Part shown: in pieces, positions 1-64,000 of the stretch
Numbering within the stretch: the first letter of the stretch is position 1
Layout of the letters: every line of letters starts with the position of its first letter
Origin: Clostridia bacterium
GTDB lineage: Bacteria > Bacillota > Clostridia > TANB77 > CAG-508
NCBI GenBank assembly: GCA_016290095.1
Contig: JAEESU010000025.1
Coordinates: 8,161 to 72,160, forward strand
Direction: 5' to 3'
Length of the DNA: 64,000 bases
Made by a program: the position numbers and the translations under genes
Notes under the pieces: generated by a model
What the model was told of the DNA's origin: nothing
What the model saw: only the letters and a program-made list of their open reading frames with translations
Databases searched by the model: none

Positions 1-767
1 GAAAAGCACTTCAATCAGGAACATCACACTATTTTGGCCAAAACTTTACGAAACCATTTGAAATCAAATTCCAAAATAGAGATGGTAAAGAAGAGTATGC
101 TTATCAAACATCTTGGGGAATTAGTACAAGATTAATTGGTGCAATCATTATGGCACATGGAGATAATAGAGGACTAAAAATGCCACCAAAAGTTGCTCCA
201 ATTCAAGTTGTAATTGTTCCAGTAGCACAACATAAAGAGGGCGTTTTAGAAAAGGCAAATGAATTATTTGTAAACCTAAAGAAAAATTATAGAGTAAAGC
301 TTGATGATAGAGATAACGTATCTAATGGCTATAAATTCAATGATTGGGAAATGAGAGGAGTACCAATTAGATTAGAAATAGGACCAAGAGATATTGAAAA
401 TGGTGTATGTGTATTATGTAGAAGAGATACAGCAGAAAAAGTTACTATAGAACTAGATAAAATAGATGAAGCGATTGAGAAAATGCTAGAAGATATTCAT
501 AATAATATGTACAAAATTTGTAAAGAACGTTTAAAAGATAGAACAACATCTGTTACAACTCTAGATGAGTTCATAGAGCAAATTGATAAAAAACAAGGCT
601 TTATTAAAGGAATGTTTTGTGGAGATCCAGCTTGTGAAGAGAAATTAAAAGATCTAACAGCAGCTAAATCAAGATGTATTCCAAAAGAACAAGAAAATTT
701 AAGCGATAAATGCTTTATATGTGGAAGGCCTGCCAAACAGATGGTTATATGGGGAAGACAATATTAA
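1..767 (+). CDS. proS: prolyl-tRNA synthetase, C-terminal part (5' end outside window; codon phase begins at nt 3)
   Basis: Frame is open from the window edge (..QTSWGISTRLIGAIIMAHGDNRGL..). The C-terminal domain ends in a terminal Tyr, as in archaeal/eukaryal-type class IIa ProRS. Confidence 0.85.
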   Translation, partial: KALQSGTSHYFGQNFTKPFEIKFQNRDGKEEYAYQTSWGISTRLIGAIIMAHGDNRGLKMPPKVAPIQVVIVPVAQHKEGVLEKANELFVNLKKNYRVKLDDRDNVSNGYKFNDWEMRGVPIRLEIGPRDIENGVCVLCRRDTAEKVTIELDKIDEAIEKMLEDIHNNMYKICKERLKDRTTSVTTLDEFIEQIDKKQGFIKGMFCGDPACEEKLKDLTAAKSRCIPKEQENLSDKCFICGRPAKQMVIWGRQY

Positions 768-770
768 TAT

Positions 771-802
771 AAAAAGATGCGTAAATTAATACGCATCTTT
801 TT
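771..802. terminator. bidirectional intrinsic terminator between convergent proS and the HD-GYP gene
   Basis: Stem AAAAAGATGCGTA / TACGCATCTTTTT with loop AAATTA; A-run on one side and T-run on the other. Confidence 0.7.
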
Positions 803-1722
803 TATATTCTTAATTTTCTTATTTTTTTAACTTCTTCATAAAGTAGAGTAACGTTTTCTTGCCTTGCTTTTAGGGCTTCTTTAAATTCTTCTAACATTTC
901 TGGAATTTTATCAGGTTCTTCCTGTGCTTTTAAATAGCATTTAATTTCTTCTCTATAATAATCTTTTTGTTCTTCTTTAGAAGCTTTTTCCATTTTTTTA
1001 TAGTATTTCATAGCTGAGTTAATTCTTCTAATTTCTTCTTTAAGGAAAGAAATATATTTTTCTTTAGATACAATTTCAAATTCTGTATCATCAATTACAA
1101 CTTTAAATAAAGCTTTTAATATTTTTGGATTTATTTTACCATATCTACTTTTAACCCCATCTTTTGATGGAAAAGGTGTAGCATTTTCTATCATGATTTT
1201 TAATGCATCTACAACACCTATGTGGCTTTTATACTGCCTTTTAGAGGTTATAGCATCAAATTCATCTGCAACTCTGATAATTTGAGCTTCATAAGGAATA
1301 TCTTCTTTTTTTACTCCATTAGGATATCCAGTGCCATTTAATGCTTCATGATGATATAAAGCTCCCAAGGCAAATGGCCTCAATTTTGGATCATTCATAC
1401 AAATTTTATAGCCTATTGTTGTATGTGTTTTCATTACTTCAAATTCTTCATCAGTTAATTTTGAAGGCTTTTGTAATATTGATGGTGGGATAAACATTTT
1501 ACCAACATCATGTAAATAAGCACAAGTTGTACAATACACTAAAAATGGCTTTGCTAAATGAAGCTTTTCACATAATCTACAAGTAACATTAGCAACATTT
1601 TCAGAGTGCCTTAATGTAAATGCATCTAATCCATCTAGTGCTTTTAATTGATATCTAATAGATTCATTTAAGTTATAAGATTTGATTGCTGTACTATCAT
1701 AAAAATCAAAAGTTTCTTTCAT
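802..1722 (-). CDS. HD-GYP domain protein (putative cyclic-di-GMP phosphodiesterase)
   Basis: Motifs LHDVGK and HHEALNGTGYP. Confidence 0.8.
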   Translation of the reverse strand: MKETFDFYDSTAIKSYNLNESIRYQLKALDGLDAFTLRHSENVANVTCRLCEKLHLAKPFLVYCTTCAYLHDVGKMFIPPSILQKPSKLTDEEFEVMKTHTTIGYKICMNDPKLRPFALGALYHHEALNGTGYPNGVKKEDIPYEAQIIRVADEFDAITSKRQYKSHIGVVDALKIMIENATPFPSKDGVKSRYGKINPKILKALFKVVIDDTEFEIVSKEKYISFLKEEIRRINSAMKYYKKMEKASKEEQKDYYREEIKCYLKAQEEPDKIPEMLEEFKEALKARQENVTLLYEEVKKIRKLRI

Positions 1723-1879
1723 AATATACTCCTCTTTTGTAAGCTACTATTATTTTATATCTTAATTTATTTTTTTTCAAGTAAAATACTAGGGAAAATT
1801 AAAATTTAAGCCTTGAAAAATGATTTAAAATATAATAAGATGTTAAATGTTAAAAATGTCGAAATTAGAGGAATATGAG

Positions 1880-4800
1880 ATGTATTTAAAACGCTTAGAG
1901 ATGCATGGCTTTAAGTCTTTTGCTGACAAAACTGTATTAGATTTTATGCCAGGAATTACAACAGTAATTGGACCAAATGGTTCAGGAAAAAGTAATATAG
2001 CAGATTGTATCAGATGGGTTTTAGGTGAACAAAGCTTAAAATCATTAAGAGGATCTAAATCAGAAGATATTATTTTCTCAGGAACTCAAAACAGAAAGCC
2101 TTTAGGATATGCTGAGGCTTCTATTGTGATTGATAATCAAGATGGAAAACTTCCAATAGAATATAATGAGGTAATTGTTACAAGAAGAATTTATAGGAAT
2201 GGTGAAACTGGCTATTTTATCAATAAAACACCTTGTAGATTAAAAGATGTTTTAGAATTGTTTATGGATACAGGTATAGGCAAAGATGGATATTCTATAA
2301 TAGGACAGGGTAAAATCGATGAGATTCTAAGCAATAAATCTGAAGATAGAAGACATATTTTTGAAGAGGCTGCTGGAATAGTAAAATTTAGAACTAGAAA
2401 GGTAGAATCAGAGAAAAAATTAGAGCAAACAAAATTAAATTTGCTTAGAATAAATGATATTATTTCTGAAATAGAAAACAATATTGAGCCTTTAAAAATG
2501 CAGTCAGAAAAAGCCAAAAAGTTTTTAAGTTTAAGAGATGAACTTAAAAATATTGAAGTTGGATTGTTTTTATATAATATCGAGAATTACAAAAAACAAA
2601 TAGAAGAAACTATGGAAAATATTGATATTTTAGAAACACAAAAAGTAAGAGAAGAAGAAAGTCTTAATAATTCTCAATTAGAAAAAGAAGAATTAAAATT
2701 ATTAATAGATCAGTTAATAGAAGAAATAGAAAAAACTCAAAATTTAGGATTTGAAGGAAATCAAAGAAAAGAACAATATAATTCTGAAATTGCAATTTCT
2801 GAAGAAAGAATATCAAATAATAATGAAAATTATGAAAGATACAGAGTTGAAATTGAGGAATTAGAACAAAGAAATCGAGAATTAGAAGAAGAGAAAACTC
2901 AAAAAGAGGAAAAGAAAACAAGCTTATATACAAATAAAGAAAAATTCGAGAATGAATTAAAACAAAAAGAAGAAGAATTAGAAAAATATTCTAAAACATT
3001 GTCAGATAAAGAAGTTGAAATAGAAAGTAAAAAACAAATAGTACAAAATAATACTGATAAAAAATATGAAATTGTTGCGGATATTAATACAGAAAAAGCT
3101 AATTTTGATAACTTAGAAAAAAGAGAAAAATCATTAAAAAATGAAATACAAGAAACAATATCAGAATTAGATTCTACAAGAAGCACCAGAGAAGAAGCAT
3201 CAAGTTCATTTTATAATATTGAAAAGAGTAAAAATGAAATTACAAAATCAATTGATAGTATAAAAGAGAAAAAAGACGAATCTGCTCAAAAAATTAAAGA
3301 TTTTGAAATACATTTAAATAGCTATCAATCAGAATATAGAATTAAAGAATCTAGATATAAATTCTTAGTTGAGACTGAGAAAGAAAAAGAAGGATATAAT
3401 AAATCTGTTAAATCTTTATTAGAAGCTACAGAAAGAGATAGTAGCTTAGCTAAAGGTGTACATGGAGTGCTTGCTAATTTAATTGTTGTTGAAGAAGAAT
3501 ATGAAACAGCAATTGAAATGGCTCTTGGTGCTCAAATTCAAAATATTGTTACAGATAATGAAGAAAATGCTAAAAAATTAGTAAATTATTTAAGAGATAA
3601 TAAATTAGGAAGAGCATCTTTCTTACCAATTAGTGCTGTAAAAGGACAAAAATTGACAGGTGTAAATTATAGAGGTGTAGATGGAGTAATAGGCATTGCA
3701 TCTGATTTGATTAAGTATGACAGGAAATATGAAGGCATTATTTTAAATTTATTAGGAAGAACAGTTATTGTAGATGATATTGATAATAGTATAAAACTTG
3801 CAAGACAAAATAATTATAAATTTAAAATTGTAACATTAAAAGGAGATGTTATAAATCCTTCTGGAGCAATTAGTGGTGGATCTATTGCACCTAAAACTGT
3901 CAGCATATTAGGTAGAGAAAAAGAAATAAAATCATTAGAAAAAGAATTAGAAAATATTAAACAAAAGATTCAAAAAGTTGAAGAAGAAAAAGAAGAATAT
4001 GAAGGAAGTATATCTGAAATTCTTTCGTCATTTGATAATAAACAAAAAGAAGCTCAAAGCTTAGAAATTGTTTATGCAACAGAAAAACAAAAAATAGATA
4101 ATTTTGATTTGGAAATAACAAAATTAGAAGCAAAACTTGCAAAATTAAGAGAAGATGTTGAAAATACTAAAAAAGAAAAAGAAGAAAATACAAAAAGACA
4201 AGAAGAGTTTAATCTTCAAGTTGCTAAAATGGATGAAGAAAATGCAGAATTAGGAAAAGTAATTGAAGAGTTTACTATTCTTAACAAAGATAATCAAAAA
4301 TACATTGATGATTTGAATTTTGATATAACAAATTTAAAAATATCTGTATCATCATTTGATGAAAGCGAAGTTTCTATTAATGAAATGATGGCAAGAATTG
4401 ATGTTGATATTCAAAATAATATTACAAATATTGATAATAAAAAACAGTCAAGAGAAAAAATAATACAAGATAATCAAGAGTTAGAAATTAAAATAGAAGA
4501 GACAAAGCAGAAAATAATTGAACTTGAAAAAGAAATATTAGGAAGCACAGAAAAAATTCAAAAATTAAAAGATGAAAGACAAGTCAAAAATGATAAATTA
4601 GTTGCTATTGAAACAGAAATAACTGATCAAACAGGAAAATTAGATGAATTAAAAGAACAAATTTCAAAACTTGATTTAAAAAAATCAAAGATAGAACTAG
4701 ATTTAGACCAAGTAGTAAATAAGATGTGGGAAGATTATGAACTTACTCCAAATACTGTAACAGATATAGAAAAAGCCGAAAATCCACAAAGTGTTCAAAG

Positions 4801-5428
4801 AAAAGTTAATTCTTTAAGAAAAGAAATTAAAGATTTAGGAAGCATTAATATTGATTCGATTAAAGAATATAAAGAAACAAAAGATAGATATGACTTCATG
4901 TGTGAACAAAGATTAGATTTAGAAGACTCAAGTACTAAACTAAGAAAAGTAATTAGTGAAATGACTGAAACAATGAAAGAACAATTTGCAGAACAGTTTA
5001 AAGTAATTAATAAAAATTTTGGCGAAGTATTTTCAGAACTATTTGGTGGTGGAAAAGCAGAATTAATTCTTACTGATGAATCAAACATATTAGAATGTGG
5101 AATTGAAATTGCAGTTCAACCACCTGGAAAGAAATTGCAAAATATGATGCTTTTATCTGGTGGAGAAAGAGCATTTACTGCAATAGCATTATTATTTGCA
5201 ATTCTAAAAATAAATCCTGCTCCATTCTGTGTACTTGACGAAATTGAGGCAGCATTAGATGATGTTAATGTTTATAGATTTGCAGAATATTTAAAGAAGT
5301 TTGCGGACAAATCACAGTTTTTAGTAATAACACATAGAAAAGGAACAATGGAAGCAGCAGATACTGTATATGGCATAACTATGGAAGAAAAAGGTATTAG
5401 TAAACTATTGTCTATGAAACTAAAATAA
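1880..5428 (+). CDS. smc: chromosome segregation protein SMC
   Basis: Walker A GPNGSGKSN, long coiled coils, a hinge, signature LSGGERAFTA and Walker B CVLDEIEAALD. Start moved from 1847 to ATG 1880 (MYLKRLEMHGFKSF) behind a GAGGA SD. Confidence 0.93.
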   Translation: MYLKRLEMHGFKSFADKTVLDFMPGITTVIGPNGSGKSNIADCIRWVLGEQSLKSLRGSKSEDIIFSGTQNRKPLGYAEASIVIDNQDGKLPIEYNEVIVTRRIYRNGETGYFINKTPCRLKDVLELFMDTGIGKDGYSIIGQGKIDEILSNKSEDRRHIFEEAAGIVKFRTRKVESEKKLEQTKLNLLRINDIISEIENNIEPLKMQSEKAKKFLSLRDELKNIEVGLFLYNIENYKKQIEETMENIDILETQKVREEESLNNSQLEKEELKLLIDQLIEEIEKTQNLGFEGNQRKEQYNSEIAISEERISNNNENYERYRVEIEELEQRNRELEEEKTQKEEKKTSLYTNKEKFENELKQKEEELEKYSKTLSDKEVEIESKKQIVQNNTDKKYEIVADINTEKANFDNLEKREKSLKNEIQETISELDSTRSTREEASSSFYNIEKSKNEITKSIDSIKEKKDESAQKIKDFEIHLNSYQSEYRIKESRYKFLVETEKEKEGYNKSVKSLLEATERDSSLAKGVHGVLANLIVVEEEYETAIEMALGAQIQNIVTDNEENAKKLVNYLRDNKLGRASFLPISAVKGQKLTGVNYRGVDGVIGIASDLIKYDRKYEGIILNLLGRTVIVDDIDNSIKLARQNNYKFKIVTLKGDVINPSGAISGGSIAPKTVSILGREKEIKSLEKELENIKQKIQKVEEEKEEYEGSISEILSSFDNKQKEAQSLEIVYATEKQKIDNFDLEITKLEAKLAKLREDVENTKKEKEENTKRQEEFNLQVAKMDEENAELGKVIEEFTILNKDNQKYIDDLNFDITNLKISVSSFDESEVSINEMMARIDVDIQNNITNIDNKKQSREKIIQDNQELEIKIEETKQKIIELEKEILGSTEKIQKLKDERQVKNDKLVAIETEITDQTGKLDELKEQISKLDLKKSKIELDLDQVVNKMWEDYELTPNTVTDIEKAENPQSVQRKVNSLRKEIKDLGSINIDSIKEYKETKDRYDFMCEQRLDLEDSSTKLRKVISEMTETMKEQFAEQFKVINKNFGEVFSELFGGGKAELILTDESNILECGIEIAVQPPGKKLQNMMLLSGGERAFTAIALLFAILKINPAPFCVLDEIEAALDDVNVYRFAEYLKKFADKSQFLVITHRKGTMEAADTVYGITMEEKGISKLLSMKLK

Positions 5429-5622
5429 AAAGTGGAGAGACTTTTTTAAAAAACATAAAAAAATGGACCTTTAGTGGTAGAAAAAAATACGATGCAAAAA
5501 TTGAGTGCATAGAAAAAAAGAGGAAAAAAGAGAAAAAAAGATTTTAGCAAAGTAAACGATGAATTTTAATACTGTGGCAAACAAAAATAGCTATTAAAAT
5601 TAAGATAATAAATAAAAATAAG

Positions 5623-5652
5623 AAAAAAAGTGCTTGAAAGGGCACTTTTTTT
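5623..5652 (+). terminator. hairpin plus T-run at the end of the A-rich spacer after smc
   Basis: AAAAAAAGTGC-ttgaaagg-GCACTTTTTTT. Confidence 0.45.
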
Positions 5653-5700
5653 ATAGTATAATAGAATTTAGTGGCGCAATTTTGAAAGCTAAAAAGGAGA

Positions 5701-6804
5701 GTGAATTTTATTTTAGTGAATTGGGTTAAATATTACACAAGAGAAGCTTTTAAAACCCTAAAAGTTGTAACAGTTGGTTCTGCTATAATTGTATCAGTTG
5801 CCTTTATAAAATATAGACCAGTATACAAAGTCACTTTATCAGGAGAAACAATAGGTTACATAGAAAACAAAGAATCAATAGAAGAAAATATTGAGAAGTA
5901 TTTAGATGATACTACTGGAAATATTGCTTTTAGAGAAATAGCAGCTATGCCAGAGTATGAATTTAAACTTGTTAATAGGGCTGAAAATGTAAGTGAAAAG
6001 GATGTTGTGTTAGCAGTTCAAGACACAATTACTACTACATATAAAACATATGGAATCACAGTAGATGGAGAACAAAAAGTAGTTGTTGGTAGTCAAGATG
6101 AAGCTGAAAAAATAATTAATGAATTAAATGAAGATTTAAATAAAAATATAGATTTAAAATTAGGTGTTGTAGAAGTATTTTCTACAGAACTAACTTTAAA
6201 TTCTGAAGATGAAGCCAAAGGTACTTTAGGAGAAATAAAAACAGCTAAAGTAAAAGAGTATGAAGAAGCAGTTGCAAAAGAAAAGGCAGCTAAAGCTGCA
6301 GCTAGAGCAAAAGCAAAAGCATTAGCGTTGGCACAAGCTCAGGCTCAGGCTCAAGCTCAAGCACAAGATGAAACACAAGGTATAGAAGGAGCTGTGGAAG
6401 TTGCAGCAGCACCAGTAAGTGCTGGACCAATTTCTTTTATTCAACCAGTTAGTGGTTCAATATCTTCAAGATATGGCTCAAGAAGTTCAGTTAGATCAAG
6501 TGTACATACTGGATTAGATATTGCTTGTCCACAAGGAACAACAATTGTAGCAGCAGCATCAGGAGTGGTTACTTTTGCAGGATATAATGGTTCTTATGGA
6601 AATTTAATTAAAATAGATCACGGAAATGGATCAGAAACATGGTATGCACACTGTAGTGCAATATATGTTTCAGCTGGACAATCAGTTGCAACAGGTAGTG
6701 CAATTGGAGCTGTAGGTCAAACAGGAAATGCAACAGGACCACATTTACACTTAGAAATAAGAATTGGTGGTGCACCAGTTAATCCACAAAATTATTTATA
6801 TTAA
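5701..6804 (+). CDS. M23 family metallopeptidase with N-terminal membrane anchor
   Basis: GTG start after AAGGAGA. C-terminal M23 motifs HTGLDIA and GPHLHLEIR. Confidence 0.85.
   Translation: MNFILVNWVKYYTREAFKTLKVVTVGSAIIVSVAFIKYRPVYKVTLSGETIGYIENKESIEENIEKYLDDTTGNIAFREIAAMPEYEFKLVNRAENVSEKDVVLAVQDTITTTYKTYGITVDGEQKVVVGSQDEAEKIINELNEDLNKNIDLKLGVVEVFSTELTLNSEDEAKGTLGEIKTAKVKEYEEAVAKEKAAKAAARAKAKALALAQAQAQAQAQAQDETQGIEGAVEVAAAPVSAGPISFIQPVSGSISSRYGSRSSVRSSVHTGLDIACPQGTTIVAAASGVVTFAGYNGSYGNLIKIDHGNGSETWYAHCSAIYVSAGQSVATGSAIGAVGQTGNATGPHLHLEIRIGGAPVNPQNYLY
6331..6366 (+). repeat. in-frame (GCN-CAR)6 hexanucleotide repeat encoding AQAQAQAQAQAQ
   Basis: gcacaagctcaggctcaggctcaagctcaagcacaa, read directly inside the M23 peptidase gene. 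Confidence 0.9.
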
Positions 6805-6815
6805 TAAAAAATATT

Positions 6816-6848
6816 AAACGGACTTATAATTCTTAAGTCCGTTTTTTA
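6816..6848 (+). terminator. intrinsic terminator of the M23 peptidase gene
   Basis: AAACGGACTTA / TAAGTCCGTTT stem followed by a T-run. Confidence 0.8.
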
Positions 6849-6955
6849 TGTGCAAGTATTATTTCTTTTTAGTAACATCAGCCAAATTTATTGACAAAAA
6901 ACGCATTTTAATGTAAATATAAAGTATATAAATATATTTATAAGGAGTGAATAAA

Positions 6956-7342
6956 ATGGAAGAAGCAAATGAAGAGAAAGTAGAAGTTACAGCAGAAAAT
7001 ACTAATACAAATACTACAACTAATAGTACAAATAATAATACAACTAATAATACAACTAATCATACAGAAGTAAGTAAGAAAAATAGATTAACAGCAATGG
7101 TTCTATGTATACTATTAGGATTTTTCGGTGTACATCGTTTATATGCTGGAAAACTTGGAACAGGATTTCTAATGCTTTATGGAACAATAGTATCAATTGC
7201 AGTTCTTATGGCAAATATTCCAATAGGATTAATGTGTCTTGTTACAATGGGCGCTTTTGTAGCAAATGATTTGGCTGTATTAGCATTTGGTCAATTTATG
7301 GATTGCTATGGAAAAACAATGTCAAGTAACGAACTTCATTAA
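6956..7342 (+). CDS. TM2 domain-containing membrane protein with Asn/Thr-rich N-terminus
   Basis: AAGGAG SD before ATG 6956. TM2-type motif LLGFFGVHRLYAGK. Confidence 0.75.
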   Translation: MEEANEEKVEVTAENTNTNTTTNSTNNNTTNNTTNHTEVSKKNRLTAMVLCILLGFFGVHRLYAGKLGTGFLMLYGTIVSIAVLMANIPIGLMCLVTMGAFVANDLAVLAFGQFMDCYGKTMSSNELH

Positions 7343-7373
7343 TAATATATATAAAGTTTTTTAGGAGGTTTAT

Positions 7374-8141
7374 ATGGACGAGGAAGAAAAGAAAAACTCA
7401 GAAGAAAAAAATGAACCTGTAGAAGGAACAGTAATAGAAGAAACTGTCCAAGAAGAAACTAAAGAAGAAGTAAAAAAAGAAAAAAGTAAAATTTCAGAAG
7501 AAGCAGAAAACATAAAAAATGAAACTAAAGAAACTGTAAACAAAGTAAAAGATACAATAAAAAACACAGATTTCAAAAAAGATGCTAATGAAACAACAAG
7601 TTTTGTTAAAGATATGTTTTCAAATCCTATTGATGCAGTAAAAAGAGCAGCAAGTGAAGAAAACATTATTGGAAAAGTAATAATTCTTATGATGGTTTTC
7701 ATTGTAGCAAATGTAATAGGAACAATAATATCATTATTAAAATATAGTGAATTATTTAGTTTAGGACATAATCTTTTAAGATTTATTTTATCATTCTTAA
7801 GACCAGTAGTTGCAGTATTGGTTCCATCAATTGTTATTTTCTTATTCAATAGAGAAAATAAGAAAAAACTTACAACAGTTATTTCAACAGTTGTTGTAGC
7901 TTATATACCAAGAATAATAAATTCAATATTATTAATATTAGATTTATTAATTGCAAAAATAACACTAGTAACAACACCTATCGAAACAGCATTAGTTGCA
8001 GTATCAATGATACTAGGATATTTTGGAGTAAAAGAATTATTTGGTAAAGATGATAATACTGAAATGTTAAAGAAATATGCAATAATATTATTTATATCTG
8101 AGCTAGTACTTGTAGTTCTTAATGAAATAGGAATTTATTAA
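7374..8141 (+). CDS. hypothetical multi-pass membrane protein with Lys/Glu-rich N-terminus
   Basis: AGGAGG SD upstream. Several hydrophobic segments. No family recognised. Confidence 0.6.
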   Translation: MDEEEKKNSEEKNEPVEGTVIEETVQEETKEEVKKEKSKISEEAENIKNETKETVNKVKDTIKNTDFKKDANETTSFVKDMFSNPIDAVKRAASEENIIGKVIILMMVFIVANVIGTIISLLKYSELFSLGHNLLRFILSFLRPVVAVLVPSIVIFLFNRENKKKLTTVISTVVVAYIPRIINSILLILDLLIAKITLVTTPIETALVAVSMILGYFGVKELFGKDDNTEMLKKYAIILFISELVLVVLNEIGIY

Positions 8142-8145
8142 TCTT

Positions 8146-8181
8146 AAAAAAACGATATAGTAATCTATATCGTTTTTTTAT
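8146..8181 (+). terminator. intrinsic terminator
   Basis: ACGATATAG-taat-CTATATCGT flanked by an A-run and a T-run. Confidence 0.8.
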
Positions 8182-8236
8182 TTTCACAAAAAAGACATAT
8201 ATGTATAATATAATTCCACCAGAGAGGAATAAAAAC

Positions 8237-8974
8237 ATGCAAGAAAGTATTAAAATTATAAAAGATAAAATTGTTGAAGTAAACTATATAGATAAAACAA
8301 TAGAAATAAGAAAAGATGAACAAGCAAAAATTGATGAGTATTGGAAAACAGTTTCAAAACAGTTTACAAGAGGACAAATATTTGTTGTAGACAATATAGA
8401 AGAAAAAGGAAATAATTTATTTATAAATATATTAAATAGTGATTATGCACATTATATCTTTGTTAGAAGAAATCCAGGAAAAGCTAGAGAATGTTATAAT
8501 TTATGGGCAGGAATTTTATTAGAAACACTTGACAACAAATATGTTATAGGAAAAATGTCAAGTATTACTTCTTCAGCAGGAGAATATCATATCTCAGGTG
8601 GTTCTTGTGATAAGAATGATGTTATAGCTGGTAAAATGGATTATGAAAATACAATGTATAGAGAGCTTGAAGAGGAAATGGGGATTACAAAAAATATTTT
8701 AAAAAATGTTGAAATGAAATATATGAAGAAAGCTTTTTTTACTGAACAAGATATAGGAATTATTTATAAAGCACTTGTTAATATGACATCTAATGAATTG
8801 GATAAATATTATAAAGAGTATTTGAACAAATTGAAGAATGAAAACGGTGAAATAGAATTTGATGAATTAGCATATATAGCTAATAACAAAGATGCTATAG
8901 AAGAGTTTTGCTTGTCAAGTAGGATTCCAGAATATACAAAAGAATTATTACTTAAAGATGTAAGCGAAAAATGA
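8237..8974 (+). CDS. NUDIX-family hydrolase
   Basis: Nudix-box-like GGSCDKNDVIAGKMDYENTMYRELEEEMGI. Start moved to ATG 8237 behind a GAGAGGA SD. Confidence 0.6.
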   Translation: MQESIKIIKDKIVEVNYIDKTIEIRKDEQAKIDEYWKTVSKQFTRGQIFVVDNIEEKGNNLFINILNSDYAHYIFVRRNPGKARECYNLWAGILLETLDNKYVIGKMSSITSSAGEYHISGGSCDKNDVIAGKMDYENTMYRELEEEMGITKNILKNVEMKYMKKAFFTEQDIGIIYKALVNMTSNELDKYYKEYLNKLKNENGEIEFDELAYIANNKDAIEEFCLSSRIPEYTKELLLKDVSEK

Positions 8975-9040
8975 GCCTTTTGGCTTGTTTTTTTTTGAGT
9001 TTTGCTATATAATTCTAAATCAGATGAGAGGAGAAAAATT

Positions 9041-9331
9041 ATGGCTATTGATAAAAATGAAGTAATTCATATTGCTAAACTTGCAGATCTAAATTTATCT
9101 GAAAATGAAATTGCAGGATACACAAAAGATATGCAAGAAATATTAGAATATGCAAACATGATTAATAATGTTAATACAGATTCTATGGAAGAAACTGTAT
9201 TAGTTGACAAAGAAAAATATAATGTTTTTAGAAAAGATGAAGTAAAAGAATTTAAGAATAAAGATTTATTAATGGAAAATGCACCAAGTAAAGAAGACGG
9301 AATGTTTAAAATTCCAAAATTTTTAAATTAG
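9041..9331 (+). CDS. gatC: Asp/Glu-tRNA amidotransferase subunit C
   Basis: MAIDKNEVIHIAKLADLNLSENEI.. and its position upstream of gatA/gatB. GAGAGGAG SD. Confidence 0.88.
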   Translation: MAIDKNEVIHIAKLADLNLSENEIAGYTKDMQEILEYANMINNVNTDSMEETVLVDKEKYNVFRKDEVKEFKNKDLLMENAPSKEDGMFKIPKFLN

Positions 9332-9343
9332 ATTGAGGAAGGT

Positions 9344-9940
9344 ATGATAATAGGAATAGATATAGATGACACAATTTCAGACACAACAGAAGTAATGTTT
9401 AATTGTTGTCAGAAATATATAGTAGAAGATTTAAAAAGAGAGCCATTAGTTCAAGACCAGGCAAAATTTACGCATCATTTCATAGAAGTTATTCATGGGT
9501 TAACTAGAGAAGAAACAGAGAGCTTTTTTAGAAAATATTATGAATATATAGTAGATCATGTAATTCCAAAAACATATTCAGTAGAATATCTTAAAAAGTT
9601 AAAAGAAGATGGAAACAAAATTGTATTAATAACAGCAAGATTTCCAATAAAAGAGTTTGATGTTATTGAATCAACAAAAAAATGGCTTGAAAAGTATAAT
9701 ATTCCATATGATGAAGCAATTTTTGATGCACAATCAAAAGTGGAAGCTGCCAAAAAAGAAAAAATAGATGTATTTATTGATGATAGCTATAAAAATTGCA
9801 AAGATATTTCAGAAAATGGAATAAAAGCATTTCTAATGGATTCAAGAGGCAATAGAGGTTTAGAACCAGAAGGTTTTGAAAGAGTGTATTCTTGGTCGCA
9901 TTTATATTATAAATTAAATGATAATGGAGGGAAAGTTTAA
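9344..9940 (+). CDS. HAD-superfamily hydrolase, 5'(3')-deoxyribonucleotidase (NT5C)-like
   Basis: Motif I IDIDDT at the N-terminus, ..IVLITAR.., ..DVFIDD.. Sits between gatC and gatA. Its stop overlaps the gatA ATG (TAATG). Confidence 0.65.
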
Positions 9941-11415
9941 TGGAACTTTATGAATATACAGCACATGAATTAGCTGATATGCTAGAAGAGAGAAAAACTA
10001 CTTCAGTAGAAATAACAAAAAGTTACTTTAGTAGAATTAAAGAAATAGATCCTAAAGTAAAAGCATATGTCACAACTTTGGAAGAGAGTGCTTTAAAGAA
10101 AGCAGAAGAGGTTGATCAAAAAAGAAAAAATGGAGAAAAAGTTTCAAAATTAGCAGGTATTCCAATAGGAATAAAAGATAATATTTGTATTACAGGAGTA
10201 AAAACAACTTGTAGTTCAAAAATGCTTGAAAACTTTGTTTCTCCATATGATGCTTCAGTAATCGAAGATATTAATAGAGAAGATATGGTTTATCTTGGAA
10301 AATTGAACATGGATGAATTTGCAATGGGAAGTTCAACAGAACATTCTGCATTTTTCAAGACATCTAACCCATGGGATTTAGATAGAATACCAGGAGGATC
10401 CTCAGGTGGAAGTGCAGCAGCAGTTGCTTCTAACATGGCACCATGGGCGCTAGGAAGTGACACAGGTGGAAGTATTCGTCAACCAGCATCACTTTGCGGT
10501 GTAGTTGGATTAAAACCAACATATGGATTAGTTTCAAGATATGGTTTAGTAGCATTTGCATCTTCACTTGACCAAATAGGACCTTTAACAAGAGATGTAA
10601 CAGATTCAGCACTTCTTCTAAATATAATTGCAGGTCATGACGAAAAAGATTCTACCTCAAGCAGTAGAGAGAAAAAAGATTATACAAAATCTTTAGTAAA
10701 TGATGTAAAAGGAATGAGAATAGGCATTCCAAAAGAATACATCGGAGAAGGAATTAATCAAGAAGTAAAAGATGCTATTTTAAGAGTTGCCAAAAAATAT
10801 GAAGAATTAGGTGCAACAGTAGAAGAATGTTCTTTTTCAGCAGGAAAGTATGCTACAGCAGTTTATTATATTATTGCTGATGCAGAAGCAAGTTCAAACT
10901 TAGGAAGATTTGATGGAATCCGTTATGGATATAGATCTGAAAAAGCAGATTCAATGGAAGATATATTTAGAAATTCTAGAAGTGAAGGATTTGGACCAGA
11001 AGTAAAAAGAAGAATTTTATTAGGTACTTATGTACTTTCTTCAGGATATTATGATGCATATTATAAAAAAGCTCAAAAGGTTAGAACAGTTATTAAAGAA
11101 GCATTTAATGAATTGTTTAATAAATATGATTTATTATTAACACCAACTTCTCCTACGACAGCATTTAAAATGGGAGAAAAAATGGACAATCCACTTGAAA
11201 TGTATTTAGCTGATATTTGTACAGTTCCAATCAATATAGGAGGTGTTCCAGCAATATCTGTTCCATGTGAATTAGATAAAGAAGGACTACCAATAGGATT
11301 CCAATTAATAGGAAACTCATTTGAAGAGGAAAAGATACTAAGAGCTGCTTATACATATGAGCAGAATACAAACTTTAAAGAGAATAAACCAACATTTAAA
11401 GGAGGTAAGAACTAG
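9940..11415 (+). CDS. gatA: Asp/Glu-tRNA amidotransferase subunit A
   Basis: Amidase signature [12 protein letters not shown]. Confidence 0.93.
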
Positions 11416-12855
11416 ATGCTAAGAGATGATTATGAAATGGTAATCGGTTTGGAAGTTCACTGTGAGCTTTCTACAAAGACAAAACTATTTTGTTCATGCC
11501 CTACAACATTTGGAGGAAGCCCTAATACACACTGTTGTCCAGTTTGTACGGCAATGCCAGGAAGCTTACCAGTATTAAATGAAAAGGTTGTAGAATATGC
11601 TGTAAAAGCAGGACTTGCTACAAATTGTAGTATTGAAAAAAACAGTAAAAACGATAGAAAAAACTATTTTTATCCAGATAATCCAAGATCATACCAAATT
11701 TCTCAGTATGATAAGCCACTTTGCTATGAGGGATATGTAAATATAGAAACAGAAAATGGAGAAAAAACTATAAGAATTGAGAGAATTCACATAGAAGATG
11801 ATGCTGGAAAATTAAATCATGATGAATATGGAAGAGGAAGTTTTGTTGATTTAAATAGAGCAGGAATTCCATTAATAGAAGTTGTTTCTAAACCAGATAT
11901 GAGAAGTCCAGAAGAGGCAGAAACCTATATGAGAAAATTAAAATCAATTTTCGAATATATAGGGGTATCTGATTGTAAAATGGAACAAGGTTCATTAAGA
12001 GCAGATGTCAATGTTTCTGTTAGAAAAAAAGGTTCAGAAAAATTTGGAACAAGAACAGAAATGAAAAATATGAGTTCATTTAGAAGTATAGTAAGAGCAA
12101 TTAGCTATGAAGCTGAAAGACAAGTAGATGTAATAGAAAATGGTGGAGTTGTAGAGCAAGAAACATTAAGATGGGATGATATTTCAGGAAGAACATTTAC
12201 AATGAGAAGTAAAGAAAATGCTAATGACTACAGATACTTCCCAGAGCCAGACTTAGTTGCAATTAGACTTTCAGATGAATATATTGAAAATGTTAGAAAT
12301 TCTTTACCAGAACTTCCAGAATCAAAGAGAAAAAGATATAAAGAAGAATATGAATTATCAGATAAAGCAGCAAATTTTGTTGTATCTTCTAAATATTATT
12401 CAACACTTTTTGAAGATTCAATTAAAGTATGCAACAATCCTAAAGCAGTAGGAAACTTTATAATGGGCGATATAGCAAGAATTTTAAATGAAAGAGAAGA
12501 AGAACCTGATAGTTTAGAATTTACAGGAAAAGAATTAGGAGAGTTAGTTACTTTAGTTGATAAAGGAACAATAAGTTCAGCAATAGCTAAAAAAGTGTTA
12601 GAAGAGCTATTTGAAGAAGTTAGAATGCCAAGCAAAATAATAGAAGAAAAAGGCTGGGTTCAAATTTCTGACGAAGGTGCTATTAAGGAAGTAGTAAATA
12701 AGATTTTAGAAGCAAACCCACAATCTATTGCAGATTATAAAGCTGGAAAAGATAGAGCATTAGGATTTTTAGTTGGACAAGCAATGAAGGAAACAAAAGG
12801 AAAAGCGAATCCGCAGTTACTAAACAAGTTGTTTTTAGAAGAATTAAATAAATGA
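11416..12855 (+). CDS. gatB: Asp/Glu-tRNA amidotransferase subunit B
   Basis: VIGLEVHCELSTKTKLFCSC.. and the C-terminal GatB/YqeY region. Confidence 0.93.
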   Translation: MLRDDYEMVIGLEVHCELSTKTKLFCSCPTTFGGSPNTHCCPVCTAMPGSLPVLNEKVVEYAVKAGLATNCSIEKNSKNDRKNYFYPDNPRSYQISQYDKPLCYEGYVNIETENGEKTIRIERIHIEDDAGKLNHDEYGRGSFVDLNRAGIPLIEVVSKPDMRSPEEAETYMRKLKSIFEYIGVSDCKMEQGSLRADVNVSVRKKGSEKFGTRTEMKNMSSFRSIVRAISYEAERQVDVIENGGVVEQETLRWDDISGRTFTMRSKENANDYRYFPEPDLVAIRLSDEYIENVRNSLPELPESKRKRYKEEYELSDKAANFVVSSKYYSTLFEDSIKVCNNPKAVGNFIMGDIARILNEREEEPDSLEFTGKELGELVTLVDKGTISSAIAKKVLEELFEEVRMPSKIIEEKGWVQISDEGAIKEVVNKILEANPQSIADYKAGKDRALGFLVGQAMKETKGKANPQLLNKLFLEELNK

Positions 12856-13133
12856 TTTTTTGTGACACGTTTCAGAAATCATTTAAAAATATGGGCAATA
12901 TTTACAAGAACAAGGCTTTACTAAATTAGATAGTGATAAACTTTTTTGCGTAAAAAATAATTACGAAACTAATTCTTTTATGTTTATTATTGTAAATGGA
13001 GCACAAGCAAATTATAAAGTAATATATGGAAGATACGAAGATTACTTAGATAAATTTGAATTAAAAAATGAATAAATAGTAACTAATTTTGGGATGTCTC
13101 TCAAAGAATCGAACTAAATATAAGGGGAATAAA

Positions 13134-13718
13134 ATGGACAATATAAGTGTATTTACTGGACCAATGAAATCAGGAAAGAGCAGTCATATCATTGCTGAAG
13201 CAAAAGAACAAAAGAAAAATGGAAGAAAAGTATTAATATTTAAACCATCTATGGATGACAGATTTGGAATAGACTATGTTACAGATAGAAATGGAAACAG
13301 ACTTCCTGCAATTAATATTTCATCAATAGATGACCTTGAGAGATTTGATGCGGAATACTATTTTATAGATGAATTTCAATTTTTAGACGGTGACTTGGAT
13401 ACTATAACAAGATTAGCAAGTAGAGGGAAAAAATTTTTTATAGCTGGACTTGATCTTACAGCTGAGAAAAAAGACTTTGGAAAAATGGGAGAATTAATGC
13501 AGTTATCTAATGACGTTAAAAAATTTTCAGCTAGATGTGACTATTGTGGAAAAGAAGCAATTTATTCATTTTGTTTAGCACAGAAAGATGGAGATGTTTT
13601 AGTAGGTACTGATGATATTTATAAAGCTGTTTGTCCAGATTGCTATGAAAGATTGTCTAGAGAAAAAACTAGAAGTAGCGCATTTAGAAGATTCGAAGAC
13701 GATGATGATGCAAGATAA
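13134..13718 (+). CDS. tdk: thymidine kinase-like protein with C-terminal extension ending DDDDAR
   Basis: P-loop GPMKSGKS, Walker B-like FIDEFQF, Zn ribbon CDYC..CPDC. Start moved to ATG 13134 behind a GGGGA SD. Tail is ..RRFEDDDDAR-stop. Confidence 0.75.
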   Translation: MDNISVFTGPMKSGKSSHIIAEAKEQKKNGRKVLIFKPSMDDRFGIDYVTDRNGNRLPAINISSIDDLERFDAEYYFIDEFQFLDGDLDTITRLASRGKKFFIAGLDLTAEKKDFGKMGELMQLSNDVKKFSARCDYCGKEAIYSFCLAQKDGDVLVGTDDIYKAVCPDCYERLSREKTRSSAFRRFEDDDDAR

Positions 13719-13738
13719 TTAATAATATTAAATAGATG

Positions 13739-13767
13739 GGATCATAATTATTTATGATCCTATTTTA
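13739..13767 (+). terminator. intrinsic terminator after the tdk-like gene
   Basis: GGATCATAA-ttat-TTATGATCC followed by a T-rich run. Confidence 0.7.
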
Positions 13768-13779
13768 AAAGGAGAAACA

Positions 13780-14274
13780 ATGATTGAAATAGTTGACTAT
13801 AATGATAAATACGCGGAAGATTTATCAAGGTTAATAATTAGAAATCTTTTAGAAGTAAATATTAATGATTATGATGCTGACATTTTAAAAGAACACGAAA
13901 AAGAGTTTTCTGTAGATAATTTAAAAGCAAAACTAAAAAGAAGAGAAAAAGTATTTGTTGCATTGAGTGATAGTAAAGTTGTAGGCACAGCTGGAATAGA
14001 AAAATCATGGAAAAATGATGATGGAGAATATTGGATTTTAACTGTATTTGTAAATCCTGATTATCATAAAAAAGGAATAGGAAGCAGATTAATAAAGGCT
14101 ATAGAAGAATATGCAATCAATACTATAAAAGCTAAAATATTAATAATACCAGCTTCAAAAACCGCATGTGAGTTTTATGAAAAAATGGGCTATGTATACA
14201 AAGATGGAATAAAAAAGCTTAATGAAAATAATGTATATTTAATGCAGAAGAAACTAATAAATGTATTTTTATAA
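13780..14274 (+). CDS. GNAT family N-acetyltransferase
   Basis: Acetyl-CoA motif ..VNPDYHKKGIGSRLI.. Confidence 0.8.
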   Translation: MIEIVDYNDKYAEDLSRLIIRNLLEVNINDYDADILKEHEKEFSVDNLKAKLKRREKVFVALSDSKVVGTAGIEKSWKNDDGEYWILTVFVNPDYHKKGIGSRLIKAIEEYAINTIKAKILIIPASKTACEFYEKMGYVYKDGIKKLNENNVYLMQKKLINVFL

Positions 14275-14291
14275 TAATATTAAACGAGTTT

Positions 14292-14329
14292 GGAATAGCT
14301 TAAAGACACTAAGTTATTCCTAATTTTTT
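14292..14329 (+). terminator. intrinsic terminator after the GNAT gene
   Basis: GGAATAGCTTA / TAAGTTATTCC (one G-T pair) plus a T-run. Confidence 0.6.
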
Positions 14330-14356
14330 GACACAAGTTACATAAAATGGTATAAT
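14328..14356 (+). promoter_or_regulatory. sigma-A type promoter of GC-rich cassette 1
   Basis: Perfect TTGACA, 17 nt spacer, TATAAT. Confidence 0.7.
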
Positions 14357-14401
14357 AAAGTTAGGTGCTTAGGCACAAAAAACATAAGGAGGTCTTAGAC
14401 C

Positions 14402-14689
14402 ATGACACACGGCAAGCACAGCAAAAAGAAGGTTCTCTTCAAGATTGATTCCATGCGGAAACTGACGAACGTCATCTTCTGTATCGGCGCCCTGATGGGG
14501 ATTCTCTTCGGAGGAAGTTACCAGATGGGGAAGAATTTCTTTGGAATCCTGCTGGGAGCCCTCGCGTGGGGCGTTATTACCGGCTTCGGATTCAAGGGAG
14601 TTTACGAGTTCATCATCGGACTCATCTGCAACATGTCGAACGATGATCCTCAGCCGGAAGCTCAGCCGGAAGAATCTTCTGAAGAATGA
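14402..14689 (+). CDS. GC-rich cassette 1: small Gly-zipper-like membrane protein (95 aa) with acidic C-terminus
   Basis: AAGGAGG SD. Two hydrophobic Gly-rich segments (IGALMGILFGG, GILLGALAWGVITGFGF). Codon usage is G/C-ending, unlike the neighbours. Confidence 0.65.
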   Translation: MTHGKHSKKKVLFKIDSMRKLTNVIFCIGALMGILFGGSYQMGKNFFGILLGALAWGVITGFGFKGVYEFIIGLICNMSNDDPQPEAQPEESSEE

Positions 14690-14722
14690 TCTCATCCATT
14701 GCACAATTGCGCAAGGAGCGCT

Positions 14723-14756
14723 GGCGAGTTACCAACTCGCCGGCGTTTTTATTTTA
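14723..14756 (+). terminator. GC-rich intrinsic terminator of cassette 1
   Basis: GGCGAGTT-acc-AACTCGCC followed by a T-run. Confidence 0.85.
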
Positions 14757-14809
14757 TCAACAAAATTTAATTACCTTCATAGAATATAAGTATATGAAAG
14801 GAGTTAATT

Positions 14810-15481
14810 ATGGCAAAAATTTTAGTATATAATAATAACACAAATAGGATGGAAACATACTATAGAGGCGAAGACCAAAGCATGCCTTACAATTCAAAAG
14901 GAACTTTACGAGTAAAAGAGTTCAGAGGTGCAAGTAAATCAGGTTTGCTTTGGACAGATAGAAGAGCAATGGAAGCGTGGAATAGTTTTAGATATATCTA
15001 TGGAAAACCAATTTTTGTTGGATTCGGTTTTAGAAGACCTTGGGAAGATGGACACGGAATACTTTCACAGCATTATGCGGGATTAGCATTTGATGTTGGT
15101 CAAAATTTAGATGATAGAGGAAGAGCTGCGATGAGGTCATTAGCTGTTAATTCAGGAATATGGAATTATGTAGAACCAGTTAGTGAAACACCTAGGTGGG
15201 TACATTTTGACGAAAGGCAAGTAGCATCTGGATATCCTATAACACGACAGGGTTCAAGAGGAGTGTATGTTTGTATTGCACAAGACTGCTTAACAACATT
15301 AGGATATGAAACAGGAGGACTAGATGGTATATTTGGAATCAAAACAAATTTTGCCGTGAGGAGTTTTCAAACACAAAATAGTTTAGTACAAGATGGAATA
15401 ATTGGACCTTTAACTTGGAATAGATTAATGTCTCAAGTAGTTGGTAAAGGACCTACGGATACTTCAATTTTAGCTGAATAA
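14810..15481 (+). CDS. LAS/M15-type peptidoglycan peptidase fused to a PG_binding_1 domain
   Basis: SQHYAGLAFDV (SxHxxGxAxD) and WVHFD. C-terminal GLDGIFGIKTNFAVRSFQ..DGIIGPLTW. AAGGAG SD. Confidence 0.65.
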   Translation: MAKILVYNNNTNRMETYYRGEDQSMPYNSKGTLRVKEFRGASKSGLLWTDRRAMEAWNSFRYIYGKPIFVGFGFRRPWEDGHGILSQHYAGLAFDVGQNLDDRGRAAMRSLAVNSGIWNYVEPVSETPRWVHFDERQVASGYPITRQGSRGVYVCIAQDCLTTLGYETGGLDGIFGIKTNFAVRSFQTQNSLVQDGIIGPLTWNRLMSQVVGKGPTDTSILAE

Positions 15482-15496
15482 ATTTTTCATAAATTG

Positions 15497-15525
15497 TTGA
15501 CAAATATATTTATGCGTGATAAAAT
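15497..15525 (+). promoter_or_regulatory. sigma-A type promoter (extended -10)
   Basis: TTGACA, 17 nt spacer, TAAAAT, with TG one base upstream of the -10. Confidence 0.6.
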
Positions 15526-15581
15526 TGCAATCAATAAAATTTGGTTAATTAATATACTTAAAAGTGTTAGGGAGTATTAAA

Positions 15582-15728
15582 ATGTCTTTTGTAGCTGTTT
15601 ATGAAGAATTTAACAGTAGAATCATTTTAGGATTAATTACAATCTTACGCTTTTTTATTGTTTTAGAATTATTATCTTTTTTATATAAAATCAAAGAGTT
15701 TCACTCTTTGGTTTTTTTTTATTATTAA
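15582..15728 (+). CDS. candidate 48-aa hydrophobic peptide (MSFVAVYEEFNSRIILGLITILRFFIVLELLSFLYKIKEFHSLVFFYY)
   Basis: GGGAG SD 7 nt upstream of the ATG. Below the ORF-track size cutoff. The ORF runs through the terminator hairpin. Confidence 0.35.
   Translation: MSFVAVYEEFNSRIILGLITILRFFIVLELLSFLYKIKEFHSLVFFYY
15692..15720 (+). terminator. intrinsic terminator or attenuator upstream of the aaRS-like operon
   Basis: CAAAGAGT-ttc-ACTCTTTG followed by a 9-nt T-run. Confidence 0.75.
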
Positions 15729-15783
15729 TGTGTATATATTTATGAACTAAATATATAAATAAAAGAGAGGGGGATCTAAAAAA

Positions 15784-16809
15784 ATGCTTAAAGAGCCAAA
15801 CACATGGAAGGACACAAATACACATTTTGTGAAAGCTCTAAAAAATGATTGGTACAAACAATTAGTTTTATTAGAGAATTTAATTACAGAGGAAACCGTA
15901 AAGTTTTACGGAAAAAAAGGAATTATGACTATTCATTTGCCAGTTACTACAGGTTCGATATCGAGTCCAATGGGAAGAGGCAGTGACTCAAAACCTGTAA
16001 AAGTCAACTTAGAAGGCGTTGATACATATTTGGCAGATTCTATGCAATTCCTTTTAGAATATGGATGTAGATTAAGTGAAAAAGGATGTTATTATGTTAT
16101 GCCGTCTTTTAGAGGTGAATTAGCAGATGAAAGACATTTATGCCAGTTCTATCATAGTGAGGCAGAAATACCAGGTAGTTTGGAAGATGTAATGAGTTTA
16201 GTTGAGCAATATGTTAAGTATTTATCAAAGAGAATTTTAGTTAAAATGGGTGACACATTAAAAGAAACAGTAGGAGATATTAGTCATATAGAAAAAGTTG
16301 CAAAACATAGAGGAAGATTTAAAAGAATTACATTTGATGAAGCAGAAAGAGTATTAAAAGAAAGATTTCCAAAAAATATTTCTGATTATATAGAATACGA
16401 GGATGGCTGGAGAAATATAACAAGAAAAGCAGAAAAAGAACTTATTAATATTTATGGTGGAGTTGTTTGGGTTACAAATTATGACGAACTAGCAGTTCCA
16501 TTTTATCAGAAATTAGATGACAAAATTAAAGGTACAACTCGAAATGCAGATTTACTAATGGGAATAGGAGAAACTATAGGTTGTGGAGAAAGACATGAAG
16601 GGCATAAAGAATTATTAAAAGCATTAGAAAGACATTGTGTATTACCAGAAGAGTATGATTGGTATATTGAAATGAAGAAAAAGTTTCCACTTCAAACCGC
16701 TGGTTTTGGTATGGGAGTAGAAAGATACTTAATGTGGGTATTAAAAGCAAAAGATATAAGAAACATGCAAATATGTTTAAGATTTAATGGAGAAAATATC
16801 TTACCATAA
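15784..16809 (+). CDS. AsnRS/AspRS-like class IIb catalytic core without anticodon-binding domain (archaeal AsnA-like)
   Basis: Motif 2-like FRGELADERHLCQFYHSEAE. Motif 3-like GFGMGVERYLMWVLKAKDIRN. At 341 aa there is no OB-fold N-domain. Confidence 0.7.
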   Translation: MLKEPNTWKDTNTHFVKALKNDWYKQLVLLENLITEETVKFYGKKGIMTIHLPVTTGSISSPMGRGSDSKPVKVNLEGVDTYLADSMQFLLEYGCRLSEKGCYYVMPSFRGELADERHLCQFYHSEAEIPGSLEDVMSLVEQYVKYLSKRILVKMGDTLKETVGDISHIEKVAKHRGRFKRITFDEAERVLKERFPKNISDYIEYEDGWRNITRKAEKELINIYGGVVWVTNYDELAVPFYQKLDDKIKGTTRNADLLMGIGETIGCGERHEGHKELLKALERHCVLPEEYDWYIEMKKKFPLQTAGFGMGVERYLMWVLKAKDIRNMQICLRFNGENILP

Positions 16810-16820
16810 GGAGAAAGAAT

Positions 16821-17951
16821 ATGTTGTTATTAAAAAATGTATTATTAAATGAAATAAAAACAGATATTTTTATTTCAGATAATAAAATTACAAAAATTGG
16901 AAAATTAAATGAAAGAGACTTTAAAAAGGTTTTTAATAATATTGAGGTAATTGATTGTGACAATAAATATATTATTCCAGGATATATAGATAATCATGTT
17001 CATATTACAGGAGGTGGAGGAGAAAAAGGTTTTTCTTCTAAAGTTCCGGAGATAAAATTAAGTGATATTATTTCTAGCGGTGTTACAACAGTAGTTGGAG
17101 TTTTGGGTACTGATACAATTACTAGAAGTGTTGAGAACCTTGTTTCCAAAACGAAAGCATTAAATGAGGAAGGAATAACAGCATATTGTCTAACAGGTGG
17201 ATATGAATTTCCATCACCAACATTAACAGAATCAGTCCAGAAAGATATAGCTTTTATTAATGAAGTTATTGGTGCTAAGATTGCTATTTCAGATCATAGA
17301 TGTTATAACCCACTTAAAGAAGATTTAATTAAATTGATGTCAGAAGTTAGAGTAGCATCTCTTATAAGTGGAAAAAAGTGTAGTGTAAATTATCATGTAG
17401 GTTGGGGAAAAGGAAGTATGAGTCAGCTATTAGATATATTATATGAAACTAATATACCGGCTGATTTAGTTAGACCAACTCATATTACATGTACAGATAC
17501 AGTTTTTGAACAAGCAATAGAAATGGCAAAGAATGGATCATATGTAGATATTACAGCTGGAGAAAATGTTGAAAAGAGTGTTACATATATTATTAAGTCT
17601 TTTGAAAAAGGAATTAGTGATATGTTAACTGTTTCTTCAGATGGTAATGGATCAGTACCAATTTGGCAAGATGGTAAATGTATAGGAATGAATGCACATT
17701 CTCAGATAGGATTACATAAAATTATTAAAGAGTTAGTTAAAACTCATAATTATAAATTGCAAGATGCAATTAAAATTTTAACAGTTAACCCTTCAAATGC
17801 ACTTGGTTTAACTCAAAAAGGAGAAATAAAAGAAGGAAAAGATGCAGACATTCTTATATTAGATCATAATTATGATATTGATAGTGTTATTGCAATGGGA
17901 AAAGTTTTCATGTTAAATAAAAATATTATGAGAAAAGGAATGTATGAATAA
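16821..17951 (+). CDS. iadA: isoaspartyl (beta-aspartyl) dipeptidase, amidohydrolase superfamily
   Basis: PGYIDNHVHITGGGGEKG matches the IadA signature region. Size is about 376 aa. Confidence 0.75.
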   Translation: MLLLKNVLLNEIKTDIFISDNKITKIGKLNERDFKKVFNNIEVIDCDNKYIIPGYIDNHVHITGGGGEKGFSSKVPEIKLSDIISSGVTTVVGVLGTDTITRSVENLVSKTKALNEEGITAYCLTGGYEFPSPTLTESVQKDIAFINEVIGAKIAISDHRCYNPLKEDLIKLMSEVRVASLISGKKCSVNYHVGWGKGSMSQLLDILYETNIPADLVRPTHITCTDTVFEQAIEMAKNGSYVDITAGENVEKSVTYIIKSFEKGISDMLTVSSDGNGSVPIWQDGKCIGMNAHSQIGLHKIIKELVKTHNYKLQDAIKILTVNPSNALGLTQKGEIKEGKDADILILDHNYDIDSVIAMGKVFMLNKNIMRKGMYE

Positions 17952-18612
17952 AATGTTAAGTAATGAAAAAGAAGTGTTACAAAGCAGAGAAAAAATATTT
18001 AATTATAATAAGTTTAATAAATATGAAAAAACAATAGATAAATTACAAATTCCAAAAATATTCGATTATAAAAATTGTATACCTATAGCATTTTCAATGG
18101 ACAATTATAGTGAAATAAAGAAATTTAAAGTGGGTGAATACCAAGTGTTATATAAAGAAATGAAGAATTACATTAGAAATGAAGGGGTGGATGCTAATAG
18201 GGATGTAATTGTGATAGTTCATCCATTTTATCCAACTATAAGACATGCCAACTTTTTAATTGAATATAATGATTATTTTAAAAAATATATTGATTATGAA
18301 GAGAAAATTACAAATATGTTAGAAAGTAAAAATTCAAATATAGTATTATTTGAAAGTCCAGATAATTTTGCAAGATATACTTACAAATTTTATGATAACA
18401 ACAGCATAAAAAATGTTGTTTTTACTGAGCATTCAAATGGAAAGGTATTAGACAAAGAAGATTTAAAAATATTTAGTGGTGTAAAAAGATGCATTATCAT
18501 GGGATGCTATGGACAGTATTGTTTAAAGGATGTTAAAGATCAATTAGAAGAAATGGGAATTGATGTTATTTGCGATAAAGAATTAATATTAGAAAGAGCA
18601 ATAGAAGTGTAG
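17944..18612 (+). CDS. hypothetical protein (operon member, no family recognised)
   Basis: Overlaps the upstream stop by 8 nt, consistent with translational coupling. Confidence 0.55.
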   Translation: MNKMLSNEKEVLQSREKIFNYNKFNKYEKTIDKLQIPKIFDYKNCIPIAFSMDNYSEIKKFKVGEYQVLYKEMKNYIRNEGVDANRDVIVIVHPFYPTIRHANFLIEYNDYFKKYIDYEEKITNMLESKNSNIVLFESPDNFARYTYKFYDNNSIKNVVFTEHSNGKVLDKEDLKIFSGVKRCIIMGCYGQYCLKDVKDQLEEMGIDVICDKELILERAIEV

Positions 18613-18621
18613 GAGGTATAT

Positions 18622-19893
18622 ATGCGAAAAGTTGTATTAGTAGGTGGTGCAACAGGAAGAGAACATGCAATAGCAAAACAATTTTATGAGCAAGGATATG
18701 AATTATCTGCAATATTATGGGCCGAAAATGAGTATGTTAAAAAATATTGCAATGGAAAATATCTTAGAATTGATTTAAATAAAGTTGAAGAAGTTTTTGA
18801 AGCTATAAAAGAAATAAAACCAGATTATGTTATGATAGGTCAAGGTGAAGTAATACAAAGAGGTTTATGTGATTTGCTTAAAGAAGTAAATATTCCATAT
18901 ATTGGGCCAACAAAGAAATTGGCTCAATTAGAAGGATCAAAAACATTTTGTAGAAATCTTCTAGAGGAAATAGATGATTCATTGAATCCAAAACATAGAG
19001 ACTTTTATGAAATATCAAAAGAATTAGAAGATTATATTAATGATTTTAGTACAAAAATTGTTGTAAAATGTGATGGAGTAATTACAGGTCCACGTGTAAG
19101 AATTTATGAAAATAATCAAAAAGATGAAGCTATAAAAAATGCCAAGAACTGGTTAGAACAATATGGTCACATAATTGTTGAAGAATTTATTAATGGACAT
19201 GAAGTTGCTATAATGAGTTACACTGATGGAAAAAGCCTTGTACATACACCTGTATTTAAAAATCATAAAAGAATAGGTGAAAATAATACAGGAGAAAATA
19301 CTTCAGGAATGGGAACAATAACTGGAAAGGAGTGTTTTCCATATATATCAGAAACTGCAATAGAAAAAATGCATGAGATAACAGAAAAAGTTATGAAAGT
19401 AATAACAGAGAAATACAACGAAAAATATATGGGAAGCCTTTATGGAGAATTCTTGGTTTCTGAAGATGATGTAAAGGTAATTGAATATAATTGTAGATTT
19501 GGAAATCCATCTATGATGAACATTCTAGCTATAATGAAAATTAGTTTTCCAGAATTATGTGAGCACATTTTAAATGGAACTATTAATGAATTAGACAATA
19601 TTTTTGATGAAGAAAGTGTAAGTTTATCTGCATATGTTGTGCCTAAAGATTATACTGTAAATAAAGATTATGTTGGAACAGAAGTTGATTTTTCTGAAGT
19701 TGATGAAGATATATTTTATTGCGGAAATATGAATTATGAAAATGGAAAGTTTTATTTAAAAAATAGTAGAGCATTTGCTGTTTGTATAAAAGAAAAGAAT
19801 ATATCTGCGGCAAGAAAAAGAGTTTATGGAGAACTAGAAAAAGTAAAAGGTAACATTTATTATAGAAAAGATATTGGGGAGGTTTTAGCGTGA
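18622..19893 (+). CDS. PurD-like ATP-grasp ligase (phosphoribosylamine-glycine ligase family paralog)
   Basis: VVLVGGATGREHAIA, EEFINGHEVAIMSYTDG, GENTSGMGT and VIEYNCRFGNPSMM parallel the PurD motifs. Confidence 0.7.
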   Translation: MRKVVLVGGATGREHAIAKQFYEQGYELSAILWAENEYVKKYCNGKYLRIDLNKVEEVFEAIKEIKPDYVMIGQGEVIQRGLCDLLKEVNIPYIGPTKKLAQLEGSKTFCRNLLEEIDDSLNPKHRDFYEISKELEDYINDFSTKIVVKCDGVITGPRVRIYENNQKDEAIKNAKNWLEQYGHIIVEEFINGHEVAIMSYTDGKSLVHTPVFKNHKRIGENNTGENTSGMGTITGKECFPYISETAIEKMHEITEKVMKVITEKYNEKYMGSLYGEFLVSEDDVKVIEYNCRFGNPSMMNILAIMKISFPELCEHILNGTINELDNIFDEESVSLSAYVVPKDYTVNKDYVGTEVDFSEVDEDIFYCGNMNYENGKFYLKNSRAFAVCIKEKNISAARKRVYGELEKVKGNIYYRKDIGEVLA

Positions 19894-20468
19894 AAATAGG
19901 ATTTGATTTGGATGGAGTAATATTAGATAATACAAGTTTTAAAGTTAAAATGTTTAAAGAGCTATATGATATGAATTTTGAGGATTGGCAGGTTTCATCT
20001 AATATTATTGATGAGTATGTTCCTGACAGAGAAATAAGAAGAAGCGTTGGAAAATTAGCCAGTACAAGAGAAATTGCGAGAATCTTAGACACAAAATGTG
20101 TTGAAGTATTAGCTAAATTAAAAGCTGACGGAAATGAATTATACATTGTCAGCAGAAGAGGTAAATCTGATGATGGACAAAAAGCTGCCTTAAGGACAAT
20201 CAAAGAACTTAATTTAGGACAGTATTTTGAAGATATTATTCTTTGTGAGACAGAAGAAGATAAAATAAATACAATAATTAATAGAGGAATAAATATTTTT
20301 ATAGATGATAGAATAGGTGTTGCTGAAGGAGTATATGGAAAAATAAATTGTAGTTTACTATTTGATAATTTTGAATTAGTAGATAGACATCTAATAAAAA
20401 TGGAAAAACCAATTTCATGCGTAAGAAGTTTTGAAGACATAGAAAGAGAGGTTCAGAAATATGAATAG
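19890..20468 (+). CDS. HAD-superfamily phosphatase (NT5C-like, paralog of 9344-9940)
   Basis: GTG start overlapping the upstream stop (GTGA). Motif I FDLDGV, ..LYIVSRR.., ..NIFIDD.. Confidence 0.65.
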   Translation: MKIGFDLDGVILDNTSFKVKMFKELYDMNFEDWQVSSNIIDEYVPDREIRRSVGKLASTREIARILDTKCVEVLAKLKADGNELYIVSRRGKSDDGQKAALRTIKELNLGQYFEDIILCETEEDKINTIINRGINIFIDDRIGVAEGVYGKINCSLLFDNFELVDRHLIKMEKPISCVRSFEDIEREVQKYE

Positions 20469-21408
20469 CATCGAGGAATATAAAGAAAAAATTGAAAGAG
20501 CAATTAATGGTAAGATAGATAAAATTGAATTAATATCTAAAACAAATAATATAGTATTAAGATATGCATTAAATGGTATATATTATTTTGCAAAGTTTTA
20601 TAAAGATGGGGAAACTCATACAGATAATGAAGTTTTATTATATGAAAATATTCCAGTAGAGGGGAGAAAATACTTAAAAAATTTAGTTTACTCAAATTTT
20701 GAAACTGATGAAAGTGAAAAATTTGCAATTTATGAAGAGGTAAAAGGGAAGACATTAGCAAGTTTGCTTGATAATAACGCAGTAAATGAAGAAATGGCTG
20801 GAAAAATTGCAAAAGAATTGTTAAACTATTTTAGAATCGTATCTAAAATAAATAGTACTAATTATGGAAATCTTGCACATAATTTCGATGGAAATTATGT
20901 GGATTTTCTTCAATATTTGTATGAATATCAATTTAAAACTACAGAAACTCTTTTTTTGGATAGTAAAACTAGAGGAATATCATCATTACCTTATGAGTTA
21001 TTATCAAAATATGCAGATTTGTTAGATGAAGGATATAGTTGTGTTACACCTATTGATTCCAATTTCAAAAATATTATGATTACTGATAAAGGGGAAGTAA
21101 AAATAGTGGATCCAGGAGCAATTGTAAGTGCTCCGATGAGTATGGGATTAGGAGAATTAGTAGCCCACTCTTATGGAACAATTATATATGATAAGCTAAT
21201 TGAAGAGATGCATCCTACATCAAAAGATAAAAAGAGATTAAGTATATATGGAATCTTGTCATCAATGAATGTTATGGCATTTTTAGTAAGGAACAAGATA
21301 GGTGATATTAATACAAGTAAACCGTTTGGAAATAAAAATACATTTTTTGAATTAATAAGAGGACATTTAGGAGTTATACAGAAAGAAGATATTGTAGAAG
21401 AAAGATAG
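20461..21408 (+). CDS. kinase-fold protein (aminoglycoside/choline phosphotransferase-like)
   Basis: Catalytic-loop-like PIDSNFKNIMI and ..KIVDPGA.. Overlaps the upstream stop by 8 nt. Confidence 0.5.
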   Translation: MNSIEEYKEKIERAINGKIDKIELISKTNNIVLRYALNGIYYFAKFYKDGETHTDNEVLLYENIPVEGRKYLKNLVYSNFETDESEKFAIYEEVKGKTLASLLDNNAVNEEMAGKIAKELLNYFRIVSKINSTNYGNLAHNFDGNYVDFLQYLYEYQFKTTETLFLDSKTRGISSLPYELLSKYADLLDEGYSCVTPIDSNFKNIMITDKGEVKIVDPGAIVSAPMSMGLGELVAHSYGTIIYDKLIEEMHPTSKDKKRLSIYGILSSMNVMAFLVRNKIGDINTSKPFGNKNTFFELIRGHLGVIQKEDIVEER

Positions 21409-21419
21409 ATGGAGTAAAT

Positions 21420-22334
21420 ATGGTAGGTTTTTATAGATTAATTGATGAAAATGGTGCAGAAAATGAAATTGCTATTGATTCATTTAAAAAAGAAAAAGAA
21501 ATTTATAACACTTATTTCAAAAAAAATAATAAAGAACCAAATAATATTAATATAGAAAATATGAGTTATTCTCCAATTTATGTAGATAAAGATTTGGAGT
21601 GTTTTTCAAAATTAAAAAATATTATAGAAAAAAACATAAAAGAAAAACTAAATGTAAATGAAATAAAAACGCCTAACATACTAGAGAATAATGAAAGATT
21701 TGTAGAGTTACAAAAGCTTTTTGGATTAGAACAATTTATTTGCAATAATAATTATATTCTTCCACCTGCAAGTGATTTTGCAGTTTTCGAATGGTTTAAA
21801 GGAAGAGATATAGTAAAAAAAGAAATACCATACAGAATATATGAATTTGCTAAATGTTACAGAATAGAGGAAAAAGAAAAACAGACAAATGTGCTTAAAA
21901 GACCTACTTCTTTTCATCTTCCTGATATTCATGTTTTTCATGATGAGGGAAGCTATGAAGAATGTTTAAAACATTTGCAAATATATGATAATGTTTTAAA
22001 TGAATTAGATATTAAACATGATTTAGCTTTAAGAATAACTGAGGAAGAATATAATTTTCATAAAGATAAAATAATAGAGATTTCAAAAAAACTAAACAAA
22101 AAAATGATTGTAAATGTTGTTCCTAGTTCAATAAAGTATTGGGAATCAAAATTTAAATATATATACATAGATAGTCAAGAAGATGTTGTTCAATTGTCAA
22201 CAGTTCAAGTAGATTATAGAACATCTAAATTATTTAATATAAAAATAGAAGGGGAATATGCGAAAATAATTCATTCTTCAATTGGAAGTATGGAAAGAGT
22301 GATGTATGCGTATTTAGATAAATATAATGATTAA
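21420..22334 (+). CDS. class IIa aaRS-like catalytic core (Thr/Pro/Ser-RS type) lacking an anticodon-binding domain
   Basis: Motif 2-like CYRIEEKEKQTNVLKRPTSFHLPDIHVF. Motif 3-like SIGSMERVMYAYL. Length is 304 aa. Confidence 0.6.
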   Translation: MVGFYRLIDENGAENEIAIDSFKKEKEIYNTYFKKNNKEPNNINIENMSYSPIYVDKDLECFSKLKNIIEKNIKEKLNVNEIKTPNILENNERFVELQKLFGLEQFICNNNYILPPASDFAVFEWFKGRDIVKKEIPYRIYEFAKCYRIEEKEKQTNVLKRPTSFHLPDIHVFHDEGSYEECLKHLQIYDNVLNELDIKHDLALRITEEEYNFHKDKIIEISKKLNKKMIVNVVPSSIKYWESKFKYIYIDSQEDVVQLSTVQVDYRTSKLFNIKIEGEYAKIIHSSIGSMERVMYAYLDKYND

Positions 22335-22890
22335 AATTGCTGTAACAGGTCCACATTGTTGTGGGAAAAGTACTGTTTTGAAAAAAGTGAGTAGTATTTT
22401 ATCTGAAAATAAAAAAATAAATTTCGAAAAATTCGATGGTAGTGATTCTCCAGTTGATTATAGTAGTTCAGAATATTTGAAAAATAATAATAAGGCAGAA
22501 ATTGATATTACATATTGGATGATACAGAAACTTATTAAAAGAGAAATAGATCTTGAGTATAGTAATAAGGAAATTGCTGTATTAGATAGATGTATTATAG
22601 ATCAAATAGTATATCCATCAGAATTATTAAGTGAAGAATACACAAATGATATTTTTGGCTTTATCAAATTATGGATGAAAATTCATCCATATGACATTGT
22701 TTTTTATATTCCACAAAATAATGAATTATTGCAAAAATATGGCAAAAAAGATAAAAGTTCAGAATATTTGAAAAATATTGAAAATAGATATTTTTCAGTG
22801 TTAGAACAATTGAAAATAAATTATATAGTTTTACCAAAAGATCAAGACGAACAGGTTAGAATAATAGCAGATTACTTAAGTAATTTGTAG
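22327..22890 (+). CDS. P-loop NTPase / nucleoside(-tide) kinase-like protein
   Basis: Walker A VTGPHCCGKST. Overlaps the upstream stop by 8 nt. Confidence 0.6.
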   Translation: MIKIAVTGPHCCGKSTVLKKVSSILSENKKINFEKFDGSDSPVDYSSSEYLKNNNKAEIDITYWMIQKLIKREIDLEYSNKEIAVLDRCIIDQIVYPSELLSEEYTNDIFGFIKLWMKIHPYDIVFYIPQNNELLQKYGKKDKSSEYLKNIENRYFSVLEQLKINYIVLPKDQDEQVRIIADYLSNL

Positions 22891-23000
22891 AAGGAAAAAA
22901 AGCTTGACAAGGCTGATATAATATACTCGAGAGGAAATTGTATTTGACAACAAATACAATAATGTTAAAAATTCGATTAATTACTAATAAGGGGAATTAT

Positions 23001-23579
23001 ATGGACGAAGAAAGGAAAAAATTTTTGGCATCAATTCGAGTAGAAAAAGAGAATCATCCAACAATTAAAAAAAGTAAAGGAATTATTTATCCTAATTACT
23101 TAGTAAAAAATGGTATAGATGGATTAACTCATATTGATCATGTTACTCATTTGGGAATTAAAATAGGAGAACAAACATATACAGACGAAGAGATATTACA
23201 TATTGCTTTAGGTTGCTTACTTCACGATGTAGGTAGAGGTCGTGAACTTCCGGGACAAAGACATGGAGCAGCAGGCGAACCATTAGTTAGAAGTATTTTA
23301 AAAGACAGATTTTTTCAATACTTTGATATAGATGTTGATAAAATTGCATATGCTGTAAAACATCATGATGAAGGAAAAGTAATAAGAGATAGAATAATAG
23401 GAGGCATATGGGATGCGGATAGATTATCGCTGTTTAGATTCCCATCTAAAGTGATAGATTTAAGCTTACTTTCAACAAATGAAGCTAAAGAATTACTCTC
23501 ATATGCTAAAAAATATATTGAAGATAATATGGGTGAGTATAACAGAGATCGTGAGTCTGATGACGATGATGCAAGATAA
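23001..23579 (+). CDS. HD-domain phosphohydrolase with C-terminal tail ending DDDDAR
   Basis: LLHDVGR, KHHDEG and WDADRLS motifs. Start moved to ATG 23001 behind a GGGGA SD. Tail is ..NRDRESDDDDAR-stop. Confidence 0.7.
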   Translation: MDEERKKFLASIRVEKENHPTIKKSKGIIYPNYLVKNGIDGLTHIDHVTHLGIKIGEQTYTDEEILHIALGCLLHDVGRGRELPGQRHGAAGEPLVRSILKDRFFQYFDIDVDKIAYAVKHHDEGKVIRDRIIGGIWDADRLSLFRFPSKVIDLSLLSTNEAKELLSYAKKYIEDNMGEYNRDRESDDDDAR

Positions 23580-23583
23580 AGAA

Positions 23584-23625
23584 GAAACCGGCCAGCATAT
23601 TCATGCGGGGCCGGTTTCTTTTTTT
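23584..23625. terminator. GC-rich hairpin terminator between convergent HD gene and aspS
   Basis: GAAACCGGCC...GGCCGGTTTC followed by a T7 run on the + strand. Confidence 0.8.
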
Positions 23626-23645
23626 GTGCTATCCAGAGACAGCGT

Positions 23646-23657
23646 GTGATTGTTTGA
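23646..23657. repeat. left copy of a 12-bp inverted repeat bracketing aspS (GTGATTGTTTGA)
   Basis: Exact reverse complement of 25028-25039. Confidence 0.9.
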
Positions 23658-23660
23658 TGT

Positions 23661-24983
23661 TTACGGTGTGAGACGCTTGGGGTTCCTAGATACCAGGGTT
23701 ACAGCACGAATGTTGGGGAGGCCAAGCATTTTCATAATAAGCCTTGCCAGACCAAATCCGAAACCACCATGGGGAACAGAACCATACTGGAAGAAGGTGA
23801 GATAGTCCTTGAGGGATTCCATCAGTTTGCTGTCCTTTTCAGTTTTTTCCTTTTCGAGGATCTGAGAAACGAGGACATCATACCGGTGTTCTCTCTGGGC
23901 GCCAGTTGTTACCTCAACACCACGATAAATCAAGTCGAAGCTCTTGGTAAGAGTGGGGTTAGATTCGTGGCGCATGTGGTAGAAAGGACGGACGCTTACA
24001 GGATAATCTGTCACAAAAACAAAATCGTGGCCGTAGTGCTGTTCAACATATTGGCCGAGAAGCTGTTCTTCTTCAGGACTCAGGTCGTTTTCTTTTTGAG
24101 ATACACATCCGAATTCTTTCTTAAGGATTTCCTTGACTGTCGCGAGGGGAATCCGAGGGAAAGGTGTAGACGGAACGATAATCTCTTTTCCATACAGTTC
24201 CTGAACTCTGCTACCAAGCTTTTTGGCAGCAACCGCCATAAAGTACTGGATCCATTCTTCTTCCAGTTTCATGACATCTTCATGGCTTTCAATCCAAGAA
24301 ATCTCTGCGTCGACACTGATGAACTCAGTTTCGTGCCTAGAGGTAAAACTCGGATTAGCGCGGAAAACAGGACCAATCTCGAAAACCTTTTCGAATCCAG
24401 CGTTCATCGCCATCTGCTTATAAAATTGAGGCGACTGAGCCAGGTACGCAGTTTTTCCGAAGTATGGAACGGAGAAAAGTTCGCTACCAGATTCGGAGCT
24501 TGTTCCCATGAGTTTGGGGCTGTGAATCTCAATGAAATTGTGGTCGGACCAATACTGACGCATTGCCTGTTCGATAACCGTGCTGAGCTCGAAGATGAGC
24601 CGGTTTTCAGGAGCACGAAGCTCAAGAAATCTCCAGTTCATTTTGAGTTCTTGAGAAGAATTTTCGTCGATAGGGAGCTCTGCCGGTGCTAGGGAAACCA
24701 CATTGATTTTTTGGGGAAGAATCTCAATGCCACCGAGCTTTACACTGGGATTGTGATAAACTTCGCCAAAAATTTCCACGGTGGAATTTACAGTGAGAGT
24801 AGAACAGATGCTGGCCAGCTCAGGATTTTCCTCTTTGCTAACAAAAATCTGCACAGAACCACTGAAATCCCGGACGACCAAAAAAATGAAACGTTTGGTG
24901 TTACGTACGCTTGCGACAAAACCACAGATTTTTACGTCTGATGGTGCAATTGCAGCAAGACTTCCAATGAGATTCCTGTTCAT
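23661..24983 (-). CDS. aspS: aspartyl-tRNA synthetase, archaeal/eukaryal type (short form, no GAD insertion); GC-rich cassette 2
   Basis: N-terminal OB fold, QSPQFYKQ, motif 2 FRANPSFTSRHETEFISVDAE, motif 3 GGFGFGLARLIMKMLGLPNIR. Length is 440 aa. GAAGGAGG SD. Confidence 0.88.
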   Translation of the reverse strand: MNRNLIGSLAAIAPSDVKICGFVASVRNTKRFIFLVVRDFSGSVQIFVSKEENPELASICSTLTVNSTVEIFGEVYHNPSVKLGGIEILPQKINVVSLAPAELPIDENSSQELKMNWRFLELRAPENRLIFELSTVIEQAMRQYWSDHNFIEIHSPKLMGTSSESGSELFSVPYFGKTAYLAQSPQFYKQMAMNAGFEKVFEIGPVFRANPSFTSRHETEFISVDAEISWIESHEDVMKLEEEWIQYFMAVAAKKLGSRVQELYGKEIIVPSTPFPRIPLATVKEILKKEFGCVSQKENDLSPEEEQLLGQYVEQHYGHDFVFVTDYPVSVRPFYHMRHESNPTLTKSFDLIYRGVEVTTGAQREHRYDVLVSQILEKEKTEKDSKLMESLKDYLTFFQYGSVPHGGFGFGLARLIMKMLGLPNIRAVTLVSRNPKRLTP

Positions 24984-25027
24984 GGATATTCCTCCTTCGT
25001 TTGCGATGTGAATGTACTATGTAAATC

Positions 25028-25039
25028 TCAAACAATCAC
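25028..25039. repeat. right copy of the 12-bp inverted repeat (TCAAACAATCAC) in the aspS 5' UTR
   Basis: Exact reverse complement of 23646-23657. Lies in the loop of a 10-bp UTR hairpin (ATGTAAATCT/AGATTTACAT). Confidence 0.9.
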
Positions 25040-25058
25040 GGAAAAGATTTACATAATT

Positions 25059-25087
25059 ATTATACAACAGAGGCCCCAAATAGTCAA
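25059..25087 (-). promoter_or_regulatory. sigma-A type promoter of aspS
   Basis: On the minus strand: TTGACT, 17 nt spacer, TATAAT. Confidence 0.65.
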
Positions 25088-25186
25088 TAAAAGATTGATA
25101 TATTACATATTTTTAAATGTTATTGTTTCAATTATTTTTTAGTGATATTATATTTTATATAAAAAAGATAGGAGATATTTTTTTAT

Positions 25187-25780
25187 ATGACAATGTCAGA
25201 ATTTATAAATTATTTTCAATATAATGCAGTAGTAACATTAAGTACATTTTTTATATCTTTATTTGTATTAGTACTTCACTATACTACAAAGGGAAAATCA
25301 ACATCAAGGTGGTTTTCAACACAAAGAGCATCTCTTTTAAAACCACGTACGTATATTAGACTTTTTACACATGCTTTAGGACATTCAGATTGGGGACATT
25401 TTTCAAGAAACTTTTCAACTATATTGTTATTAGGTCCATTAATAGAAGAAAAATATGGATCAATTAATTTGCTTATAATGTTTTTAATTACAGCTTTTTT
25501 GGCAGGCGTTGTTAATTTTATTATTGGAAAAAGCAATATGAAAGGAGCTAGTTGTCTTACATATATGCTAATTGTTTTAAGTGCATTTGCAAATTTTGAT
25601 GGTACTAAAATTCCACTTACATTAGTATTAATAATATTATTTTATATTGTAAACGAAATTATTGATTTTAGAAAAAAAGATAACATTGCACATTATAGTC
25701 ATTTAATTGGAGCATTATGTGGAGTGGTATTTGGAATAATTTGTATAAATTCTGATTTAATAGAGTTTTTTATTAAATAA
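25187..25780 (+). CDS. rhomboid-family intramembrane protease-like protein
   Basis: Multi-pass membrane protein with HALGHSDWGH..N, a GAS motif and a distal HLIGALCG. Confidence 0.55.
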   Translation: MTMSEFINYFQYNAVVTLSTFFISLFVLVLHYTTKGKSTSRWFSTQRASLLKPRTYIRLFTHALGHSDWGHFSRNFSTILLLGPLIEEKYGSINLLIMFLITAFLAGVVNFIIGKSNMKGASCLTYMLIVLSAFANFDGTKIPLTLVLIILFYIVNEIIDFRKKDNIAHYSHLIGALCGVVFGIICINSDLIEFFIK

Positions 25781-25784
25781 ACGA

Positions 25785-25918
25785 GTTTCTCAGGGACGTT
25801 CCTTTTGGTTCCAAAATGGAACCAAAGGGACACTCTTTTGATGTATCAATAAAACACAAAATAATAGGAGTGTCCCGTGAGTGCCAGAATGGCACTAAAA
25901 GGAACGTCCCTGAGAAAC
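25785..25918. repeat. nested-palindrome GC-rich intergenic element, copy 1
   Basis: Perfect 18-bp outer stem GTTTCTCAGGGACGTTCC/GGAACGTCCCTGAGAAAC. It encloses three inner elements: the TTGGTTCCA-aaa-TGGAACCAA hairpin, the GGGACACTC...GAGTGTCCC stem and the GTGCCA-gaa-TGGCAC hairpin. Confidence 0.9.
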
Positions 25919-25997
25919 CATCTTGTTTCAATTTTTTATTAATGATATAATTTTTTCGAAACGGTTATAATATGAAAAAAGAAAAGGAGGAAATTTA

Positions 25998-28604
25998 ATG
26001 AGCGAATACAAAATTGTTGATAGCCTAGATAGCTTTAAAGAGTGCTTTGATAGAGTAAAAAAAGCTCAAGAAGAGTTTGCTAAATATAATCAAGAACAAG
26101 TGGATAAAATTTTTAAAGCTGCAGCTATTGCTGCAAATATGGCTAGAATTCCACTTGCTAAAATGGCTGTGGAAGAAACAGGAATGGGTGTTGTAGAAGA
26201 TAAAGTGATAAAAAATCATTTTGCATCTGAGTATATCTACAACAAATACAAAAATGAAAAAACATGTGACATTATAGAAGAAGATAAGGTTGGAGGATAT
26301 AAAAAAATAGCGGAACCTATAGGTGTTGTTGCTGCAGTTGTGCCAACAACAAATCCTACTTCAACAGCAATATTTAAATCATTAATAGCTTTAAAAACAA
26401 GGAATGGTATTATTTTTAGTCCTCATCCAAGAGCTAAAAAATCTACAATTGAAGCTGCAAAAGTAGTTTTAGAAGCTGCTGTTAAAGCAGGAGCACCAGA
26501 AGGAATTATTGGTTGGATTGATGTTCCATCACTTGAACTTACAAACACACTAATGCAATCTGCAGATATTATTCTTGCAACTGGTGGACCTGGAATGGTT
26601 AAATCAGCTTATTCTAGTGGAAAACCAGCATTAGGAGTTGGAGCAGGAAATGTTCCAGCAGTCATTGATGAAAGTGCAGATATTATTTTAGCAGTAAATT
26701 CAATTATACATTCTAAAACATTCGATAATGGAATGATATGTGCATCTGAACAATCAGTAATAATACTTAATAGCATATATGAAAAAGTTAAAGAAGAATT
26801 TGCAAAAAGAGGTTGTTATTTCTTAAACCCAGAAGAAACTGAAAAAGTGAGAAAAACAATTATTATTAATGGTGCATTAAATGCCAAAATAGTTGGACAG
26901 AAAGCACACACGATTGCAAGCTTAGCTGGTGTAGAAGTTCCTGAAGAAACAAAAATATTAATCGGAGAAGTTGAAAGTGTAGAACTTTCAGAGGAATTTG
27001 CTCATGAAAAATTATCTCCAGTTTTAGCAATGTACAAAGCAAATGATTTTGATGATGCAATAGCTAAAGCATATAGATTAGTTATGGATGGTGGAATTGG
27101 ACATACATCATCACTTTATATAAATACAATTACTGAAAAAGAAAAAATTGAAAAATTTTATAAAGCAATGAAAACATGTAGAGTTATAATAAATACTCCA
27201 TCTTCACATGGAGGAATTGGAGATTTATATAACTTTAGACTTGCTCCATCACTTACTTTAGGATGTGGTACATGGGGCGGAAATTCTATTTCAGAAAATG
27301 TTGGAGTAAAGCATTTAATTAATACTAAAATTGTAGCTGAGAGGAGAGAAAATATGTTATGGTTTAGAGCACCTGAAAAGGTATATATTAAAAGAGGTTG
27401 TATTCCTACAGCAATTGAAGAACTAAAATATGTAATGAATAAAAAGAAAGTGTTTATAGTTACAGATACATTTTTGTTTGAAAATGGATATACAAAAGTA
27501 GTAACAAATAAATTAAATGAATTAGGAATTGAACATACAACATTTTCAAATGTAGCTCCAGATCCAAATTTAGGATGTGCAAAAGAAGGAGCAAAATTAA
27601 TGAGTGAATTTAAGCCAGATTGTATTATAGCAATTGGTGGTGGTTCAGCAATGGATGCTGCTAAAATAATGTGGGTAATGTATGAACATCCAGAAGTAGA
27701 CTTTTTAGATATGGCAATGAGATTTATGGATATTAGAAAAAGAGTTTATGATTTTCCAAAAATGGGTGTGAAAGCATACTTTATAGCTATTCCTACATCA
27801 GCAGGAACAGGTTCAGAAGTAACACCATTTGCAGTTATTACAGATGAATCAACAGGTGTTAAATATCCTTTAGCGGATTATGAATTATTACCAAAGATGG
27901 CAATTGTGGATAGTGACATGATGATGAATGCACCAAAGGGACTTACATCAGCATCTGGAATTGATGCTTTAGTTCATTCAATTGAAGCATATGTCTCTAT
28001 AATGGCTACAGAATTTACAGATAGTATGGCATTAGAAGCTATAAAATTAATTTTTGAATATTTACCAAGAGCCTATAAAGAAGGTGCAAATGATCCTGAA
28101 GCAAGAGAAAAAATGGCACATGCTGCAACACTTGCAGGTATGGCTTTTGCAAATGCATTTTTAGGAATTTGCCATTCAATGGGACATAAACTAGGAGCTT
28201 TTCATCATTTACCACATGGTATTACAGTATCACTTGTATTAAATGAAGTAATGAAATTTAATAGTGCAGAAGTACCAACAAAGATGGGAACATTTCCACA
28301 ATATGAATATCCACACGCATTAAGAAGATATGCTGAGATTGCTGAATTTTTAGGAATTGATGGAAAAGATGATAATGAAAAATTAGAAAAATTATTAGTT
28401 AAAATAGATGAATTAAAAGAAGCAATAGAAATAAAACATACAATAAAAGATTATGGAATTTCAGAAGAGGATTTCTTAGCTACTCTTGATGAGATGTCTG
28501 AGCAAGCATTTGATGATCAATGTACAGGAGCAAATCCAAGATATCCACTAATAAGCGAAATAAAAGATTTGTATCTAAAAGTTTATTATGGAGGTGATAG
28601 ATAA
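25998..28604 (+). CDS. adhE: bifunctional acetaldehyde-CoA/alcohol dehydrogenase
   Basis: 868 aa. N-terminal ALDH domain plus C-terminal Fe-ADH domain (GGGSAMDAAK). Confidence 0.95.
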   Translation: MSEYKIVDSLDSFKECFDRVKKAQEEFAKYNQEQVDKIFKAAAIAANMARIPLAKMAVEETGMGVVEDKVIKNHFASEYIYNKYKNEKTCDIIEEDKVGGYKKIAEPIGVVAAVVPTTNPTSTAIFKSLIALKTRNGIIFSPHPRAKKSTIEAAKVVLEAAVKAGAPEGIIGWIDVPSLELTNTLMQSADIILATGGPGMVKSAYSSGKPALGVGAGNVPAVIDESADIILAVNSIIHSKTFDNGMICASEQSVIILNSIYEKVKEEFAKRGCYFLNPEETEKVRKTIIINGALNAKIVGQKAHTIASLAGVEVPEETKILIGEVESVELSEEFAHEKLSPVLAMYKANDFDDAIAKAYRLVMDGGIGHTSSLYINTITEKEKIEKFYKAMKTCRVIINTPSSHGGIGDLYNFRLAPSLTLGCGTWGGNSISENVGVKHLINTKIVAERRENMLWFRAPEKVYIKRGCIPTAIEELKYVMNKKKVFIVTDTFLFENGYTKVVTNKLNELGIEHTTFSNVAPDPNLGCAKEGAKLMSEFKPDCIIAIGGGSAMDAAKIMWVMYEHPEVDFLDMAMRFMDIRKRVYDFPKMGVKAYFIAIPTSAGTGSEVTPFAVITDESTGVKYPLADYELLPKMAIVDSDMMMNAPKGLTSASGIDALVHSIEAYVSIMATEFTDSMALEAIKLIFEYLPRAYKEGANDPEAREKMAHAATLAGMAFANAFLGICHSMGHKLGAFHHLPHGITVSLVLNEVMKFNSAEVPTKMGTFPQYEYPHALRRYAEIAEFLGIDGKDDNEKLEKLLVKIDELKEAIEIKHTIKDYGISEEDFLATLDEMSEQAFDDQCTGANPRYPLISEIKDLYLKVYYGGDR

Positions 28605-29359
28605 TGGAATTAGGTGAAATTATAGCAGAAAGAAAAACAAAAACAGTTTATAAAATAGATGGGAAAACAGTAAAACTATTTGTTGAAAATTATTCAAAAG
28701 CAAGTATTTTAAATGAAGCATTAAATCAAGCAAGAGTTGAAGAAGGAACAGATTTAAGCATTCCAAAGCTCCTTTCAGTTACTCAAATTGAAAATAGATG
28801 GGCAATAATTTCTGAACATATAGAAGGAACACCTCTAAATAAATTAATGGAAGAAAATCCTGAAAGAATGGATGAATATTTGAATTTATTTGTGGAAATA
28901 CAATTGGAAGTTTTATCAAAAAGAGTTCCATTATTAACACCAATAAAAGATAAATTTAGAAGAAAACTTACAGAAGCAACTAATATAAATGAGAATATAA
29001 GATATGAGTTATTGCAAAGATTGGAAGGAATGAAAAATCATACTAAATTGTGTCATGGAGATTTTAACCCAAGTAATATTGTAATTAAAGGAGATGGAAG
29101 TTATGCAATATTAGATTGGGCTCATGTAACACAAGGAAATGCGTCAGCAGATAGTGCAAGAACATTTTTATTATTCTCTATGCAAGGACAAAATGAAATT
29201 GCTGAAAAATATTTAAATTTATTTTCTGCAAAAAGTGGAATTGAAAAAAGCAATATTCAAAGATGGATTCCAATTGTTGCTGCAACACAGATGACAAAAG
29301 GAAAAGAAGATGAGCAAGAGTTTTTAAGTAAATGGATTGATATCGTTGATTTTCAATAA
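28604..29359 (+). CDS. phosphotransferase-family (APH-like) kinase
   Basis: CHGDFNPSNIVI and ILDWAH motifs. ATG overlaps the adhE stop (TAATG). Confidence 0.7.
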   Translation: MELGEIIAERKTKTVYKIDGKTVKLFVENYSKASILNEALNQARVEEGTDLSIPKLLSVTQIENRWAIISEHIEGTPLNKLMEENPERMDEYLNLFVEIQLEVLSKRVPLLTPIKDKFRRKLTEATNINENIRYELLQRLEGMKNHTKLCHGDFNPSNIVIKGDGSYAILDWAHVTQGNASADSARTFLLFSMQGQNEIAEKYLNLFSAKSGIEKSNIQRWIPIVAATQMTKGKEDEQEFLSKWIDIVDFQ

Positions 29360-29381
29360 ATGAATTTATAAAATTATACAC

Positions 29382-29417
29382 AAAGAAGATGAGTAATATT
29401 ATTCATCTTCTTTTTAT
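29382..29417 (+). terminator. intrinsic terminator
   Basis: AAAGAAGATGA...TCATCTTCTTT stem followed by a T-rich run. Confidence 0.7.
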
Positions 29418-29695
29418 TATATTTTTTTAAAAATATGATAAAAAATTCCAAAAATAAAAGTAGGAATTATTATCGATTTTTAATACAAAGCTTTAAAATA
29501 AGTAATCAATTTTGACAAATTCTAAAAATGTAATCAAAAAGAAATATTTAAATTGGCAAAAAATCACCTATGCTTAGAAGTGAGTGCTAAAAGTGATTTA
29601 ACACAATTTTAACAATTCAAAAAAACAAAAAGACAAAACCTTAAACACTAGTAAAATATAGATATGCGCAATTTGTAAACATAAAAACTATTAAT

Positions 29696-29723
29696 TTGAC
29701 ATTACTGTTAAACATGGTAAAAT
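29696..29723 (+). promoter_or_regulatory. candidate promoter of nrdDG
   Basis: TTGACA, 16 nt spacer, TAAAAT, with TG upstream of the -10. Confidence 0.5.
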
Positions 29724-29768
29724 CAATTCATCAAATAAATGATGAATATCTTATGTGGGGGTTACGCT

Positions 29769-31964
29769 ATGAAAGTTGTAAAAAGAGACGGAACAATAGT
29801 TGATTACAATTCAGAAAAAATAAGAATTGCAATTCAAAAAGCAAACGCAGAAGTTCCAAGAAAAGAGAAATGTACAAAAGAGAATATTGAAGAAATTATC
29901 AAATATATTGAGGAGCTTGGTAAATCTAGAATACTAGTTGAAGATATTCAAGACATCATAGAAGAAAAATTGATGGAAATGGGAAAATATCAACTAGCAA
30001 AAAAATATATAACATATCGTTATACTAGATCATTAGTAAGACAAGCTAACACTACTGACCAAACAATTAAAGAATTAATTGATGGTGAAAGTGATTATTG
30101 GAATAATGAGAATTCAAATAAAAATGCTAAAGTTGTTACAACTCAAAGAGATTATTTAGCAGGTATAACTAGTACAGATATTACTAGAAGATTCTTATTA
30201 CCAGAGGATGTTGTTAAAGCTCATGATGAAGGAATTATTCACTTCCATGATGCAGACTATTTTGCACAAAATGCATTACACAACTGTGATTTAATCAACT
30301 TAGATGATATGCTACAAAATGGTACAAATATTAACGGCGTTTTGATTGAAAAACCCCACAAGTTTTTAACTGCAATGACAATTGCAACACAAATTATAAC
30401 AGCAGTTACATCTAGCCAATATGGTGGAGCGACTGTTACAATGACACATTTAGCACCATTTGTAAGAGAAAGTTATACAAGATATTTGAAAAAATATCAA
30501 GAGAGAAAACTTACAAAAGCTCAATGTGAAAAATTTGCTAAAGAAGATTTGAAAAAAGAAATAAGTGATGGTGTACAAACATTCCAATACCAAATAAATT
30601 CTATGACAACAACAAATGGTCAATCTCCATTCTTAAGTGTTGCTTTATATTTAGGAGAAACAGAAGAATATAAAGAAGAATTAGCAATGATTATTGAAGA
30701 AATGTTAAATCAAAGAATATTAGGAATGAAGAATGAAAAAGGGGTTTATATTACACCAGCATTTCCAAAACTATTATATGTTCTTGAAGAAGACAACATT
30801 CATAAAAATAGCAAATATTACTATTTAACAGAATTAGCTGCTAAATGTACTGCAAAGAGAATGGTTCCAGACTATATTTCTGAAAAAGTAATGAAACAAT
30901 TAAAGAAAAATGAGTTTGGAGAAGGAGAATGTTATCCATGTATGGGTTGTAGATCATTCTTAACTCCAGATAGAGGTATTAGCAGAGGAAATGTAGCTAA
31001 GGCTAAAAATTATGTTCCTGGAAAAGGAAAATATTATGGTAGATTCAACCAAGGTGTTGTAACAATAAACTTAGTTGATGTTGCATTATCTTCAGATAAA
31101 GATATGGATGTATTCTGGAAAATTTTTGAAGAAAGATTGGAATTATGTCATAAAGCATTAAAATTAAGACATGAAAGATTATCAAAAGCTACAAGCGATG
31201 TTGCACCAATATTATGGCAACATGGTGCTTTAGCAAGACTTGAAAAAGGTGAAAGCATTCACGATTTACTACATGGTGGATATTCTACAATTTCTTTAGG
31301 CTATGCAGGTTTATATGAATGTGTTAAATTCATGACAGGACATAGTCATACAGATGGTGGTAAAGGAAAGAAATTTGGCCTTGAAGTAATGCAAAAAATG
31401 AATGACAAATGTAAAGAATGGAAAGCAGCAGAAGATATAGATTATAGTGTTTATGGAACACCAATTGAATCAGCAACATATAAATTTGCTAAATGCTTAC
31501 AAAAGAGATTCGGAGAAATTAAAGGAATTACAGATAGAGGATATATTACTAACTCATATCATGTTCCTGTATTTGAAGAAATCGATGCATTTACAAAATT
31601 AAAATTAGAAAGTGAATTCCAACAATTAAGTCCTGGTGGAGCAATATCATATATTGAAACACCAAACTTACAAAATAACTTAGAAGTTGTTATGCAAGTT
31701 ATCCAATTCATATATGACAATATTATGTATGCAGAATTAAATACAAAATCAGACTACTGTCAAAAATGTGGATTTGATGGAGAAATATTAATTGATGATA
31801 AATTAGAATGGTACTGTCCAAATTGTGGAAATAGAGACCATAGAACTTTAAATGTAGCTAGAAGAACTTGTGGTTACATTGGAAGTAATTTCTGGAACAA
31901 AGGAAGAACGCAAGAAATTAAAGAAAGAGTATTGCATATAGATAATAAAGACGTAGAAGAATAG
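29769..31964 (+). CDS. nrdD: anaerobic ribonucleoside-triphosphate reductase
   Basis: ATP-cone N-terminus (VVKRDGTIVDYNSEKI). C-terminal Cys cluster and glycyl-radical motif RRTCGYIG. Start moved to ATG 29769. Confidence 0.93.
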   Translation: MKVVKRDGTIVDYNSEKIRIAIQKANAEVPRKEKCTKENIEEIIKYIEELGKSRILVEDIQDIIEEKLMEMGKYQLAKKYITYRYTRSLVRQANTTDQTIKELIDGESDYWNNENSNKNAKVVTTQRDYLAGITSTDITRRFLLPEDVVKAHDEGIIHFHDADYFAQNALHNCDLINLDDMLQNGTNINGVLIEKPHKFLTAMTIATQIITAVTSSQYGGATVTMTHLAPFVRESYTRYLKKYQERKLTKAQCEKFAKEDLKKEISDGVQTFQYQINSMTTTNGQSPFLSVALYLGETEEYKEELAMIIEEMLNQRILGMKNEKGVYITPAFPKLLYVLEEDNIHKNSKYYYLTELAAKCTAKRMVPDYISEKVMKQLKKNEFGEGECYPCMGCRSFLTPDRGISRGNVAKAKNYVPGKGKYYGRFNQGVVTINLVDVALSSDKDMDVFWKIFEERLELCHKALKLRHERLSKATSDVAPILWQHGALARLEKGESIHDLLHGGYSTISLGYAGLYECVKFMTGHSHTDGGKGKKFGLEVMQKMNDKCKEWKAAEDIDYSVYGTPIESATYKFAKCLQKRFGEIKGITDRGYITNSYHVPVFEEIDAFTKLKLESEFQQLSPGGAISYIETPNLQNNLEVVMQVIQFIYDNIMYAELNTKSDYCQKCGFDGEILIDDKLEWYCPNCGNRDHRTLNVARRTCGYIGSNFWNKGRTQEIKERVLHIDNKDVEE

Positions 31965-31975
31965 AGGCGATTCTT

Positions 31976-32470
31976 ATGAGATATAACAAAATTAGAAAAA
32001 TGGATATTGCAGATGGTCCAGGAGTAAGAGTTTCAATCTTTACACAAGGATGCGCATTTAATTGTAAAAATTGTTTCAATCCAGAAACACATGATTTTAC
32101 AGCTGGAAAAGAGTTTACAGATGAAACATTAAATAAAATCTTGGATTTATGTGGCAATGAGAATATAGAAGGACTTTCAATACTAGGTGGAGAACCAATG
32201 CATCCAAACAATATTGAAGGAACAACAAAGCTTGCTAAAGCATTTAAGGAAAAATATCCAAACAAAACTCTTTGGGCTTGGTCAGGATTCAAATTTGATG
32301 AATATATAAAAGACAAAGAAGTTTCAAATTACTTAGATGTTGTAGTAGATGGACAGTATGTAGATGCTTTAAGAGATCCTAAACTTCATTGGAAAGGGTC
32401 TGCAAACCAAAGAGTAATTGATGTACAAAAGTCAAAGCAAGCAGGAGATGTCATATTATTTAATGATTAA
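31976..32470 (+). CDS. nrdG: anaerobic RNR activating protein (radical SAM)
   Basis: GCAFNCKNCFNPETH cluster. Adjacent to nrdD. Confidence 0.9.
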   Translation: MRYNKIRKMDIADGPGVRVSIFTQGCAFNCKNCFNPETHDFTAGKEFTDETLNKILDLCGNENIEGLSILGGEPMHPNNIEGTTKLAKAFKEKYPNKTLWAWSGFKFDEYIKDKEVSNYLDVVVDGQYVDALRDPKLHWKGSANQRVIDVQKSKQAGDVILFND

Positions 32471-32476
32471 TGCATT

Positions 32477-32508
32477 AAAGAGATAACCGCAAGGTTATCT
32501 CTTTTTTT
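32477..32508 (+). terminator. intrinsic terminator of nrdDG
   Basis: AAAGAGATAACC-gcaa-GGTTATCTCTTT followed by a T-run. Confidence 0.85.
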
Positions 32509-32521
32509 GAACATAAGTGAT

Positions 32522-32550
32522 TTGCAAAAATCATGTAAAAGTGATACAAT
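32522..32550 (+). promoter_or_regulatory. promoter of GC-rich cassette 3
   Basis: TTGCAA, 17 nt spacer, TACAAT. Confidence 0.55.
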
Positions 32551-32666
32551 ATAAGTATTCCCAGTTGAATTGCCTATACTTACAAATTATGCTAATGCAT
32601 ATATGTAATGAAAGGCATTCAAAAGTCACCCGAATCAACCAACCGACGAACAAAGGAGAGAGAACA

Positions 32667-32969
32667 ATGGTGAACACCGAACTGGAACGCAAGAACGACA
32701 AGGAACCCAAGTACCTGAACATCGTTCTCATGTGCGTGGAACAGCGCATGCCTGTCATGATGATGGCTTCCAGCGATTATTATGACTGCGCCATGAGCGG
32801 TGAGACCCTGACCGTCCGCATCACGGACAAGCAGCTGAGGAAGATCCTCAAGAAGTTCAAGAGGCTCGTTCTGCAGCTTCGCTTCCATGATGAGTACGAG
32901 GGGGACTACACCGTGAAGGACATCACCTACGTTAACGGCCGCATGGAGGTGGTGTTGAGCTTCGCGTGA
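32667..32969 (+). CDS. GC-rich cassette 3: hypothetical soluble protein (100 aa)
   Basis: AAGGAGAG SD before ATG 32667. The compositional shift begins only shortly upstream (about 32620), so the track start 32517 is rejected. No family recognised. Confidence 0.6.
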   Translation: MVNTELERKNDKEPKYLNIVLMCVEQRMPVMMMASSDYYDCAMSGETLTVRITDKQLRKILKKFKRLVLQLRFHDEYEGDYTVKDITYVNGRMEVVLSFA

Positions 32970-32977
32970 TGGACGAA

Positions 32978-33012
32978 GGTCTGTGCAAGTGCTACTTGCA
33001 CGGACCTTTTTA
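32978..33012 (+). terminator. GC-rich terminator of cassette 3
   Basis: GGTCTGTGCAAG-tgcta-CTTGCACGGACC followed by T5. Confidence 0.85.
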
Positions 33013-33051
33013 TATATTTATTAATATAAAACAAAATAACATAAAACTAAT

Positions 33052-33080
33052 TTGCAATAATTATGTAAATATGCTATAAT
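33052..33080 (+). promoter_or_regulatory. promoter of GC-rich cassette 4
   Basis: TTGCAA, 17 nt spacer, TATAAT with an extended TGC. Confidence 0.65.
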
Positions 33081-33125
33081 ATATATCATGCGGAATAACC
33101 AAAATACGAGAAAGGAGGCATTAAT

Positions 33126-33401
33126 ATGCCTAATACCGCAGAAATTCTTTTCGAACAACATGTAGAAAACTTCGGTACACCCATCGCACGGCTGAACGAA
33201 TTCGACTCTATGAAAGGAAATCCGGCAGTTGATCTTTTCTGGGCACCATGCAAAAACTGGAATGAAGCACTTCTCAGAAACTGGCTTCCGTTCCCAGTAA
33301 GATATGCAGGCCCATTCAAGGGAGACAGCATTCCTTTCGTGGAAAAAGAAAAACAGCCGCATGAGGGTGGATTCCTGGTGGTTCTGCCTGTTGCCAAATA
33401 A
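33126..33401 (+). CDS. GC-rich cassette 4: hypothetical protein (91 aa)
   Basis: AAGGAGG SD. The ORF exactly fills the GC-rich block. No family recognised. Confidence 0.6.
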   Translation: MPNTAEILFEQHVENFGTPIARLNEFDSMKGNPAVDLFWAPCKNWNEALLRNWLPFPVRYAGPFKGDSIPFVEKEKQPHEGGFLVVLPVAK

Positions 33402-33417
33402 AATTATGCGGAAAAAA

Positions 33418-33450
33418 GGGGAGACTAAAAATCTCCCCGCTTTTTATTTT
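33418..33450 (+). terminator. terminator of cassette 4
   Basis: GGGGAGA-ctaaaaa-TCTCCCC followed by a T-run. Confidence 0.85.
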
Positions 33451-33468
33451 AACGTTGATTATAAAGAC

Positions 33469-33497
33469 TTGAAAATATTATGTAAACATGATAGAAT
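33469..33497 (+). promoter_or_regulatory. promoter of GC-rich cassette 5
   Basis: TTGAAA, 17 nt spacer, TAGAAT. Confidence 0.55.
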
Positions 33498-33600
33498 AAT
33501 ATTGTAACCCGTTGAAATATCTTTTACTTACTAAGTGTGTGACTACACAAATGTAATAAAAGATATTCAACCCCCTTATCTATCCGAGAGGAGTATCAGA

Positions 33601-33795
33601 ATGAGGAATAACAAGGCCAAGAGGTTTCGGAACATGAATTACAAGAGGATCTACAAGGGCATCGACGACTCCCAGCTCAACTACTTGAGCAATCTCAAGA
33701 CCGAGTCCCACGCTGTGGTTTGCCTTCAGAAGTTCCCGGTGGTTAAATCCACATCTTTTGAGGCCGAAGCCAAGGCGTTTGACATCTACAAGTAA
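33601..33795 (+). CDS. GC-rich cassette 5: small basic protein (64 aa)
   Basis: GAGAGGAG SD before ATG 33601. N-terminus is MRNNKAKRFRNMNYKR. Confidence 0.55.
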   Translation: MRNNKAKRFRNMNYKRIYKGIDDSQLNYLSNLKTESHAVVCLQKFPVVKSTSFEAEAKAFDIYK

Positions 33796-33810
33796 GAAAG
33801 GGGGGAGAAA

Positions 33811-33845
33811 AATCCGTGTGTGCAATGCACACACGGATTTTTTAT
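33811..33845 (+). terminator. terminator of cassette 5
   Basis: ATCCGTGTGTGCA-a-TGCACACACGGAT followed by a T-run. Confidence 0.9.
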
Positions 33846-33853
33846 AATTGGTA

Positions 33854-33882
33854 TTGATTATGTAAAAAATACATGATATAAT
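33854..33882 (+). promoter_or_regulatory. promoter of the 32-aa peptide gene
   Basis: TTGATT, 17 nt spacer, TATAAT with an extended TGA. Confidence 0.6.
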
Positions 33883-33912
33883 TCTTCTGTAGTTAATTCT
33901 TGAGGAGATAAA

Positions 33913-35347
<1,435 letters not shown>

Positions 35348-35356
35348 GGAGTTAAA

Positions 35357-36712
35357 ATGGAAGAGAGTTTAATTAATATTAGCCCTGTTGATGGCAGATA
35401 TAGAGAACATACAGAAGAAGTAAGAAAATATTTTAGTGAATATTGCTTAATAAAAAATAGAATTATAGTTGAAATAAAATGGCTTCAGAAGATGTCAGAA
35501 GTTCCAGAAATCGATTTTAAATTATCAAATGAAGAATATGATGTTCTTGAAAGTATTACTTCTAAATTTGATTTAAATGAGAGCAAAAGAGTAAAAGAAA
35601 TTGAAGATATAACAAAACATGATGTAAAAGCTGTTGAATATTATATTAATGAGAAATTAAAGGAAAATGGGTTAGAAAAATATTCTCCTTTTGTACATTT
35701 TGCTTGTACATCTGAAGACATTAACAATTTAGCATATGGGATAATGATAAAAGAATTATTAGATAATGTATATTTTAAAAATGCTGAAAACCTTATTAAT
35801 CTATTAAAAGAAAAATCAAGAGAATATTCTGGAATACCAATGCTTTCTCATACACATGGACAACCAGCTACACCAACTACTGTTGGAAAGGAATTAGCTA
35901 ATTTTGCATATAGAATGAATAAGATTCTTGAAAAAATAAAAAGTGAAAAATTAGCTGGTAAATTTAGTGGAACAGTTGGTAATTTTAATAGCCATATCAT
36001 AGCTTATCCTAATATTGATTGGTTAAAAATAAATAAAGAATTTGTGGAGAGTTTTGGGCTTGAGTTCAATAAATATACTACACAAATAGAATCACATGAT
36101 AACATTTGTATTATTTTTTCAGAAATAAAATTACTAAATAATATTATTTTAGATTTTGATAATGATATGTGGATGTACATTAGTAGAAACTATTTTATAC
36201 AAGAAAATATTTCTGGGGAAGTTGGATCATCAATTATGCCACATAAAATTAATCCAATAAATTTCGAAAATTCAATGGCAAATTGTAAAATGTCAAATGG
36301 TGTATTAGAAGTATTTTTAAATAATCTTCAAATATCAAAAATGCAAAGAGATTTAAGTGATTCATCTATACTAAGAAATATAGGTATGGCAATTGCTTAT
36401 TCTATAATTGCTATAAAGCAGTCAGTAAAAGGAATAAAAAGAGTTAAAGTAAATGAAGATGTTTTGACTAGAGAGTTAGAGGAAAATCCAGAAATTATTG
36501 CAGAGGCTATACAAACTATATTAAGAAAAAATGGATATCAAAATGCATATGATATTTTGAAAGAGATGACAAGAGGCAAAGTGGTTACATTAGAAAGTAT
36601 GAGAGATTTTATTAGTAAGTTAGAAATAAACCAAGATGATAAGAATAGATTAATGGAATTAGTTCCTCAGAAATATTTAGGACTTGCAAAAGAGCTATCA
36701 GAGGGAGTATAA
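35357..36712 (+). CDS. purB: adenylosuccinate lyase
   Basis: Fumarate-lyase signature GSSIMPHKINPINFEN. Confidence 0.93.
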   Translation: MEESLINISPVDGRYREHTEEVRKYFSEYCLIKNRIIVEIKWLQKMSEVPEIDFKLSNEEYDVLESITSKFDLNESKRVKEIEDITKHDVKAVEYYINEKLKENGLEKYSPFVHFACTSEDINNLAYGIMIKELLDNVYFKNAENLINLLKEKSREYSGIPMLSHTHGQPATPTTVGKELANFAYRMNKILEKIKSEKLAGKFSGTVGNFNSHIIAYPNIDWLKINKEFVESFGLEFNKYTTQIESHDNICIIFSEIKLLNNIILDFDNDMWMYISRNYFIQENISGEVGSSIMPHKINPINFENSMANCKMSNGVLEVFLNNLQISKMQRDLSDSSILRNIGMAIAYSIIAIKQSVKGIKRVKVNEDVLTRELEENPEIIAEAIQTILRKNGYQNAYDILKEMTRGKVVTLESMRDFISKLEINQDDKNRLMELVPQKYLGLAKELSEGV

Positions 36713-36735
36713 TATATGTATATATGTAAGAGAGG

Positions 36736-37080
36736 ATGTTAAAGATTAAGATGAATCTAAACATGCAAGATCAAGTATTAATAGAAAACAAACTATTACC
36801 TGCGATTTTAACTTTTTATGAATTGCCAGATAGAGAAAAGGCTGAAATTTTTGTAAGAGAGTTTTTTGCAAAGTATTGTGAAGAGAGAAATTTAGATAGA
36901 AAAGCTGTATATAGCTTTTTGCAACAAAGAATAAAAGATATGTCAGAATTTAATAAAAATATTAGTCCAAAACTAGCTGATGAATTAGGCTCAATAGTGC
37001 TTACAGAAAAAGAAAGAGGAAAAGCAAGGAACCCTAGAACGCCAAAAGCTAAGAGAAAAAACGATGATGATGCTAGATAA
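36736..37080 (+). CDS. hypothetical small protein ending ..KRKNDDDAR (start uncertain: 36736, 36751 or 36763)
   Basis: ORF of about 105-114 aa. Basic C-terminal stretch followed by the DDDAR-stop tail. No family recognised. Confidence 0.55.
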   Translation: MLKIKMNLNMQDQVLIENKLLPAILTFYELPDREKAEIFVREFFAKYCEERNLDRKAVYSFLQQRIKDMSEFNKNISPKLADELGSIVLTEKERGKARNPRTPKAKRKNDDDAR

Positions 37081-37088
37081 AAAATATA

Positions 37089-37116
37089 TTGCAAAAATTA
37101 ATTAATGTGATATAAT
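37089..37116 (+). promoter_or_regulatory. promoter of the perR-rbr operon
   Basis: TTGCAA, 16 nt spacer, TATAAT with an extended TGA. Confidence 0.6.
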
Positions 37117-37127
37117 GCTCCTATAAG

Positions 37128-37144
37128 TTAGGAATGATTCCTAA
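37128..37144. promoter_or_regulatory. perfect 8-1-8 palindrome, candidate Fur/PerR-family operator
   Basis: TTAGGAAT-G-ATTCCTAA lies just downstream of the -10 and upstream of the Fur-family gene. Confidence 0.55.
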
Positions 37145-37161
37145 TTTGTAGGAGATTTTTT

Positions 37162-37548
37162 ATGAAGAATTATTCAAGGCAAAGGGAAGAAATTTTAAGA
37201 GAAATTGAGAAATTGTATAATCACCCTACAGCAGAAGATATTTACATGATAGTTAAGGGAAAAGATCCTGCTATTAGCAGAAGCACTGTTTATAGAAATT
37301 TAAATGTTTTAGTAGAAGACGGAAAAATTAACAAAATTTCTATGCAAGCAGGACCAGATAGGTATGATTTAAAAAGGCAGCCACATAATCACATTATATG
37401 TACAAAATGTGGAAAGATACTTGATTTTGATTATAATTTTGAACTAGATAATTTGAAGAAAATATTAAAAGAACAAACAGGAATTGAAATCTCTGGAGAA
37501 GGTATTGCATTAGAAGGAATATGCAGTGACTGTAAAAATTTATTATAG
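37162..37548 (+). CDS. perR: Fur-family transcriptional regulator (PerR-like)
   Basis: Winged-helix N-terminus, HNHIICTKCGK and CSDCK metal sites. Lies upstream of rubrerythrin. Confidence 0.8.
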   Translation: MKNYSRQREEILREIEKLYNHPTAEDIYMIVKGKDPAISRSTVYRNLNVLVEDGKINKISMQAGPDRYDLKRQPHNHIICTKCGKILDFDYNFELDNLKKILKEQTGIEISGEGIALEGICSDCKNLL

Positions 37549-37560
37549 GAGGGTTTTGAT

Positions 37561-38103
37561 ATGCCAGAATTAAAAGGTTCAAAAACAGAAAAAAATTTAA
37601 TGGAGGCTTTTGCTGGAGAATCACAAGCAAGAAATAAATACACATATTTTGCAAGCAAAGCAAAAAAAGAAGGGTATGAACAAATAGCTGATTTATTTTT
37701 AGAGACAGCAGAAAATGAAAAAGAACATGCTAAAATTTGGTTTAAATTATTAAATGGTGGAGATGTTCCTACAACTACAGAAAACTTAAAAGCAGCTGCA
37801 GATGGCGAAAACTTTGAATGGACAGACATGTATGATAGAATGGCTAGAGAGGCTAAAGAAGAAGGATTTGATAGAATAGCATATCTTTTTGAAGCTGTTG
37901 GAAAAATTGAGAAAGAACATGAAGCAAGATATAGAAAATTATTAGAGAATATAGAAGGAGAATTAGTATTTTCTAGAGATGGAGATAGAATTTGGCAATG
38001 TAGAAATTGTGGGCACATCGTAATAGGACCAAAAGCTCCTGAAGTTTGCCCAGTTTGCAATCATCCAAAAGCATTTTTTGAAATAAAAGCAGAAAATTAT
38101 TAA
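37561..38103 (+). CDS. rbr: rubrerythrin
   Basis: Ferritin-like di-iron motifs (E..EKEH twice) plus a C-terminal rubredoxin CRNCG..CPVC. Confidence 0.92.
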
Positions 38104-38115
38104 TATAAAATAAAG

Positions 38116-38152
38116 AAAAAGAATTTTGTATCTTGCAAAATTCTTTTTTTAT
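38116..38152 (+). terminator. intrinsic terminator of perR-rbr
   Basis: AGAATTTTG...CAAAATTCT stem followed by a T-run. Confidence 0.8.
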
Positions 38153-38201
38153 TTTTATAATATTATTGATAGAAACTACAATATATTTTTTAGGAGAGAA
38201 A

Positions 38202-38720
38202 ATGGAAGGAATAAATAGGGTTGCCATAGTAGGTGCTCCTGGCTCAGGTAAGACTACTGCGTCATTTAAATTAGAAAAAATATATAACCTACCTGTTTTC
38301 AATATAGATACAATTTATCAGCTTCCAAATTGGGTAATGAGAGATCCAGTGGAAAGAGATGCGATGATTATTGAAGAGGCTGATAAAGAGAAGTGGATTA
38401 TAGATGGTACATTTATAGATACACTTGAATATAGAGTAAATAGGGCAGATATAATTTTCTTTTTAGATTATAATACATTTACTTTCATAAAAGGAATTAT
38501 ATTAAGATATCTAAAAAACAGAGGAAAAGAGAAGCCAGATATGCCTGGCTGTATTGAAAGATTTGATTTAAGTTTCTTTTTGTATGTTTTAACATACAAT
38601 TTAAGAAGAAGAAAATATGTTGTAGAAGTATTAAATAAGTTTCCCAATAAGGACATTAGAATTTTTAAAAAGCAAAAAGATTTTAATAAATGGATGGAAA
38701 GTGAACTTTCAAAAATCTAA
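38202..38720 (+). CDS. P-loop kinase-like protein (adenylate kinase / topology-modulation family)
   Basis: VAIVGAPGSGKTT. Start moved to ATG 38202 behind an AGGAGAG SD. Confidence 0.65.
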   Translation: MEGINRVAIVGAPGSGKTTASFKLEKIYNLPVFNIDTIYQLPNWVMRDPVERDAMIIEEADKEKWIIDGTFIDTLEYRVNRADIIFFLDYNTFTFIKGIILRYLKNRGKEKPDMPGCIERFDLSFFLYVLTYNLRRRKYVVEVLNKFPNKDIRIFKKQKDFNKWMESELSKI

Positions 38721-38945
38721 ACAATTTTCAAAAACAACCCCACACATATATGAAAAAACACCTATTAGTAATCCAGTTCTGTAAATAATAATTCCAATAT
38801 CAAATAGATCAAAAGAAATAATATAAATATTGTAAATCCAAATTACAATAATACCAATAATACAAGTTAAAAAAGAGATTAGTAAATTAATATCTACTAA
38901 TCTTTTTATTTTTTTGTTTTTAATAACTAATAAACTAAAATCCAT
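38709..38945 (-). CDS. hypothetical small membrane protein (78 aa)
   Basis: GAGGTG SD. Two or three hydrophobic segments. Confidence 0.45.
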   Translation of the reverse strand: MDFSLLVIKNKKIKRLVDINLLISFLTCIIGIIVIWIYNIYIISFDLFDIGIIIYRTGLLIGVFSYMCGVVFENCLDF

Positions 38946-39012
38946 ATGTACACCTCACTATTATACTAATAATAGCATGAAAGATTTGTAGTAGCAATGG
39001 AAAAAAGTGACA

Positions 39013-39038
39013 ATAAAAAAAGACGTTTAACCGTCTTC
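39013..39038 (-). terminator. intrinsic terminator of rpsT
   Basis: On the minus strand: AAGACG-gttaaa-CGTCTT followed by T7. Confidence 0.7.
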
Positions 39039-39045
39039 TTTCATT

Positions 39046-39309
39046 TTATTTTAATGTGTTTAATTTTTTTGATAATGCTGATTTTTTTCTAGAAGCTGTG
39101 TTAGCTTTTATAACACCTTTTGTACAAGCTTGATCAACTTTTTTGATTGCTTCTTTGTAGCTAGCTTCTGCTTTTGATTTATTTCCTTCTGCAACATCAG
39201 TTTCGAATGCTTTAACAGCTGTTTTGTATGCAGATTTTACCATATTATTTTGTAATGTTTTCTTTTCAATAACGCTTACTCTTTTAATAGCTGATTTAAT
39301 ATTTGGCAT
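39046..39309 (-). CDS. rpsT: 30S ribosomal protein S20
   Basis: MPNIKSAIKRVSVIEKKTLQNN.. Start at 39309 behind a GGAGGTG SD. Confidence 0.92.
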   Translation of the reverse strand: MPNIKSAIKRVSVIEKKTLQNNMVKSAYKTAVKAFETDVAEGNKSKAEASYKEAIKKVDQACTKGVIKANTASRKKSALSKKLNTLK

Positions 39310-39506
39310 TTGTTTTGCACCTCCTCTTAGTTCATAAAGTAAATTATACTTCAAATATTCTAACATGATTGTATTTAAAAATCAAGTGTTTTATTAAAAA
39401 AAGTAAGTTTAAAAATTCACACAAAATTCACAATTTTTATATACAATACTTGTATAAATAATAAAACTATGATATAAAGAAGGAAATTTAACTAAGGAGG
39501 AATTTT

Positions 39507-39953
39507 ATGATAGCTTTAGGTTCAGACCATGGCGGTTATAAACTAAAACAAGAGGTAAAAAGGTACTTAGATGAATTAGGACTAGAATATAAAGATTTTG
39601 GATCTTATGATGAAGAAAGAACAGATTATCCAATATATGCAGAAAAGGTTGCAAAATCAATTCAATCTGGAGAATGTGATAGAGGAATTTTACTTTGCAG
39701 ATCTGGATATGGTATGACAGTTGCTGCTAATAAATTTAAAGGAATAAGAGCGGCAGCAATAATGAATGCTGAATCTGCAAAATTTGCAAAAGCTGATGAT
39801 GATATTAATTGTGTTGCTTTAGGTGGAGATTATTTATCAACAAATGAGGCTATAAATATCATAAGAAATTGGCTTGGATCAGAATTCAAAGGTGGAAGAT
39901 ATTTGGATAGAATACACATGCTTGAAAAAATAGAAAATGAAAATATGAAATAG
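39507..39953 (+). CDS. rpiB: ribose-5-phosphate isomerase B
   Basis: MIALGSDHGGYKLKQ.. and CRSGYGMTVAANK. Confidence 0.9.
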   Translation: MIALGSDHGGYKLKQEVKRYLDELGLEYKDFGSYDEERTDYPIYAEKVAKSIQSGECDRGILLCRSGYGMTVAANKFKGIRAAAIMNAESAKFAKADDDINCVALGGDYLSTNEAINIIRNWLGSEFKGGRYLDRIHMLEKIENENMK

Positions 39954-39967
39954 AAAGGAATTATACT

Positions 39968-41146
39968 ATGTGGGGAGATATTGCTATAGCATTCATGATA
40001 GCGTTTGTTACAGCTTTCATGGCAACGCCACATACAATAAATCTAGCTAGAAAAGTAGGAGCAGTAGACACACCGGAAGATGAAAGAAGAATTAATAAAA
40101 TAGAGATGCCACGTTTAGGTGGACTAGCAGTAATCGCAGGATTTTTCGTTTCAATTATCTATTTATTAGTTGTAATGACAGTGGAAAACAAAATTGATTT
40201 ATTGCAAGAAAATTATGTTATAAAATTGATTGGTTTTGGAATAGGTGCTCTTATCATTGGAATAACTTGTTTTATTGATGACGTAAAAGGAGTACCAGCA
40301 ATAGCTAAACTAATTGCTCAAATTGTTGCAGCAATTGTTGTTGTGCGTTTTGGAATAAGAATTGATAACTTAGATATTCCATTAATTAATTTTGAAAATG
40401 CTGGTAATGTATTTTATATAGTATTAACAATAGGTTGGATAGTAGGAATAACAAATGCAATTAATTTAATTGATGGTTTGGATGGATTATCTACAGGAAT
40501 ATCATTAATTTCTTGTTTATCGTTATTAATAATATTCTCACTAAATAATTCACCTGTAATATCAGTTGTTTTAATAACAGCTTTAGCTGGAGCATTATGT
40601 GGATTTTTACCATATAATTTTAATCCTGCAAAAACATTTATTGGAGATACAGGTTCAAACTTTTTGGGATATTGTCTATCAATTATTTCAATTATAGGAA
40701 TTGCAAAAACATATACAGCAATAGTAATTGTTGCACCATTAATGGTACTTGCTCTTCCAATATTTGATACTTTATTTGCAATAGTTAGAAGAGTAATTCA
40801 TGGAAAATCTTTAAAAGCAATTATTACTCCAGATGCAGAACATTTACATCATAAAATGCTTAAATTAGGATTTACACAAAAACAAGCAGTTTTAATAATG
40901 TATGGAATTACAGCGACATTTGGAATGTTTGCGGTTATTCTTATGGATAGTGGAATATGGAAGGCATTGTCATTTGCATTAATTATTATTTTAGCTGTTG
41001 CAATGGGATATAAAGAGTTCTTTAAACAGCGTTTGTTAGAAAACAGTGCAGAAGAAACAAGTACAGAAAAAATAAATGGCCAAATGGAGATAGAAGAACA
41101 AGAAAACAAAGTAATAGATTTTGAAGAAAAAAAGAAAAAAGCATAA
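39968..41146 (+). CDS. glycosyltransferase family 4, undecaprenyl-phosphate HexNAc-1-P transferase (WecA/TagO-like)
   Basis: NAINLIDGLDGLSTG. Polytopic membrane protein. Confidence 0.85.
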   Translation: MWGDIAIAFMIAFVTAFMATPHTINLARKVGAVDTPEDERRINKIEMPRLGGLAVIAGFFVSIIYLLVVMTVENKIDLLQENYVIKLIGFGIGALIIGITCFIDDVKGVPAIAKLIAQIVAAIVVVRFGIRIDNLDIPLINFENAGNVFYIVLTIGWIVGITNAINLIDGLDGLSTGISLISCLSLLIIFSLNNSPVISVVLITALAGALCGFLPYNFNPAKTFIGDTGSNFLGYCLSIISIIGIAKTYTAIVIVAPLMVLALPIFDTLFAIVRRVIHGKSLKAIITPDAEHLHHKMLKLGFTQKQAVLIMYGITATFGMFAVILMDSGIWKALSFALIIILAVAMGYKEFFKQRLLENSAEETSTEKINGQMEIEEQENKVIDFEEKKKKA

Positions 41147-41149
41147 ATA

Positions 41150-41180
41150 AAAACACCTTAAAATAAAAGGTGTTTTTTTA
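41150..41180 (+). terminator. intrinsic terminator
   Basis: AAAACACCTT-aaaataa-AAGGTGTTTT followed by a T-run. Confidence 0.85.
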
Positions 41181-41189
41181 TTTTCCTGT

Positions 41190-41218
41190 TTGACATGAGC
41201 CAAAAAAACGAGTATAAT
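41190..41218 (+). promoter_or_regulatory. sigma-A promoter of the Sua5/TsaC gene
   Basis: Perfect TTGACA, 17 nt spacer, TATAAT. This places the TSS after the track's GTG 41220 and supports ATG 41241. Confidence 0.65.
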
Positions 41219-41240
41219 AGTGCCTGAGGTTGATTTTATT

Positions 41241-42278
41241 ATGTATTATAATTGGAAAGAGCAAACTGATACAGAGGAGCTAAAAATAGTATGTAATTTA
41301 ATAAGAAATGGTGAGTTAGTGATTTTCCCAACAGAAACAGTTTATGGAATAGGAGCAAATGCACTAGATCCAGTAGCAGTAGGGAAAATTTTTATAGCTA
41401 AAGGCAGGCCTTCAGATAATCCATTAATAGTACATTTAGCTGATAGAAGAAAAATATCAGAAGTTGCTGATGAAATTACTGAAATGGAGCAGATCTTGAT
41501 AGATAACTTTATGCCAGGACCTTTTACTATAATATTAAAAAGAAAGCCAATTATACCAGATATTGTTACTGCAGGTCTAGATACAGTTGCCGTTAGAATA
41601 CCACAAAATATTATTGCAAAAGGAATTATTACATATGCAGGTGTTCCAGTAGCTGCTCCTAGTGCAAACATTTCAGGAAAACCTAGCGGAACTAATATAG
41701 ATGATATTAGGAAAGAATTAGAAGGCAAAGTTTCTGCTATAGTAGATGGTGGAGAAACTGATATAGGAATAGAATCAACAGTTGTAAAAGTAGTAAACGA
41801 AGTTCCAATAATATTAAGGCCCGGAAAAATTACGGCAGAGCAAATTAAAGAAGTTGCAGGAGATGTTAAAATAGACAGTAAAGTATTTGCTAAAATTAGT
41901 TCTGATGAAGCAGTTCAAAGTCCAGGAATGAAATATAAACATTATGCACCAGAAACAAAATGTCAATTAGTTTCATATCTCAATGAATTAGATCAAATCT
42001 TTTATTTAAAAAAACTAGTAAAAGAATATGCAGATAATGTAGTAATAATAGGCTTTGAAGAACATGAGGAAAAAATAAATTTACCATATGGAAAATTCTT
42101 AGCAATATCTAAGAAAGATGATTTAGAAGAATATGGAAAAAGAATTTTTTCTGCTATAAGATATGCAGATTCTCTAAAACCGAATATTATTTTAATAGAA
42201 GGAGTTAAGAGACAAGGATTTGGAATGGCAATTATGAATCGATTGCTTAGAACTTGTGAATTTAATATATTAGAATAA
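41241..42278 (+). CDS. tsaC: L-threonylcarbamoyladenylate synthase (Sua5/YwlC type, with C-terminal Sua5 domain)
   Basis: FPTETVYGIGANALD, KGRPSDNPLIVH and SANISGKPS. Confidence 0.9.
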   Translation: MYYNWKEQTDTEELKIVCNLIRNGELVIFPTETVYGIGANALDPVAVGKIFIAKGRPSDNPLIVHLADRRKISEVADEITEMEQILIDNFMPGPFTIILKRKPIIPDIVTAGLDTVAVRIPQNIIAKGIITYAGVPVAAPSANISGKPSGTNIDDIRKELEGKVSAIVDGGETDIGIESTVVKVVNEVPIILRPGKITAEQIKEVAGDVKIDSKVFAKISSDEAVQSPGMKYKHYAPETKCQLVSYLNELDQIFYLKKLVKEYADNVVIIGFEEHEEKINLPYGKFLAISKKDDLEEYGKRIFSAIRYADSLKPNIILIEGVKRQGFGMAIMNRLLRTCEFNILE

Positions 42279-42284
42279 AAGGGA

Positions 42285-42317
42285 AAGGCACCTGTCCGAA
42301 ACGGATAGGTGCCTTTG
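42285..42317. terminator. GC-rich bidirectional hairpin between tsaC and cassette 6
   Basis: AAAGGCACCT...AGGTGCCTTT stem. The T-rich run is on the minus-strand side. Confidence 0.75.
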
Positions 42318-42320
42318 TGG

Positions 42321-42476
42321 TCAAGAGAGGCAGAGGATTCCGTAGAACCCCAAGGCCAGAACAACCAACAGAATGATGAGGAAGAGAAAGGCATTCATAG
42401 ATCCGCGCCTTCCCATAATCTCCCAACTCACCCGCTTGTTGAATGGACTTTTTGTACCGCTTCTAAACTTCCACAT
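42321..42476 (-). CDS. GC-rich cassette 6: 51-aa peptide with basic N-terminus and one C-terminal TM helix
   Basis: GAAGGAGGG SD before ATG 42476. Sequence is MWKFRSGTKSPFNKRVSWEIMGRRGSMNAFLFLIILLVVLALGFYGILCLS. Internal starts are also possible. Confidence 0.5.
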   Translation of the reverse strand: MWKFRSGTKSPFNKRVSWEIMGRRGSMNAFLFLIILLVVLALGFYGILCLS

Positions 42477-42540
42477 GTTTTTCCCTCCTTCGTCTAGTCT
42501 AATTTGACATTTGACAACAGACACAAAATGTCTAAATAAT

Positions 42541-42569
42541 ATTATATTACAAAATCCTCGAAAAATCAA
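42541..42569 (-). promoter_or_regulatory. promoter of cassette 6
   Basis: On the minus strand: TTGATT, 17 nt spacer, TATAAT. Confidence 0.6.
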
Positions 42570-42658
42570 CTCTGCCTAAGTTAAAATTAAAAAATACATT
42601 GCAATTATTATGATTTTAGCTTATAATATTAGTGCTATAAAAAATAGTAGGAGGAACC

Positions 42659-43231
42659 ATGTATTTAATTGTCGGATTAGGAAATCCTGAATCAGATTAC
42701 TCAAAAACAAGACATAATATGGGTTTTAATGTAATTAATAAATTATCTGATGAATGGAATATAGAAGTTAATAAAACAAAATTCAAAGCACTTTTTGGTC
42801 AAGGTAATGTAGATGGAGAAAAAGTAATTTTACTAAAACCACAAACATATATGAATTTAAGTGGTGAATCAGTAATAGAAGCAATGAACTTTTATAAGAT
42901 TCCAGAAGATAAATTAATAATTATATATGATGATATTGATATAGAACCTGGAAATATTCGAATTAGAAAAAATGGTTCAGCAGGAACACACAAAGGAATG
43001 AAATCTGTTATTGAAAACATAGGGACAGAAGACTTTTGCAGGGTGAGAGTAGGAATTGGAAAGCCTAAAGAAAATATAGATATGATCTCATATGTAATAG
43101 GATATATTTCAGAAAATGAGTTAAAAGAATTAGATAGTGGAGTTGAAATAGCAAAAGAAGCAGTAATGGAAATATTAAAAAATGGTGCTGATTTTGCAAT
43201 GAATAAATATAATAAAAAGAAAGATGTTTAA
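42659..43231 (+). CDS. pth: peptidyl-tRNA hydrolase
   Basis: MYLIVGLGNPESDYSKTRHNMGF. Confidence 0.93.
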   Translation: MYLIVGLGNPESDYSKTRHNMGFNVINKLSDEWNIEVNKTKFKALFGQGNVDGEKVILLKPQTYMNLSGESVIEAMNFYKIPEDKLIIIYDDIDIEPGNIRIRKNGSAGTHKGMKSVIENIGTEDFCRVRVGIGKPKENIDMISYVIGYISENELKELDSGVEIAKEAVMEILKNGADFAMNKYNKKKDV

Positions 43232-44404
43232 ATGAAAGAATTAATTATTTATAAGCAAGATGAAATCAGAAGACTAGCTTTAGTGGAAGATGGGGAACTT
43301 GTTGAAATATATGCAGAAGATGAAAAAAATAAATCAATAGAGGGAAATATTTATATAGGAAAAGTTCAAAATGTTTTAAATGGTTTGCAATCTGCGTTTG
43401 TTGATATTGGAGAAAAAAAAGCAGCATTTATACATGTGAAAGATATTTTGCCTAAAATTGATGTTTCAAAAAATGTAAAGCAAGAAGAAGTTCCAATTAG
43501 TAAATTAATTAAATCAGGAGATCCAATTATAGTTGAAGTTAAAAGAGAAGCAATAGATAAAAAGGGGCCAAGGCTTTCTACACATTTGAGTTTAAGTAGT
43601 CGTTTTGTTGTATTTATGCCAAATGCTCCATTTATTACAGTATCTCAAAAAATAGAAGATGAAAATGAAAAAGAAAGACTAAAAAATATTGTAAAAAAAT
43701 ATCTTCCAGAAAAAACAGGAGCAATTGTAAGAACAGTTGCTGAAAATCAAACAGAAGAAGTTTTAAAAAATGATGTATTAAAAACAGTTAAAAGATGGAA
43801 TGATATAAAATCAAAAGCAGTAGAAAAATATCCACAAATTATTTATGATAAAGGCGGAGTATTAAAAAAGACAATAGTGGATTTAGCTGACAATCATCTG
43901 GATAGAATTGTTTTGGAAAATGATGAAGATATTGATTCAATACAAGAAATTTTAAATCAAATAGGTGTAAATACCAAAATTGAAATTGAACCAGATATTA
44001 GAGAAAAGTATTCATTAGAAAAACAAATTAGTGCAACACATAATAACAAAATATGGCTTAAGAGTGGCGCTTTTATAACAATAGATAAAACAGAAGCATT
44101 AGTTGCAATTGATGTAAACACAGGAAAATTCACTGGAAAAGACAATGTTGAAGAGACTGTAACAGATGTTAATCTTGAAGCTGCGGAAGAAATAGCAAAA
44201 CAAATAAGATTAAGAGATATTAGTGGAATAATTATCATAGATTTTATTGATATGCAAAAAGATGAAAATAAACAAAAAGTAATTGATGCAATAAAAAAAT
44301 TCAGCAAAAAAGATAGATCAAAAGTTCAAGTAGAAGATTATACAAAGCTAAATTTAATGCATATTACAAGAAAACATATTAATAGTAAAAAAGAAACTAT
44401 TTAA
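43232..44404 (+). CDS. rng: ribonuclease G/E family protein
   Basis: S1 domain GNIYIGKVQNVLNGLQSAFVDIG and catalytic AIDVNTGKF. Confidence 0.85.
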   Translation: MKELIIYKQDEIRRLALVEDGELVEIYAEDEKNKSIEGNIYIGKVQNVLNGLQSAFVDIGEKKAAFIHVKDILPKIDVSKNVKQEEVPISKLIKSGDPIIVEVKREAIDKKGPRLSTHLSLSSRFVVFMPNAPFITVSQKIEDENEKERLKNIVKKYLPEKTGAIVRTVAENQTEEVLKNDVLKTVKRWNDIKSKAVEKYPQIIYDKGGVLKKTIVDLADNHLDRIVLENDEDIDSIQEILNQIGVNTKIEIEPDIREKYSLEKQISATHNNKIWLKSGAFITIDKTEALVAIDVNTGKFTGKDNVEETVTDVNLEAAEEIAKQIRLRDISGIIIIDFIDMQKDENKQKVIDAIKKFSKKDRSKVQVEDYTKLNLMHITRKHINSKKETI

Positions 44405-44476
44405 AAATGATTATATTATATATATAATAAATAAAAAAAGAAGGAGAGTATTGATTTAGTCAATACAAAAAAGATT

Positions 44477-44716
44477 ATGGGTATTTTATATTATGTTTTA
44501 CCAGTATTAGTTTTGATTGTCGTTTTAAAGATTTTAGCATTGCCACTAAAACTTATCAAAGCAATAATAATTAACTCTATATTAGGAGGAATAGTTTTAT
44601 TCTTATTAACACTTATAGGAGTTACTATTGCACTATCTTGGTGGGGATATGTGTTAATTGGTTTATTTGGAGTACCAGGAGTAATAGTATTACTAATTCT
44701 AAATGTAATTTTATAA
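44477..44716 (+). CDS. bofA: pro-sigma-K processing inhibitor BofA-like membrane protein
   Basis: 79 aa with two or three TM segments. The pattern LPLKLIK..GG..L....G(V)PG(V) resembles BofA. Confidence 0.55.
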   Translation: MGILYYVLPVLVLIVVLKILALPLKLIKAIIINSILGGIVLFLLTLIGVTIALSWWGYVLIGLFGVPGVIVLLILNVIL

Positions 44717-44728
44717 GGATAACAGAAA

Positions 44729-46036
44729 ATGAAAGTAGGATTTGTCTCATTAGGATGCAGTAAAAATTTAGTCGATACAGAGATGTGTATTGGACTATTT
44801 CAAAAAGAGAATTTCGAAGTAATTAATAATGCGAAAGAAGCCGAGATTATTGTAATAAATACTTGCGGCTTTATTCAGTCTGCAAAAGAAGAAGCAATTA
44901 ATTGTATTTTAGAAATGGCTGAGCAGAAAAAAACAGGGAAATGCAAGTATTTAATCGTAATGGGATGCCTAGTTCAAAGATATAAAGAAGAGTTAAAAAA
45001 ATCTATTCCAGAAGTAGATTTATTTTTAAGTATAGACGAATATAATGATATTTGGAACAAAATAGCTAATTTAATTAATGCAAAAAAATCTAAAAATACA
45101 TTAGATTATTTAGATAGAGTTGTTTCTACCGGAAAGACTACAGCATATTTGAAAATTGCAGAAGGTTGTAGTAATAATTGTACATATTGTGCAATTCCAT
45201 ATATAAGAGGGCCATATGTAAGTAGAAAATTTGAAAACATTATTAAAGAAGCTAAATTGCTATCTAAAAATGGAGTAAAAGAATTAATAGTAATTGCACA
45301 AGATACAACAAAATACGGAATTGATTTATATGGAAAACCAAGGCTGCCAGAACTGTTACAAGAATTATCAAAAATACAAGGATTAAAATGGATAAGATTT
45401 TTGTATTCTTATCCAGAAAGTATTACAGATGAACTAATCCAAGTTGTAAAGAATAATGATAAAATATGTAATTATTTTGATATTCCTATTCAACACTATT
45501 CTGATAAAGTATTGAAAATGATGAACAGGAAAAGTGATGGAAAGTCTATTGAAAAAGTAATAAATAAAATTAGAAAAGAGATACCTGATGTAATATTAAG
45601 GACTACAATGATTGTTGGATTTCCTGGAGAAACAGAAGATGATTTTATACAATTGTCCAACTTTGTTAAAAGAGCAAAATTTGAGAAACTAGGAGTTTTT
45701 AAATATTCGAAAGAGGATGGAACACCAGCAAGTAGAATAAAAGCTACTGTACACTATAAAACAAAACAAAGAAGATTTGATGAAATAATGAGTATTGAAC
45801 AAGGTATATCAAGAGGTAAATTAGAAGAAAAAATAGGAAAAGTTTATGAAGCAGTTGTAGATGGTTTTTCTGATAATAATAAATTTATATGTGCAAGAAG
45901 TTATATGGATATTCCAAATGAAGATGGAACAATATTTATAAAAAATAATAGGAAAATTAAATCTGGCGATTTTATAAAGTGTAAAATAACTGCAGTAAGA
46001 AATTACGATTTAATAGGTGAAATAATAGATGATTAA
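44729..46036 (+). CDS. rimO: ribosomal protein S12 methylthiotransferase (MiaB/RimO family radical SAM)
   Basis: VSLGCSKNLVDTE and CSNNCTYCAIP, plus a C-terminal TRAM domain. Confidence 0.85.
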   Translation: MKVGFVSLGCSKNLVDTEMCIGLFQKENFEVINNAKEAEIIVINTCGFIQSAKEEAINCILEMAEQKKTGKCKYLIVMGCLVQRYKEELKKSIPEVDLFLSIDEYNDIWNKIANLINAKKSKNTLDYLDRVVSTGKTTAYLKIAEGCSNNCTYCAIPYIRGPYVSRKFENIIKEAKLLSKNGVKELIVIAQDTTKYGIDLYGKPRLPELLQELSKIQGLKWIRFLYSYPESITDELIQVVKNNDKICNYFDIPIQHYSDKVLKMMNRKSDGKSIEKVINKIRKEIPDVILRTTMIVGFPGETEDDFIQLSNFVKRAKFEKLGVFKYSKEDGTPASRIKATVHYKTKQRRFDEIMSIEQGISRGKLEEKIGKVYEAVVDGFSDNNKFICARSYMDIPNEDGTIFIKNNRKIKSGDFIKCKITAVRNYDLIGEIIDD

Positions 46037-47351
46037 GAAATTGTTCAAAATAGTAATTATTGTTTTGATGCTATTTGGAATAGTAGAAGGCACAATAATT
46101 ACTGTGAAAAAATTGTTTCCAAATATTAATTTAAAAAGAGCAGAAGAAAATGTTGCAAACATGATGCAGAATAATAAAGCAGAACTATTAGAATTTTATA
46201 CATATGGAAGATCTTTTAATATAAAAGGACAAATTCCAAGAGTAAGTAAAGATAACATAGAAAGTGTAAAACTTTATTTAACAAATGGTTTAGATTACGA
46301 AAGAGTTTATAACATAGAATATTCAATTAATGAAAATAATTTAGTATTTGAAACAAGTGAAGAAATTAATAATGGAATTGTATTAGACAAGTTAGAAGTA
46401 GGAAAAGAATACTATTTGTTACTAAGATTAAAACTAAATAATAGTATGAATGCAAGATATTTTTCTTTTAAGAATTTAAGTGAAAATAAAGATATCACTT
46501 ATTATTCTATGACAAAAGAAAATAGTAATAAAATAGCAAAAATAGAATTTGTTGAAAAGAATGTTAATAAAACAAATTACACATTTTTTACTATATCAGT
46601 AGAAAATGGTGAATTACCAGAAGAAGTATATGATATTGTAATTGATGCTGGTCATGGTGGAAAAGATGTAGGCGAAAATAAAGATGGACACACAGAAGCT
46701 GATATTACATTAGATTATGCATATGAGTTAAAAAACAAACTTGAAAACGAAGGATATAAAGTAAAACTTACAAGAGATAATGACAATACAAATTCTTATA
46801 CATCAACTAATATGTATGATGAAAATGGAAGAATTAGCATTGCTTGTAAAACAAGAGCAAAGCTTATGATTTCATTACATGTAAATAATGGAACAAACAC
46901 ATTAAGTGGTTTTGAAATATATTGTCCGCCAAAATCAAGTTTTGCTTTAGCTAAGAACATGGCAAGCAAAATAAAAGAGAAATCAAATATTAATTATTCT
47001 AATGGAAATAGTTATAAAAAATCAGATGGAGTTTATTTAAGAAATTTTAATAAAAAAGAAATTTCTGAGATGTCAAAAACTGCAGAAAAAAGTGGATATG
47101 CTCCATACACAATTACTGAAAATACAGCATATTTTTATACAATAAGAGAAGTAGGTGGAATTGCTACAGGTGCTTATGTTGATGGCCGAAACAAAAATTA
47201 TAATAAAAATGAATATTATAAATCTTGTCAAGGTATTGAGTGTTATCAAGTAGAACTCGGATATATTAAAACAGATTTAAATATATTACTTACTGAAAAA
47301 GAACAAATAACACAGGGAATTGCAGATGCAATTATAGAATATTATAAATGA
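46029..47351 (+). CDS. N-acetylmuramoyl-L-alanine amidase (Amidase_3) with N-terminal anchor
   Basis: VIDAGHGGKDVG and ISLHVN motifs. Overlaps the rimO stop. Confidence 0.8.
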   Translation: MIKKLFKIVIIVLMLFGIVEGTIITVKKLFPNINLKRAEENVANMMQNNKAELLEFYTYGRSFNIKGQIPRVSKDNIESVKLYLTNGLDYERVYNIEYSINENNLVFETSEEINNGIVLDKLEVGKEYYLLLRLKLNNSMNARYFSFKNLSENKDITYYSMTKENSNKIAKIEFVEKNVNKTNYTFFTISVENGELPEEVYDIVIDAGHGGKDVGENKDGHTEADITLDYAYELKNKLENEGYKVKLTRDNDNTNSYTSTNMYDENGRISIACKTRAKLMISLHVNNGTNTLSGFEIYCPPKSSFALAKNMASKIKEKSNINYSNGNSYKKSDGVYLRNFNKKEISEMSKTAEKSGYAPYTITENTAYFYTIREVGGIATGAYVDGRNKNYNKNEYYKSCQGIECYQVELGYIKTDLNILLTEKEQITQGIADAIIEYYK

Positions 47352-47379
47352 TTCAAAAGATAGAGAAGAAGAGGTAAAA

Positions 47380-50300
47380 ATGGACGAAACACAAAATTTT
47401 GTAAATTATATTAAAGAAAAGTTTAGTAATTCTGAAATTATGCTTGCAAAATTTGTAATTGAAACAGATTTGCTAGTATATAACATGATTACTGAAAAAG
47501 TAAGAGAAGATAATAAAGAACTAGATAAACCAACAAATGTATTAGACTTATCTTATCAAAAATTATGTGATAAGAAATTAGATAATATTGAAAATTTATT
47601 TGAAAAAATATTTTTGTGCTATATAGGATATTCATTAGGCGAATATAAAAATTCATGGAGATTAAATTTAAATAATTTAACACAAGATTTAAGAACTAGA
47701 TGTACTTATTGCAATATTGATAGCAATGTTTGTCCATTTAAACTTGTTGCTTATATTAAAAAATGTATTGTAGATAATAATTTTGATAGTAGAAAAGTAC
47801 TAGATCTTATTGTTGGAAAAGAAGAAAAAGAATATTCAAAAGATGAATTTATTGTCAATTCTGTATTAACAAAAATAAATGAATTTGTTAGCAATACAAT
47901 TGATATTGTTGGTGCTGAAATGATGTTAAATGCTGACATGATTAGGTTTGAAAAAGAAGAAGATGGAAAAATACAGTACAGATATATTGATTTTAATATA
48001 AAAAATAATTCATTTTTTAATAATTTGAATGATTTTTATAAATCTAAAAAAGGATTAAAAGGTGAATTTGATACTAAAGAAGTAAAATTTAAAAAAGCTG
48101 ATTCTTATATTTTTGATATTTCTCCTATAGAACTTGCAGTTTATATTAAGTATTTGTGTGATACAAATAATGTAGATTCAAGAGAACTAATAAAGAAATT
48201 ATTAGATAAGAGAAACTTCAAAGAAAGTGAATTTAAAATTGCATATTATAATCAATACATAGAATCTGCTGATAAATTGGAATGCTCTGAAAAAGAAAAA
48301 GAAGAAGTAAAAGAAGTACTAACATATATTAGAAATTATTATTTTAATGAAGACTTACCATATATTCATTTTAATTTAGGAATTTATACAAGTAATACTA
48401 TGATTTCTGACAGAGTAATAAATATAATATCTAGATTTGCAAAAACTTATAATTATATAGGCAACAGACCTACATTATGGGTTGATTGCGAAATGCTAGT
48501 AAAAAGAACAAAAGACTCTACAGATACAATAGCTCAAGTAGAAAGCATGTATGCTAAAAATGATATAATTATTTTTGAAAACATAGGAAAAATAAAGAAT
48601 TTAAATGAATATAAAGTAGAAGGACTATTAACTGCAATAGAAAAATTTAGCAGTAGAAATAAAAAATCAATGACAATTATTGTGGGAGAAGAAAAAATAG
48701 TAAAAGATGCAATAAGTAAACATCCACAAATTGCATCAGATATAATAAATAAAGAAATTCATTTTGATAATTTTGATACTCAAAAAATTAAAGAAAAATT
48801 ATTGCAAAGATTAAATAATGTTTTAAAAGTAGATGATAAATTCGAAGATGAGATAGAAAAATATATTGAAAAAACATTTAATCCAGCTTCTATGGATGAG
48901 ATGACATTTATTGATAAAACATATTCAGAAATAATATTCAATAAGTTTAAAGAATTAAGTATAACTGGTAGTTTTGAGGAAAAGGATGCTCCAAAAGAAG
49001 ATAATACTAGAACTGTAGATACAATACTTTCAGATATAAATAAATTAGTCGGGCTTGCAGAAGTAAAAGCTAATATCAATGAATTAATGAAATATTTAGA
49101 TTATAGCAAAAAGATTGATACAGAAGGCTTTGCAAATTTAAATATGATATTTAAAGGAGAAAGCGGAACTGGTAAAACAACAGTATCAAGATTGCTTGCA
49201 GAATTATTTTATAAACTTGGATTTATTAAAGAGAATAAGATTATAGAAGTATCTGGTAAAGATTTAATAGGAGCACATGTCGGAGAAACTGCTCCAAAGA
49301 CACAAGCAGTAATAGATTCAGCATTAGATGGAGTATTGTTTATTGATGAAGCATATACATTAATGGCAAGTAAAGGCGGAACTTCAAATTATACAGCAGA
49401 ATGTATTGCTACAATTACAAAAGCAATGGACTTATACAAAGATAGATTAATTATTATTTTTGCAGGGTCTACAAAAGAAATGAATGAGTTTATCAACTCA
49501 AATACTGGATTAAGTTCTAGAGTTGGATATGAATTTGATTTTCCAAATTTCTCAAAAACAGATTTAATGCAAATATTTAATGATGAAGTTACTGGAAATG
49601 GTTTCACACTTGAAGAAGGTGTATTTGAAAAAGTAGAAAACTTGGTTTCAAAAGCTAGAATTGTTAAAGGCTTTGGAAATGCTAGATATGTTAAAAATAT
49701 GTTTGACAGATTAGTTGTAATACATGCTGCAAATTGTAGTGATGATGATAAATTAAAAGTAATAGAAAATAAAGATATTGATTCATATATTGAAACTAAA
49801 AAAGATAAAGCACGTACAGTTGATGATATTTTAGCAGAATTAAATTCTTTAATTGGATTAAAAACTGTAAAAGAACAAATTAATGGTTTTGTCTCTTTAA
49901 TGGAATTAAATAAAAAACTAAATAGGGCAGCAGATTTTAATATGCATATGATCTTTAAAGGAAATGCTGGAACAGGAAAAACAACTGTTGCAAGACTTTT
50001 GTCAGAAATTTATTATAATTTAGGATATATAAAAAGAAATAAATTGGTAGAAGTTCAATCACAAGATTTAATTGGAGAATTTTTAGGACAAACCGGACCA
50101 AAAACACAAGCAGTAATAGATTCAGCATTAGATGGTGTATTATTTATTGATGAAGCATATGCAATTATGGAACATAATGGCACAAATGCAAGTTATTCTG
50201 CAGAATGTGTTGCTACACTTTTAAAAGCAATGGAAGATTATAATGGAAGATTAATCATCATTTTTGCTGGATATACTGAAGAAATGAGAAAATTTAGAGA

Positions 50301-50637
50301 TTTAAATCCTGGTTTAAAATCAAGAGTAGGATATGAAATTAATTTTGATGATTATTCTGAAGAAGAATTAATGCAAATTTATGATAAAAAAGTTGCAGAT
50401 AAAGGATTTAAAACAAGCCCAGAAGCAAGAATATTAGTAGAAAGAATAATGAGAAATGCAATGGGTGTTGAGAACTTTGGTAATGGTAGATTTGTTGAAA
50501 ATACTGTTCAAAAAATCATTATTGAGCATGCTATGAAAACAAGAAATATAGATGATATGGAAAGATTATTAACATTTACTGAAGAGGATATTCCAGAAGT
50601 AAAAGCAGAAGAGTCTAGAAAGAGGATTGGATTTTAA
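47380..50637 (+). CDS. tandem AAA+ ATPase of the SpoVK/CbbX type with a large N-terminal region
   Basis: Two modules: GESGTGKTT..LFIDEAYTL and GNAGTGKTT..LFIDEAYAI. Confidence 0.8.
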   Translation: MDETQNFVNYIKEKFSNSEIMLAKFVIETDLLVYNMITEKVREDNKELDKPTNVLDLSYQKLCDKKLDNIENLFEKIFLCYIGYSLGEYKNSWRLNLNNLTQDLRTRCTYCNIDSNVCPFKLVAYIKKCIVDNNFDSRKVLDLIVGKEEKEYSKDEFIVNSVLTKINEFVSNTIDIVGAEMMLNADMIRFEKEEDGKIQYRYIDFNIKNNSFFNNLNDFYKSKKGLKGEFDTKEVKFKKADSYIFDISPIELAVYIKYLCDTNNVDSRELIKKLLDKRNFKESEFKIAYYNQYIESADKLECSEKEKEEVKEVLTYIRNYYFNEDLPYIHFNLGIYTSNTMISDRVINIISRFAKTYNYIGNRPTLWVDCEMLVKRTKDSTDTIAQVESMYAKNDIIIFENIGKIKNLNEYKVEGLLTAIEKFSSRNKKSMTIIVGEEKIVKDAISKHPQIASDIINKEIHFDNFDTQKIKEKLLQRLNNVLKVDDKFEDEIEKYIEKTFNPASMDEMTFIDKTYSEIIFNKFKELSITGSFEEKDAPKEDNTRTVDTILSDINKLVGLAEVKANINELMKYLDYSKKIDTEGFANLNMIFKGESGTGKTTVSRLLAELFYKLGFIKENKIIEVSGKDLIGAHVGETAPKTQAVIDSALDGVLFIDEAYTLMASKGGTSNYTAECIATITKAMDLYKDRLIIIFAGSTKEMNEFINSNTGLSSRVGYEFDFPNFSKTDLMQIFNDEVTGNGFTLEEGVFEKVENLVSKARIVKGFGNARYVKNMFDRLVVIHAANCSDDDKLKVIENKDIDSYIETKKDKARTVDDILAELNSLIGLKTVKEQINGFVSLMELNKKLNRAADFNMHMIFKGNAGTGKTTVARLLSEIYYNLGYIKRNKLVEVQSQDLIGEFLGQTGPKTQAVIDSALDGVLFIDEAYAIMEHNGTNASYSAECVATLLKAMEDYNGRLIIIFAGYTEEMRKFRDLNPGLKSRVGYEINFDDYSEEELMQIYDKKVADKGFKTSPEARILVERIMRNAMGVENFGNGRFVENTVQKIIIEHAMKTRNIDDMERLLTFTEEDIPEVKAEESRKRIGF

Positions 50638-50705
50638 ATTGGTGATGATATAATAAATTCTAAATAAAAATATATTTCTGCTAAGAAGCAGAGGAAAGAG
50701 GGAGT

Positions 50706-51332
50706 ATGGAAGCAATTAGATTAAACCATCCATTGGTTGAACACAAATTATCAATTTTAAGAGACAAGAGAACAGGAACAAAAGAGTTTAGAGAAATAGT
50801 AAGTGAGCTTTCAACAATGCTTTGTTATGAAGCTATGAAAGATGCAGAACTTGAAGACATTGAAATTGAAACACCAATTTGTAAAACAAAAGCTAAAAGA
50901 CTTAATGAAGATAAATATGCATTTATTCCAATACTAAGAGCTGGAACAGGAATGCTTGATGGATTAATAGAAATAATGCCAAATGCTAAAATTGGACATA
51001 TTGGTATGTATAGAAATGAAGAAACTTTAGAACCAGTTAGATATTATTATAAAGCTCCTAAAGGGTTAGAAAATAGAGAAGTAATAATATTAGATCCAAT
51101 GCTTGCAACAGGTGGATCTGGAGTTGATGCAATAACAGCAATAAAAGAAAGTGGAGCTAAAAAAATTAAATTCTTATGCATTATAGCGGCTCCAGAAGGA
51201 ATAAAAAGAATTCAAGATACATATCCAGATGTTCAAATATATTGTGCAGCAATTGATGAGAGACTAAATGAAATTGGATATATAGTTCCTGGATTAGGAG
51301 ATGCAGGAGATAGAATATTTGGAACTAAATAA
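50706..51332 (+). CDS. upp: uracil phosphoribosyltransferase
   Basis: DPMLATGGS and YIVPGLGDAGDRIFGT. Confidence 0.95.
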   Translation: MEAIRLNHPLVEHKLSILRDKRTGTKEFREIVSELSTMLCYEAMKDAELEDIEIETPICKTKAKRLNEDKYAFIPILRAGTGMLDGLIEIMPNAKIGHIGMYRNEETLEPVRYYYKAPKGLENREVIILDPMLATGGSGVDAITAIKESGAKKIKFLCIIAAPEGIKRIQDTYPDVQIYCAAIDERLNEIGYIVPGLGDAGDRIFGTK

Positions 51333-51389
51333 TAAATAGATAATAAGCGCTTTTTCATTTTAGATAAAGTGCTTATTTTACGCTCAAAT

Positions 51390-51418
51390 TTGAATTTTTT
51401 TGCAAAATATGATATAAT
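51390..51418 (+). promoter_or_regulatory. promoter of GC-rich cassette 7
   Basis: TTGAAT, 17 nt spacer, TATAAT with an extended TGA. Confidence 0.6.
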
Positions 51419-51506
51419 AAAATAGGTTAGTATACACTATTTTATCAAACTTCTGAATTAAGATGCCAATGGCATTTTAATAATAAAACAAAAGGAGCGA
51501 GAGGAC

Positions 51507-52091
51507 ATGACAGACAGGATTCGTGAAACCGAGGTTGGTACACCAGTACTTACCGATGCCCAGACTGGGCAAAGCCGGAGGGTTACGCACTTGGAAGATG
51601 AACAACCTGTAGCCAGACGCACACGTAGAATCCACCAGGACTATTCCCAGGAACTCAAGCAGAGAAAGCAAGCACTGAAAAAGGCACTCAGAAATGAGCA
51701 GAAAATGCAGAAGAAAGCCAAACGGAAAGAAAAGCGTGTCCAGCGGAAAGCTGAACGGAAGGAGAAATGCAGAAACAGGAATCGTAGAATCGCGAGGGCG
51801 ATCCCTTTCCTACTGATTGTGCTGGCGGTCATGTGGATTGCCAAGTACCTTCAGGCAGAATACCCCGACATGTTTCAGCGCTATCCCGCCGTTGAATGGG
51901 CCGTGAAGGTGTTTCTGAAGGTTGCCGATTTCGGTTACGCCATCGTGAAGTTTGTGGCCGGAACGGTAGCTGAGCTTTTGAACCCGCTGTTCACTCAGTT
52001 CAAGCAGAGCCCCAACTGGCAGACCATCAGCAACGAATGGGCTAACCTGTGGCAGCAGTTCCTTGCTGTGATCGAGACCCTGCGCTTCTGA
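51507..52091 (+). CDS. GC-rich cassette 7: membrane protein (194 aa) with Arg/Lys-rich N-terminal half
   Basis: AAGGAG SD, KKAKRKEKRVQRKAERKEK stretch, one TM helix (IPFLLIVLAVMWIA). No family recognised. Confidence 0.6.
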   Translation: MTDRIRETEVGTPVLTDAQTGQSRRVTHLEDEQPVARRTRRIHQDYSQELKQRKQALKKALRNEQKMQKKAKRKEKRVQRKAERKEKCRNRNRRIARAIPFLLIVLAVMWIAKYLQAEYPDMFQRYPAVEWAVKVFLKVADFGYAIVKFVAGTVAELLNPLFTQFKQSPNWQTISNEWANLWQQFLAVIETLRF

Positions 52092-52101
52092 TGCAGAAGC
52101 C

Positions 52102-52136
52102 CCCCGCCGAGACTTCGGTGGGGATATTTATTTTTA
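52102..52136 (+). terminator. GC-rich terminator of cassette 7
   Basis: CCCCGCCGA-gact-TCGGTGGGG followed by a T-rich run. Confidence 0.8.
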
Positions 52137-52184
52137 TATGGAAAAAAAGCTTAAAATGTGTTATTGTTTTATTGAGGTGAAAAT

Positions 52185-53075
52185 ATGATACCAGATTTTT
52201 TAAATATAAAACTTGAAGTACAATATGGTTTAGAACTGAAAAATAATATAATTGAAGGTTATTCAGTAAATAGAAAAACTACTCTAAGAATAAATACTCT
52301 AAAAAGTAACTTGAATAAAGTTGAAAATGAATTGATCAAAAACAATATAAAATATCACAAAGTTAGTTGGTTTGAAAATGCATTAGTTATTGAAAATAAA
52401 AGCGAGCAAGAAATCGAAAATATGGATATATACAAAAATGGTGAAGTTTACTTACAAAGTTTATCATCAATGCTTCCACCAATAATATTAAATCCAAAAG
52501 AAGGAACAGATATATTAGATATGGCGGCGGCACCGGGGGGGAAGACTACAGAACTAGCTTGCTTAACAAACAATAAAGCAAATATAACAGCATGTGAAAT
52601 GAATAAAATTAGAGCTGAAAGATTAAAATATAATATAAAAATACAAGGTGCAACAAGAGTTTTTGTAATGGAAAAAGATGCAAGACAAATAGATGACTTT
52701 TTCTCATTTGATCAAATATTATTAGATAGTCCATGTAGTGGAAGTGGTACATTAAATATAAATGATAAAAATATGGAAAAGTATTTTACAGAAATACTAA
52801 TTCAAAAATCTACAAAATCTCAACTTGCATTACTTAAAAAAGCCAGTAAAATATTGAAAAAAGGCTCAGAAATAGTTTATTCAACATGTTCTATTTTAAG
52901 AGAAGAAAATGAAGAAATTGTAAGACAAGTATTAAGAGAAATGGAAATTGTTCCTATAGATTTTGAAGGTATTGAAGATATACCAAGACTAAAAACAGAA
53001 CTTGAAGGAACATTATGTGTAATGCCAACAGAAGAATATGAAGGATTTTTTGTTGCAAAGTTGAGAAAAAAATAA
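52185..53075 (+). CDS. RsmB/RsmF-family rRNA m5C methyltransferase (NOL1/NOP2/Sun)
   Basis: DMAAAPGGKT, LLDSPCSGSGT and YSTCS. Confidence 0.8.
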   Translation: MIPDFLNIKLEVQYGLELKNNIIEGYSVNRKTTLRINTLKSNLNKVENELIKNNIKYHKVSWFENALVIENKSEQEIENMDIYKNGEVYLQSLSSMLPPIILNPKEGTDILDMAAAPGGKTTELACLTNNKANITACEMNKIRAERLKYNIKIQGATRVFVMEKDARQIDDFFSFDQILLDSPCSGSGTLNINDKNMEKYFTEILIQKSTKSQLALLKKASKILKKGSEIVYSTCSILREENEEIVRQVLREMEIVPIDFEGIEDIPRLKTELEGTLCVMPTEEYEGFFVAKLRKK

Positions 53076-53093
53076 TAGTATAGTATAATAAAA

Positions 53094-53183
53094 AAGCAAT
53101 TGATAATTGGACTTTTTCCTGTTTAGTAAAACAGAGTACATTCCGCAGAAAAGCGAGTATTAAATCCCAATTATCAATTGCTT
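53094..53183. terminator. long-range 17-bp inverted repeat between convergent genes (bidirectional terminator-like)
   Basis: AAGCAATTGATAATTGG ... CCAATTATCAATTGCTT with a 56-nt loop. A-run on the left and T-run on the right. Confidence 0.6.
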
Positions 53184-54091
53184 TATTTTTTATAATACAT
53201 TCCTTGATATAAGTCATTTTCTTTTAAATATTTATAAATTCCATTTATAATCCATTTTTTATGCGAATTCCAATCAGGTGCTAGTAATAAATCTTTTGGG
53301 CTATCACCTGAAATTTTATGAATTATGATGCTTGGGTTGATATGAGTTAAAATATAACAAGCATTTTCAATATAATATTCTAAAGATATTGGCTCATATT
53401 TTTTCTCATCATACATTTTGGCTAACACAGTATTTTTAATAATATAGCATGAATGAATTTTTAAACCTTGAATATTATGTTTATTTATAAAATCTACAGT
53501 ATTTTTTATATCTTCAGAAGTTTCGCCAGGAAGTCCAATCATTAGATGAGTTACTACATCTATATTATATTTGTTTAGTAATTCCACAGTTTGAGTATAT
53601 TTTGTGGATTCGTATCCTCTATTTATAACTTTTGCTATTTTATCATTAGATGTTTGAAGACCGAGTTCAACCCACACATCAACTTTATTTTTATAAGAGA
53701 AAAGTAATTTGCAAATATCTTCGTTAATACAATCTGGACGAGTTGCAATATCAAGAACCACAATTTTATCATTGCATAATGCTTCATTATATTTTGATTT
53801 TAGATTTTCTAAAGTATCGTAAGTATTTGTAAAATTTTGAAAATATGCAATAAACTTATTTGCTCGATTTCCACGATAACTATTTAAATGGCTGTCAATT
53901 TGTTCTCTAATTGATACTTTTTTTAAGTGTTCACCAGAACCTTTTTCACCACAAAAAATGCATCCACCAGTAGATAAGGTTCCATCTCTATTTGGACAAG
54001 TAAATCCACCGTCAATACAAATCTTTAAAGTTCTTTCTCCAAATTTTTCTTTCAAATATTTATTTAAGTGATTATATCTTTCTTTTTCCAT
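53183..54091 (-). CDS. radical SAM protein, TIGR01212 family
   Basis: FTCPNRDGTLSTGGCIFCGEKGSGE. Confidence 0.85.
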   Translation of the reverse strand: MEKERYNHLNKYLKEKFGERTLKICIDGGFTCPNRDGTLSTGGCIFCGEKGSGEHLKKVSIREQIDSHLNSYRGNRANKFIAYFQNFTNTYDTLENLKSKYNEALCNDKIVVLDIATRPDCINEDICKLLFSYKNKVDVWVELGLQTSNDKIAKVINRGYESTKYTQTVELLNKYNIDVVTHLMIGLPGETSEDIKNTVDFINKHNIQGLKIHSCYIIKNTVLAKMYDEKKYEPISLEYYIENACYILTHINPSIIIHKISGDSPKDLLLAPDWNSHKKWIINGIYKYLKENDLYQGMYYKK

Positions 54092-54272
54092 AAAATAATT
54101 ATATATATTTATAATTCAAAATACAATAAAAAAAGCAATATAGTAGTAATTTATTACTACTATATTGCTTTTTTAAATAATTTTGAGATTATAAAAATAT
54201 ATTGATTTTAGTCCCAATTTGTTATATTATGAATACGATTTTTAATATGTTATTTGAAAGGAAGAATTAATT

Positions 54273-55193
54273 ATGGGAAAAACTTATATTTTTGGACATA
54301 AAAATCCAGATACAGACACTATTACATCAAGTTTAGTAATGGCGAATTTTGAACAAAAATTAGGAAATACAGAAGCTGTTGCTTGCAGATTAGGAAATCC
54401 TAATAAAGAAACAGAATATGTTTTAAATTATTTAGGAATAGAGGCTCCGAAATTAATAGAATCAGTAGAAGACGGAGCTAATGTTATATTAGTAGATCAT
54501 AATAGTCCAAAAGAATCTATAGATAATTTGGAGAATGTAAATATTTTAAAAGTAGTAGATCATCATAAATTAGCATTGGAAACATCTTATCCATTATTTT
54601 ATAGGGCAGAAGCTGTTGGATGTACAGAAACAGTTATGTATAAATTATATAGAGAAAACGGAATAGAAATAGATAAAAAAATAGCTACATTAATGCTATC
54701 AGCAATTATTTCAGATACTCTTTTATTAAAATCACCAACATGTACAAATGAAGATGTAAAAGCAGTAAAAGAATTAGCTGAAATTGCTGGAATCAATTAT
54801 GAAGAATATGGTTTAGAAATGCTAAAAGCAGGAACTGATTTAAGTTCATTTAGTATAGATGAAATTTTACATTTAGATGCAAAAGCTATTGATTTTAAAA
54901 ATGTAAAAGCAGTTGTTAACCAAGTAAATACTGCAGATATTTCAGATGTTATGAAAATGAAAGTAGATTTAGAAGCAAGAATGAATGAGATTATTAATGA
55001 AGAAGGATTAGACTTGTTCATGTTATTAATAACAGATATTATTAATAGCAATTCACAAGTAATAGCACTTGGAAAATCAGCTTCGTTAGTTGAAAAATCA
55101 TATGGAGTAAAATTAGAAGACAATACTGCACTATTAAAAGGTGTTGTATCACGTAAAAAACAAGTTGTTCCAATAATGACAGAAAACGCTTAA
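54273..55193 (+). CDS. ppaC: manganese-dependent inorganic pyrophosphatase (family II, DHH)
   Basis: IFGHKNPDTDT, VDHN and DHH motifs. Confidence 0.92.
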   Translation: MGKTYIFGHKNPDTDTITSSLVMANFEQKLGNTEAVACRLGNPNKETEYVLNYLGIEAPKLIESVEDGANVILVDHNSPKESIDNLENVNILKVVDHHKLALETSYPLFYRAEAVGCTETVMYKLYRENGIEIDKKIATLMLSAIISDTLLLKSPTCTNEDVKAVKELAEIAGINYEEYGLEMLKAGTDLSSFSIDEILHLDAKAIDFKNVKAVVNQVNTADISDVMKMKVDLEARMNEIINEEGLDLFMLLITDIINSNSQVIALGKSASLVEKSYGVKLEDNTALLKGVVSRKKQVVPIMTENA

Positions 55194-55220
55194 AGTTAAT
55201 TTTTAGGAGTTGATCATAAA

Positions 55221-56954
55221 TTGAGTAATGATAAAGGAAATTTAAAAATAGTAGTAGCAATTGTAATTGTTATTATAGCTATTATATTAGGAATTGTTTT
55301 AATCAATAGAAACAAAATTGAAAGTGGTCCAGTTGAAGCAATTAAACAAGAAGCATATGAGTATTTTAATCTTTATGCTTTGAATGAAAAGGTTGGAGTT
55401 GTAGGTAAAGATGGTAGTGTTATTATAGAGCCTACTTATTCAGATATTTATATTCCAAATCAATCAAAAGATGTGTTTTTTTGTATTGATGAAAATGATG
55501 AATACAAGATATTAAACAAAACAGGAAAAGAAATTTTTAAAGAATTTGAAAGTGTTTCTTTTATAGTAGTTCAATCTAATTCAAACGAGATGGAAAAGAA
55601 TGTATTAAGCTACGAAAAAGATGGAAGATTTGGATTAATAGATTATTCTGGTGCAACTTTAACAGATGCAATATATGAAAGTGTTGCTAGTTTAACAAAT
55701 AAACCAGGATGTATTCTTGTTAGAAAAGATGGACAATACGGTGTATTAGATTCTAATGGAAAAACAATAATTGATACAAAATATAATTCTATTTCAGGAG
55801 ATGAATATAGTTCTGAGAAAGATGGATATTTAAAAACAGGTTATATTGTGTCAAATAAAACTTCAACAGGAATACTATATGGATATATAGATTACTCAGG
55901 AAAAGTTTTAGTAGAACCAAAATATGAATTGGTTTCTAGAGCAGTTATTAATAATACTGAAGACACATATCTAGTATTTAGGGAAAACGGAAAAAGAGGA
56001 GTAATTAAAAATTCCAAAGTAGTAATTAAACCAAAATACAATTCTATAATTTATAATAATTCTGCTAACATTTTTGTTGTAATAAGAAGTGGAAATTATG
56101 GTTTCTATGAATTAGATGGTAAAGAAATATTAGCACCAGATTATACTAGTTATTCTGTTGCAGGAAACTATATTTGTGTGAGTAAAGATGATGAAATGCT
56201 GCTTTATGATTTACATGGAAATTTAGTAAATAAGAACAGATATAAAAGTATACAAGAAACAGGAAATTCATCATTTTTTATTGCACAAGATGGAGATGGA
56301 TTTTATAGCATAATTAGTAAAGACAAAGAAATAGCAGATAATTACACAAGAATATCTTATGCATTTGATAATTTCTTTGTGTATACTTCAAAAGATGGAT
56401 TATATGGAATCTTAAATGTATATTCAGGAATAGAAGTAGAAGCTGAATATGATGTAATTATAGTTCTTGAAAATGCAAAAGCATTAGAAGCAAGAAAAGG
56501 AAATAGAGTAGATATATATTCAAGCATTATTGAAAGAATATTAACGATGGATGATGCTGTTGTGCAAAAGGTATCGGATAATTATTTTGCTATATATTCA
56601 GATACAGAATTAAAATATATAGATAATAATGGTAAAATTACTGAAAACACGCTAGTATTTAAAGACCTTTCTCTTTATGCATATCAAGATGATAATGGTA
56701 AGTGGGGATTTAAAAATAAAAACGATGAAAAAATAGTTGATGCAACATATGACATAGTAACAGAAATGAATGAATATGGATTTGCAGGAATAAATGAAGA
56801 TGGTAAATGGGGAGTAATAGATAAAGAAGGAAAAATTGTAGTAGAACCATCATATGAAATTGAATCATACTATGCTCCTAAATTTATTGGAAAATATTTA
56901 TTAGAAGAATCAGAAAGTGTATCATGTATAGAAATGGAACTTAAAGGTGAATAG
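55221..56954 (+). CDS. WG-repeat (KWG) protein with N-terminal membrane anchor
   Basis: TTG start after AGGAG. Repeated ..GKWG(V/F)I(D/N)..G..(I/V).P.Y units. Confidence 0.75.
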   Translation: MSNDKGNLKIVVAIVIVIIAIILGIVLINRNKIESGPVEAIKQEAYEYFNLYALNEKVGVVGKDGSVIIEPTYSDIYIPNQSKDVFFCIDENDEYKILNKTGKEIFKEFESVSFIVVQSNSNEMEKNVLSYEKDGRFGLIDYSGATLTDAIYESVASLTNKPGCILVRKDGQYGVLDSNGKTIIDTKYNSISGDEYSSEKDGYLKTGYIVSNKTSTGILYGYIDYSGKVLVEPKYELVSRAVINNTEDTYLVFRENGKRGVIKNSKVVIKPKYNSIIYNNSANIFVVIRSGNYGFYELDGKEILAPDYTSYSVAGNYICVSKDDEMLLYDLHGNLVNKNRYKSIQETGNSSFFIAQDGDGFYSIISKDKEIADNYTRISYAFDNFFVYTSKDGLYGILNVYSGIEVEAEYDVIIVLENAKALEARKGNRVDIYSSIIERILTMDDAVVQKVSDNYFAIYSDTELKYIDNNGKITENTLVFKDLSLYAYQDDNGKWGFKNKNDEKIVDATYDIVTEMNEYGFAGINEDGKWGVIDKEGKIVVEPSYEIESYYAPKFIGKYLLEESESVSCIEMELKGE

Positions 56955-56972
56955 CCTTTAAGTTCTTTTTTA
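56937..56972 (+). terminator. intrinsic terminator overlapping the stop codon of the WG-repeat gene
   Basis: GAACTTAAAGG-tgaatag-CCTTTAAGTTC followed by T6. Confidence 0.85.
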
Positions 56973-56999
56973 TTTCATGGTTCCACTGGGAGTTTCACG

Positions 57000-57123
57000 G
57001 TTTCACGGGGACGTTCCTATTGGTTCCAAAATGGAACCAAGGGGACACTCCTTAATTTGATAAAAAATAAAGGAGTGTCCCAGTAGTGCCAAAGTGGCAC
57101 TAAAAGGAACGTCCCTCTGAAAC
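57000..57123. repeat. nested-palindrome GC-rich intergenic element, copy 2
   Basis: Same arm sequences as 25785-25918: GGGACGTTCC, TTGGTTCCAAAATGGAACCAA, GGGACACTCC/GGAGTGTCCC, GTGCCA-aag-TGGCAC, GGAACGTCCC. Extra GTTTCACG and GAAACTC repeats extend it to about 56990-57145. Confidence 0.9.
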
Positions 57124-57199
57124 TCACCCTGAACTTGCGAAACTCTTGAAAAATAATGTGAATCAATATATAATACTTAAAGTGGAAGGAGGTTTTGAG

Positions 57200-57937
57200 A
57201 TGAAACCAATATTAATAGCAGGTGCTTTAAAATCAGAAACTGATTTTTTAATCTCAAAAATGGAAAAAAGAAAAGAAAGCAAATTAGGCGGGTATGATTT
57301 TTATGAAGGAAAAATAAACGGTTATCCAGTATGTCTTATAAAAACAGAAGTTGGACTTGTTAATGCTGCAAGTAGTTTAAGTTTGGCAATTGAAAAATGT
57401 AAGCCAGCTTTTATATTAAATGAAGGCACAGCAGGTGGGATTACTCCAAAACATCATAAAAAAGATATTATACTTGGAAAAGAAACTTTTAATATTATGG
57501 CATGTAGAACTCCTTATAAAGAAATAGGTGAAGGAAGCAATTCTTTAGATTGGGAATATAGAACATTTATAGATGGCGGAACTTACCAAAGAATAGTTTA
57601 TTGTGGAAATGATGAAATAATGAAATTTATCTATACTTTAAGAAATGAATATAAAAATGGAAAAGTATATAAAGGTGTAATAGGAAGCGGAGATGTTTGG
57701 AATAGAGAAAAAGATAAATTAAAATTCTTAAATGAAAAATTTAAAGTTGATTGTGAAGATATGGAATCTGTAGCGATTTATGCAGTTGCTAAAAATTTTG
57801 ATATACCAGCTATTTCTGCGAAAATAATGTCAGATAATGAACTATTAGGTGAAGAATATGAACCAGAAGTTGCAAGTGACTTACAAGTATTTATATATGA
57901 AGTTTTATTAAAAATGGCAGAAAATCTAAAAGATTAA
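57200..57937 (+). CDS. MTA/SAH nucleosidase-like protein (PNP_UDP_1 family)
   Basis: ILIAGALKSETDFL and EDMESVAIYAVA. Start moved to ATG 57200 behind a GGAAGGAGG SD. Confidence 0.75.
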   Translation: MKPILIAGALKSETDFLISKMEKRKESKLGGYDFYEGKINGYPVCLIKTEVGLVNAASSLSLAIEKCKPAFILNEGTAGGITPKHHKKDIILGKETFNIMACRTPYKEIGEGSNSLDWEYRTFIDGGTYQRIVYCGNDEIMKFIYTLRNEYKNGKVYKGVIGSGDVWNREKDKLKFLNEKFKVDCEDMESVAIYAVAKNFDIPAISAKIMSDNELLGEEYEPEVASDLQVFIYEVLLKMAENLKD

Positions 57938-57952
57938 TTAAGAGGTAATATT

Positions 57953-58495
57953 ATGACTATTAATAATATAGAAACAGAAAGATTTATACTTAGAAAAGTG
58001 GAATATAGCGACTTAGAAGAAATATTTAATATTTTAAGTGATGAAAATGTTATTACTAATTTAAATATGGATTTACATAGAAACATAGATGATACAAGAA
58101 AATTATTAGATAACTATTTTGAAGAATATAATAAGGGAACAAAATATCCATATGCAATAATAGAAAAGACAACAAAAAAACTTGTTGGAGTATTTTTAAT
58201 AAAGCTTGATTTATATGATGAAGATTGTTTTGAATTTACTATTTATATAGATCCTAGATTTTGGAATAAAGGTATTTATACAGAAGTATTACCTTACATG
58301 ACTAAAGTTGCAATAGAAGATATTAAAACAGGAAATTTTAGAGGATTTGTAATGGAGAAAAATGAGGCATCAGCAATCGTCCTTGAAAGAGCTGGATTCG
58401 AACTGGAGAAGATTTTTAATGTTCCAGGATTAGAAGGAAAAATAAAAAGTTATTTAATAACAAGAGAAAATTACTATAAAAGAAATGGAAAATAA
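57953..58495 (+). CDS. GNAT acetyltransferase (RimJ/RimL-like)
   Basis: N-terminal ETERFILRK and an acetyltransferase core. Confidence 0.7.
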   Translation: MTINNIETERFILRKVEYSDLEEIFNILSDENVITNLNMDLHRNIDDTRKLLDNYFEEYNKGTKYPYAIIEKTTKKLVGVFLIKLDLYDEDCFEFTIYIDPRFWNKGIYTEVLPYMTKVAIEDIKTGNFRGFVMEKNEASAIVLERAGFELEKIFNVPGLEGKIKSYLITRENYYKRNGK

Positions 58496-58496
58496 A

Positions 58497-59741
58497 ATGA
58501 AAGTTTTAGTTATAGGTGGTGGACCTGCTGGAATGCTTGCAGCTATTTCTTCAGCAAAGCAGGGAAATGAAGTAACAATATTAGAAAGAAACAATGAGCT
58601 AGGAAAAAAAATTCTTATTACAGGAAAGGGAAGATGTAATTTAACTAGCTCTGTTGATATTTCAGAATTTATTAATTATATTCCTGGAAATGGAAGATTT
58701 TTATTTAGCGCTTTCCAAAATTTTTCTAATGAAGACATTATTGATTTGATAAAGTCAAATGGTGTTCAAGTAAAAGAAGAAAGAGGAAATAGAGTTTTCC
58801 CAGTAACAGATAAGGCAATAGATGTTAGAAATGCATTAGAAAAAGAAGTAAAGAAAAATAATATAGAAATAAGACTAAATTCTAGAGTAACAGAAATACT
58901 TACAAAAAATGAAGAAGTGTGTGGAGTTATTTTAGAAAATGGTGAAAAACTAATAGCTAGTAAAATTATTTTAGCAACAGGTGGAAAGAGCTATCCAGGA
59001 ACTGGATCAACAGGTGATGGATATAAACTTGCTGAAAAATTAGGACACACAGTAACAAAACTACAAGGTTCATTAGTACCACTTACTAGCGGTGATGATA
59101 CATGTAAAAATTTACAAGGATTATCACTACGAAATGTTGGAATTCAATTAATTGATATATCTACAAATAAAAAAATATATGATGATTTTGGAGAAATGTT
59201 ATTTACTCATTTTGGAGTAAGTGGACCTACAATATTAAGTAGTTCAGCACATTTATTAAGATATAAAAATGTTTACGAATTATTAAAACAAAGTCAAATA
59301 AAATTGCTTATAGATTTAAAACCAGCACTTATTCCAGAAAAACTAGATGAAAGAATTTTAAGAGATTTTGAGGAGTTAAAAAATAAAGAATTCAAAAACA
59401 GTTTAGATAAATTATTACCACAGAAGATGATTTCAGCTATTATAGAAAAATCAAAAATAAATCCATATAAAAGAGTAAATGAAATTACAAGAGAAGAAAG
59501 ACTAAATTTAGTAAATATACTTAAAAAATTTGAAGTTACAATAAATGGATTTAGGCCAGTTGAAGAGGCAATAGTAACAGCTGGAGGAATATCTATTAAA
59601 GAGATAAATCCTAAAACTATGGAATCTAAAATAATTAAAGGATTATATTTTGCAGGTGAAATTATTGATGTTGATGCATATACTGGAGGATTCAATTTGC
59701 AAATTGCATATTCAACAGGATATACAGCAGGATTAAATTAA
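58497..59741 (+). CDS. HI0933/BaiN-family flavoprotein
   Basis: MKVLVIGGGPAGMLAA and GKGRCNLT. An alternative start is at 58485. Confidence 0.85.
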   Translation: MKVLVIGGGPAGMLAAISSAKQGNEVTILERNNELGKKILITGKGRCNLTSSVDISEFINYIPGNGRFLFSAFQNFSNEDIIDLIKSNGVQVKEERGNRVFPVTDKAIDVRNALEKEVKKNNIEIRLNSRVTEILTKNEEVCGVILENGEKLIASKIILATGGKSYPGTGSTGDGYKLAEKLGHTVTKLQGSLVPLTSGDDTCKNLQGLSLRNVGIQLIDISTNKKIYDDFGEMLFTHFGVSGPTILSSSAHLLRYKNVYELLKQSQIKLLIDLKPALIPEKLDERILRDFEELKNKEFKNSLDKLLPQKMISAIIEKSKINPYKRVNEITREERLNLVNILKKFEVTINGFRPVEEAIVTAGGISIKEINPKTMESKIIKGLYFAGEIIDVDAYTGGFNLQIAYSTGYTAGLN

Positions 59742-59750
59742 GGAGTAAAC

Positions 59751-60371
59751 ATGTTTAAAACTATTGAAAAAAATGTTTCTGCTGAAATAGTGGAAAAGAA
59801 ATCTAAGTTCATAGCAAATATATTTTATGTGGAATCTGCTGTAGAAGCAGAGAATATTATAAGAGAAACAAAGAAAAAGTATTTTGATGCAAGACATAAT
59901 TGTTTTGCTTATAGCATTTATACTTCAGATGGCATTCAAAACAAATTTAGTGATGATGGAGAGCCATCAGGAACTGCAGGAAGTCCAATGCTTAATATTA
60001 TCACATCTAAAAACTTGTCAAACATTTTGGTAATTGTAACCAGATATTTTGGTGGGATATTATTAGGAACTGGCGGATTAGTTAGAGCATACACAGGAGC
60101 ATTTCAAGAAGCACTTAACAATGTAAAAGAAATTAGCAAAGATTTGGGACTAGAAGCTAGTATGAATCTTAATTATTCAGATTTGGAAAAAGCGAAATAT
60201 TACTTGAATCAAAAAAGCATAAATATTGTTGATATTATCTATGATGAAAACATTACTTTAATTTTTGAAACTCAAAAAGAAAAAATAGATGATATTATAT
60301 CAAATAAAGAAAGCTTAAACTTTAATATAAAACAACTTGAGATAATAAGAGAAAAGTACATTCAAATTTAA
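59751..60371 (+). CDS. yigZ: YigZ/IMPACT family protein
   Basis: KSKFIANIF, ARHNCFAY and DDGEPSGTAGSPML. Confidence 0.85.
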   Translation: MFKTIEKNVSAEIVEKKSKFIANIFYVESAVEAENIIRETKKKYFDARHNCFAYSIYTSDGIQNKFSDDGEPSGTAGSPMLNIITSKNLSNILVIVTRYFGGILLGTGGLVRAYTGAFQEALNNVKEISKDLGLEASMNLNYSDLEKAKYYLNQKSINIVDIIYDENITLIFETQKEKIDDIISNKESLNFNIKQLEIIREKYIQI

Positions 60372-60372
60372 A

Positions 60373-60379
60373 TGTCGAA
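60373..60379 (+). promoter_or_regulatory. consensus Spo0A box (TGTCGAA) upstream of spo0A
   Basis: Exact 7-mer match to the 0A-box consensus TGNCGAA, about 120 nt upstream of the spo0A start. Confidence 0.4.
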
Positions 60380-60502
60380 TTTTGTAAAAAGGTGAAACAC
60401 GAAAGTCCTCTAAAATAAAGAAAAATTCTTGCTATTTAAAATCCATAATATTATAATTCCTTTTGTAAATATTTACGTTATTTTATTTTAGGAGGTAAAA
60501 CA

Positions 60503-61327
60503 TTGAAAGAAAAAATCAAAATACTAATTGCAGATGACAATATGGATTTTGTTTCTACATTAATTACATACTTTAATACACAAGATGATGTAGAAATAAT
60601 AGCAACAGCAAAAGATGGACAAGAAGCTTTTAATAAGATTATAACAGAAAGGCCAACAGTAGCACTTTTAGATGTCATAATGCCACATTTAGATGGATTA
60701 GGAGTTTTAGAAAAATTAATTTCATCAAATGTAGGTTTACCAATTTGTGTTATGCTTTCAGCTGTTGGACAAGATGCTGTTACAGCTCAAGCAATTAATT
60801 TAGGTGCGAGGTATTATGTTTTAAAACCTTTTAAAATGGATGTATTAATGAAAAGAATCAGAGAATTAGTAAATGAACCATTAGAAAAACCAAAACAAAA
60901 TCAAATAATGCAAATGCCAAAAGAAGAAAAAACAAACTATGTTAATATCAAAAAAGAAGCGACAAAAGAAGAAATATTAGAAATAAAAGTTACAAATATC
61001 ATCCATGAAATAGGTGTTCCAGCTCATATAAAAGGTTATCAGTATCTAAGAGATGGAATTATTATGGTTGTAAATAATATAGAAGTAATTAATCAAATTA
61101 CAAAATTACTATATCCAGATTTAGCTAAAAAATATAAAACAACACCTTCAAGAGTTGAACGAGCAATTAGACATGCAATAGAAGTTGCATGGAACAGAGG
61201 GCAGATAGAAACAGTTGAATCAATATTCGGATATACTGTAAATTCAAATAAAGGAAAACCAACAAATAGTGAGTTTATTGCAATGATTGCAGATAAACTA
61301 AGATTAGATTTAAAAACAGCATGTTAA
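60503..61327 (+). CDS. spo0A: sporulation master regulator Spo0A
   Basis: TTG start after AGGAGG. Receiver domain (ADDN..D..MPHLDG). C-terminal Spo0A DNA-binding domain ([31 protein letters not shown]). Confidence 0.95.
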
Positions 61328-61358
61328 AAGATGGACTAATTACAGTCCATCTTTTATT
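61327..61358 (+). terminator. intrinsic terminator of spo0A
   Basis: AAAGATGGACT-aattac-AGTCCATCTTT followed by a T-rich run. Confidence 0.8.
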
Positions 61359-61363
61359 AAGTT

Positions 61364-63694
61364 TTGATTACAAGTAATGAAATCTTAAATCATTATGATA
61401 TAATACGATTAGAAAAATATATTCAAAGGATGACTATGGAAGAGACAAAAGATGATTTAATTGAATATTTTCATGCTGAAAAAATCGAAAGAATAAATGG
61501 TTGCATTATTAGTATGCGTGAGCATAAAAACGTAGATGCTGAAAAACTTTTAGAAGAACATCCAGAATTAAAGGATAAGTATGTTTATCTAAAGGGTATT
61601 AGAGTATTAGTAGATAAACAAAGAGCAGCTCAAATTGATAACCCTACAGGGATTGCGGCACTTAGTCCGGAAGATGTAATTACATTAAATAATAGTGGAG
61701 TTTTAGAGAATCCCAATATTCAATTTAATTTGATTTTACGTGATGCACCAGAGAATTCAGATAGACCTTCAAATGTTAGTAAGTTTAGGCAAATTAGAGC
61801 AGAACTTGGCAATAATATGAGGTCTATAAGCAATATAAATGTTTATGGTCCAGGGTATGGACTTTTGACTAGAATTGATAATTGGACAGATGAAGAATTA
61901 ATAGATTTCTGTTCAAAAATTCCTGCGTTAACTATTAATCTTAGTCAGCCAATAGAAGCTATTGATAGACTAAGAGATGTAATATTTTCAAATCCCGAAT
62001 TAAATGAACATTTTCTTGTTGATGGAAATTATATTGTTAATGTAGACAAAGCTAGTGGTATAGAAGATAATGACGGAATATCATTCGATAGAAATCCTGA
62101 AGAACCTGAAAGTTTACGTTGGAAAAAACTAGCAAAATTTATACAAAAAAATAAAGGTTGTGCTGTTGAAGAGCGAATTAGAAATTTATCAGAAATTCCA
62201 GATGAAATTTTAGATACAATTGATGAATCTTCTAGAATAAAATTTGTAATACAACTTGGAAAAGATGGCAAGAAACAAGATTACATATATTCTGCTTATG
62301 AAATAAAACTTATAAAAGAGCAAATAACTGCTTTAGAAAAAGGAATAGCTAGTGGCTGGACAGATAAGGATTTAACTGAATTTCTTGGTGAATTAGATTT
62401 TTTGGATTTTAATTTTATACAAGATGAAATGTTAGCATCTAGAATAAAACTACTTTTAAATAATATTTCAGAATTAAAAAATAAATTTTTAATGTTAGAA
62501 GAAGGTACAAGAGTGGTTAATTGTGAGGCCACTCAACCAATAAGTCGAATATTTACTTTTCCGAAAGACCAAAGCATGGAAGACGACTCATATTCTCATA
62601 AAGTAGCAACTTTTGTAAAAAACAATCCTGGTCAGACATGTAGAATAAAAATATCAGGATTAAAAGATTTAACTGTAGAAGACTTAGAAATTTTAAGCCA
62701 GCATGAAGATAGAGTAAAGATTGGAATACCAAAGGGACAATATGATCCCAATAACACATTTGATGTATATAACCCAAATGAGATGCTAACAATCAGGAAG
62801 AAAATGGATGAATTACTAGCTGGAATAGATCCTAATGCACCTGAAATGAGAAGATGTGGAGAAATATATAGAAGAGTATGTAATGCGTTCACATATGATT
62901 ATCCAGCAGTATATCCAAAAACACCAGAAGAGGAAGAATATTCTCAAAGAAATTCTGTAAATTGCAGAAACTTAAGAAATGCACTTTTAGAAGGAAAATG
63001 TGTTTGTGCAGGATATGCAGATGTTTTAAGACAAGCCTTTAATATGTTTGGAATAGAAGCAGAATATGTAGTAGGAGATTGTATAGATCAACCAATTTCT
63101 GAAGCAAAATATAATAAACATAAAGATGATGAAGAATATAAATTTAAAAGAGTAATAAAAAATGAAGATGGAAAAGTAACTCTTGGAGATAGACATGCTT
63201 GGGTAAAAGCAAAAATAGATGGCAAATGGTATAATTTCGATCCAACATTTGATGCTGATAGTTATGCTAGAGAAGGAATACCAAAATATGTATTCCTTTC
63301 AGATGATGAAATCTCAGATCATGGAAATTCAAGAATATCAATGACAGGACCAGAATGTAAAGATTCAATGCCAATATATACACAACCACCACAATTTATA
63401 AAAGCAGATGAAGTAGAACATAAAGAGGAAAAGAAACCTAGTGTAGTTGGTAAATTATTTACTGTATTATTTGAAAAGATAAGGAATACTTTTAAAAGAA
63501 AAGATCAAAAATTATTAGATTCCGGGCAACAAGAAGGAAGCATGCCGAATGCTGGAGCAATGAAAAAAACAGAAGAGCAATATCCATCATGGGATTTAAG
63601 AGGATATAAAGATGCTAAAAAGATTATAGCTCCACAACAAATAAGTACAAAAGATAGGAATTTAGATGGCAAGGAGAAGGATGATGGTAGATAA
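61364..63694 (+). CDS. large protein with C-terminal transglutaminase-like Cys-His-Asp core (start uncertain; ATG 61430/61436 possible)
   Basis: CVCAGYADVL, DRHAWVKAKIDGKWYNFDPT. Confidence 0.7.
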   Translation: MITSNEILNHYDIIRLEKYIQRMTMEETKDDLIEYFHAEKIERINGCIISMREHKNVDAEKLLEEHPELKDKYVYLKGIRVLVDKQRAAQIDNPTGIAALSPEDVITLNNSGVLENPNIQFNLILRDAPENSDRPSNVSKFRQIRAELGNNMRSISNINVYGPGYGLLTRIDNWTDEELIDFCSKIPALTINLSQPIEAIDRLRDVIFSNPELNEHFLVDGNYIVNVDKASGIEDNDGISFDRNPEEPESLRWKKLAKFIQKNKGCAVEERIRNLSEIPDEILDTIDESSRIKFVIQLGKDGKKQDYIYSAYEIKLIKEQITALEKGIASGWTDKDLTEFLGELDFLDFNFIQDEMLASRIKLLLNNISELKNKFLMLEEGTRVVNCEATQPISRIFTFPKDQSMEDDSYSHKVATFVKNNPGQTCRIKISGLKDLTVEDLEILSQHEDRVKIGIPKGQYDPNNTFDVYNPNEMLTIRKKMDELLAGIDPNAPEMRRCGEIYRRVCNAFTYDYPAVYPKTPEEEEYSQRNSVNCRNLRNALLEGKCVCAGYADVLRQAFNMFGIEAEYVVGDCIDQPISEAKYNKHKDDEEYKFKRVIKNEDGKVTLGDRHAWVKAKIDGKWYNFDPTFDADSYAREGIPKYVFLSDDEISDHGNSRISMTGPECKDSMPIYTQPPQFIKADEVEHKEEKKPSVVGKLFTVLFEKIRNTFKRKDQKLLDSGQQEGSMPNAGAMKKTEEQYPSWDLRGYKDAKKIIAPQQISTKDRNLDGKEKDDGR

Positions 63695-64000
63695 TAGGGA
63701 ATTACGAAGATTAATAGGATATAAAGTTGGAAAGTTTAATGATGAAACATTAACAGAAGATGATTTAATAAGTGTTAAAGACTTAGGAGTAAGTGGAAAA
63801 ACATTAGATGGTCAAGACTTGCAAATTGATTTAGAAGAATTGAAAAAACTATCAAGTTTAGAACTTTTATCAATAAATCAGATGGATTTAGATAATAGAT
63901 TAATAGGCATTATTGGGTCATTACCTAGACTAAGAACACTAATGCTTGCTAAATGCAATATTACACAAAATACAATAGTTGGATTAGACAATATTAATAG
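63681..64000 (+). CDS. leucine-rich-repeat protein, N-terminal part (3' end outside window)
   Basis: AAGGAGAAGG SD inside the upstream gene's last codons. Frame is open to the window end. LxxLxL repeats (LSSLELLSINQMDL, LPRLRTLMLAKCNI). Confidence 0.55.
   Translation, partial: MMVDNRELRRLIGYKVGKFNDETLTEDDLISVKDLGVSGKTLDGQDLQIDLEELKKLSSLELLSINQMDLDNRLIGIIGSLPRLRTLMLAKCNITQNTIVGLDNIN

Follow-up and report, generated by a model that had tools for sequence, protein, structure and literature searches.

A probable new C-terminal signal, an acidic run followed by Ala-Arg, on unrelated proteins of a low-GC Clostridia chromosome

Three unrelated proteins encoded on a DNA stretch of 64,000 nucleotides (the window, by which the whole stretch analysed is meant) end with the same short peptide, in which a run of Asp residues is followed by Ala, Arg and the stop codon. 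From the sequence comparisons reported here, this tail is probably a new C-terminal signal. It may well be a short linear docking motif for one putative shared reader, and this is the interpretation that we tentatively prefer. The window has a GC content of 29% and comes from the chromosome of an uncultured, spore-forming gut member of the Clostridia. The three genes, with the parts of them that bear on the tail, are located as follows.

13134..13718, + strand: tdk, a type II thymidine kinase (TK) of 194 aa; Pfam TK, E = 6e-34, residues 3-171.
13665..13718, + strand: C-terminal extension of TK, residues 178-194, beyond the structure-aligned part; DDDDAR codons at 13698-13715, TAA at 13716-13718.
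23001..23579, + strand: HD-domain phosphohydrolase of 192 aa (Pfam HD), last gene of its operon; DDDDAR codons at 23559-23576, stop at 23577-23579.
33995..36712, + strand: purA (33995-35347; Pfam Adenylsucc_synt, E = 4e-173) and purB (35357-36712; Lyase_1 and ASL_C), context 5' of the small tailed protein.
36736..37080, + strand: small helical protein, an ORF of 114 aa directly 3' of purA-purB, supported by six homologs, synteny and an AF2 model.
37018..37062, + strand: basic disordered linker of the small protein, residues 95-109; pLDDT ~52-64, identity 0.35.
37063..37080, + strand: DDDAR codons and TAA of the small protein, supported by the homolog tails.

Translation of the three ORFs gave the C-terminal ends ..FRRFEDDDDAR for TK, ..RDRESDDDDAR for the HD protein and ..KAKRKNDDDAR for the small protein, each followed by a stop, in agreement with an earlier note on this DNA, which had described the same D-D-D-(D)-A-R end on three unrelated proteins. 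With their preceding residues, the tail peptide strings are written ...AFRRFEDDDDAR and ...KAKRKNDDDAR. When the whole window was searched in six frames with a regular expression, DDDAR-stop was present in frame at three sites only. At the DNA level, a search for GATGATGATGCAAGATAA allowing up to 3 mismatches returned 13701-13718, 23562-23579 and 37063-37080, and no other site in the window. Among the 64 non-overlapping ORFs, DDDAR and DDAR each occurred three times, always at the C-terminus. In an iid model of these 64 ORFs, based on the composition of the last 20 residues, the probability that at least three proteins end in DDDAR was ~1e-15; the iid probability that any 5-mer is common to at least three of the 64 C-termini was ~1.5e-7, and 0 of 20,000 simulations gave three common C-termini. 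These statistics, whose scope is the 64 genes of this genome, bear out the view that chance is an unlikely origin (P from ~1e-7 for any 5-mer to ~1e-15 for DDDAR). The observation of a common tail on three proteins is thereby confirmed.

Asp-run C-termini in the window consisted of the three DDDAR tails and an overlap-confounded DDGR look-alike, which is treated below, and no more; the remaining disordered tails end otherwise, for example with EEKKKKA or NSKKETI. The Asp-run tails form a discrete class within the window. The genes themselves are real, since TK and the HD protein have Pfam matches and the third has six homologs, a conserved position after purB and a confident helical model. Proteins identical to these were found on independent contigs of GCA_016295045.1. 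Because of these contigs, and of orthologs with variant tails, an assembly artefact or an engineered tag, which the earlier note had named as possible refutations, can be ruled out. Furthermore, DDDDAR differs from FLAG (DYKDDDDK) and from the enterokinase sequence DDDDK, and natural orthologs from independent metagenomes carry the tail.

In the window, tdk lies after gatC, an NT5C-like gene, gatA and gatB. Solved TK structures align to residues 3-177 of the window protein only. The extension of ~17 residues was found in the four closest TK orthologs only (at least 71% identity), which end with DDDDAR, NDEVR, DDSEEAR and RDDDAR. The 116 other orthologs listed (69% identity or less) are without an acidic-[A/V]-R extension, and most of them stop ~10 residues past the CxxCY motif. 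By this comparison, the TK tail is a lineage-specific gain on a housekeeping enzyme. In annotation, lineage-specific C-terminal extensions of such enzymes, thymidine kinase being one example, are easily discarded as noise.

The small protein had been taken for an orphan; strictly it is not one, as six homologs were found at 56-97% identity. Since these homologs begin with MNLSMQD, the start is probably at 36751. No Pfam or NCBIfam match was obtained for the protein. Its gene lies between purB and fur in two relative loci as well (L189 and L191). The AF2 model is a helical bundle at residues 10-94 (pLDDT 82-92), for which there was no PDB match with E <3. The homologs end with NADDAR, DDDEAR, DDDDAR (three times) and DDDDVR. 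Within this family, the mean pairwise identity was 0.75 for the core, 0.35 for the linker and 0.79 for the tail. Such an island of conservation at the extreme C-terminus, behind a linker that drifts, is the pattern that marks a short linear signal.

The HD protein has a generic HD/PDE fold, as judged by structure comparison, and its AF2 model has a mean pLDDT of 86.6, falling to ~38 for the last 12 residues. In the HD and small-protein models, which were the two made, the last 12-20 residues had pLDDT values of ~38-52, and the Asp-rich tails were of low confidence with no helix or strand assigned. Together with the TK structures, which end their alignment at residue 177, these values agree with the earlier description of basic, probably disordered extensions past the folds. 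As the tails are disordered and outside the folds, they would be accessible to a partner.

The terminal Arg was kept in 13/13 tailed sequences seen in the clade, the window's three included. One synonymous change, from AGA to AGG, was present at the terminal Arg codon among the clade sequences; since the Arg survives it, selection acts on the peptide and not on the DNA. Judged from these alignments, the tail is demonstrably under purifying selection, and it arose separately on unrelated proteins. In a sister species, the motif is looser: TK ends with NDEVR, and the HD ortholog, at 88% identity, with ESNGDDGCR. The tail thus has the properties of a short linear motif, being short, located in a disordered region, better conserved than its flanks and convergent on unrelated proteins.

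Among the matches listed, the same tail also ends the proteins of ~20 more unrelated families on contigs of low-GC Clostridia. These include Fic proteins, BspA-type LRR proteins without signal peptides, a GT4 glycosyltransferase, a metallophosphoesterase and many uncharacterised proteins. The tail is retained between homologs at only 44-45% identity (pairs L022/L035 and L144/L168) and in four positional orthologs 3' of typA. Outside the window's clade, 21 of 29 matches were in-frame gene ends, against 43% expected from a codon model, so that the enrichment there is modest. Of ~260 non-ascertained neighbouring genes, only 1 had even a loose match. The other tailed loci have unrelated gene neighbourhoods. 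Mimicry of the tag encoded by the organism's own tmRNA was considered as well; neither the window nor 30 related loci yielded a tmRNA gene.

The absence of signal peptides from Fic, LRR and glycosyltransferase carriers is suggestive of effectors. A secretion signal was nevertheless rejected, the export of TK and of an HD hydrolase being deemed unlikely and no secretion-system genes being seen. As for a sortase- or exosortase-type signal, the tailed proteins of low-GC Clostridia have no hydrophobic segment at the tail and, by eye, no N-terminal signal peptide.

In bacteria, a C-terminal peptide on a flexible linker is the usual format of a docking signal, as in the SSB tip, the chemoreceptor NWETF, ssrA and the encapsulin cargo peptides. 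In the docking interpretation, the motif would consist of 2-5 acidic residues, mostly Asp, an Ala (sometimes Val) and a terminal Arg with a free carboxylate, borne on a flexible and often basic linker. A single putative reader would take the Asp run in a basic groove and the Ala/Val-Arg-COO- end in a pocket, and unrelated proteins bound by this common reader would all be handled in the same way. In the most likely form of handling, an adaptor would deliver the proteins to an AAA+ unfoldase or protease, and their turnover would thereby be regulated; alternatively, the proteins would be tethered to a common assembly. A SpoVK-like double AAA+ protein is encoded in the window at 47380-50637. The existence of the reader, its identity and the fate that follows binding are what we infer. 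Somewhat less probable is the wider proposal that a clade of uncultured low-GC spore-forming gut Clostridia uses an undescribed address tag, [DE]2-5-[AV]-R-COOH on a flexible basic linker, by which a dedicated putative reader sends unrelated cytosolic proteins, nucleotide-salvage enzymes included, to a common fate, either adaptor-mediated AAA+ unfolding and degradation or a shared complex or compartment. If this is true, C-terminal recognition in bacteria would include a new system, with a charged code opposite to the non-polar one already known: a conserved, charged, Arg-ending tail on unrelated proteins would add to the recognition codes and imply a new reader. For the study of uncultured gut Clostridia, such a tail would likewise provide an experimental handle, as a peptide of 6-8 residues could be used directly as bait.

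The main rival of the docking motif, which we regard as unlikely, is a protease-evading cap, or anti-degron, on disordered basic extensions. Lon, ClpXP and tail-specific proteases would readily engage such extensions, a DDDAR end would make the C-terminus unrecognisable, and no reader would exist. Lon and ClpXP reportedly disfavour acidic C-terminal residues (PMC11986505). In a Lon reporter, the most stabilising C-terminal residues, with the longest half-lives, included Arg and Asp, and Asp or Ala at the preceding positions raised resistance (PMC11986505). From these preferences, every residue of DDDAR is of the stabilising kind; by the same token, the degradation variant of the docking reading would need an adaptor or a different machine. 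The location of the tails at the ends of disordered extensions is also consistent with a cap, as is the fact that all-against-all clustering of the neighbours of the tailed genes, in 41 low-GC sequences (40 loci and the window), gave no recurrent partner family. A narrow optimum and the easy expansion of GAT repeats would then account for convergence. However, avoidance should yield many solutions, and three unrelated proteins share an identical 5-mer. The tails of a sister species do have a loose, physicochemical character (NDEVR, DDSEEAR, NGDDGCR), and distant HD orthologs and transglutaminase-like homologs across the Clostridia also tend to acid-rich ends with R or E; yet in none of the 13 tailed sequences seen in the clade is the terminal Arg replaced by Asp, Glu or Lys. 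In addition, the other disordered tails of the window are without such a cap, and why TK gained an extension at all is left unexplained by it. If the tail is an anti-degron, it would be the first proteome-level case of sequence-specific protease evasion and would provide a compact stabilising tag for Gram-positive expression.

A connection of the tails with the operon closed by the HD gene, which the earlier note had put forward, is considerably less probable still, and we consider it very unlikely.

15784..22890, + strand: eight-gene operon 5' of the HD gene, encoding AsnA-like, beta-aspartyl peptidase, unknown, PurD-like ATP-grasp, HAD/NT5C-like, unknown, ThrRS-core-like and dTMP-kinase-like products (Pfam, NCBIfam).

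The contents of the operon had been read correctly, Pfam and NCBIfam identifying the AsnA-like, beta-aspartyl peptidase, PurD-like ATP-grasp and ThrRS-core-like products. The Asp-rich tails would, in such a connection, be substrates or recognition elements of the AsnA-like/PurD-like/beta-aspartyl-peptidase enzymes, for example in C-terminal ligation or beta-aspartyl branching. Asp-directed chemistry is indeed encoded there, in the form of an AsnA-like ligase, a beta-aspartyl peptidase scoring above the TIGR01975 cutoff and, in relatives, a gene of the S51 aspartyl-peptidase family; one tailed gene (HD) ends the operon, and acidic C-termini are in use in LysW/LysX-type carrier-protein systems and by scaffold-peptide ligases. 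However, the same gene order is found in relative loci L003-L007, and in L003-L006 the HD protein ends with NNFER, the Asp run being absent. In distant Clostridia as well, the HD gene closes this operon and ends with ..DFExxxx[FL]ER without an Asp run, most HD orthologs at 47-58% identity ending with ..[FL]ER. The other two tailed genes belong to different operons (gatCAB-tdk and purA-purB), tails elsewhere occur in unrelated neighbourhoods and the S51 gene present in relatives is lost from the window copy. Finally, the last residue of the tail is Arg, so that there is no acidic residue at that position to acylate. The same findings, namely operon HD orthologs without an Asp run, a terminal Arg and tailed genes located elsewhere, speak against a carrier or scaffold C-terminus of the LysW, RimK-substrate or scaffold-peptide-ligase type. 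The operon is treated here as context only.

All three tailed genes are in nucleotide-related contexts. A nucleotide-metabolism hub was considered and rejected, as PurA, PurB, NrdD, NrdG, Upp, both NT5C-like proteins, a PNP-family phosphorylase (57146-57937) and the dTMP-kinase-like protein are present in the window without the tail, and the tailed proteins elsewhere are not nucleotide enzymes.

Largely refuted, and hardly credible any longer, is the idea of an element acting on nucleic acid or translation, in which the 18-nt GAYGATGATGCWAGATAA would serve as a DNA or RNA site and the peptide would be a by-product; the site could be regulatory, the footprint of a mobile element, a context for termination or the hidden start of an overlapping frame. 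The three DNA strings are each at most one base from GATGATGATGCAAGATAA, and the likeness of the 3' ends reported in the earlier note is correct; it is no separate DNA signal, because codon bias accounts for it (GAT 87%, GCA plus GCT 91%, AGA 80% and TAA 74% of the respective codon use in the window), and DNA identity is predicted from this bias alone. The flanks of the 18-21 nt are dissimilar both upstream and downstream, and there were 0 copies in other frames, on the opposite strand or in intergenic DNA. With no more copies at up to 3 mismatches and no flank similarity, a DNA repeat or mobile-element footprint was rejected. In orthologs, nucleotides and length change while the acidic-[AV]-R end stays. 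What follows the three tails also differs, being a 62-nt spacer, a terminator hairpin (in the HD gene, a hairpin and a T-run after the stop) and a promoter-like TGTGATATAAT, and no Rfam match was found in the window.

GATGATG does include ATG triplets, and in one gene a similar string is the start of an overlapping downstream gene.

61364..63694, + strand: transglutaminase-like protein (Pfam Transglut_core) ending with KEKDDGR, a look-alike excluded from the motif set.

The last codons of this gene, GAT GAT GGT AGA TAA, contain the ATG (63684) of an overlapping LRR-like gene downstream, an arrangement also seen in loci L187 and L190, and it is for this overlap that the KDDGR end was excluded. 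For the three tails, hidden overlapping ORFs were rejected, the overlap being real in the transglutaminase-like gene only: the +1-frame ORFs from the tail ATGs have 6 codons in TK and 13 in the small protein, and the HD tail ATGs are inside a +1-frame ORF that reaches into the terminator hairpin.

Chance, a charged low-GC C-terminal composition or an assembly or tag artefact is refuted for the window by the probabilities given above, by the retention of the tail in orthologs from independent samples and assemblies and by its difference from the FLAG/enterokinase DYKDDDDK, even though K, E and R are abundant at the C-termini of this genome and the 18-mer occurs in very large databases at about chance numbers. 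By a back-of-envelope estimate, its 50 matches in GTDB genomes (596 Gb, the window's source genome not among them) are roughly a chance number, and most are away from gene ends; on viral contigs, there were 11 matches, none at the end of a long low-GC ORF. A phage origin of the window was rejected, as there was only a marginal match to phage records and smc, gatCAB, purAB, nrdDG, upp, spo0A and rpsT are present. An alternative genetic code was rejected as well, the stops being TAA (43), TAG (9) and TGA (6) and the ORFs being long under table 11.

To our knowledge, the described bacterial C-terminal signals (ssrA, Lon degrons, the SSB tip, NWETF and cargo peptides) are few and mostly hydrophobic. 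A literature search for DDDAR, DDDDAR or related strings found no paper using them in a relevant sense, which is in line with the earlier statement that no signal of this kind is described. Charged residues, especially acidic ones, at the last five positions reportedly stabilise proteins (Bowie and Sauer 1989; Parsell, Silber and Sauer 1990); those tails, unlike the present one, were engineered or selected and of varied sequence, and we know of no natural, conserved, sequence-specific cap that is common to a proteome.

A terminal Arg with a free carboxylate is recognised in the eukaryotic Arg C-degron (Cul2-FEM1) and under the C-end rule (neuropilin, R/KxxR/K-COOH). The key role of these two features is shared with the tail by analogy only, as these systems are eukaryotic and have other upstream residues.

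The encapsulin and microcompartment peptides resemble the tail in that unrelated enzymes encoded by one genome have a common C-terminal peptide past a flexible linker. These peptides differ from the tail in being hydrophobic GSL-type peptides or amphipathic helices, whereas the tail is Asp-rich with low model confidence, and their cargo genes usually adjoin a shell gene; no encapsulin or BMC Pfam domain was present among the window genes scanned. The chemoreceptor NWETF, to which CheR and CheB are tethered, is likewise a conserved pentapeptide that ends a variable flexible linker and holds another protein, but it is aromatic and hydrophobic, belongs to one protein family and has a known reader.

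The C-terminal degrons of AAA+ proteases include the ssrA ..LAA end for ClpXP and the x-[LI]-[LIV]-H class for Lon (PMC11986505). These too are signals of ~5 residues placed at the very C-terminus, and a few percent of the ORFs of a genome, unrelated to one another, carry them; they are autonomous and require a free C-terminus. The known degrons are, however, non-polar, with non-polar last 2-3 residues or with hydrophobic residues before a terminal His, and DDDAR is charged. As acidic residues and a C-terminal Arg are reportedly disfavoured, the tail would need a new adaptor in order to act as a degron.

With the C-terminal tip of SSB (..DDD[IL]PF-COOH), the tail has in common a disordered linker, an Asp run, two defined terminal residues and the importance of a free carboxylate, and in both cases the tip is kept while the linker drifts. 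SSB ends with a hydrophobic Pro-Phe, whereas the Clostridia tails end with Ala-Arg or Val-Arg, and the carriers in the window are TK, an HD hydrolase and a helical bundle, not an OB-fold ssDNA-binding protein. SSB is, moreover, one protein with at least 12 genome-maintenance partners; here, in contrast, many unrelated proteins carry the tail, which would imply one reader.

Three proteins of the window, a thymidine kinase (TK; tdk, 13134-13718), an HD phosphohydrolase (23001-23579) and a small helical protein (36736-37080), end with the same tail, DDDAR or DDDDAR, and their translations are exactly those of the earlier note. When the window was searched in six frames with a regular expression, only three DDDAR-stop sites were observed, each an in-frame gene end; in 64 non-overlapping ORFs, DDDAR and DDAR occurred three times each and were C-terminal every time. 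Under an iid model based on C-terminal composition, the probability of three DDDAR ends in these ORFs was about 1e-15 and that of any 5-mer common to three C-termini about 1.5e-7. A count of three was reached in 0 of 20,000 simulations, and the claim that such identity is very unlikely by chance is upheld.

The tails form a discrete class of C-termini in the window. The only other Asp-run C-terminus is a confounded DDGR look-alike, and other disordered tails end otherwise (e.g. EEKKKKA, NSKKETI). The look-alike is the following:
61364-63694: transglutaminase-like protein, ending KDDGR, a fourth look-alike tail
The last codons of this gene (63680-63694), GAT GAT GGT AGA TAA, include the ATG with which a downstream LRR-like gene (about 200 aa) begins, located within GATGATGG; the last 11 nt overlap the LRR-like ORF, which starts at 63684. 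This overlap is conserved in two relatives (loci L187, 5656-5666, and L190, 6394-6404). Since the downstream start overlaps it, the ..DDGR end is constrained and mimics the tail motif; the protein was therefore left outside the motif set. In the same region (59751-63694), spo0A (60503-61327) is found between an Impact_N/DUF1949 gene and the transglutaminase-like gene, a position where it is not found in L187 (2640-5666 compared) and L190.

As the earlier note had stated, the tail lies beyond the fold in all three proteins. In the TK, the Pfam TK domain spans residues 3-171 and every solved thymidine kinase aligns within residues 3-177 only, so that residues 178-194 (EKTRSSAFRRFEDDDDAR) are an add-on. 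The AlphaFold2 model of the HD protein has a mean pLDDT of 86.6, with about 38 for the last 12 residues. That of the small protein consists of a helical bundle (residues 10-94, pLDDT 82-92; no significant PDB match for the fold) followed by a 20-residue low-confidence segment. The basic extension also described there is present ahead of the Asp run in two proteins, the TK and the small protein, but not in the HD protein, where this stretch contains two Arg and is net acidic.

Only six homologs of the small protein (56-97% identity) were found among 5.8 billion clustered proteins, and all six carry the motif at their C-terminus: one ends NADDAR, one DDDEAR, one DDDDVR and three DDDDAR. The mean pairwise identity in this family is 0.75 for the core, 0.35 for the basic linker and 0.79 for the tail, an isolated peak of conservation at the very end of the protein. 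Relatives retain the gene order purB - small protein - fur - rubrerythrin. Among the best 120 TK homologs, the extension is restricted to the four closest (71-99% identity), which end FRRFEDDDDAR, FRRFENDEVR, FRRIEDDSEEAR and FKHFRDDDAR; those of at most 69% identity lack it, and most end about 10 residues past the CxxCY zinc motif. One TK ortholog uses AGG instead of AGA with the Arg kept, so the constraint acts on the peptide. An HD ortholog at 88% identity ends ESNGDDGCR, and those at 47-58% mostly ..DFExxxx[FL]ER. In the 13 tailed clade sequences observed (the window's three and ten orthologs), Arg is always terminal, Ala or Val stands before it in 12/13, and the penultimate residue follows two to five acidic ones. 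This defines the motif as [DE]2-5-[AV]-R-COOH, acquired independently by unrelated proteins within a narrow clade that is rarely sampled.

Sequence collections were scanned with the exact 18-mer GAYGATGATGCWAGATAA. The GTDB-representative genomes, source genome not included, gave 50 matches, approximately the back-of-envelope chance number; nine came from MAGs of gut Clostridia with 24-29% GC (Lapin bins, Candidatus Scatovivens, uncultured Clostridium), and all nine were in-frame ends of long ORFs. Metagenomes gave at least 117 matches; among those listed, 16 of 23 on contigs below 32% GC end ORFs of at least 60 aa, some cut by the contig end. None of the 11 matches in viral contigs was relevant. 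For the low-GC matches listed, 21/29 were in-frame gene ends against 43% expected from a codon model (p ~0.001), which provides modest statistical support outside the clade.

Among the matches listed, the low-GC carriers belong to about 20 unrelated families, including a Fic protein, two BspA-type LRR proteins, a GT4 glycosyltransferase and a metallophosphoesterase; many have no Pfam match. Their Asp run is usually preceded by basic residues, and inspection of N-termini by eye revealed no obvious signal peptide in the Clostridia-type carriers. The exact tail is kept in both members of two homolog pairs only 44-45% identical. Two kinds of carrier, with their loci (L numbers), are:
L022 4213-4518: small protein downstream of typA
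L035 124-438: same
L070 2-262: same
L130 about 7420-7700: same, with a homopolymer (A-run) frameshift
L144 109-2490: BspA-type leucine-rich-repeat protein, 793 aa
L168 3466-7596: BspA-type leucine-rich-repeat protein, 1376 aa
The first, of about 100 aa, has its gene immediately after typA/bipA; the copies from four different low-GC Clostridia all retain DDD(D)AR, a ..W[IL]EE.. segment and a basic stretch. The BspA-type proteins, only 45% identical, both end ..[DT]KDDDAR and lack an N-terminal signal peptide. Even a loose tail match was present in only one of about 260 non-ascertained neighbouring genes; the window density of 3/64 is therefore exceptional, and may either be specific to the clade or reflect a local cluster. 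Around topA in a Candidatus Scatovivens MAG (L039 1-7889), three large proteins, none with a Pfam match and one truncated by the start of the contig, have the ends ..DRDDDDAR, ..KPIDVGR and ..TSTDEGR, which suggests that this genome may frequently use a looser [DE]-x-[AG]-R ending.

The window (29% GC, standard genetic code, stops TAA 43, TAG 9, TGA 6) carries nearly all its genes on the + strand, including smc, gatCAB, tdk, asnS, adhE, nrdD/nrdG, purA/purB, fur, rubrerythrin, rpsT, pth, an RNase E/G-family gene, a MiaB-like gene, upp and spo0A. It is chromosomal DNA of a Clostridia bacterium that forms spores; a phage origin was rejected, the match to phage records being only marginal. The source contig measures 78 kb, and proteins identical to those of the window occur on short contigs of metagenome assembly GCA_016295045.1. 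An NT5C-type 5'-deoxynucleotidase gene lies between gatC and gatA, and tdk directly follows gatB (9002-13718), an order kept in a relative whose TK is 71% identical (L175 3917-8323); it is unusual for deoxynucleotide salvage genes to be coupled to the amidotransferase operon in this way.

The tail is short, disordered, located at the very C-terminus, conserved relative to its flanks, convergent on unrelated proteins and of a discrete class; together, these properties define a short linear docking motif. Our best explanation, held tentatively and with a little less than even confidence, is that it is a C-terminal docking signal with one partner as reader. The outcome rated most likely would be adaptor-mediated engagement by an AAA+ machine, leading to regulated turnover; alternatively, the tail would tether its carriers to a common assembly. 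The natural place for such machines to engage a protein is a disordered tail whose end is free. In humans, a C-terminal degron governs TK1, and in Bacillus nucleotide-biosynthesis enzymes are degraded on starvation. The contexts of the tailed window genes all concern nucleotide metabolism (tdk itself; the HD gene by NT5C-like and dTMP-kinase-like genes; the small protein after purAB). However, this theme is a lead only, because nine other nucleotide enzymes of the window are untailed and the tailed proteins outside it are not nucleotide enzymes. Clustering the neighbours of tailed genes (41 low-GC sequences) gave no recurrent partner gene. One candidate reader is encoded in the window:
47380-50637: AAA protein, 1085 aa, two AAA modules with AAA_lid_6 domains, N-terminal ~550 aa uncharacterised
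We take this architecture to be that of the SpoVK/CbbX/EccA family, and it is because members of this family engage the C-terminal tails of their clients (CbbX on Rubisco) that the protein is proposed by analogy.

The main competitor of the docking signal is a reader-free cap by which vulnerable disordered extensions would evade proteases. It is mechanistically plausible: according to a paper on Lon (PMC11986505), acidic residues at the C-terminus are disfavoured by both Lon and ClpXP, reporters are most stable with C-terminal Arg or Asp, and resistance is also raised by Asp or Ala at preceding positions, so that each DDDAR residue is of the stabilising kind. Such a cap would also explain why neighbour clustering found no partner gene and why looser versions are tolerated in a sister species. 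The convergence on one exact 5-mer, the invariant terminal Arg and the other disordered window tails without such caps argue against it, and it is rated clearly less likely than the docking signal.

Far less probable is that the tail is a substrate or recognition element of the operon closed by the HD gene, a link raised by the earlier note. The operon itself had been described accurately, its AsnA-like, beta-aspartyl peptidase (352.8 bits against a TIGR01975 cutoff of 331.25), ATP-grasp and aaRS-like genes being confirmed:
15784-23579: operon of nine genes, in order AsnA-like class II ligase core; beta-aspartyl peptidase; unknown (222 aa); PurD-like ATP-grasp; HAD/NT5C-like; unknown (315 aa); ThrRS-catalytic-core-like; dTMP-kinase-like; HD hydrolase
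It is conserved across Clostridia (L003 2055-10576, L005, L006, L007), the HD gene being last in the window and in distant Clostridia alike; the relatives have ten genes, the additional one, for an S51 peptidase, being absent from the window copy. The operon has the appearance of an uncharacterised pathway linked to aspartate or to nucleotides. A full-length AsnRS/AspRS-like gene adjoins it (23661-24983, minus strand). The unknown 315-aa protein ends ..KEDIVEER (20461-21408), and ..KEENDLEK in relatives (L003 6781-7752); several proteins of the operon family have an acid-rich C-terminus whose last residue is R or K. The association of tail and operon fails, because the HD protein of the conserved operon ends NNFER in four contigs (L003-L006), where no other protein of the loci bears an Asp-run tail, and because tdk and the small-protein gene are members of other operons, gatCAB-tdk and purAB; most distant HD orthologs end ..[FL]ER. 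Furthermore, the last residue is Arg, not an acylatable acid.

An action at the DNA, RNA or translation level is largely excluded: the codon bias of the window (GAT 87%, GCA+GCT 91%, AGA 80%, TAA 74%) predicts the near-identity of the tail DNA, no similarity flanks the 18-21 nt on either side at the three sites, the window holds no further copy with up to 3 mismatches, and a comparison with Rfam gave no match in the window. Chance or artefact, confronted with the probabilities and simulations reported for the three C-termini, is the least credible reading and is likewise largely excluded.

In the literature collection searched, no paper mentioning the motif was found, in agreement with the earlier note, to which no described D4-A-R signal was known. 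The tail is of the same kind as known shared C-terminal peptide signals, but it differs from them in chemistry, being charged and ending in Arg, and in lineage.

Follow-up and report, generated by a model that had tools for sequence, protein, structure and literature searches.

An accessory archaeal-type aspartyl-tRNA synthetase linked to a biosynthetic-looking operon in a Clostridia bacterium: a candidate self-resistance enzyme

The 64,000-nucleotide stretch of DNA analyzed here (the window; contig JAEESU010000025.1 of a Clostridia bacterium) encodes an archaeal-type aspartyl-tRNA synthetase (AspRS), P0001, that is the third, redundant AspRS of its genome. The gene (23661..24983, minus strand) is foreign in composition, is absent from congeners and belongs to genes that, in two AspRS lineages, are repeatedly linked to such operons. 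P0001 is best described as an accessory, horizontally acquired AspRS which, with the convergent operon beside it, forms a conserved two-part module. We hold it somewhat more probable than the reverse that P0001 is a target-replacement (immunity) enzyme against an aspartate-based inhibitor produced by the adjacent operon.

P0001 consists of 440 residues, in line with the ~430–440 aa expected of an archaeal-type AspRS. Pfam identifies an OB-fold anticodon-binding domain (PF01336, tRNA_anti-codon) at residues 17–95 (E = 2e-10) and a class II catalytic core (PF00152, tRNA-synt_2) at residues 111–431 (E = 9e-77), with neither a GAD domain nor any third Pfam domain along the 440 residues. The GAD domain is the criterion that separates archaeal-type from bacterial-type AspRS (PMC4206432). 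The NCBIfam model NF003483 (aspartate--tRNA(Asn) ligase) matches P0001 with 458.2 bits, above its curated cut-off of 353, and the older TIGR00458 gives 358.8, slightly under its cut-off of 368.4; by domains, length, score and motifs, the protein is a class IIb AspRS of the archaeal, GAD-less type. The QSPQFYKQ segment begins at residue 183, FRANPSF (motif 2) at 207 and GFGFGLARL (motif 3) at 407. An earlier note on this DNA, made from the letters alone, had described a 440-aa archaeal-type AspRS with these motifs and no GAD insertion, and the models and motif positions agree with it. In phmmer, P0001 matches 1N9W at E = 3.5e-79, and in an alignment with 3NEL, 1B8A and 1N9W, the QSPQ..K segment, the motif 2 Arg, the D/E pair, the QREH Arg and the motif 3 Arg are all conserved. 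With its catalytic motifs intact, P0001 is a functional-looking enzyme. Residues W26 and K85 of the T. kodakarensis enzyme align with A24 and K82 of P0001, a pair that differs from the H/P determinants of non-discriminating AspRS and by itself says little about tRNA specificity.

The genome search for a second aspS and for asnS, proposed in the earlier note, returned two bacterial-type AspRS of 582 and 583 aa, which share 52% identity, and one AsnRS; one LysRS is also present. No archaeal-type AspRS was detected in any of the 24 same-genus genomes searched, whereas bacterial-type AspRS occur in congeners as they do here. The gene has a G+C content of 45.7% compared to 27.8% for the host genome, and its GC3 of 0.474 ranks 7th among 1098 ORFs of at least 150 aa (mean 0.142, sd 0.055; z = 6.0), confirming a foreign composition that had earlier been judged by eye. 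Genes flanking it have GC3 values of 0.11–0.18, and none of its 38 leucine codons is TTA. A sole, vertically inherited AspRS with the composition of its relatives, named beforehand in the earlier note as the contrary outcome, was not what we found. The junctions of the gene are not an assembly artefact, since independent contigs span them: a 935-nt contig from another run covers 22998–23932, and a contig of a different study covers 24915–25119. All 13 accessory AspRS copies examined are richer in GC than their own hosts (GC3 0.27–0.48), a persistent excess that the immunity reading leaves unexplained.

Several further leads in this region were rejected. An antisense ORF of 307 aa (23769–24692, plus strand) is a by-product of the avoidance of TTA, CTA and TCA codons and was equalled in 330 of 2000 synonymous shuffles. 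Depletion of Asp/Asn codons as an adaptation to intoxication was discarded, as the Asp content of the accessory group (5.0%) is not different from that of the outgroup (4.6%); P0001 alone has 3.0%. Congener synteny did not delimit an island: just 3 of 25 congeners have the rhomboid neighbor, without shared flanks. The PADLOC defence-system families gave no match.

The AspRS gene forms a transcription unit of its own. Its promoter, TTGACT-17-TATAAT (25059..25087, minus strand), is close to the consensus (11 of 12 positions match) and is followed by a 5′UTR of ~75 nt with the Shine-Dalgarno sequence GAAGGAGG (24991..24998, minus strand) located 7 nt 5′ of the ATG. In most homologous units, the upstream sequence likewise has a −35 box of the form TTGAC(T) and a −10 box resembling (TG)nTATAAT. 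A GC-rich hairpin at 23578..23624, in which arms of 16 nt enclose a loop of 15 nt and U/T runs are present on either strand, is a bidirectional terminator common to AspRS and the convergent operon; it was not picked up by the automatic terminator scan because of the 15-nt loop. These three signals are as the earlier note had claimed. Additionally, an arm of the 5′UTR (25021..25039, minus strand) is complementary at 17 of 19 positions to a 3′ arm comprising the stop codon and the next 15 nt (23646..23664, minus strand), and this complementarity covaries. A local 5′ hairpin (25018–25028/25045–25055) shares sequence, in its loop and 3′ strand, with the 5′UTR arm. The AspRS UTRs match no Rfam family, a T-box is absent, and the stability of the local fold is not unusual (z = −0.6). 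Leader-peptide attenuation was considered and rejected: short uORFs are visible by eye in some 5′UTRs, and their Asp/Asn content is not conserved.

The convergent operon, termed here type A (15784..23579, plus strand; GC3 0.11–0.18), encodes an AsnA-like class IIb core, an IadA-type beta-aspartyl peptidase, a 222 aa protein with a weak isochorismatase-like lead and a PurD-like ATP-grasp protein. It further encodes an HAD/NT5C protein, a kinase-like protein of 315 aa, a ThrRS-like class II core, an AAA_28 P-loop protein and an HD protein. The Peptidase_S51 gene that lies between AAA_28 and HD in relatives is missing here, at about 22891–23000. A second operon type (type B, four loci) is built on an AspRS-like catalytic core and also encodes two radical SAM enzymes, HD, NT5C, kinases, GHMP, UDPGP and S51 peptidases. 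The amino-acid-activating cores of both types are without anticodon domains. The trait is sporadic, the operon marker being found in 4 of 401 genomes of the order and, at a meaningful score, in none of 74 congeners. Our literature search found no paper on the type A or type B operons, or on the accessory AspRS group.

All six complete type A operons have an adjacent archaeal-type AspRS, from two lineages and in two positions, and neither of the two partial operons that lack the AsnA-like gene has one. AspRS homologues of 93% and 67–70% sit tail-to-tail with the type A operon in differing outer contexts, and divergence is in step (50–79% for the operon proteins, 70% for the AspRS). An archaeal-type AspRS seems to have been recruited to the type A operon twice: in L024 and L050, a different one (46% identical) lies upstream of the full operon on the same strand. 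With type B included, the adjacency of AspRS and operon is found on at least 9 distinct contigs, representing two operon types, two AspRS lineages and two positions.

In a FastTree phylogeny, for which only local supports are available, P0001 falls in an 18-row subtree (local support 99), in which some other members sit tail-to-tail with the type B operon. A wider accessory subtree of 38 rows, also including P0001 (support 99), adds tandem units of an AsnRS-like gene and AspRS. Of four such units, three carry an S51 gene, and a serine recombinase or integrase lies close to three. Every context examined in the 38-row subtree is a type A operon, a type B operon or a recombinase island that bears an AsnRS-like gene and usually a Peptidase_S51 gene, the last without a biosynthetic operon. 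One outgroup AspRS has an ordinary gene context and a composition like that of its own host.

These observations are consistent with self-resistance. The copy is additional to the housekeeping AspRS, and its linkage to the cluster is conserved across genomes. The earlier note had offered two readings, the second being an acquired, inhibitor-insensitive extra copy; its acquisition and its link to the operon are borne out by the six complete operons, the absence from 24 congeners and the foreign GC3, and self-resistance thereby has strong comparative support. In the mechanism that we infer, the Asp/Asn-type class IIb core, ATP-grasp ligase, kinases and phosphatases of the operon would build an aspartyl-adenylate-like or aspartyl-nucleoside-like compound. 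This product would block the ordinary AspRS, and the extra AspRS, presumably insensitive and transcribed separately from its own strong promoter, would keep tRNA-Asp charged. The Peptidase_S51 of relatives (PepE/cyanophycinase family, Asp-X hydrolase) would probably add detoxification by cleaving the aspartyl-X bond, and the recombinase islands that carry AsnRS-like and AspRS genes without the operon would be apparent orphan immunity islands in non-producers. Several observations count against the immunity reading: no exporter gene was seen in the type A or type B operons, which is unusual for a secreted antibiotic; the S51 gene has been lost from the window's own cassette; and in a MAG with a frameshifted bacterial-type AspRS, the cassette enzyme may simply do the work of the ordinary one.

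Changes specific to the accessory subtree are few (F22, S167, Y353, an insertion at 380–387, V403 and K436), and the sequence comparison yielded no specific substitution assignable to an inhibitor pocket, which likewise speaks against immunity. Set against the PDB enzymes, two motif variants at first suggested resistance-type changes of the active site: FRANPSF for FRAEEH in motif 2 and GLAR for GxER in motif 3. However, FRANPSF and GL(T/S/A)R are common to more than 70 ordinary housekeeping relatives and are, therefore, not resistance markers.

Synthetase copies borne on biosynthetic gene clusters are known to confer immunity, as exemplified by the LeuRS AgnB2 (agrocin 84) and the SerRS AbmK (albomycin), and an immunity role has been suggested for the AspRS genes of actinobacterial McC-like clusters (PMC8323819). 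P0001 resembles AgnB2 and AbmK in being a surplus copy of the presumed target, divergent and gained by horizontal transfer, that is linked to a biosynthetic-looking cluster and accompanies intact housekeeping copies. In contrast, its setting is two new operon types built around synthetase-like cores in low-GC animal-gut Clostridia, with a putative inhibitor and a presumed insensitivity, and the accessory AspRS, with an AsnRS-like partner, also travels on islands that carry no biosynthetic genes. The hallmarks of microcin C-like clusters, namely an MccB ThiF-like enzyme, an Asn-ending precursor peptide and an exporter, were not found in the operon or related loci, and no ThiF or transporter family occurs among the operon genes here or at related loci. 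MccF, a Peptidase_S66 serine peptidase, detoxifies by cleaving aspartate off an aspartyl-nucleotide (PMC8323819). The accompanying S51 (Asp-X) peptidase could act likewise, although it belongs to a different family, its activity is putative and its gene is deleted in the window. At one locus (L040), an S66 gene is located on the side of AspRS opposite the operon.

Alternatively, the accessory AspRS could be a dedicated supplier, its Asp-tRNA(Asp) or Asp-tRNA(Asn) serving an operon enzyme as a building block for tRNA-dependent biosynthesis. We consider this unlikely. Additional synthetase copies are known in tRNA-dependent pathways (PMC9437257), and the linked operons have an aspartate theme (AsnA-like core, beta-aspartyl peptidase, S51 Asp-X peptidases). 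However, no aminoacyl-tRNA transferase of the Fem/GNAT type, CDPS or DUF2156 is recognizable in either operon type, and the operons' own activating cores, lacking anticodon domains, need no tRNA. The accessory subtree also occurs on islands without any biosynthetic genes, and the host has two AspRS already.

A role in nutrition or stress, free of any toxin, is distinctly unlikely. Here, AspRS, the S51/IadA peptidases and the AsnA-like protein would form a module for scavenging and charging Asp/Asn, or AspRS would be a stress-tolerant spare. No AsnB was found above cut-off in the host genome, and S51 and IadA, by family annotation, would release Asp from peptides. One cassette-bearing MAG yielded a single bacterial-type AspRS, which is frameshifted; the cassette enzyme may be the sole working AspRS there. 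Clostridium acetobutylicum, also a Clostridium-class host, has three AspRS genes, an AsnRS and GatCAB, and this redundancy, under T-box control, is tied to Asn supply and to physiology rather than resistance (PMC4206432, citing Saad et al. 2012). In the window, however, the short 5′UTR has no Rfam match, and the third AspRS is mobile and operon-linked. The scavenging role also leaves the PurD-like ligase, ThrRS-like core, kinases, HAD, HD and the radical SAM, GHMP and UDPGP proteins of type B unexplained; the AsnA-like protein reaches neither of the two asparagine-synthetase cut-offs (256 vs 322 and 240 vs 389); the trait is sporadic; and an association with mobile elements suits conflict genes better than core metabolism.

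The earlier note's first reading, that P0001 is a non-discriminating AspRS feeding Asp-tRNA(Asn) to the GatCAB of the window (9002–12855) for tRNA-dependent asparagine synthesis, is not supported as the main role and is very unlikely. It draws on the name of the top NCBIfam model, on the missing AsnB and on T. thermophilus and D. radiodurans, where an archaeal-type AspRS gained by transfer has this task (PMC4206432). Their AspRS2 (1N9W) is likewise a short, GAD-less enzyme acquired beside a bacterial-type AspRS. Here, in contrast, AsnRS is present, and GatB was found in 25/25 congeners, 24 of which are the genomes that lack the archaeal-type AspRS. As GlnRS was not found in the host genome, the need for GatCAB is already explained. 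GatCAB lies 11 kb from AspRS with unrelated genes between, and in other genomes AspRS is linked to the secondary-metabolism-like operon and not to Asn synthesis. Neither GatCAB dependence nor a missing AsnRS creates a genomic need for such an enzyme.

That a recently transferred AspRS cassette fell by chance into the gap after the operon, as its sharp compositional boundaries, the promoter and terminator that it carries and the inverted repeats on its flanks might suggest, is strongly disfavored and highly improbable because the linkage is repeated, and the window and L017 are collinear at 85–87% nucleotide identity through AspRS and the operon genes.

Extending the immunity reading beyond this genome is tentative, and we regard it as possible rather than probable. 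Animal-gut Clostridia may carry a previously undescribed family of clusters for aspartyl-adenylate-mimicking small molecules made without MccB/RiPP machinery, in two operon types around Asp/Asn-type cores devoid of anticodon domains. A mobile immunity module, consisting of an archaeal-type AspRS proof against the inhibitor and, in some cases, of an AsnRS-like partner and S51 as well, would pass among producers and, via recombinase islands, to non-producers, with an mRNA built for persistence (a GC-rich coding sequence and covarying pairing of the 5′UTR with the stop-codon region). As a candidate for the pairing of mRNA ends in Firmicutes, the covarying complementarity is open to test. If the immunity reading is true, AspRS would mark a new class of synthetase-targeting natural products made by uncultured anaerobes of the gut, as well as an already mobile resistance determinant, and the accessory AspRS subtree, S51 and the synthetase-like cores would provide a handle for genome mining. 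It would also offer a candidate scaffold for AspRS inhibition that differs from microcin C and would represent a natural case of target-replacement immunity spreading via islands.

The archaeal-type aspartyl-tRNA synthetase (AspRS) gene at 23661–24983 (minus strand) encodes 440 residues, comprising an anticodon-binding domain of the OB-fold kind and a catalytic core of class IIb. As the earlier note had described, there is no GAD insertion in a Pfam domain search of the protein, which scores 458 bits against NCBIfam NF003483 (cut-off 353). The nearest solved relatives are AspRS of Thermococcus kodakarensis (3NEL/1B8A, E ~1e-93) and AspRS2 of T. thermophilus (1N9W), and the canonical Asp-binding and ATP-binding motifs all align. 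A24 and K82 align with T. kodakarensis W26 and K85, which we take to be determinants for tRNA(Asn) charging. The upstream promoter (TTGACT-17-TATAAT, 25087–25059, minus strand), the Shine-Dalgarno sequence (GAAGGAGG) and a GC-rich hairpin shared with the convergent operon (23578–23624) all match the first description. Since contigs of other runs, one from a second bovine-gut study, span both composition junctions, a chimeric assembly is excluded.

This gene is the third, accessory AspRS of its genome, which also encodes two bacterial-type AspRSs (582 and 583 residues; 52% mutual identity), one AsnRS and a LysRS. An archaeal-type AspRS was found in none of the 24 congeners searched, whose housekeeping set is the same as that of the source genome; the additional AspRS copies and this absence are at odds with a sole, vertically inherited AspRS. 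In the metagenome-assembled genome (MAG) carrying the related locus L022, the sole bacterial-type AspRS found (L046, G041:C1:104500-108800) has a frameshift at motif 2, and a search for a second copy gave nothing; this is either a MAG error or a genome in which the cassette AspRS does the work.

The foreign composition noticed by eye is borne out by calculation. The gene has 45.7% GC and a GC3 of 0.474 (z=6.0, rank 7 of 1098 ORFs), compared to 0.11–0.18 for neighboring genes and a mean of 0.142 (sd 0.055) for the ORFs of the 1.5 Mb, 27.8% GC genome, and none of its 38 Leu codons is TTA. Across the 13 accessory AspRS genes whose composition was examined, GC3 spans 0.27–0.48 in loci of 25–31% GC, with adjoining operon genes at host values. 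As these copies diverge by up to ~40% in protein, a single old import should already have equilibrated. The persistent excess would reflect either repeated re-import from GC-richer hosts or selected GC-rich coding, perhaps for mRNA stability. Six ORFs exceed the AspRS in GC3 (0.49–0.69; window 32517–32969 and 51507–52091, and, elsewhere in the source genome G000, C23:16131-16676, C2:3821-4783, C15:207342-207974 and C11:82266-83060), so the genome contains several insertions of foreign composition.

The closest homologues among 5.8 billion proteins are metagenomic. Those at 93% (L017) and 67–70% identity (L018–L022, L040) lie, in differing outer contexts, tail-to-tail with an operon of the same type (type A) as that at 15784–23579 (plus strand) of the window; the type A gene order is an AsnA-like core, an IadA-type peptidase, an unknown protein, a PurD-like ATP-grasp, HAD, a kinase-like unknown, a ThrRS-like core, AAA_28, Peptidase_S51 and HD. 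Operon proteins of the window and L018/L022 share 50–79% identity, in step with the AspRS (70%). The window and L017 are collinear, with 85–87% nucleotide identity over AspRS, HD and AAA_28. The sole exception is the S51 gene, present between AAA_28 and HD in L017, L018, L023, L024, L040 and L050 and cleanly deleted in the window (~22891–23000), where the probable start of HD is the ATG at 23001 rather than the TTG at 22938. Elsewhere, the source genome retains a single S51 gene (G000:C7:22178-22768), which shares 48% identity with the divergent L018 S51. For the unknown 222-residue protein (17944–18612), a language model pointed weakly to isochorismatase-like hydrolases (score 0.91, with recognition under the usual threshold). 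At L040, the AspRS side away from the operon carries Peptidase_S66 (MccF/LdcA family) and MazG genes (1205–2203 and 775–1104). Scanning species genomes and the order for the operon-specific kinase-like protein recovered type A operons in only 4 of 401 genomes of the order and in none of 74 congeners. In two of the four, L024 and L050, the operon is complete and its archaeal-type AspRS is a different one (46% identical, on a separate long branch), which lies upstream in the same orientation and has a promoter and terminator of its own. In L023, a close relative of L050 (85% nucleotide identity), the AsnA-like gene and the AspRS were lost together. Of the operon genes, a distant Acutalibacteraceae version retains just the PurD-like, kinase and ThrRS-like ones, and it too has no AspRS. 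Overall, an AspRS accompanies 6 of 6 complete operons and 0 of 2 partial ones.

A FastTree phylogeny (local supports) placed the window AspRS in an 18-row subtree (support 99) within a 38-row subtree (support 99). In the contexts examined, the subtree is accessory throughout. Every 18-row member with an examined context is tail-to-tail with a type A or a type B operon, and the two partners are intermixed across the tree. Type B encodes radical SAM/SPASM, GFO oxidoreductase, radical SAM, HD, a catalytic core resembling that of AspRS (422–426 residues, lacking an anticodon domain), S51 peptidases, AAA_21, UDPGP, GHMP kinase and NT5C. The 38-row subtree adds tandem AsnRS-like and AspRS units, with S51 peptidases in three of four and a serine recombinase or integrase nearby in three of four. 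Their AsnRS-like partners (L026 8681–9988, L027 8684–9985, L028 8684–9988, L043 6677–7969) share just 28% identity with the host AsnRS, fall under asnS cut-offs, and have GIADK replacing GxQRE, whose arginine binds substrate in AsnRS and AspRS; they may not be normal AsnRSs. The outgroup member L044 has an ordinary context and a host-like GC3 (0.65 in a 57% GC locus). At L029, a tRNA gene (~9820–9895; anticodon UGG (Pro), read by eye) lies just upstream of a 5′-truncated AspRS copy (384 residues), an adjacency suggesting that a tRNA site was used for insertion. In addition, 24 plasmid records, including NZ_CP094934.1 (Paraclostridium bifermentans) and NZ_CP090092.1 (Rhizobium leguminosarum), contain archaeal-type aspartate--tRNA(Asn) ligase genes (38–50% identical); on the Rhizobium plasmid the gene adjoins APH-like kinase, nucleotidyltransferase and carbamoyltransferase genes.

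A 19-nt arm in the 5′UTR (25021–25039, minus strand) is complementary at 17 of 19 positions to the stop codon and the next 15 nt (23646–23664, minus strand). This complementarity is kept at the same two places, with differing sequences, in L017, L022 (GTGATAGGCTTAAGG/CCTTAACCCTATCAC), L040 (GTGATAGTTTTAA/TTAAAACTATCAC), L041 (GGTAGCTTA/TAAGCTACC), L027, L028 and L024/L050; in tandem units, the 5′UTR of the first gene pairs with the end of the second. Across 10 independent units, mean duplex energy was −15.4 kcal/mol for cognate compared to −8.5 kcal/mol for non-cognate arms, a pairing equalled by 1 of 20000 permutations, and the cognate tail ranked top in six. Covariation of the two arms among homologues fits a structure in RNA (or a single strand) better than a recombinase site, and the arms are candidates for end-to-end pairing of the mRNA. 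Most units also contain a conserved box (~G-Y-ACATT-S-A) ~25–35 nt before the start codon (window ~25000–25012, minus strand; L022, L027, L028, L038, L039, L041), which matched no Rfam family. In L038 and L039, it lies within a 9-codon uORF (MRFI[S/C]TFT[N/S]) with its own Shine-Dalgarno sequence.

We lean towards the accessory AspRS being a target-replacement immunity enzyme. The self-resistance proposed in the earlier note is well supported by comparative genomics, namely redundancy and linkage in all six complete type A operons. On the other side, no interpretable pocket substitution was found in the AspRS sequence comparison, and neither operon type contains an exporter gene. Target-replacement immunity operates for agrocin 84 (AgnB2) and albomycin (AbmK), and the pattern here bears the same signature: an essential enzyme has a redundant copy that is transcribed separately from a strong promoter, accompanies clusters whose amino-acid-activating cores are of its own Asp/Asn type, and circulates on islands. 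For actinobacterial McC-like clusters, too, their AspRS genes have been proposed to confer immunity (PMC8323819).

Alternatively, the enzyme might supply Asp-tRNA for the pathway; no biosynthetic genes were found at the four tandem units. A nutritional or stress back-up is another, less likely candidate. Were it a chance hitch-hiker, which is improbable, the association would be incidental; the complete operons carry two AspRS lineages in two positions. That it is a non-discriminating AspRS present to feed GatCAB is unsupported: GatB occurs in all 25 congeners and no GlnRS was found in the source genome, which accounts for GatCAB without the AspRS, and GatCAB lies 11 kb away beyond thymidine kinase, GNAT and cell-wall hydrolase genes.

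Under target-replacement immunity, the AspRS may have a partner in the S51 peptidases, members of the PepE/cyanophycinase family, which act on Asp-X bonds. These could detoxify by cleaving an aspartyl-X bond, which would parallel the action of MccF on microcin C.
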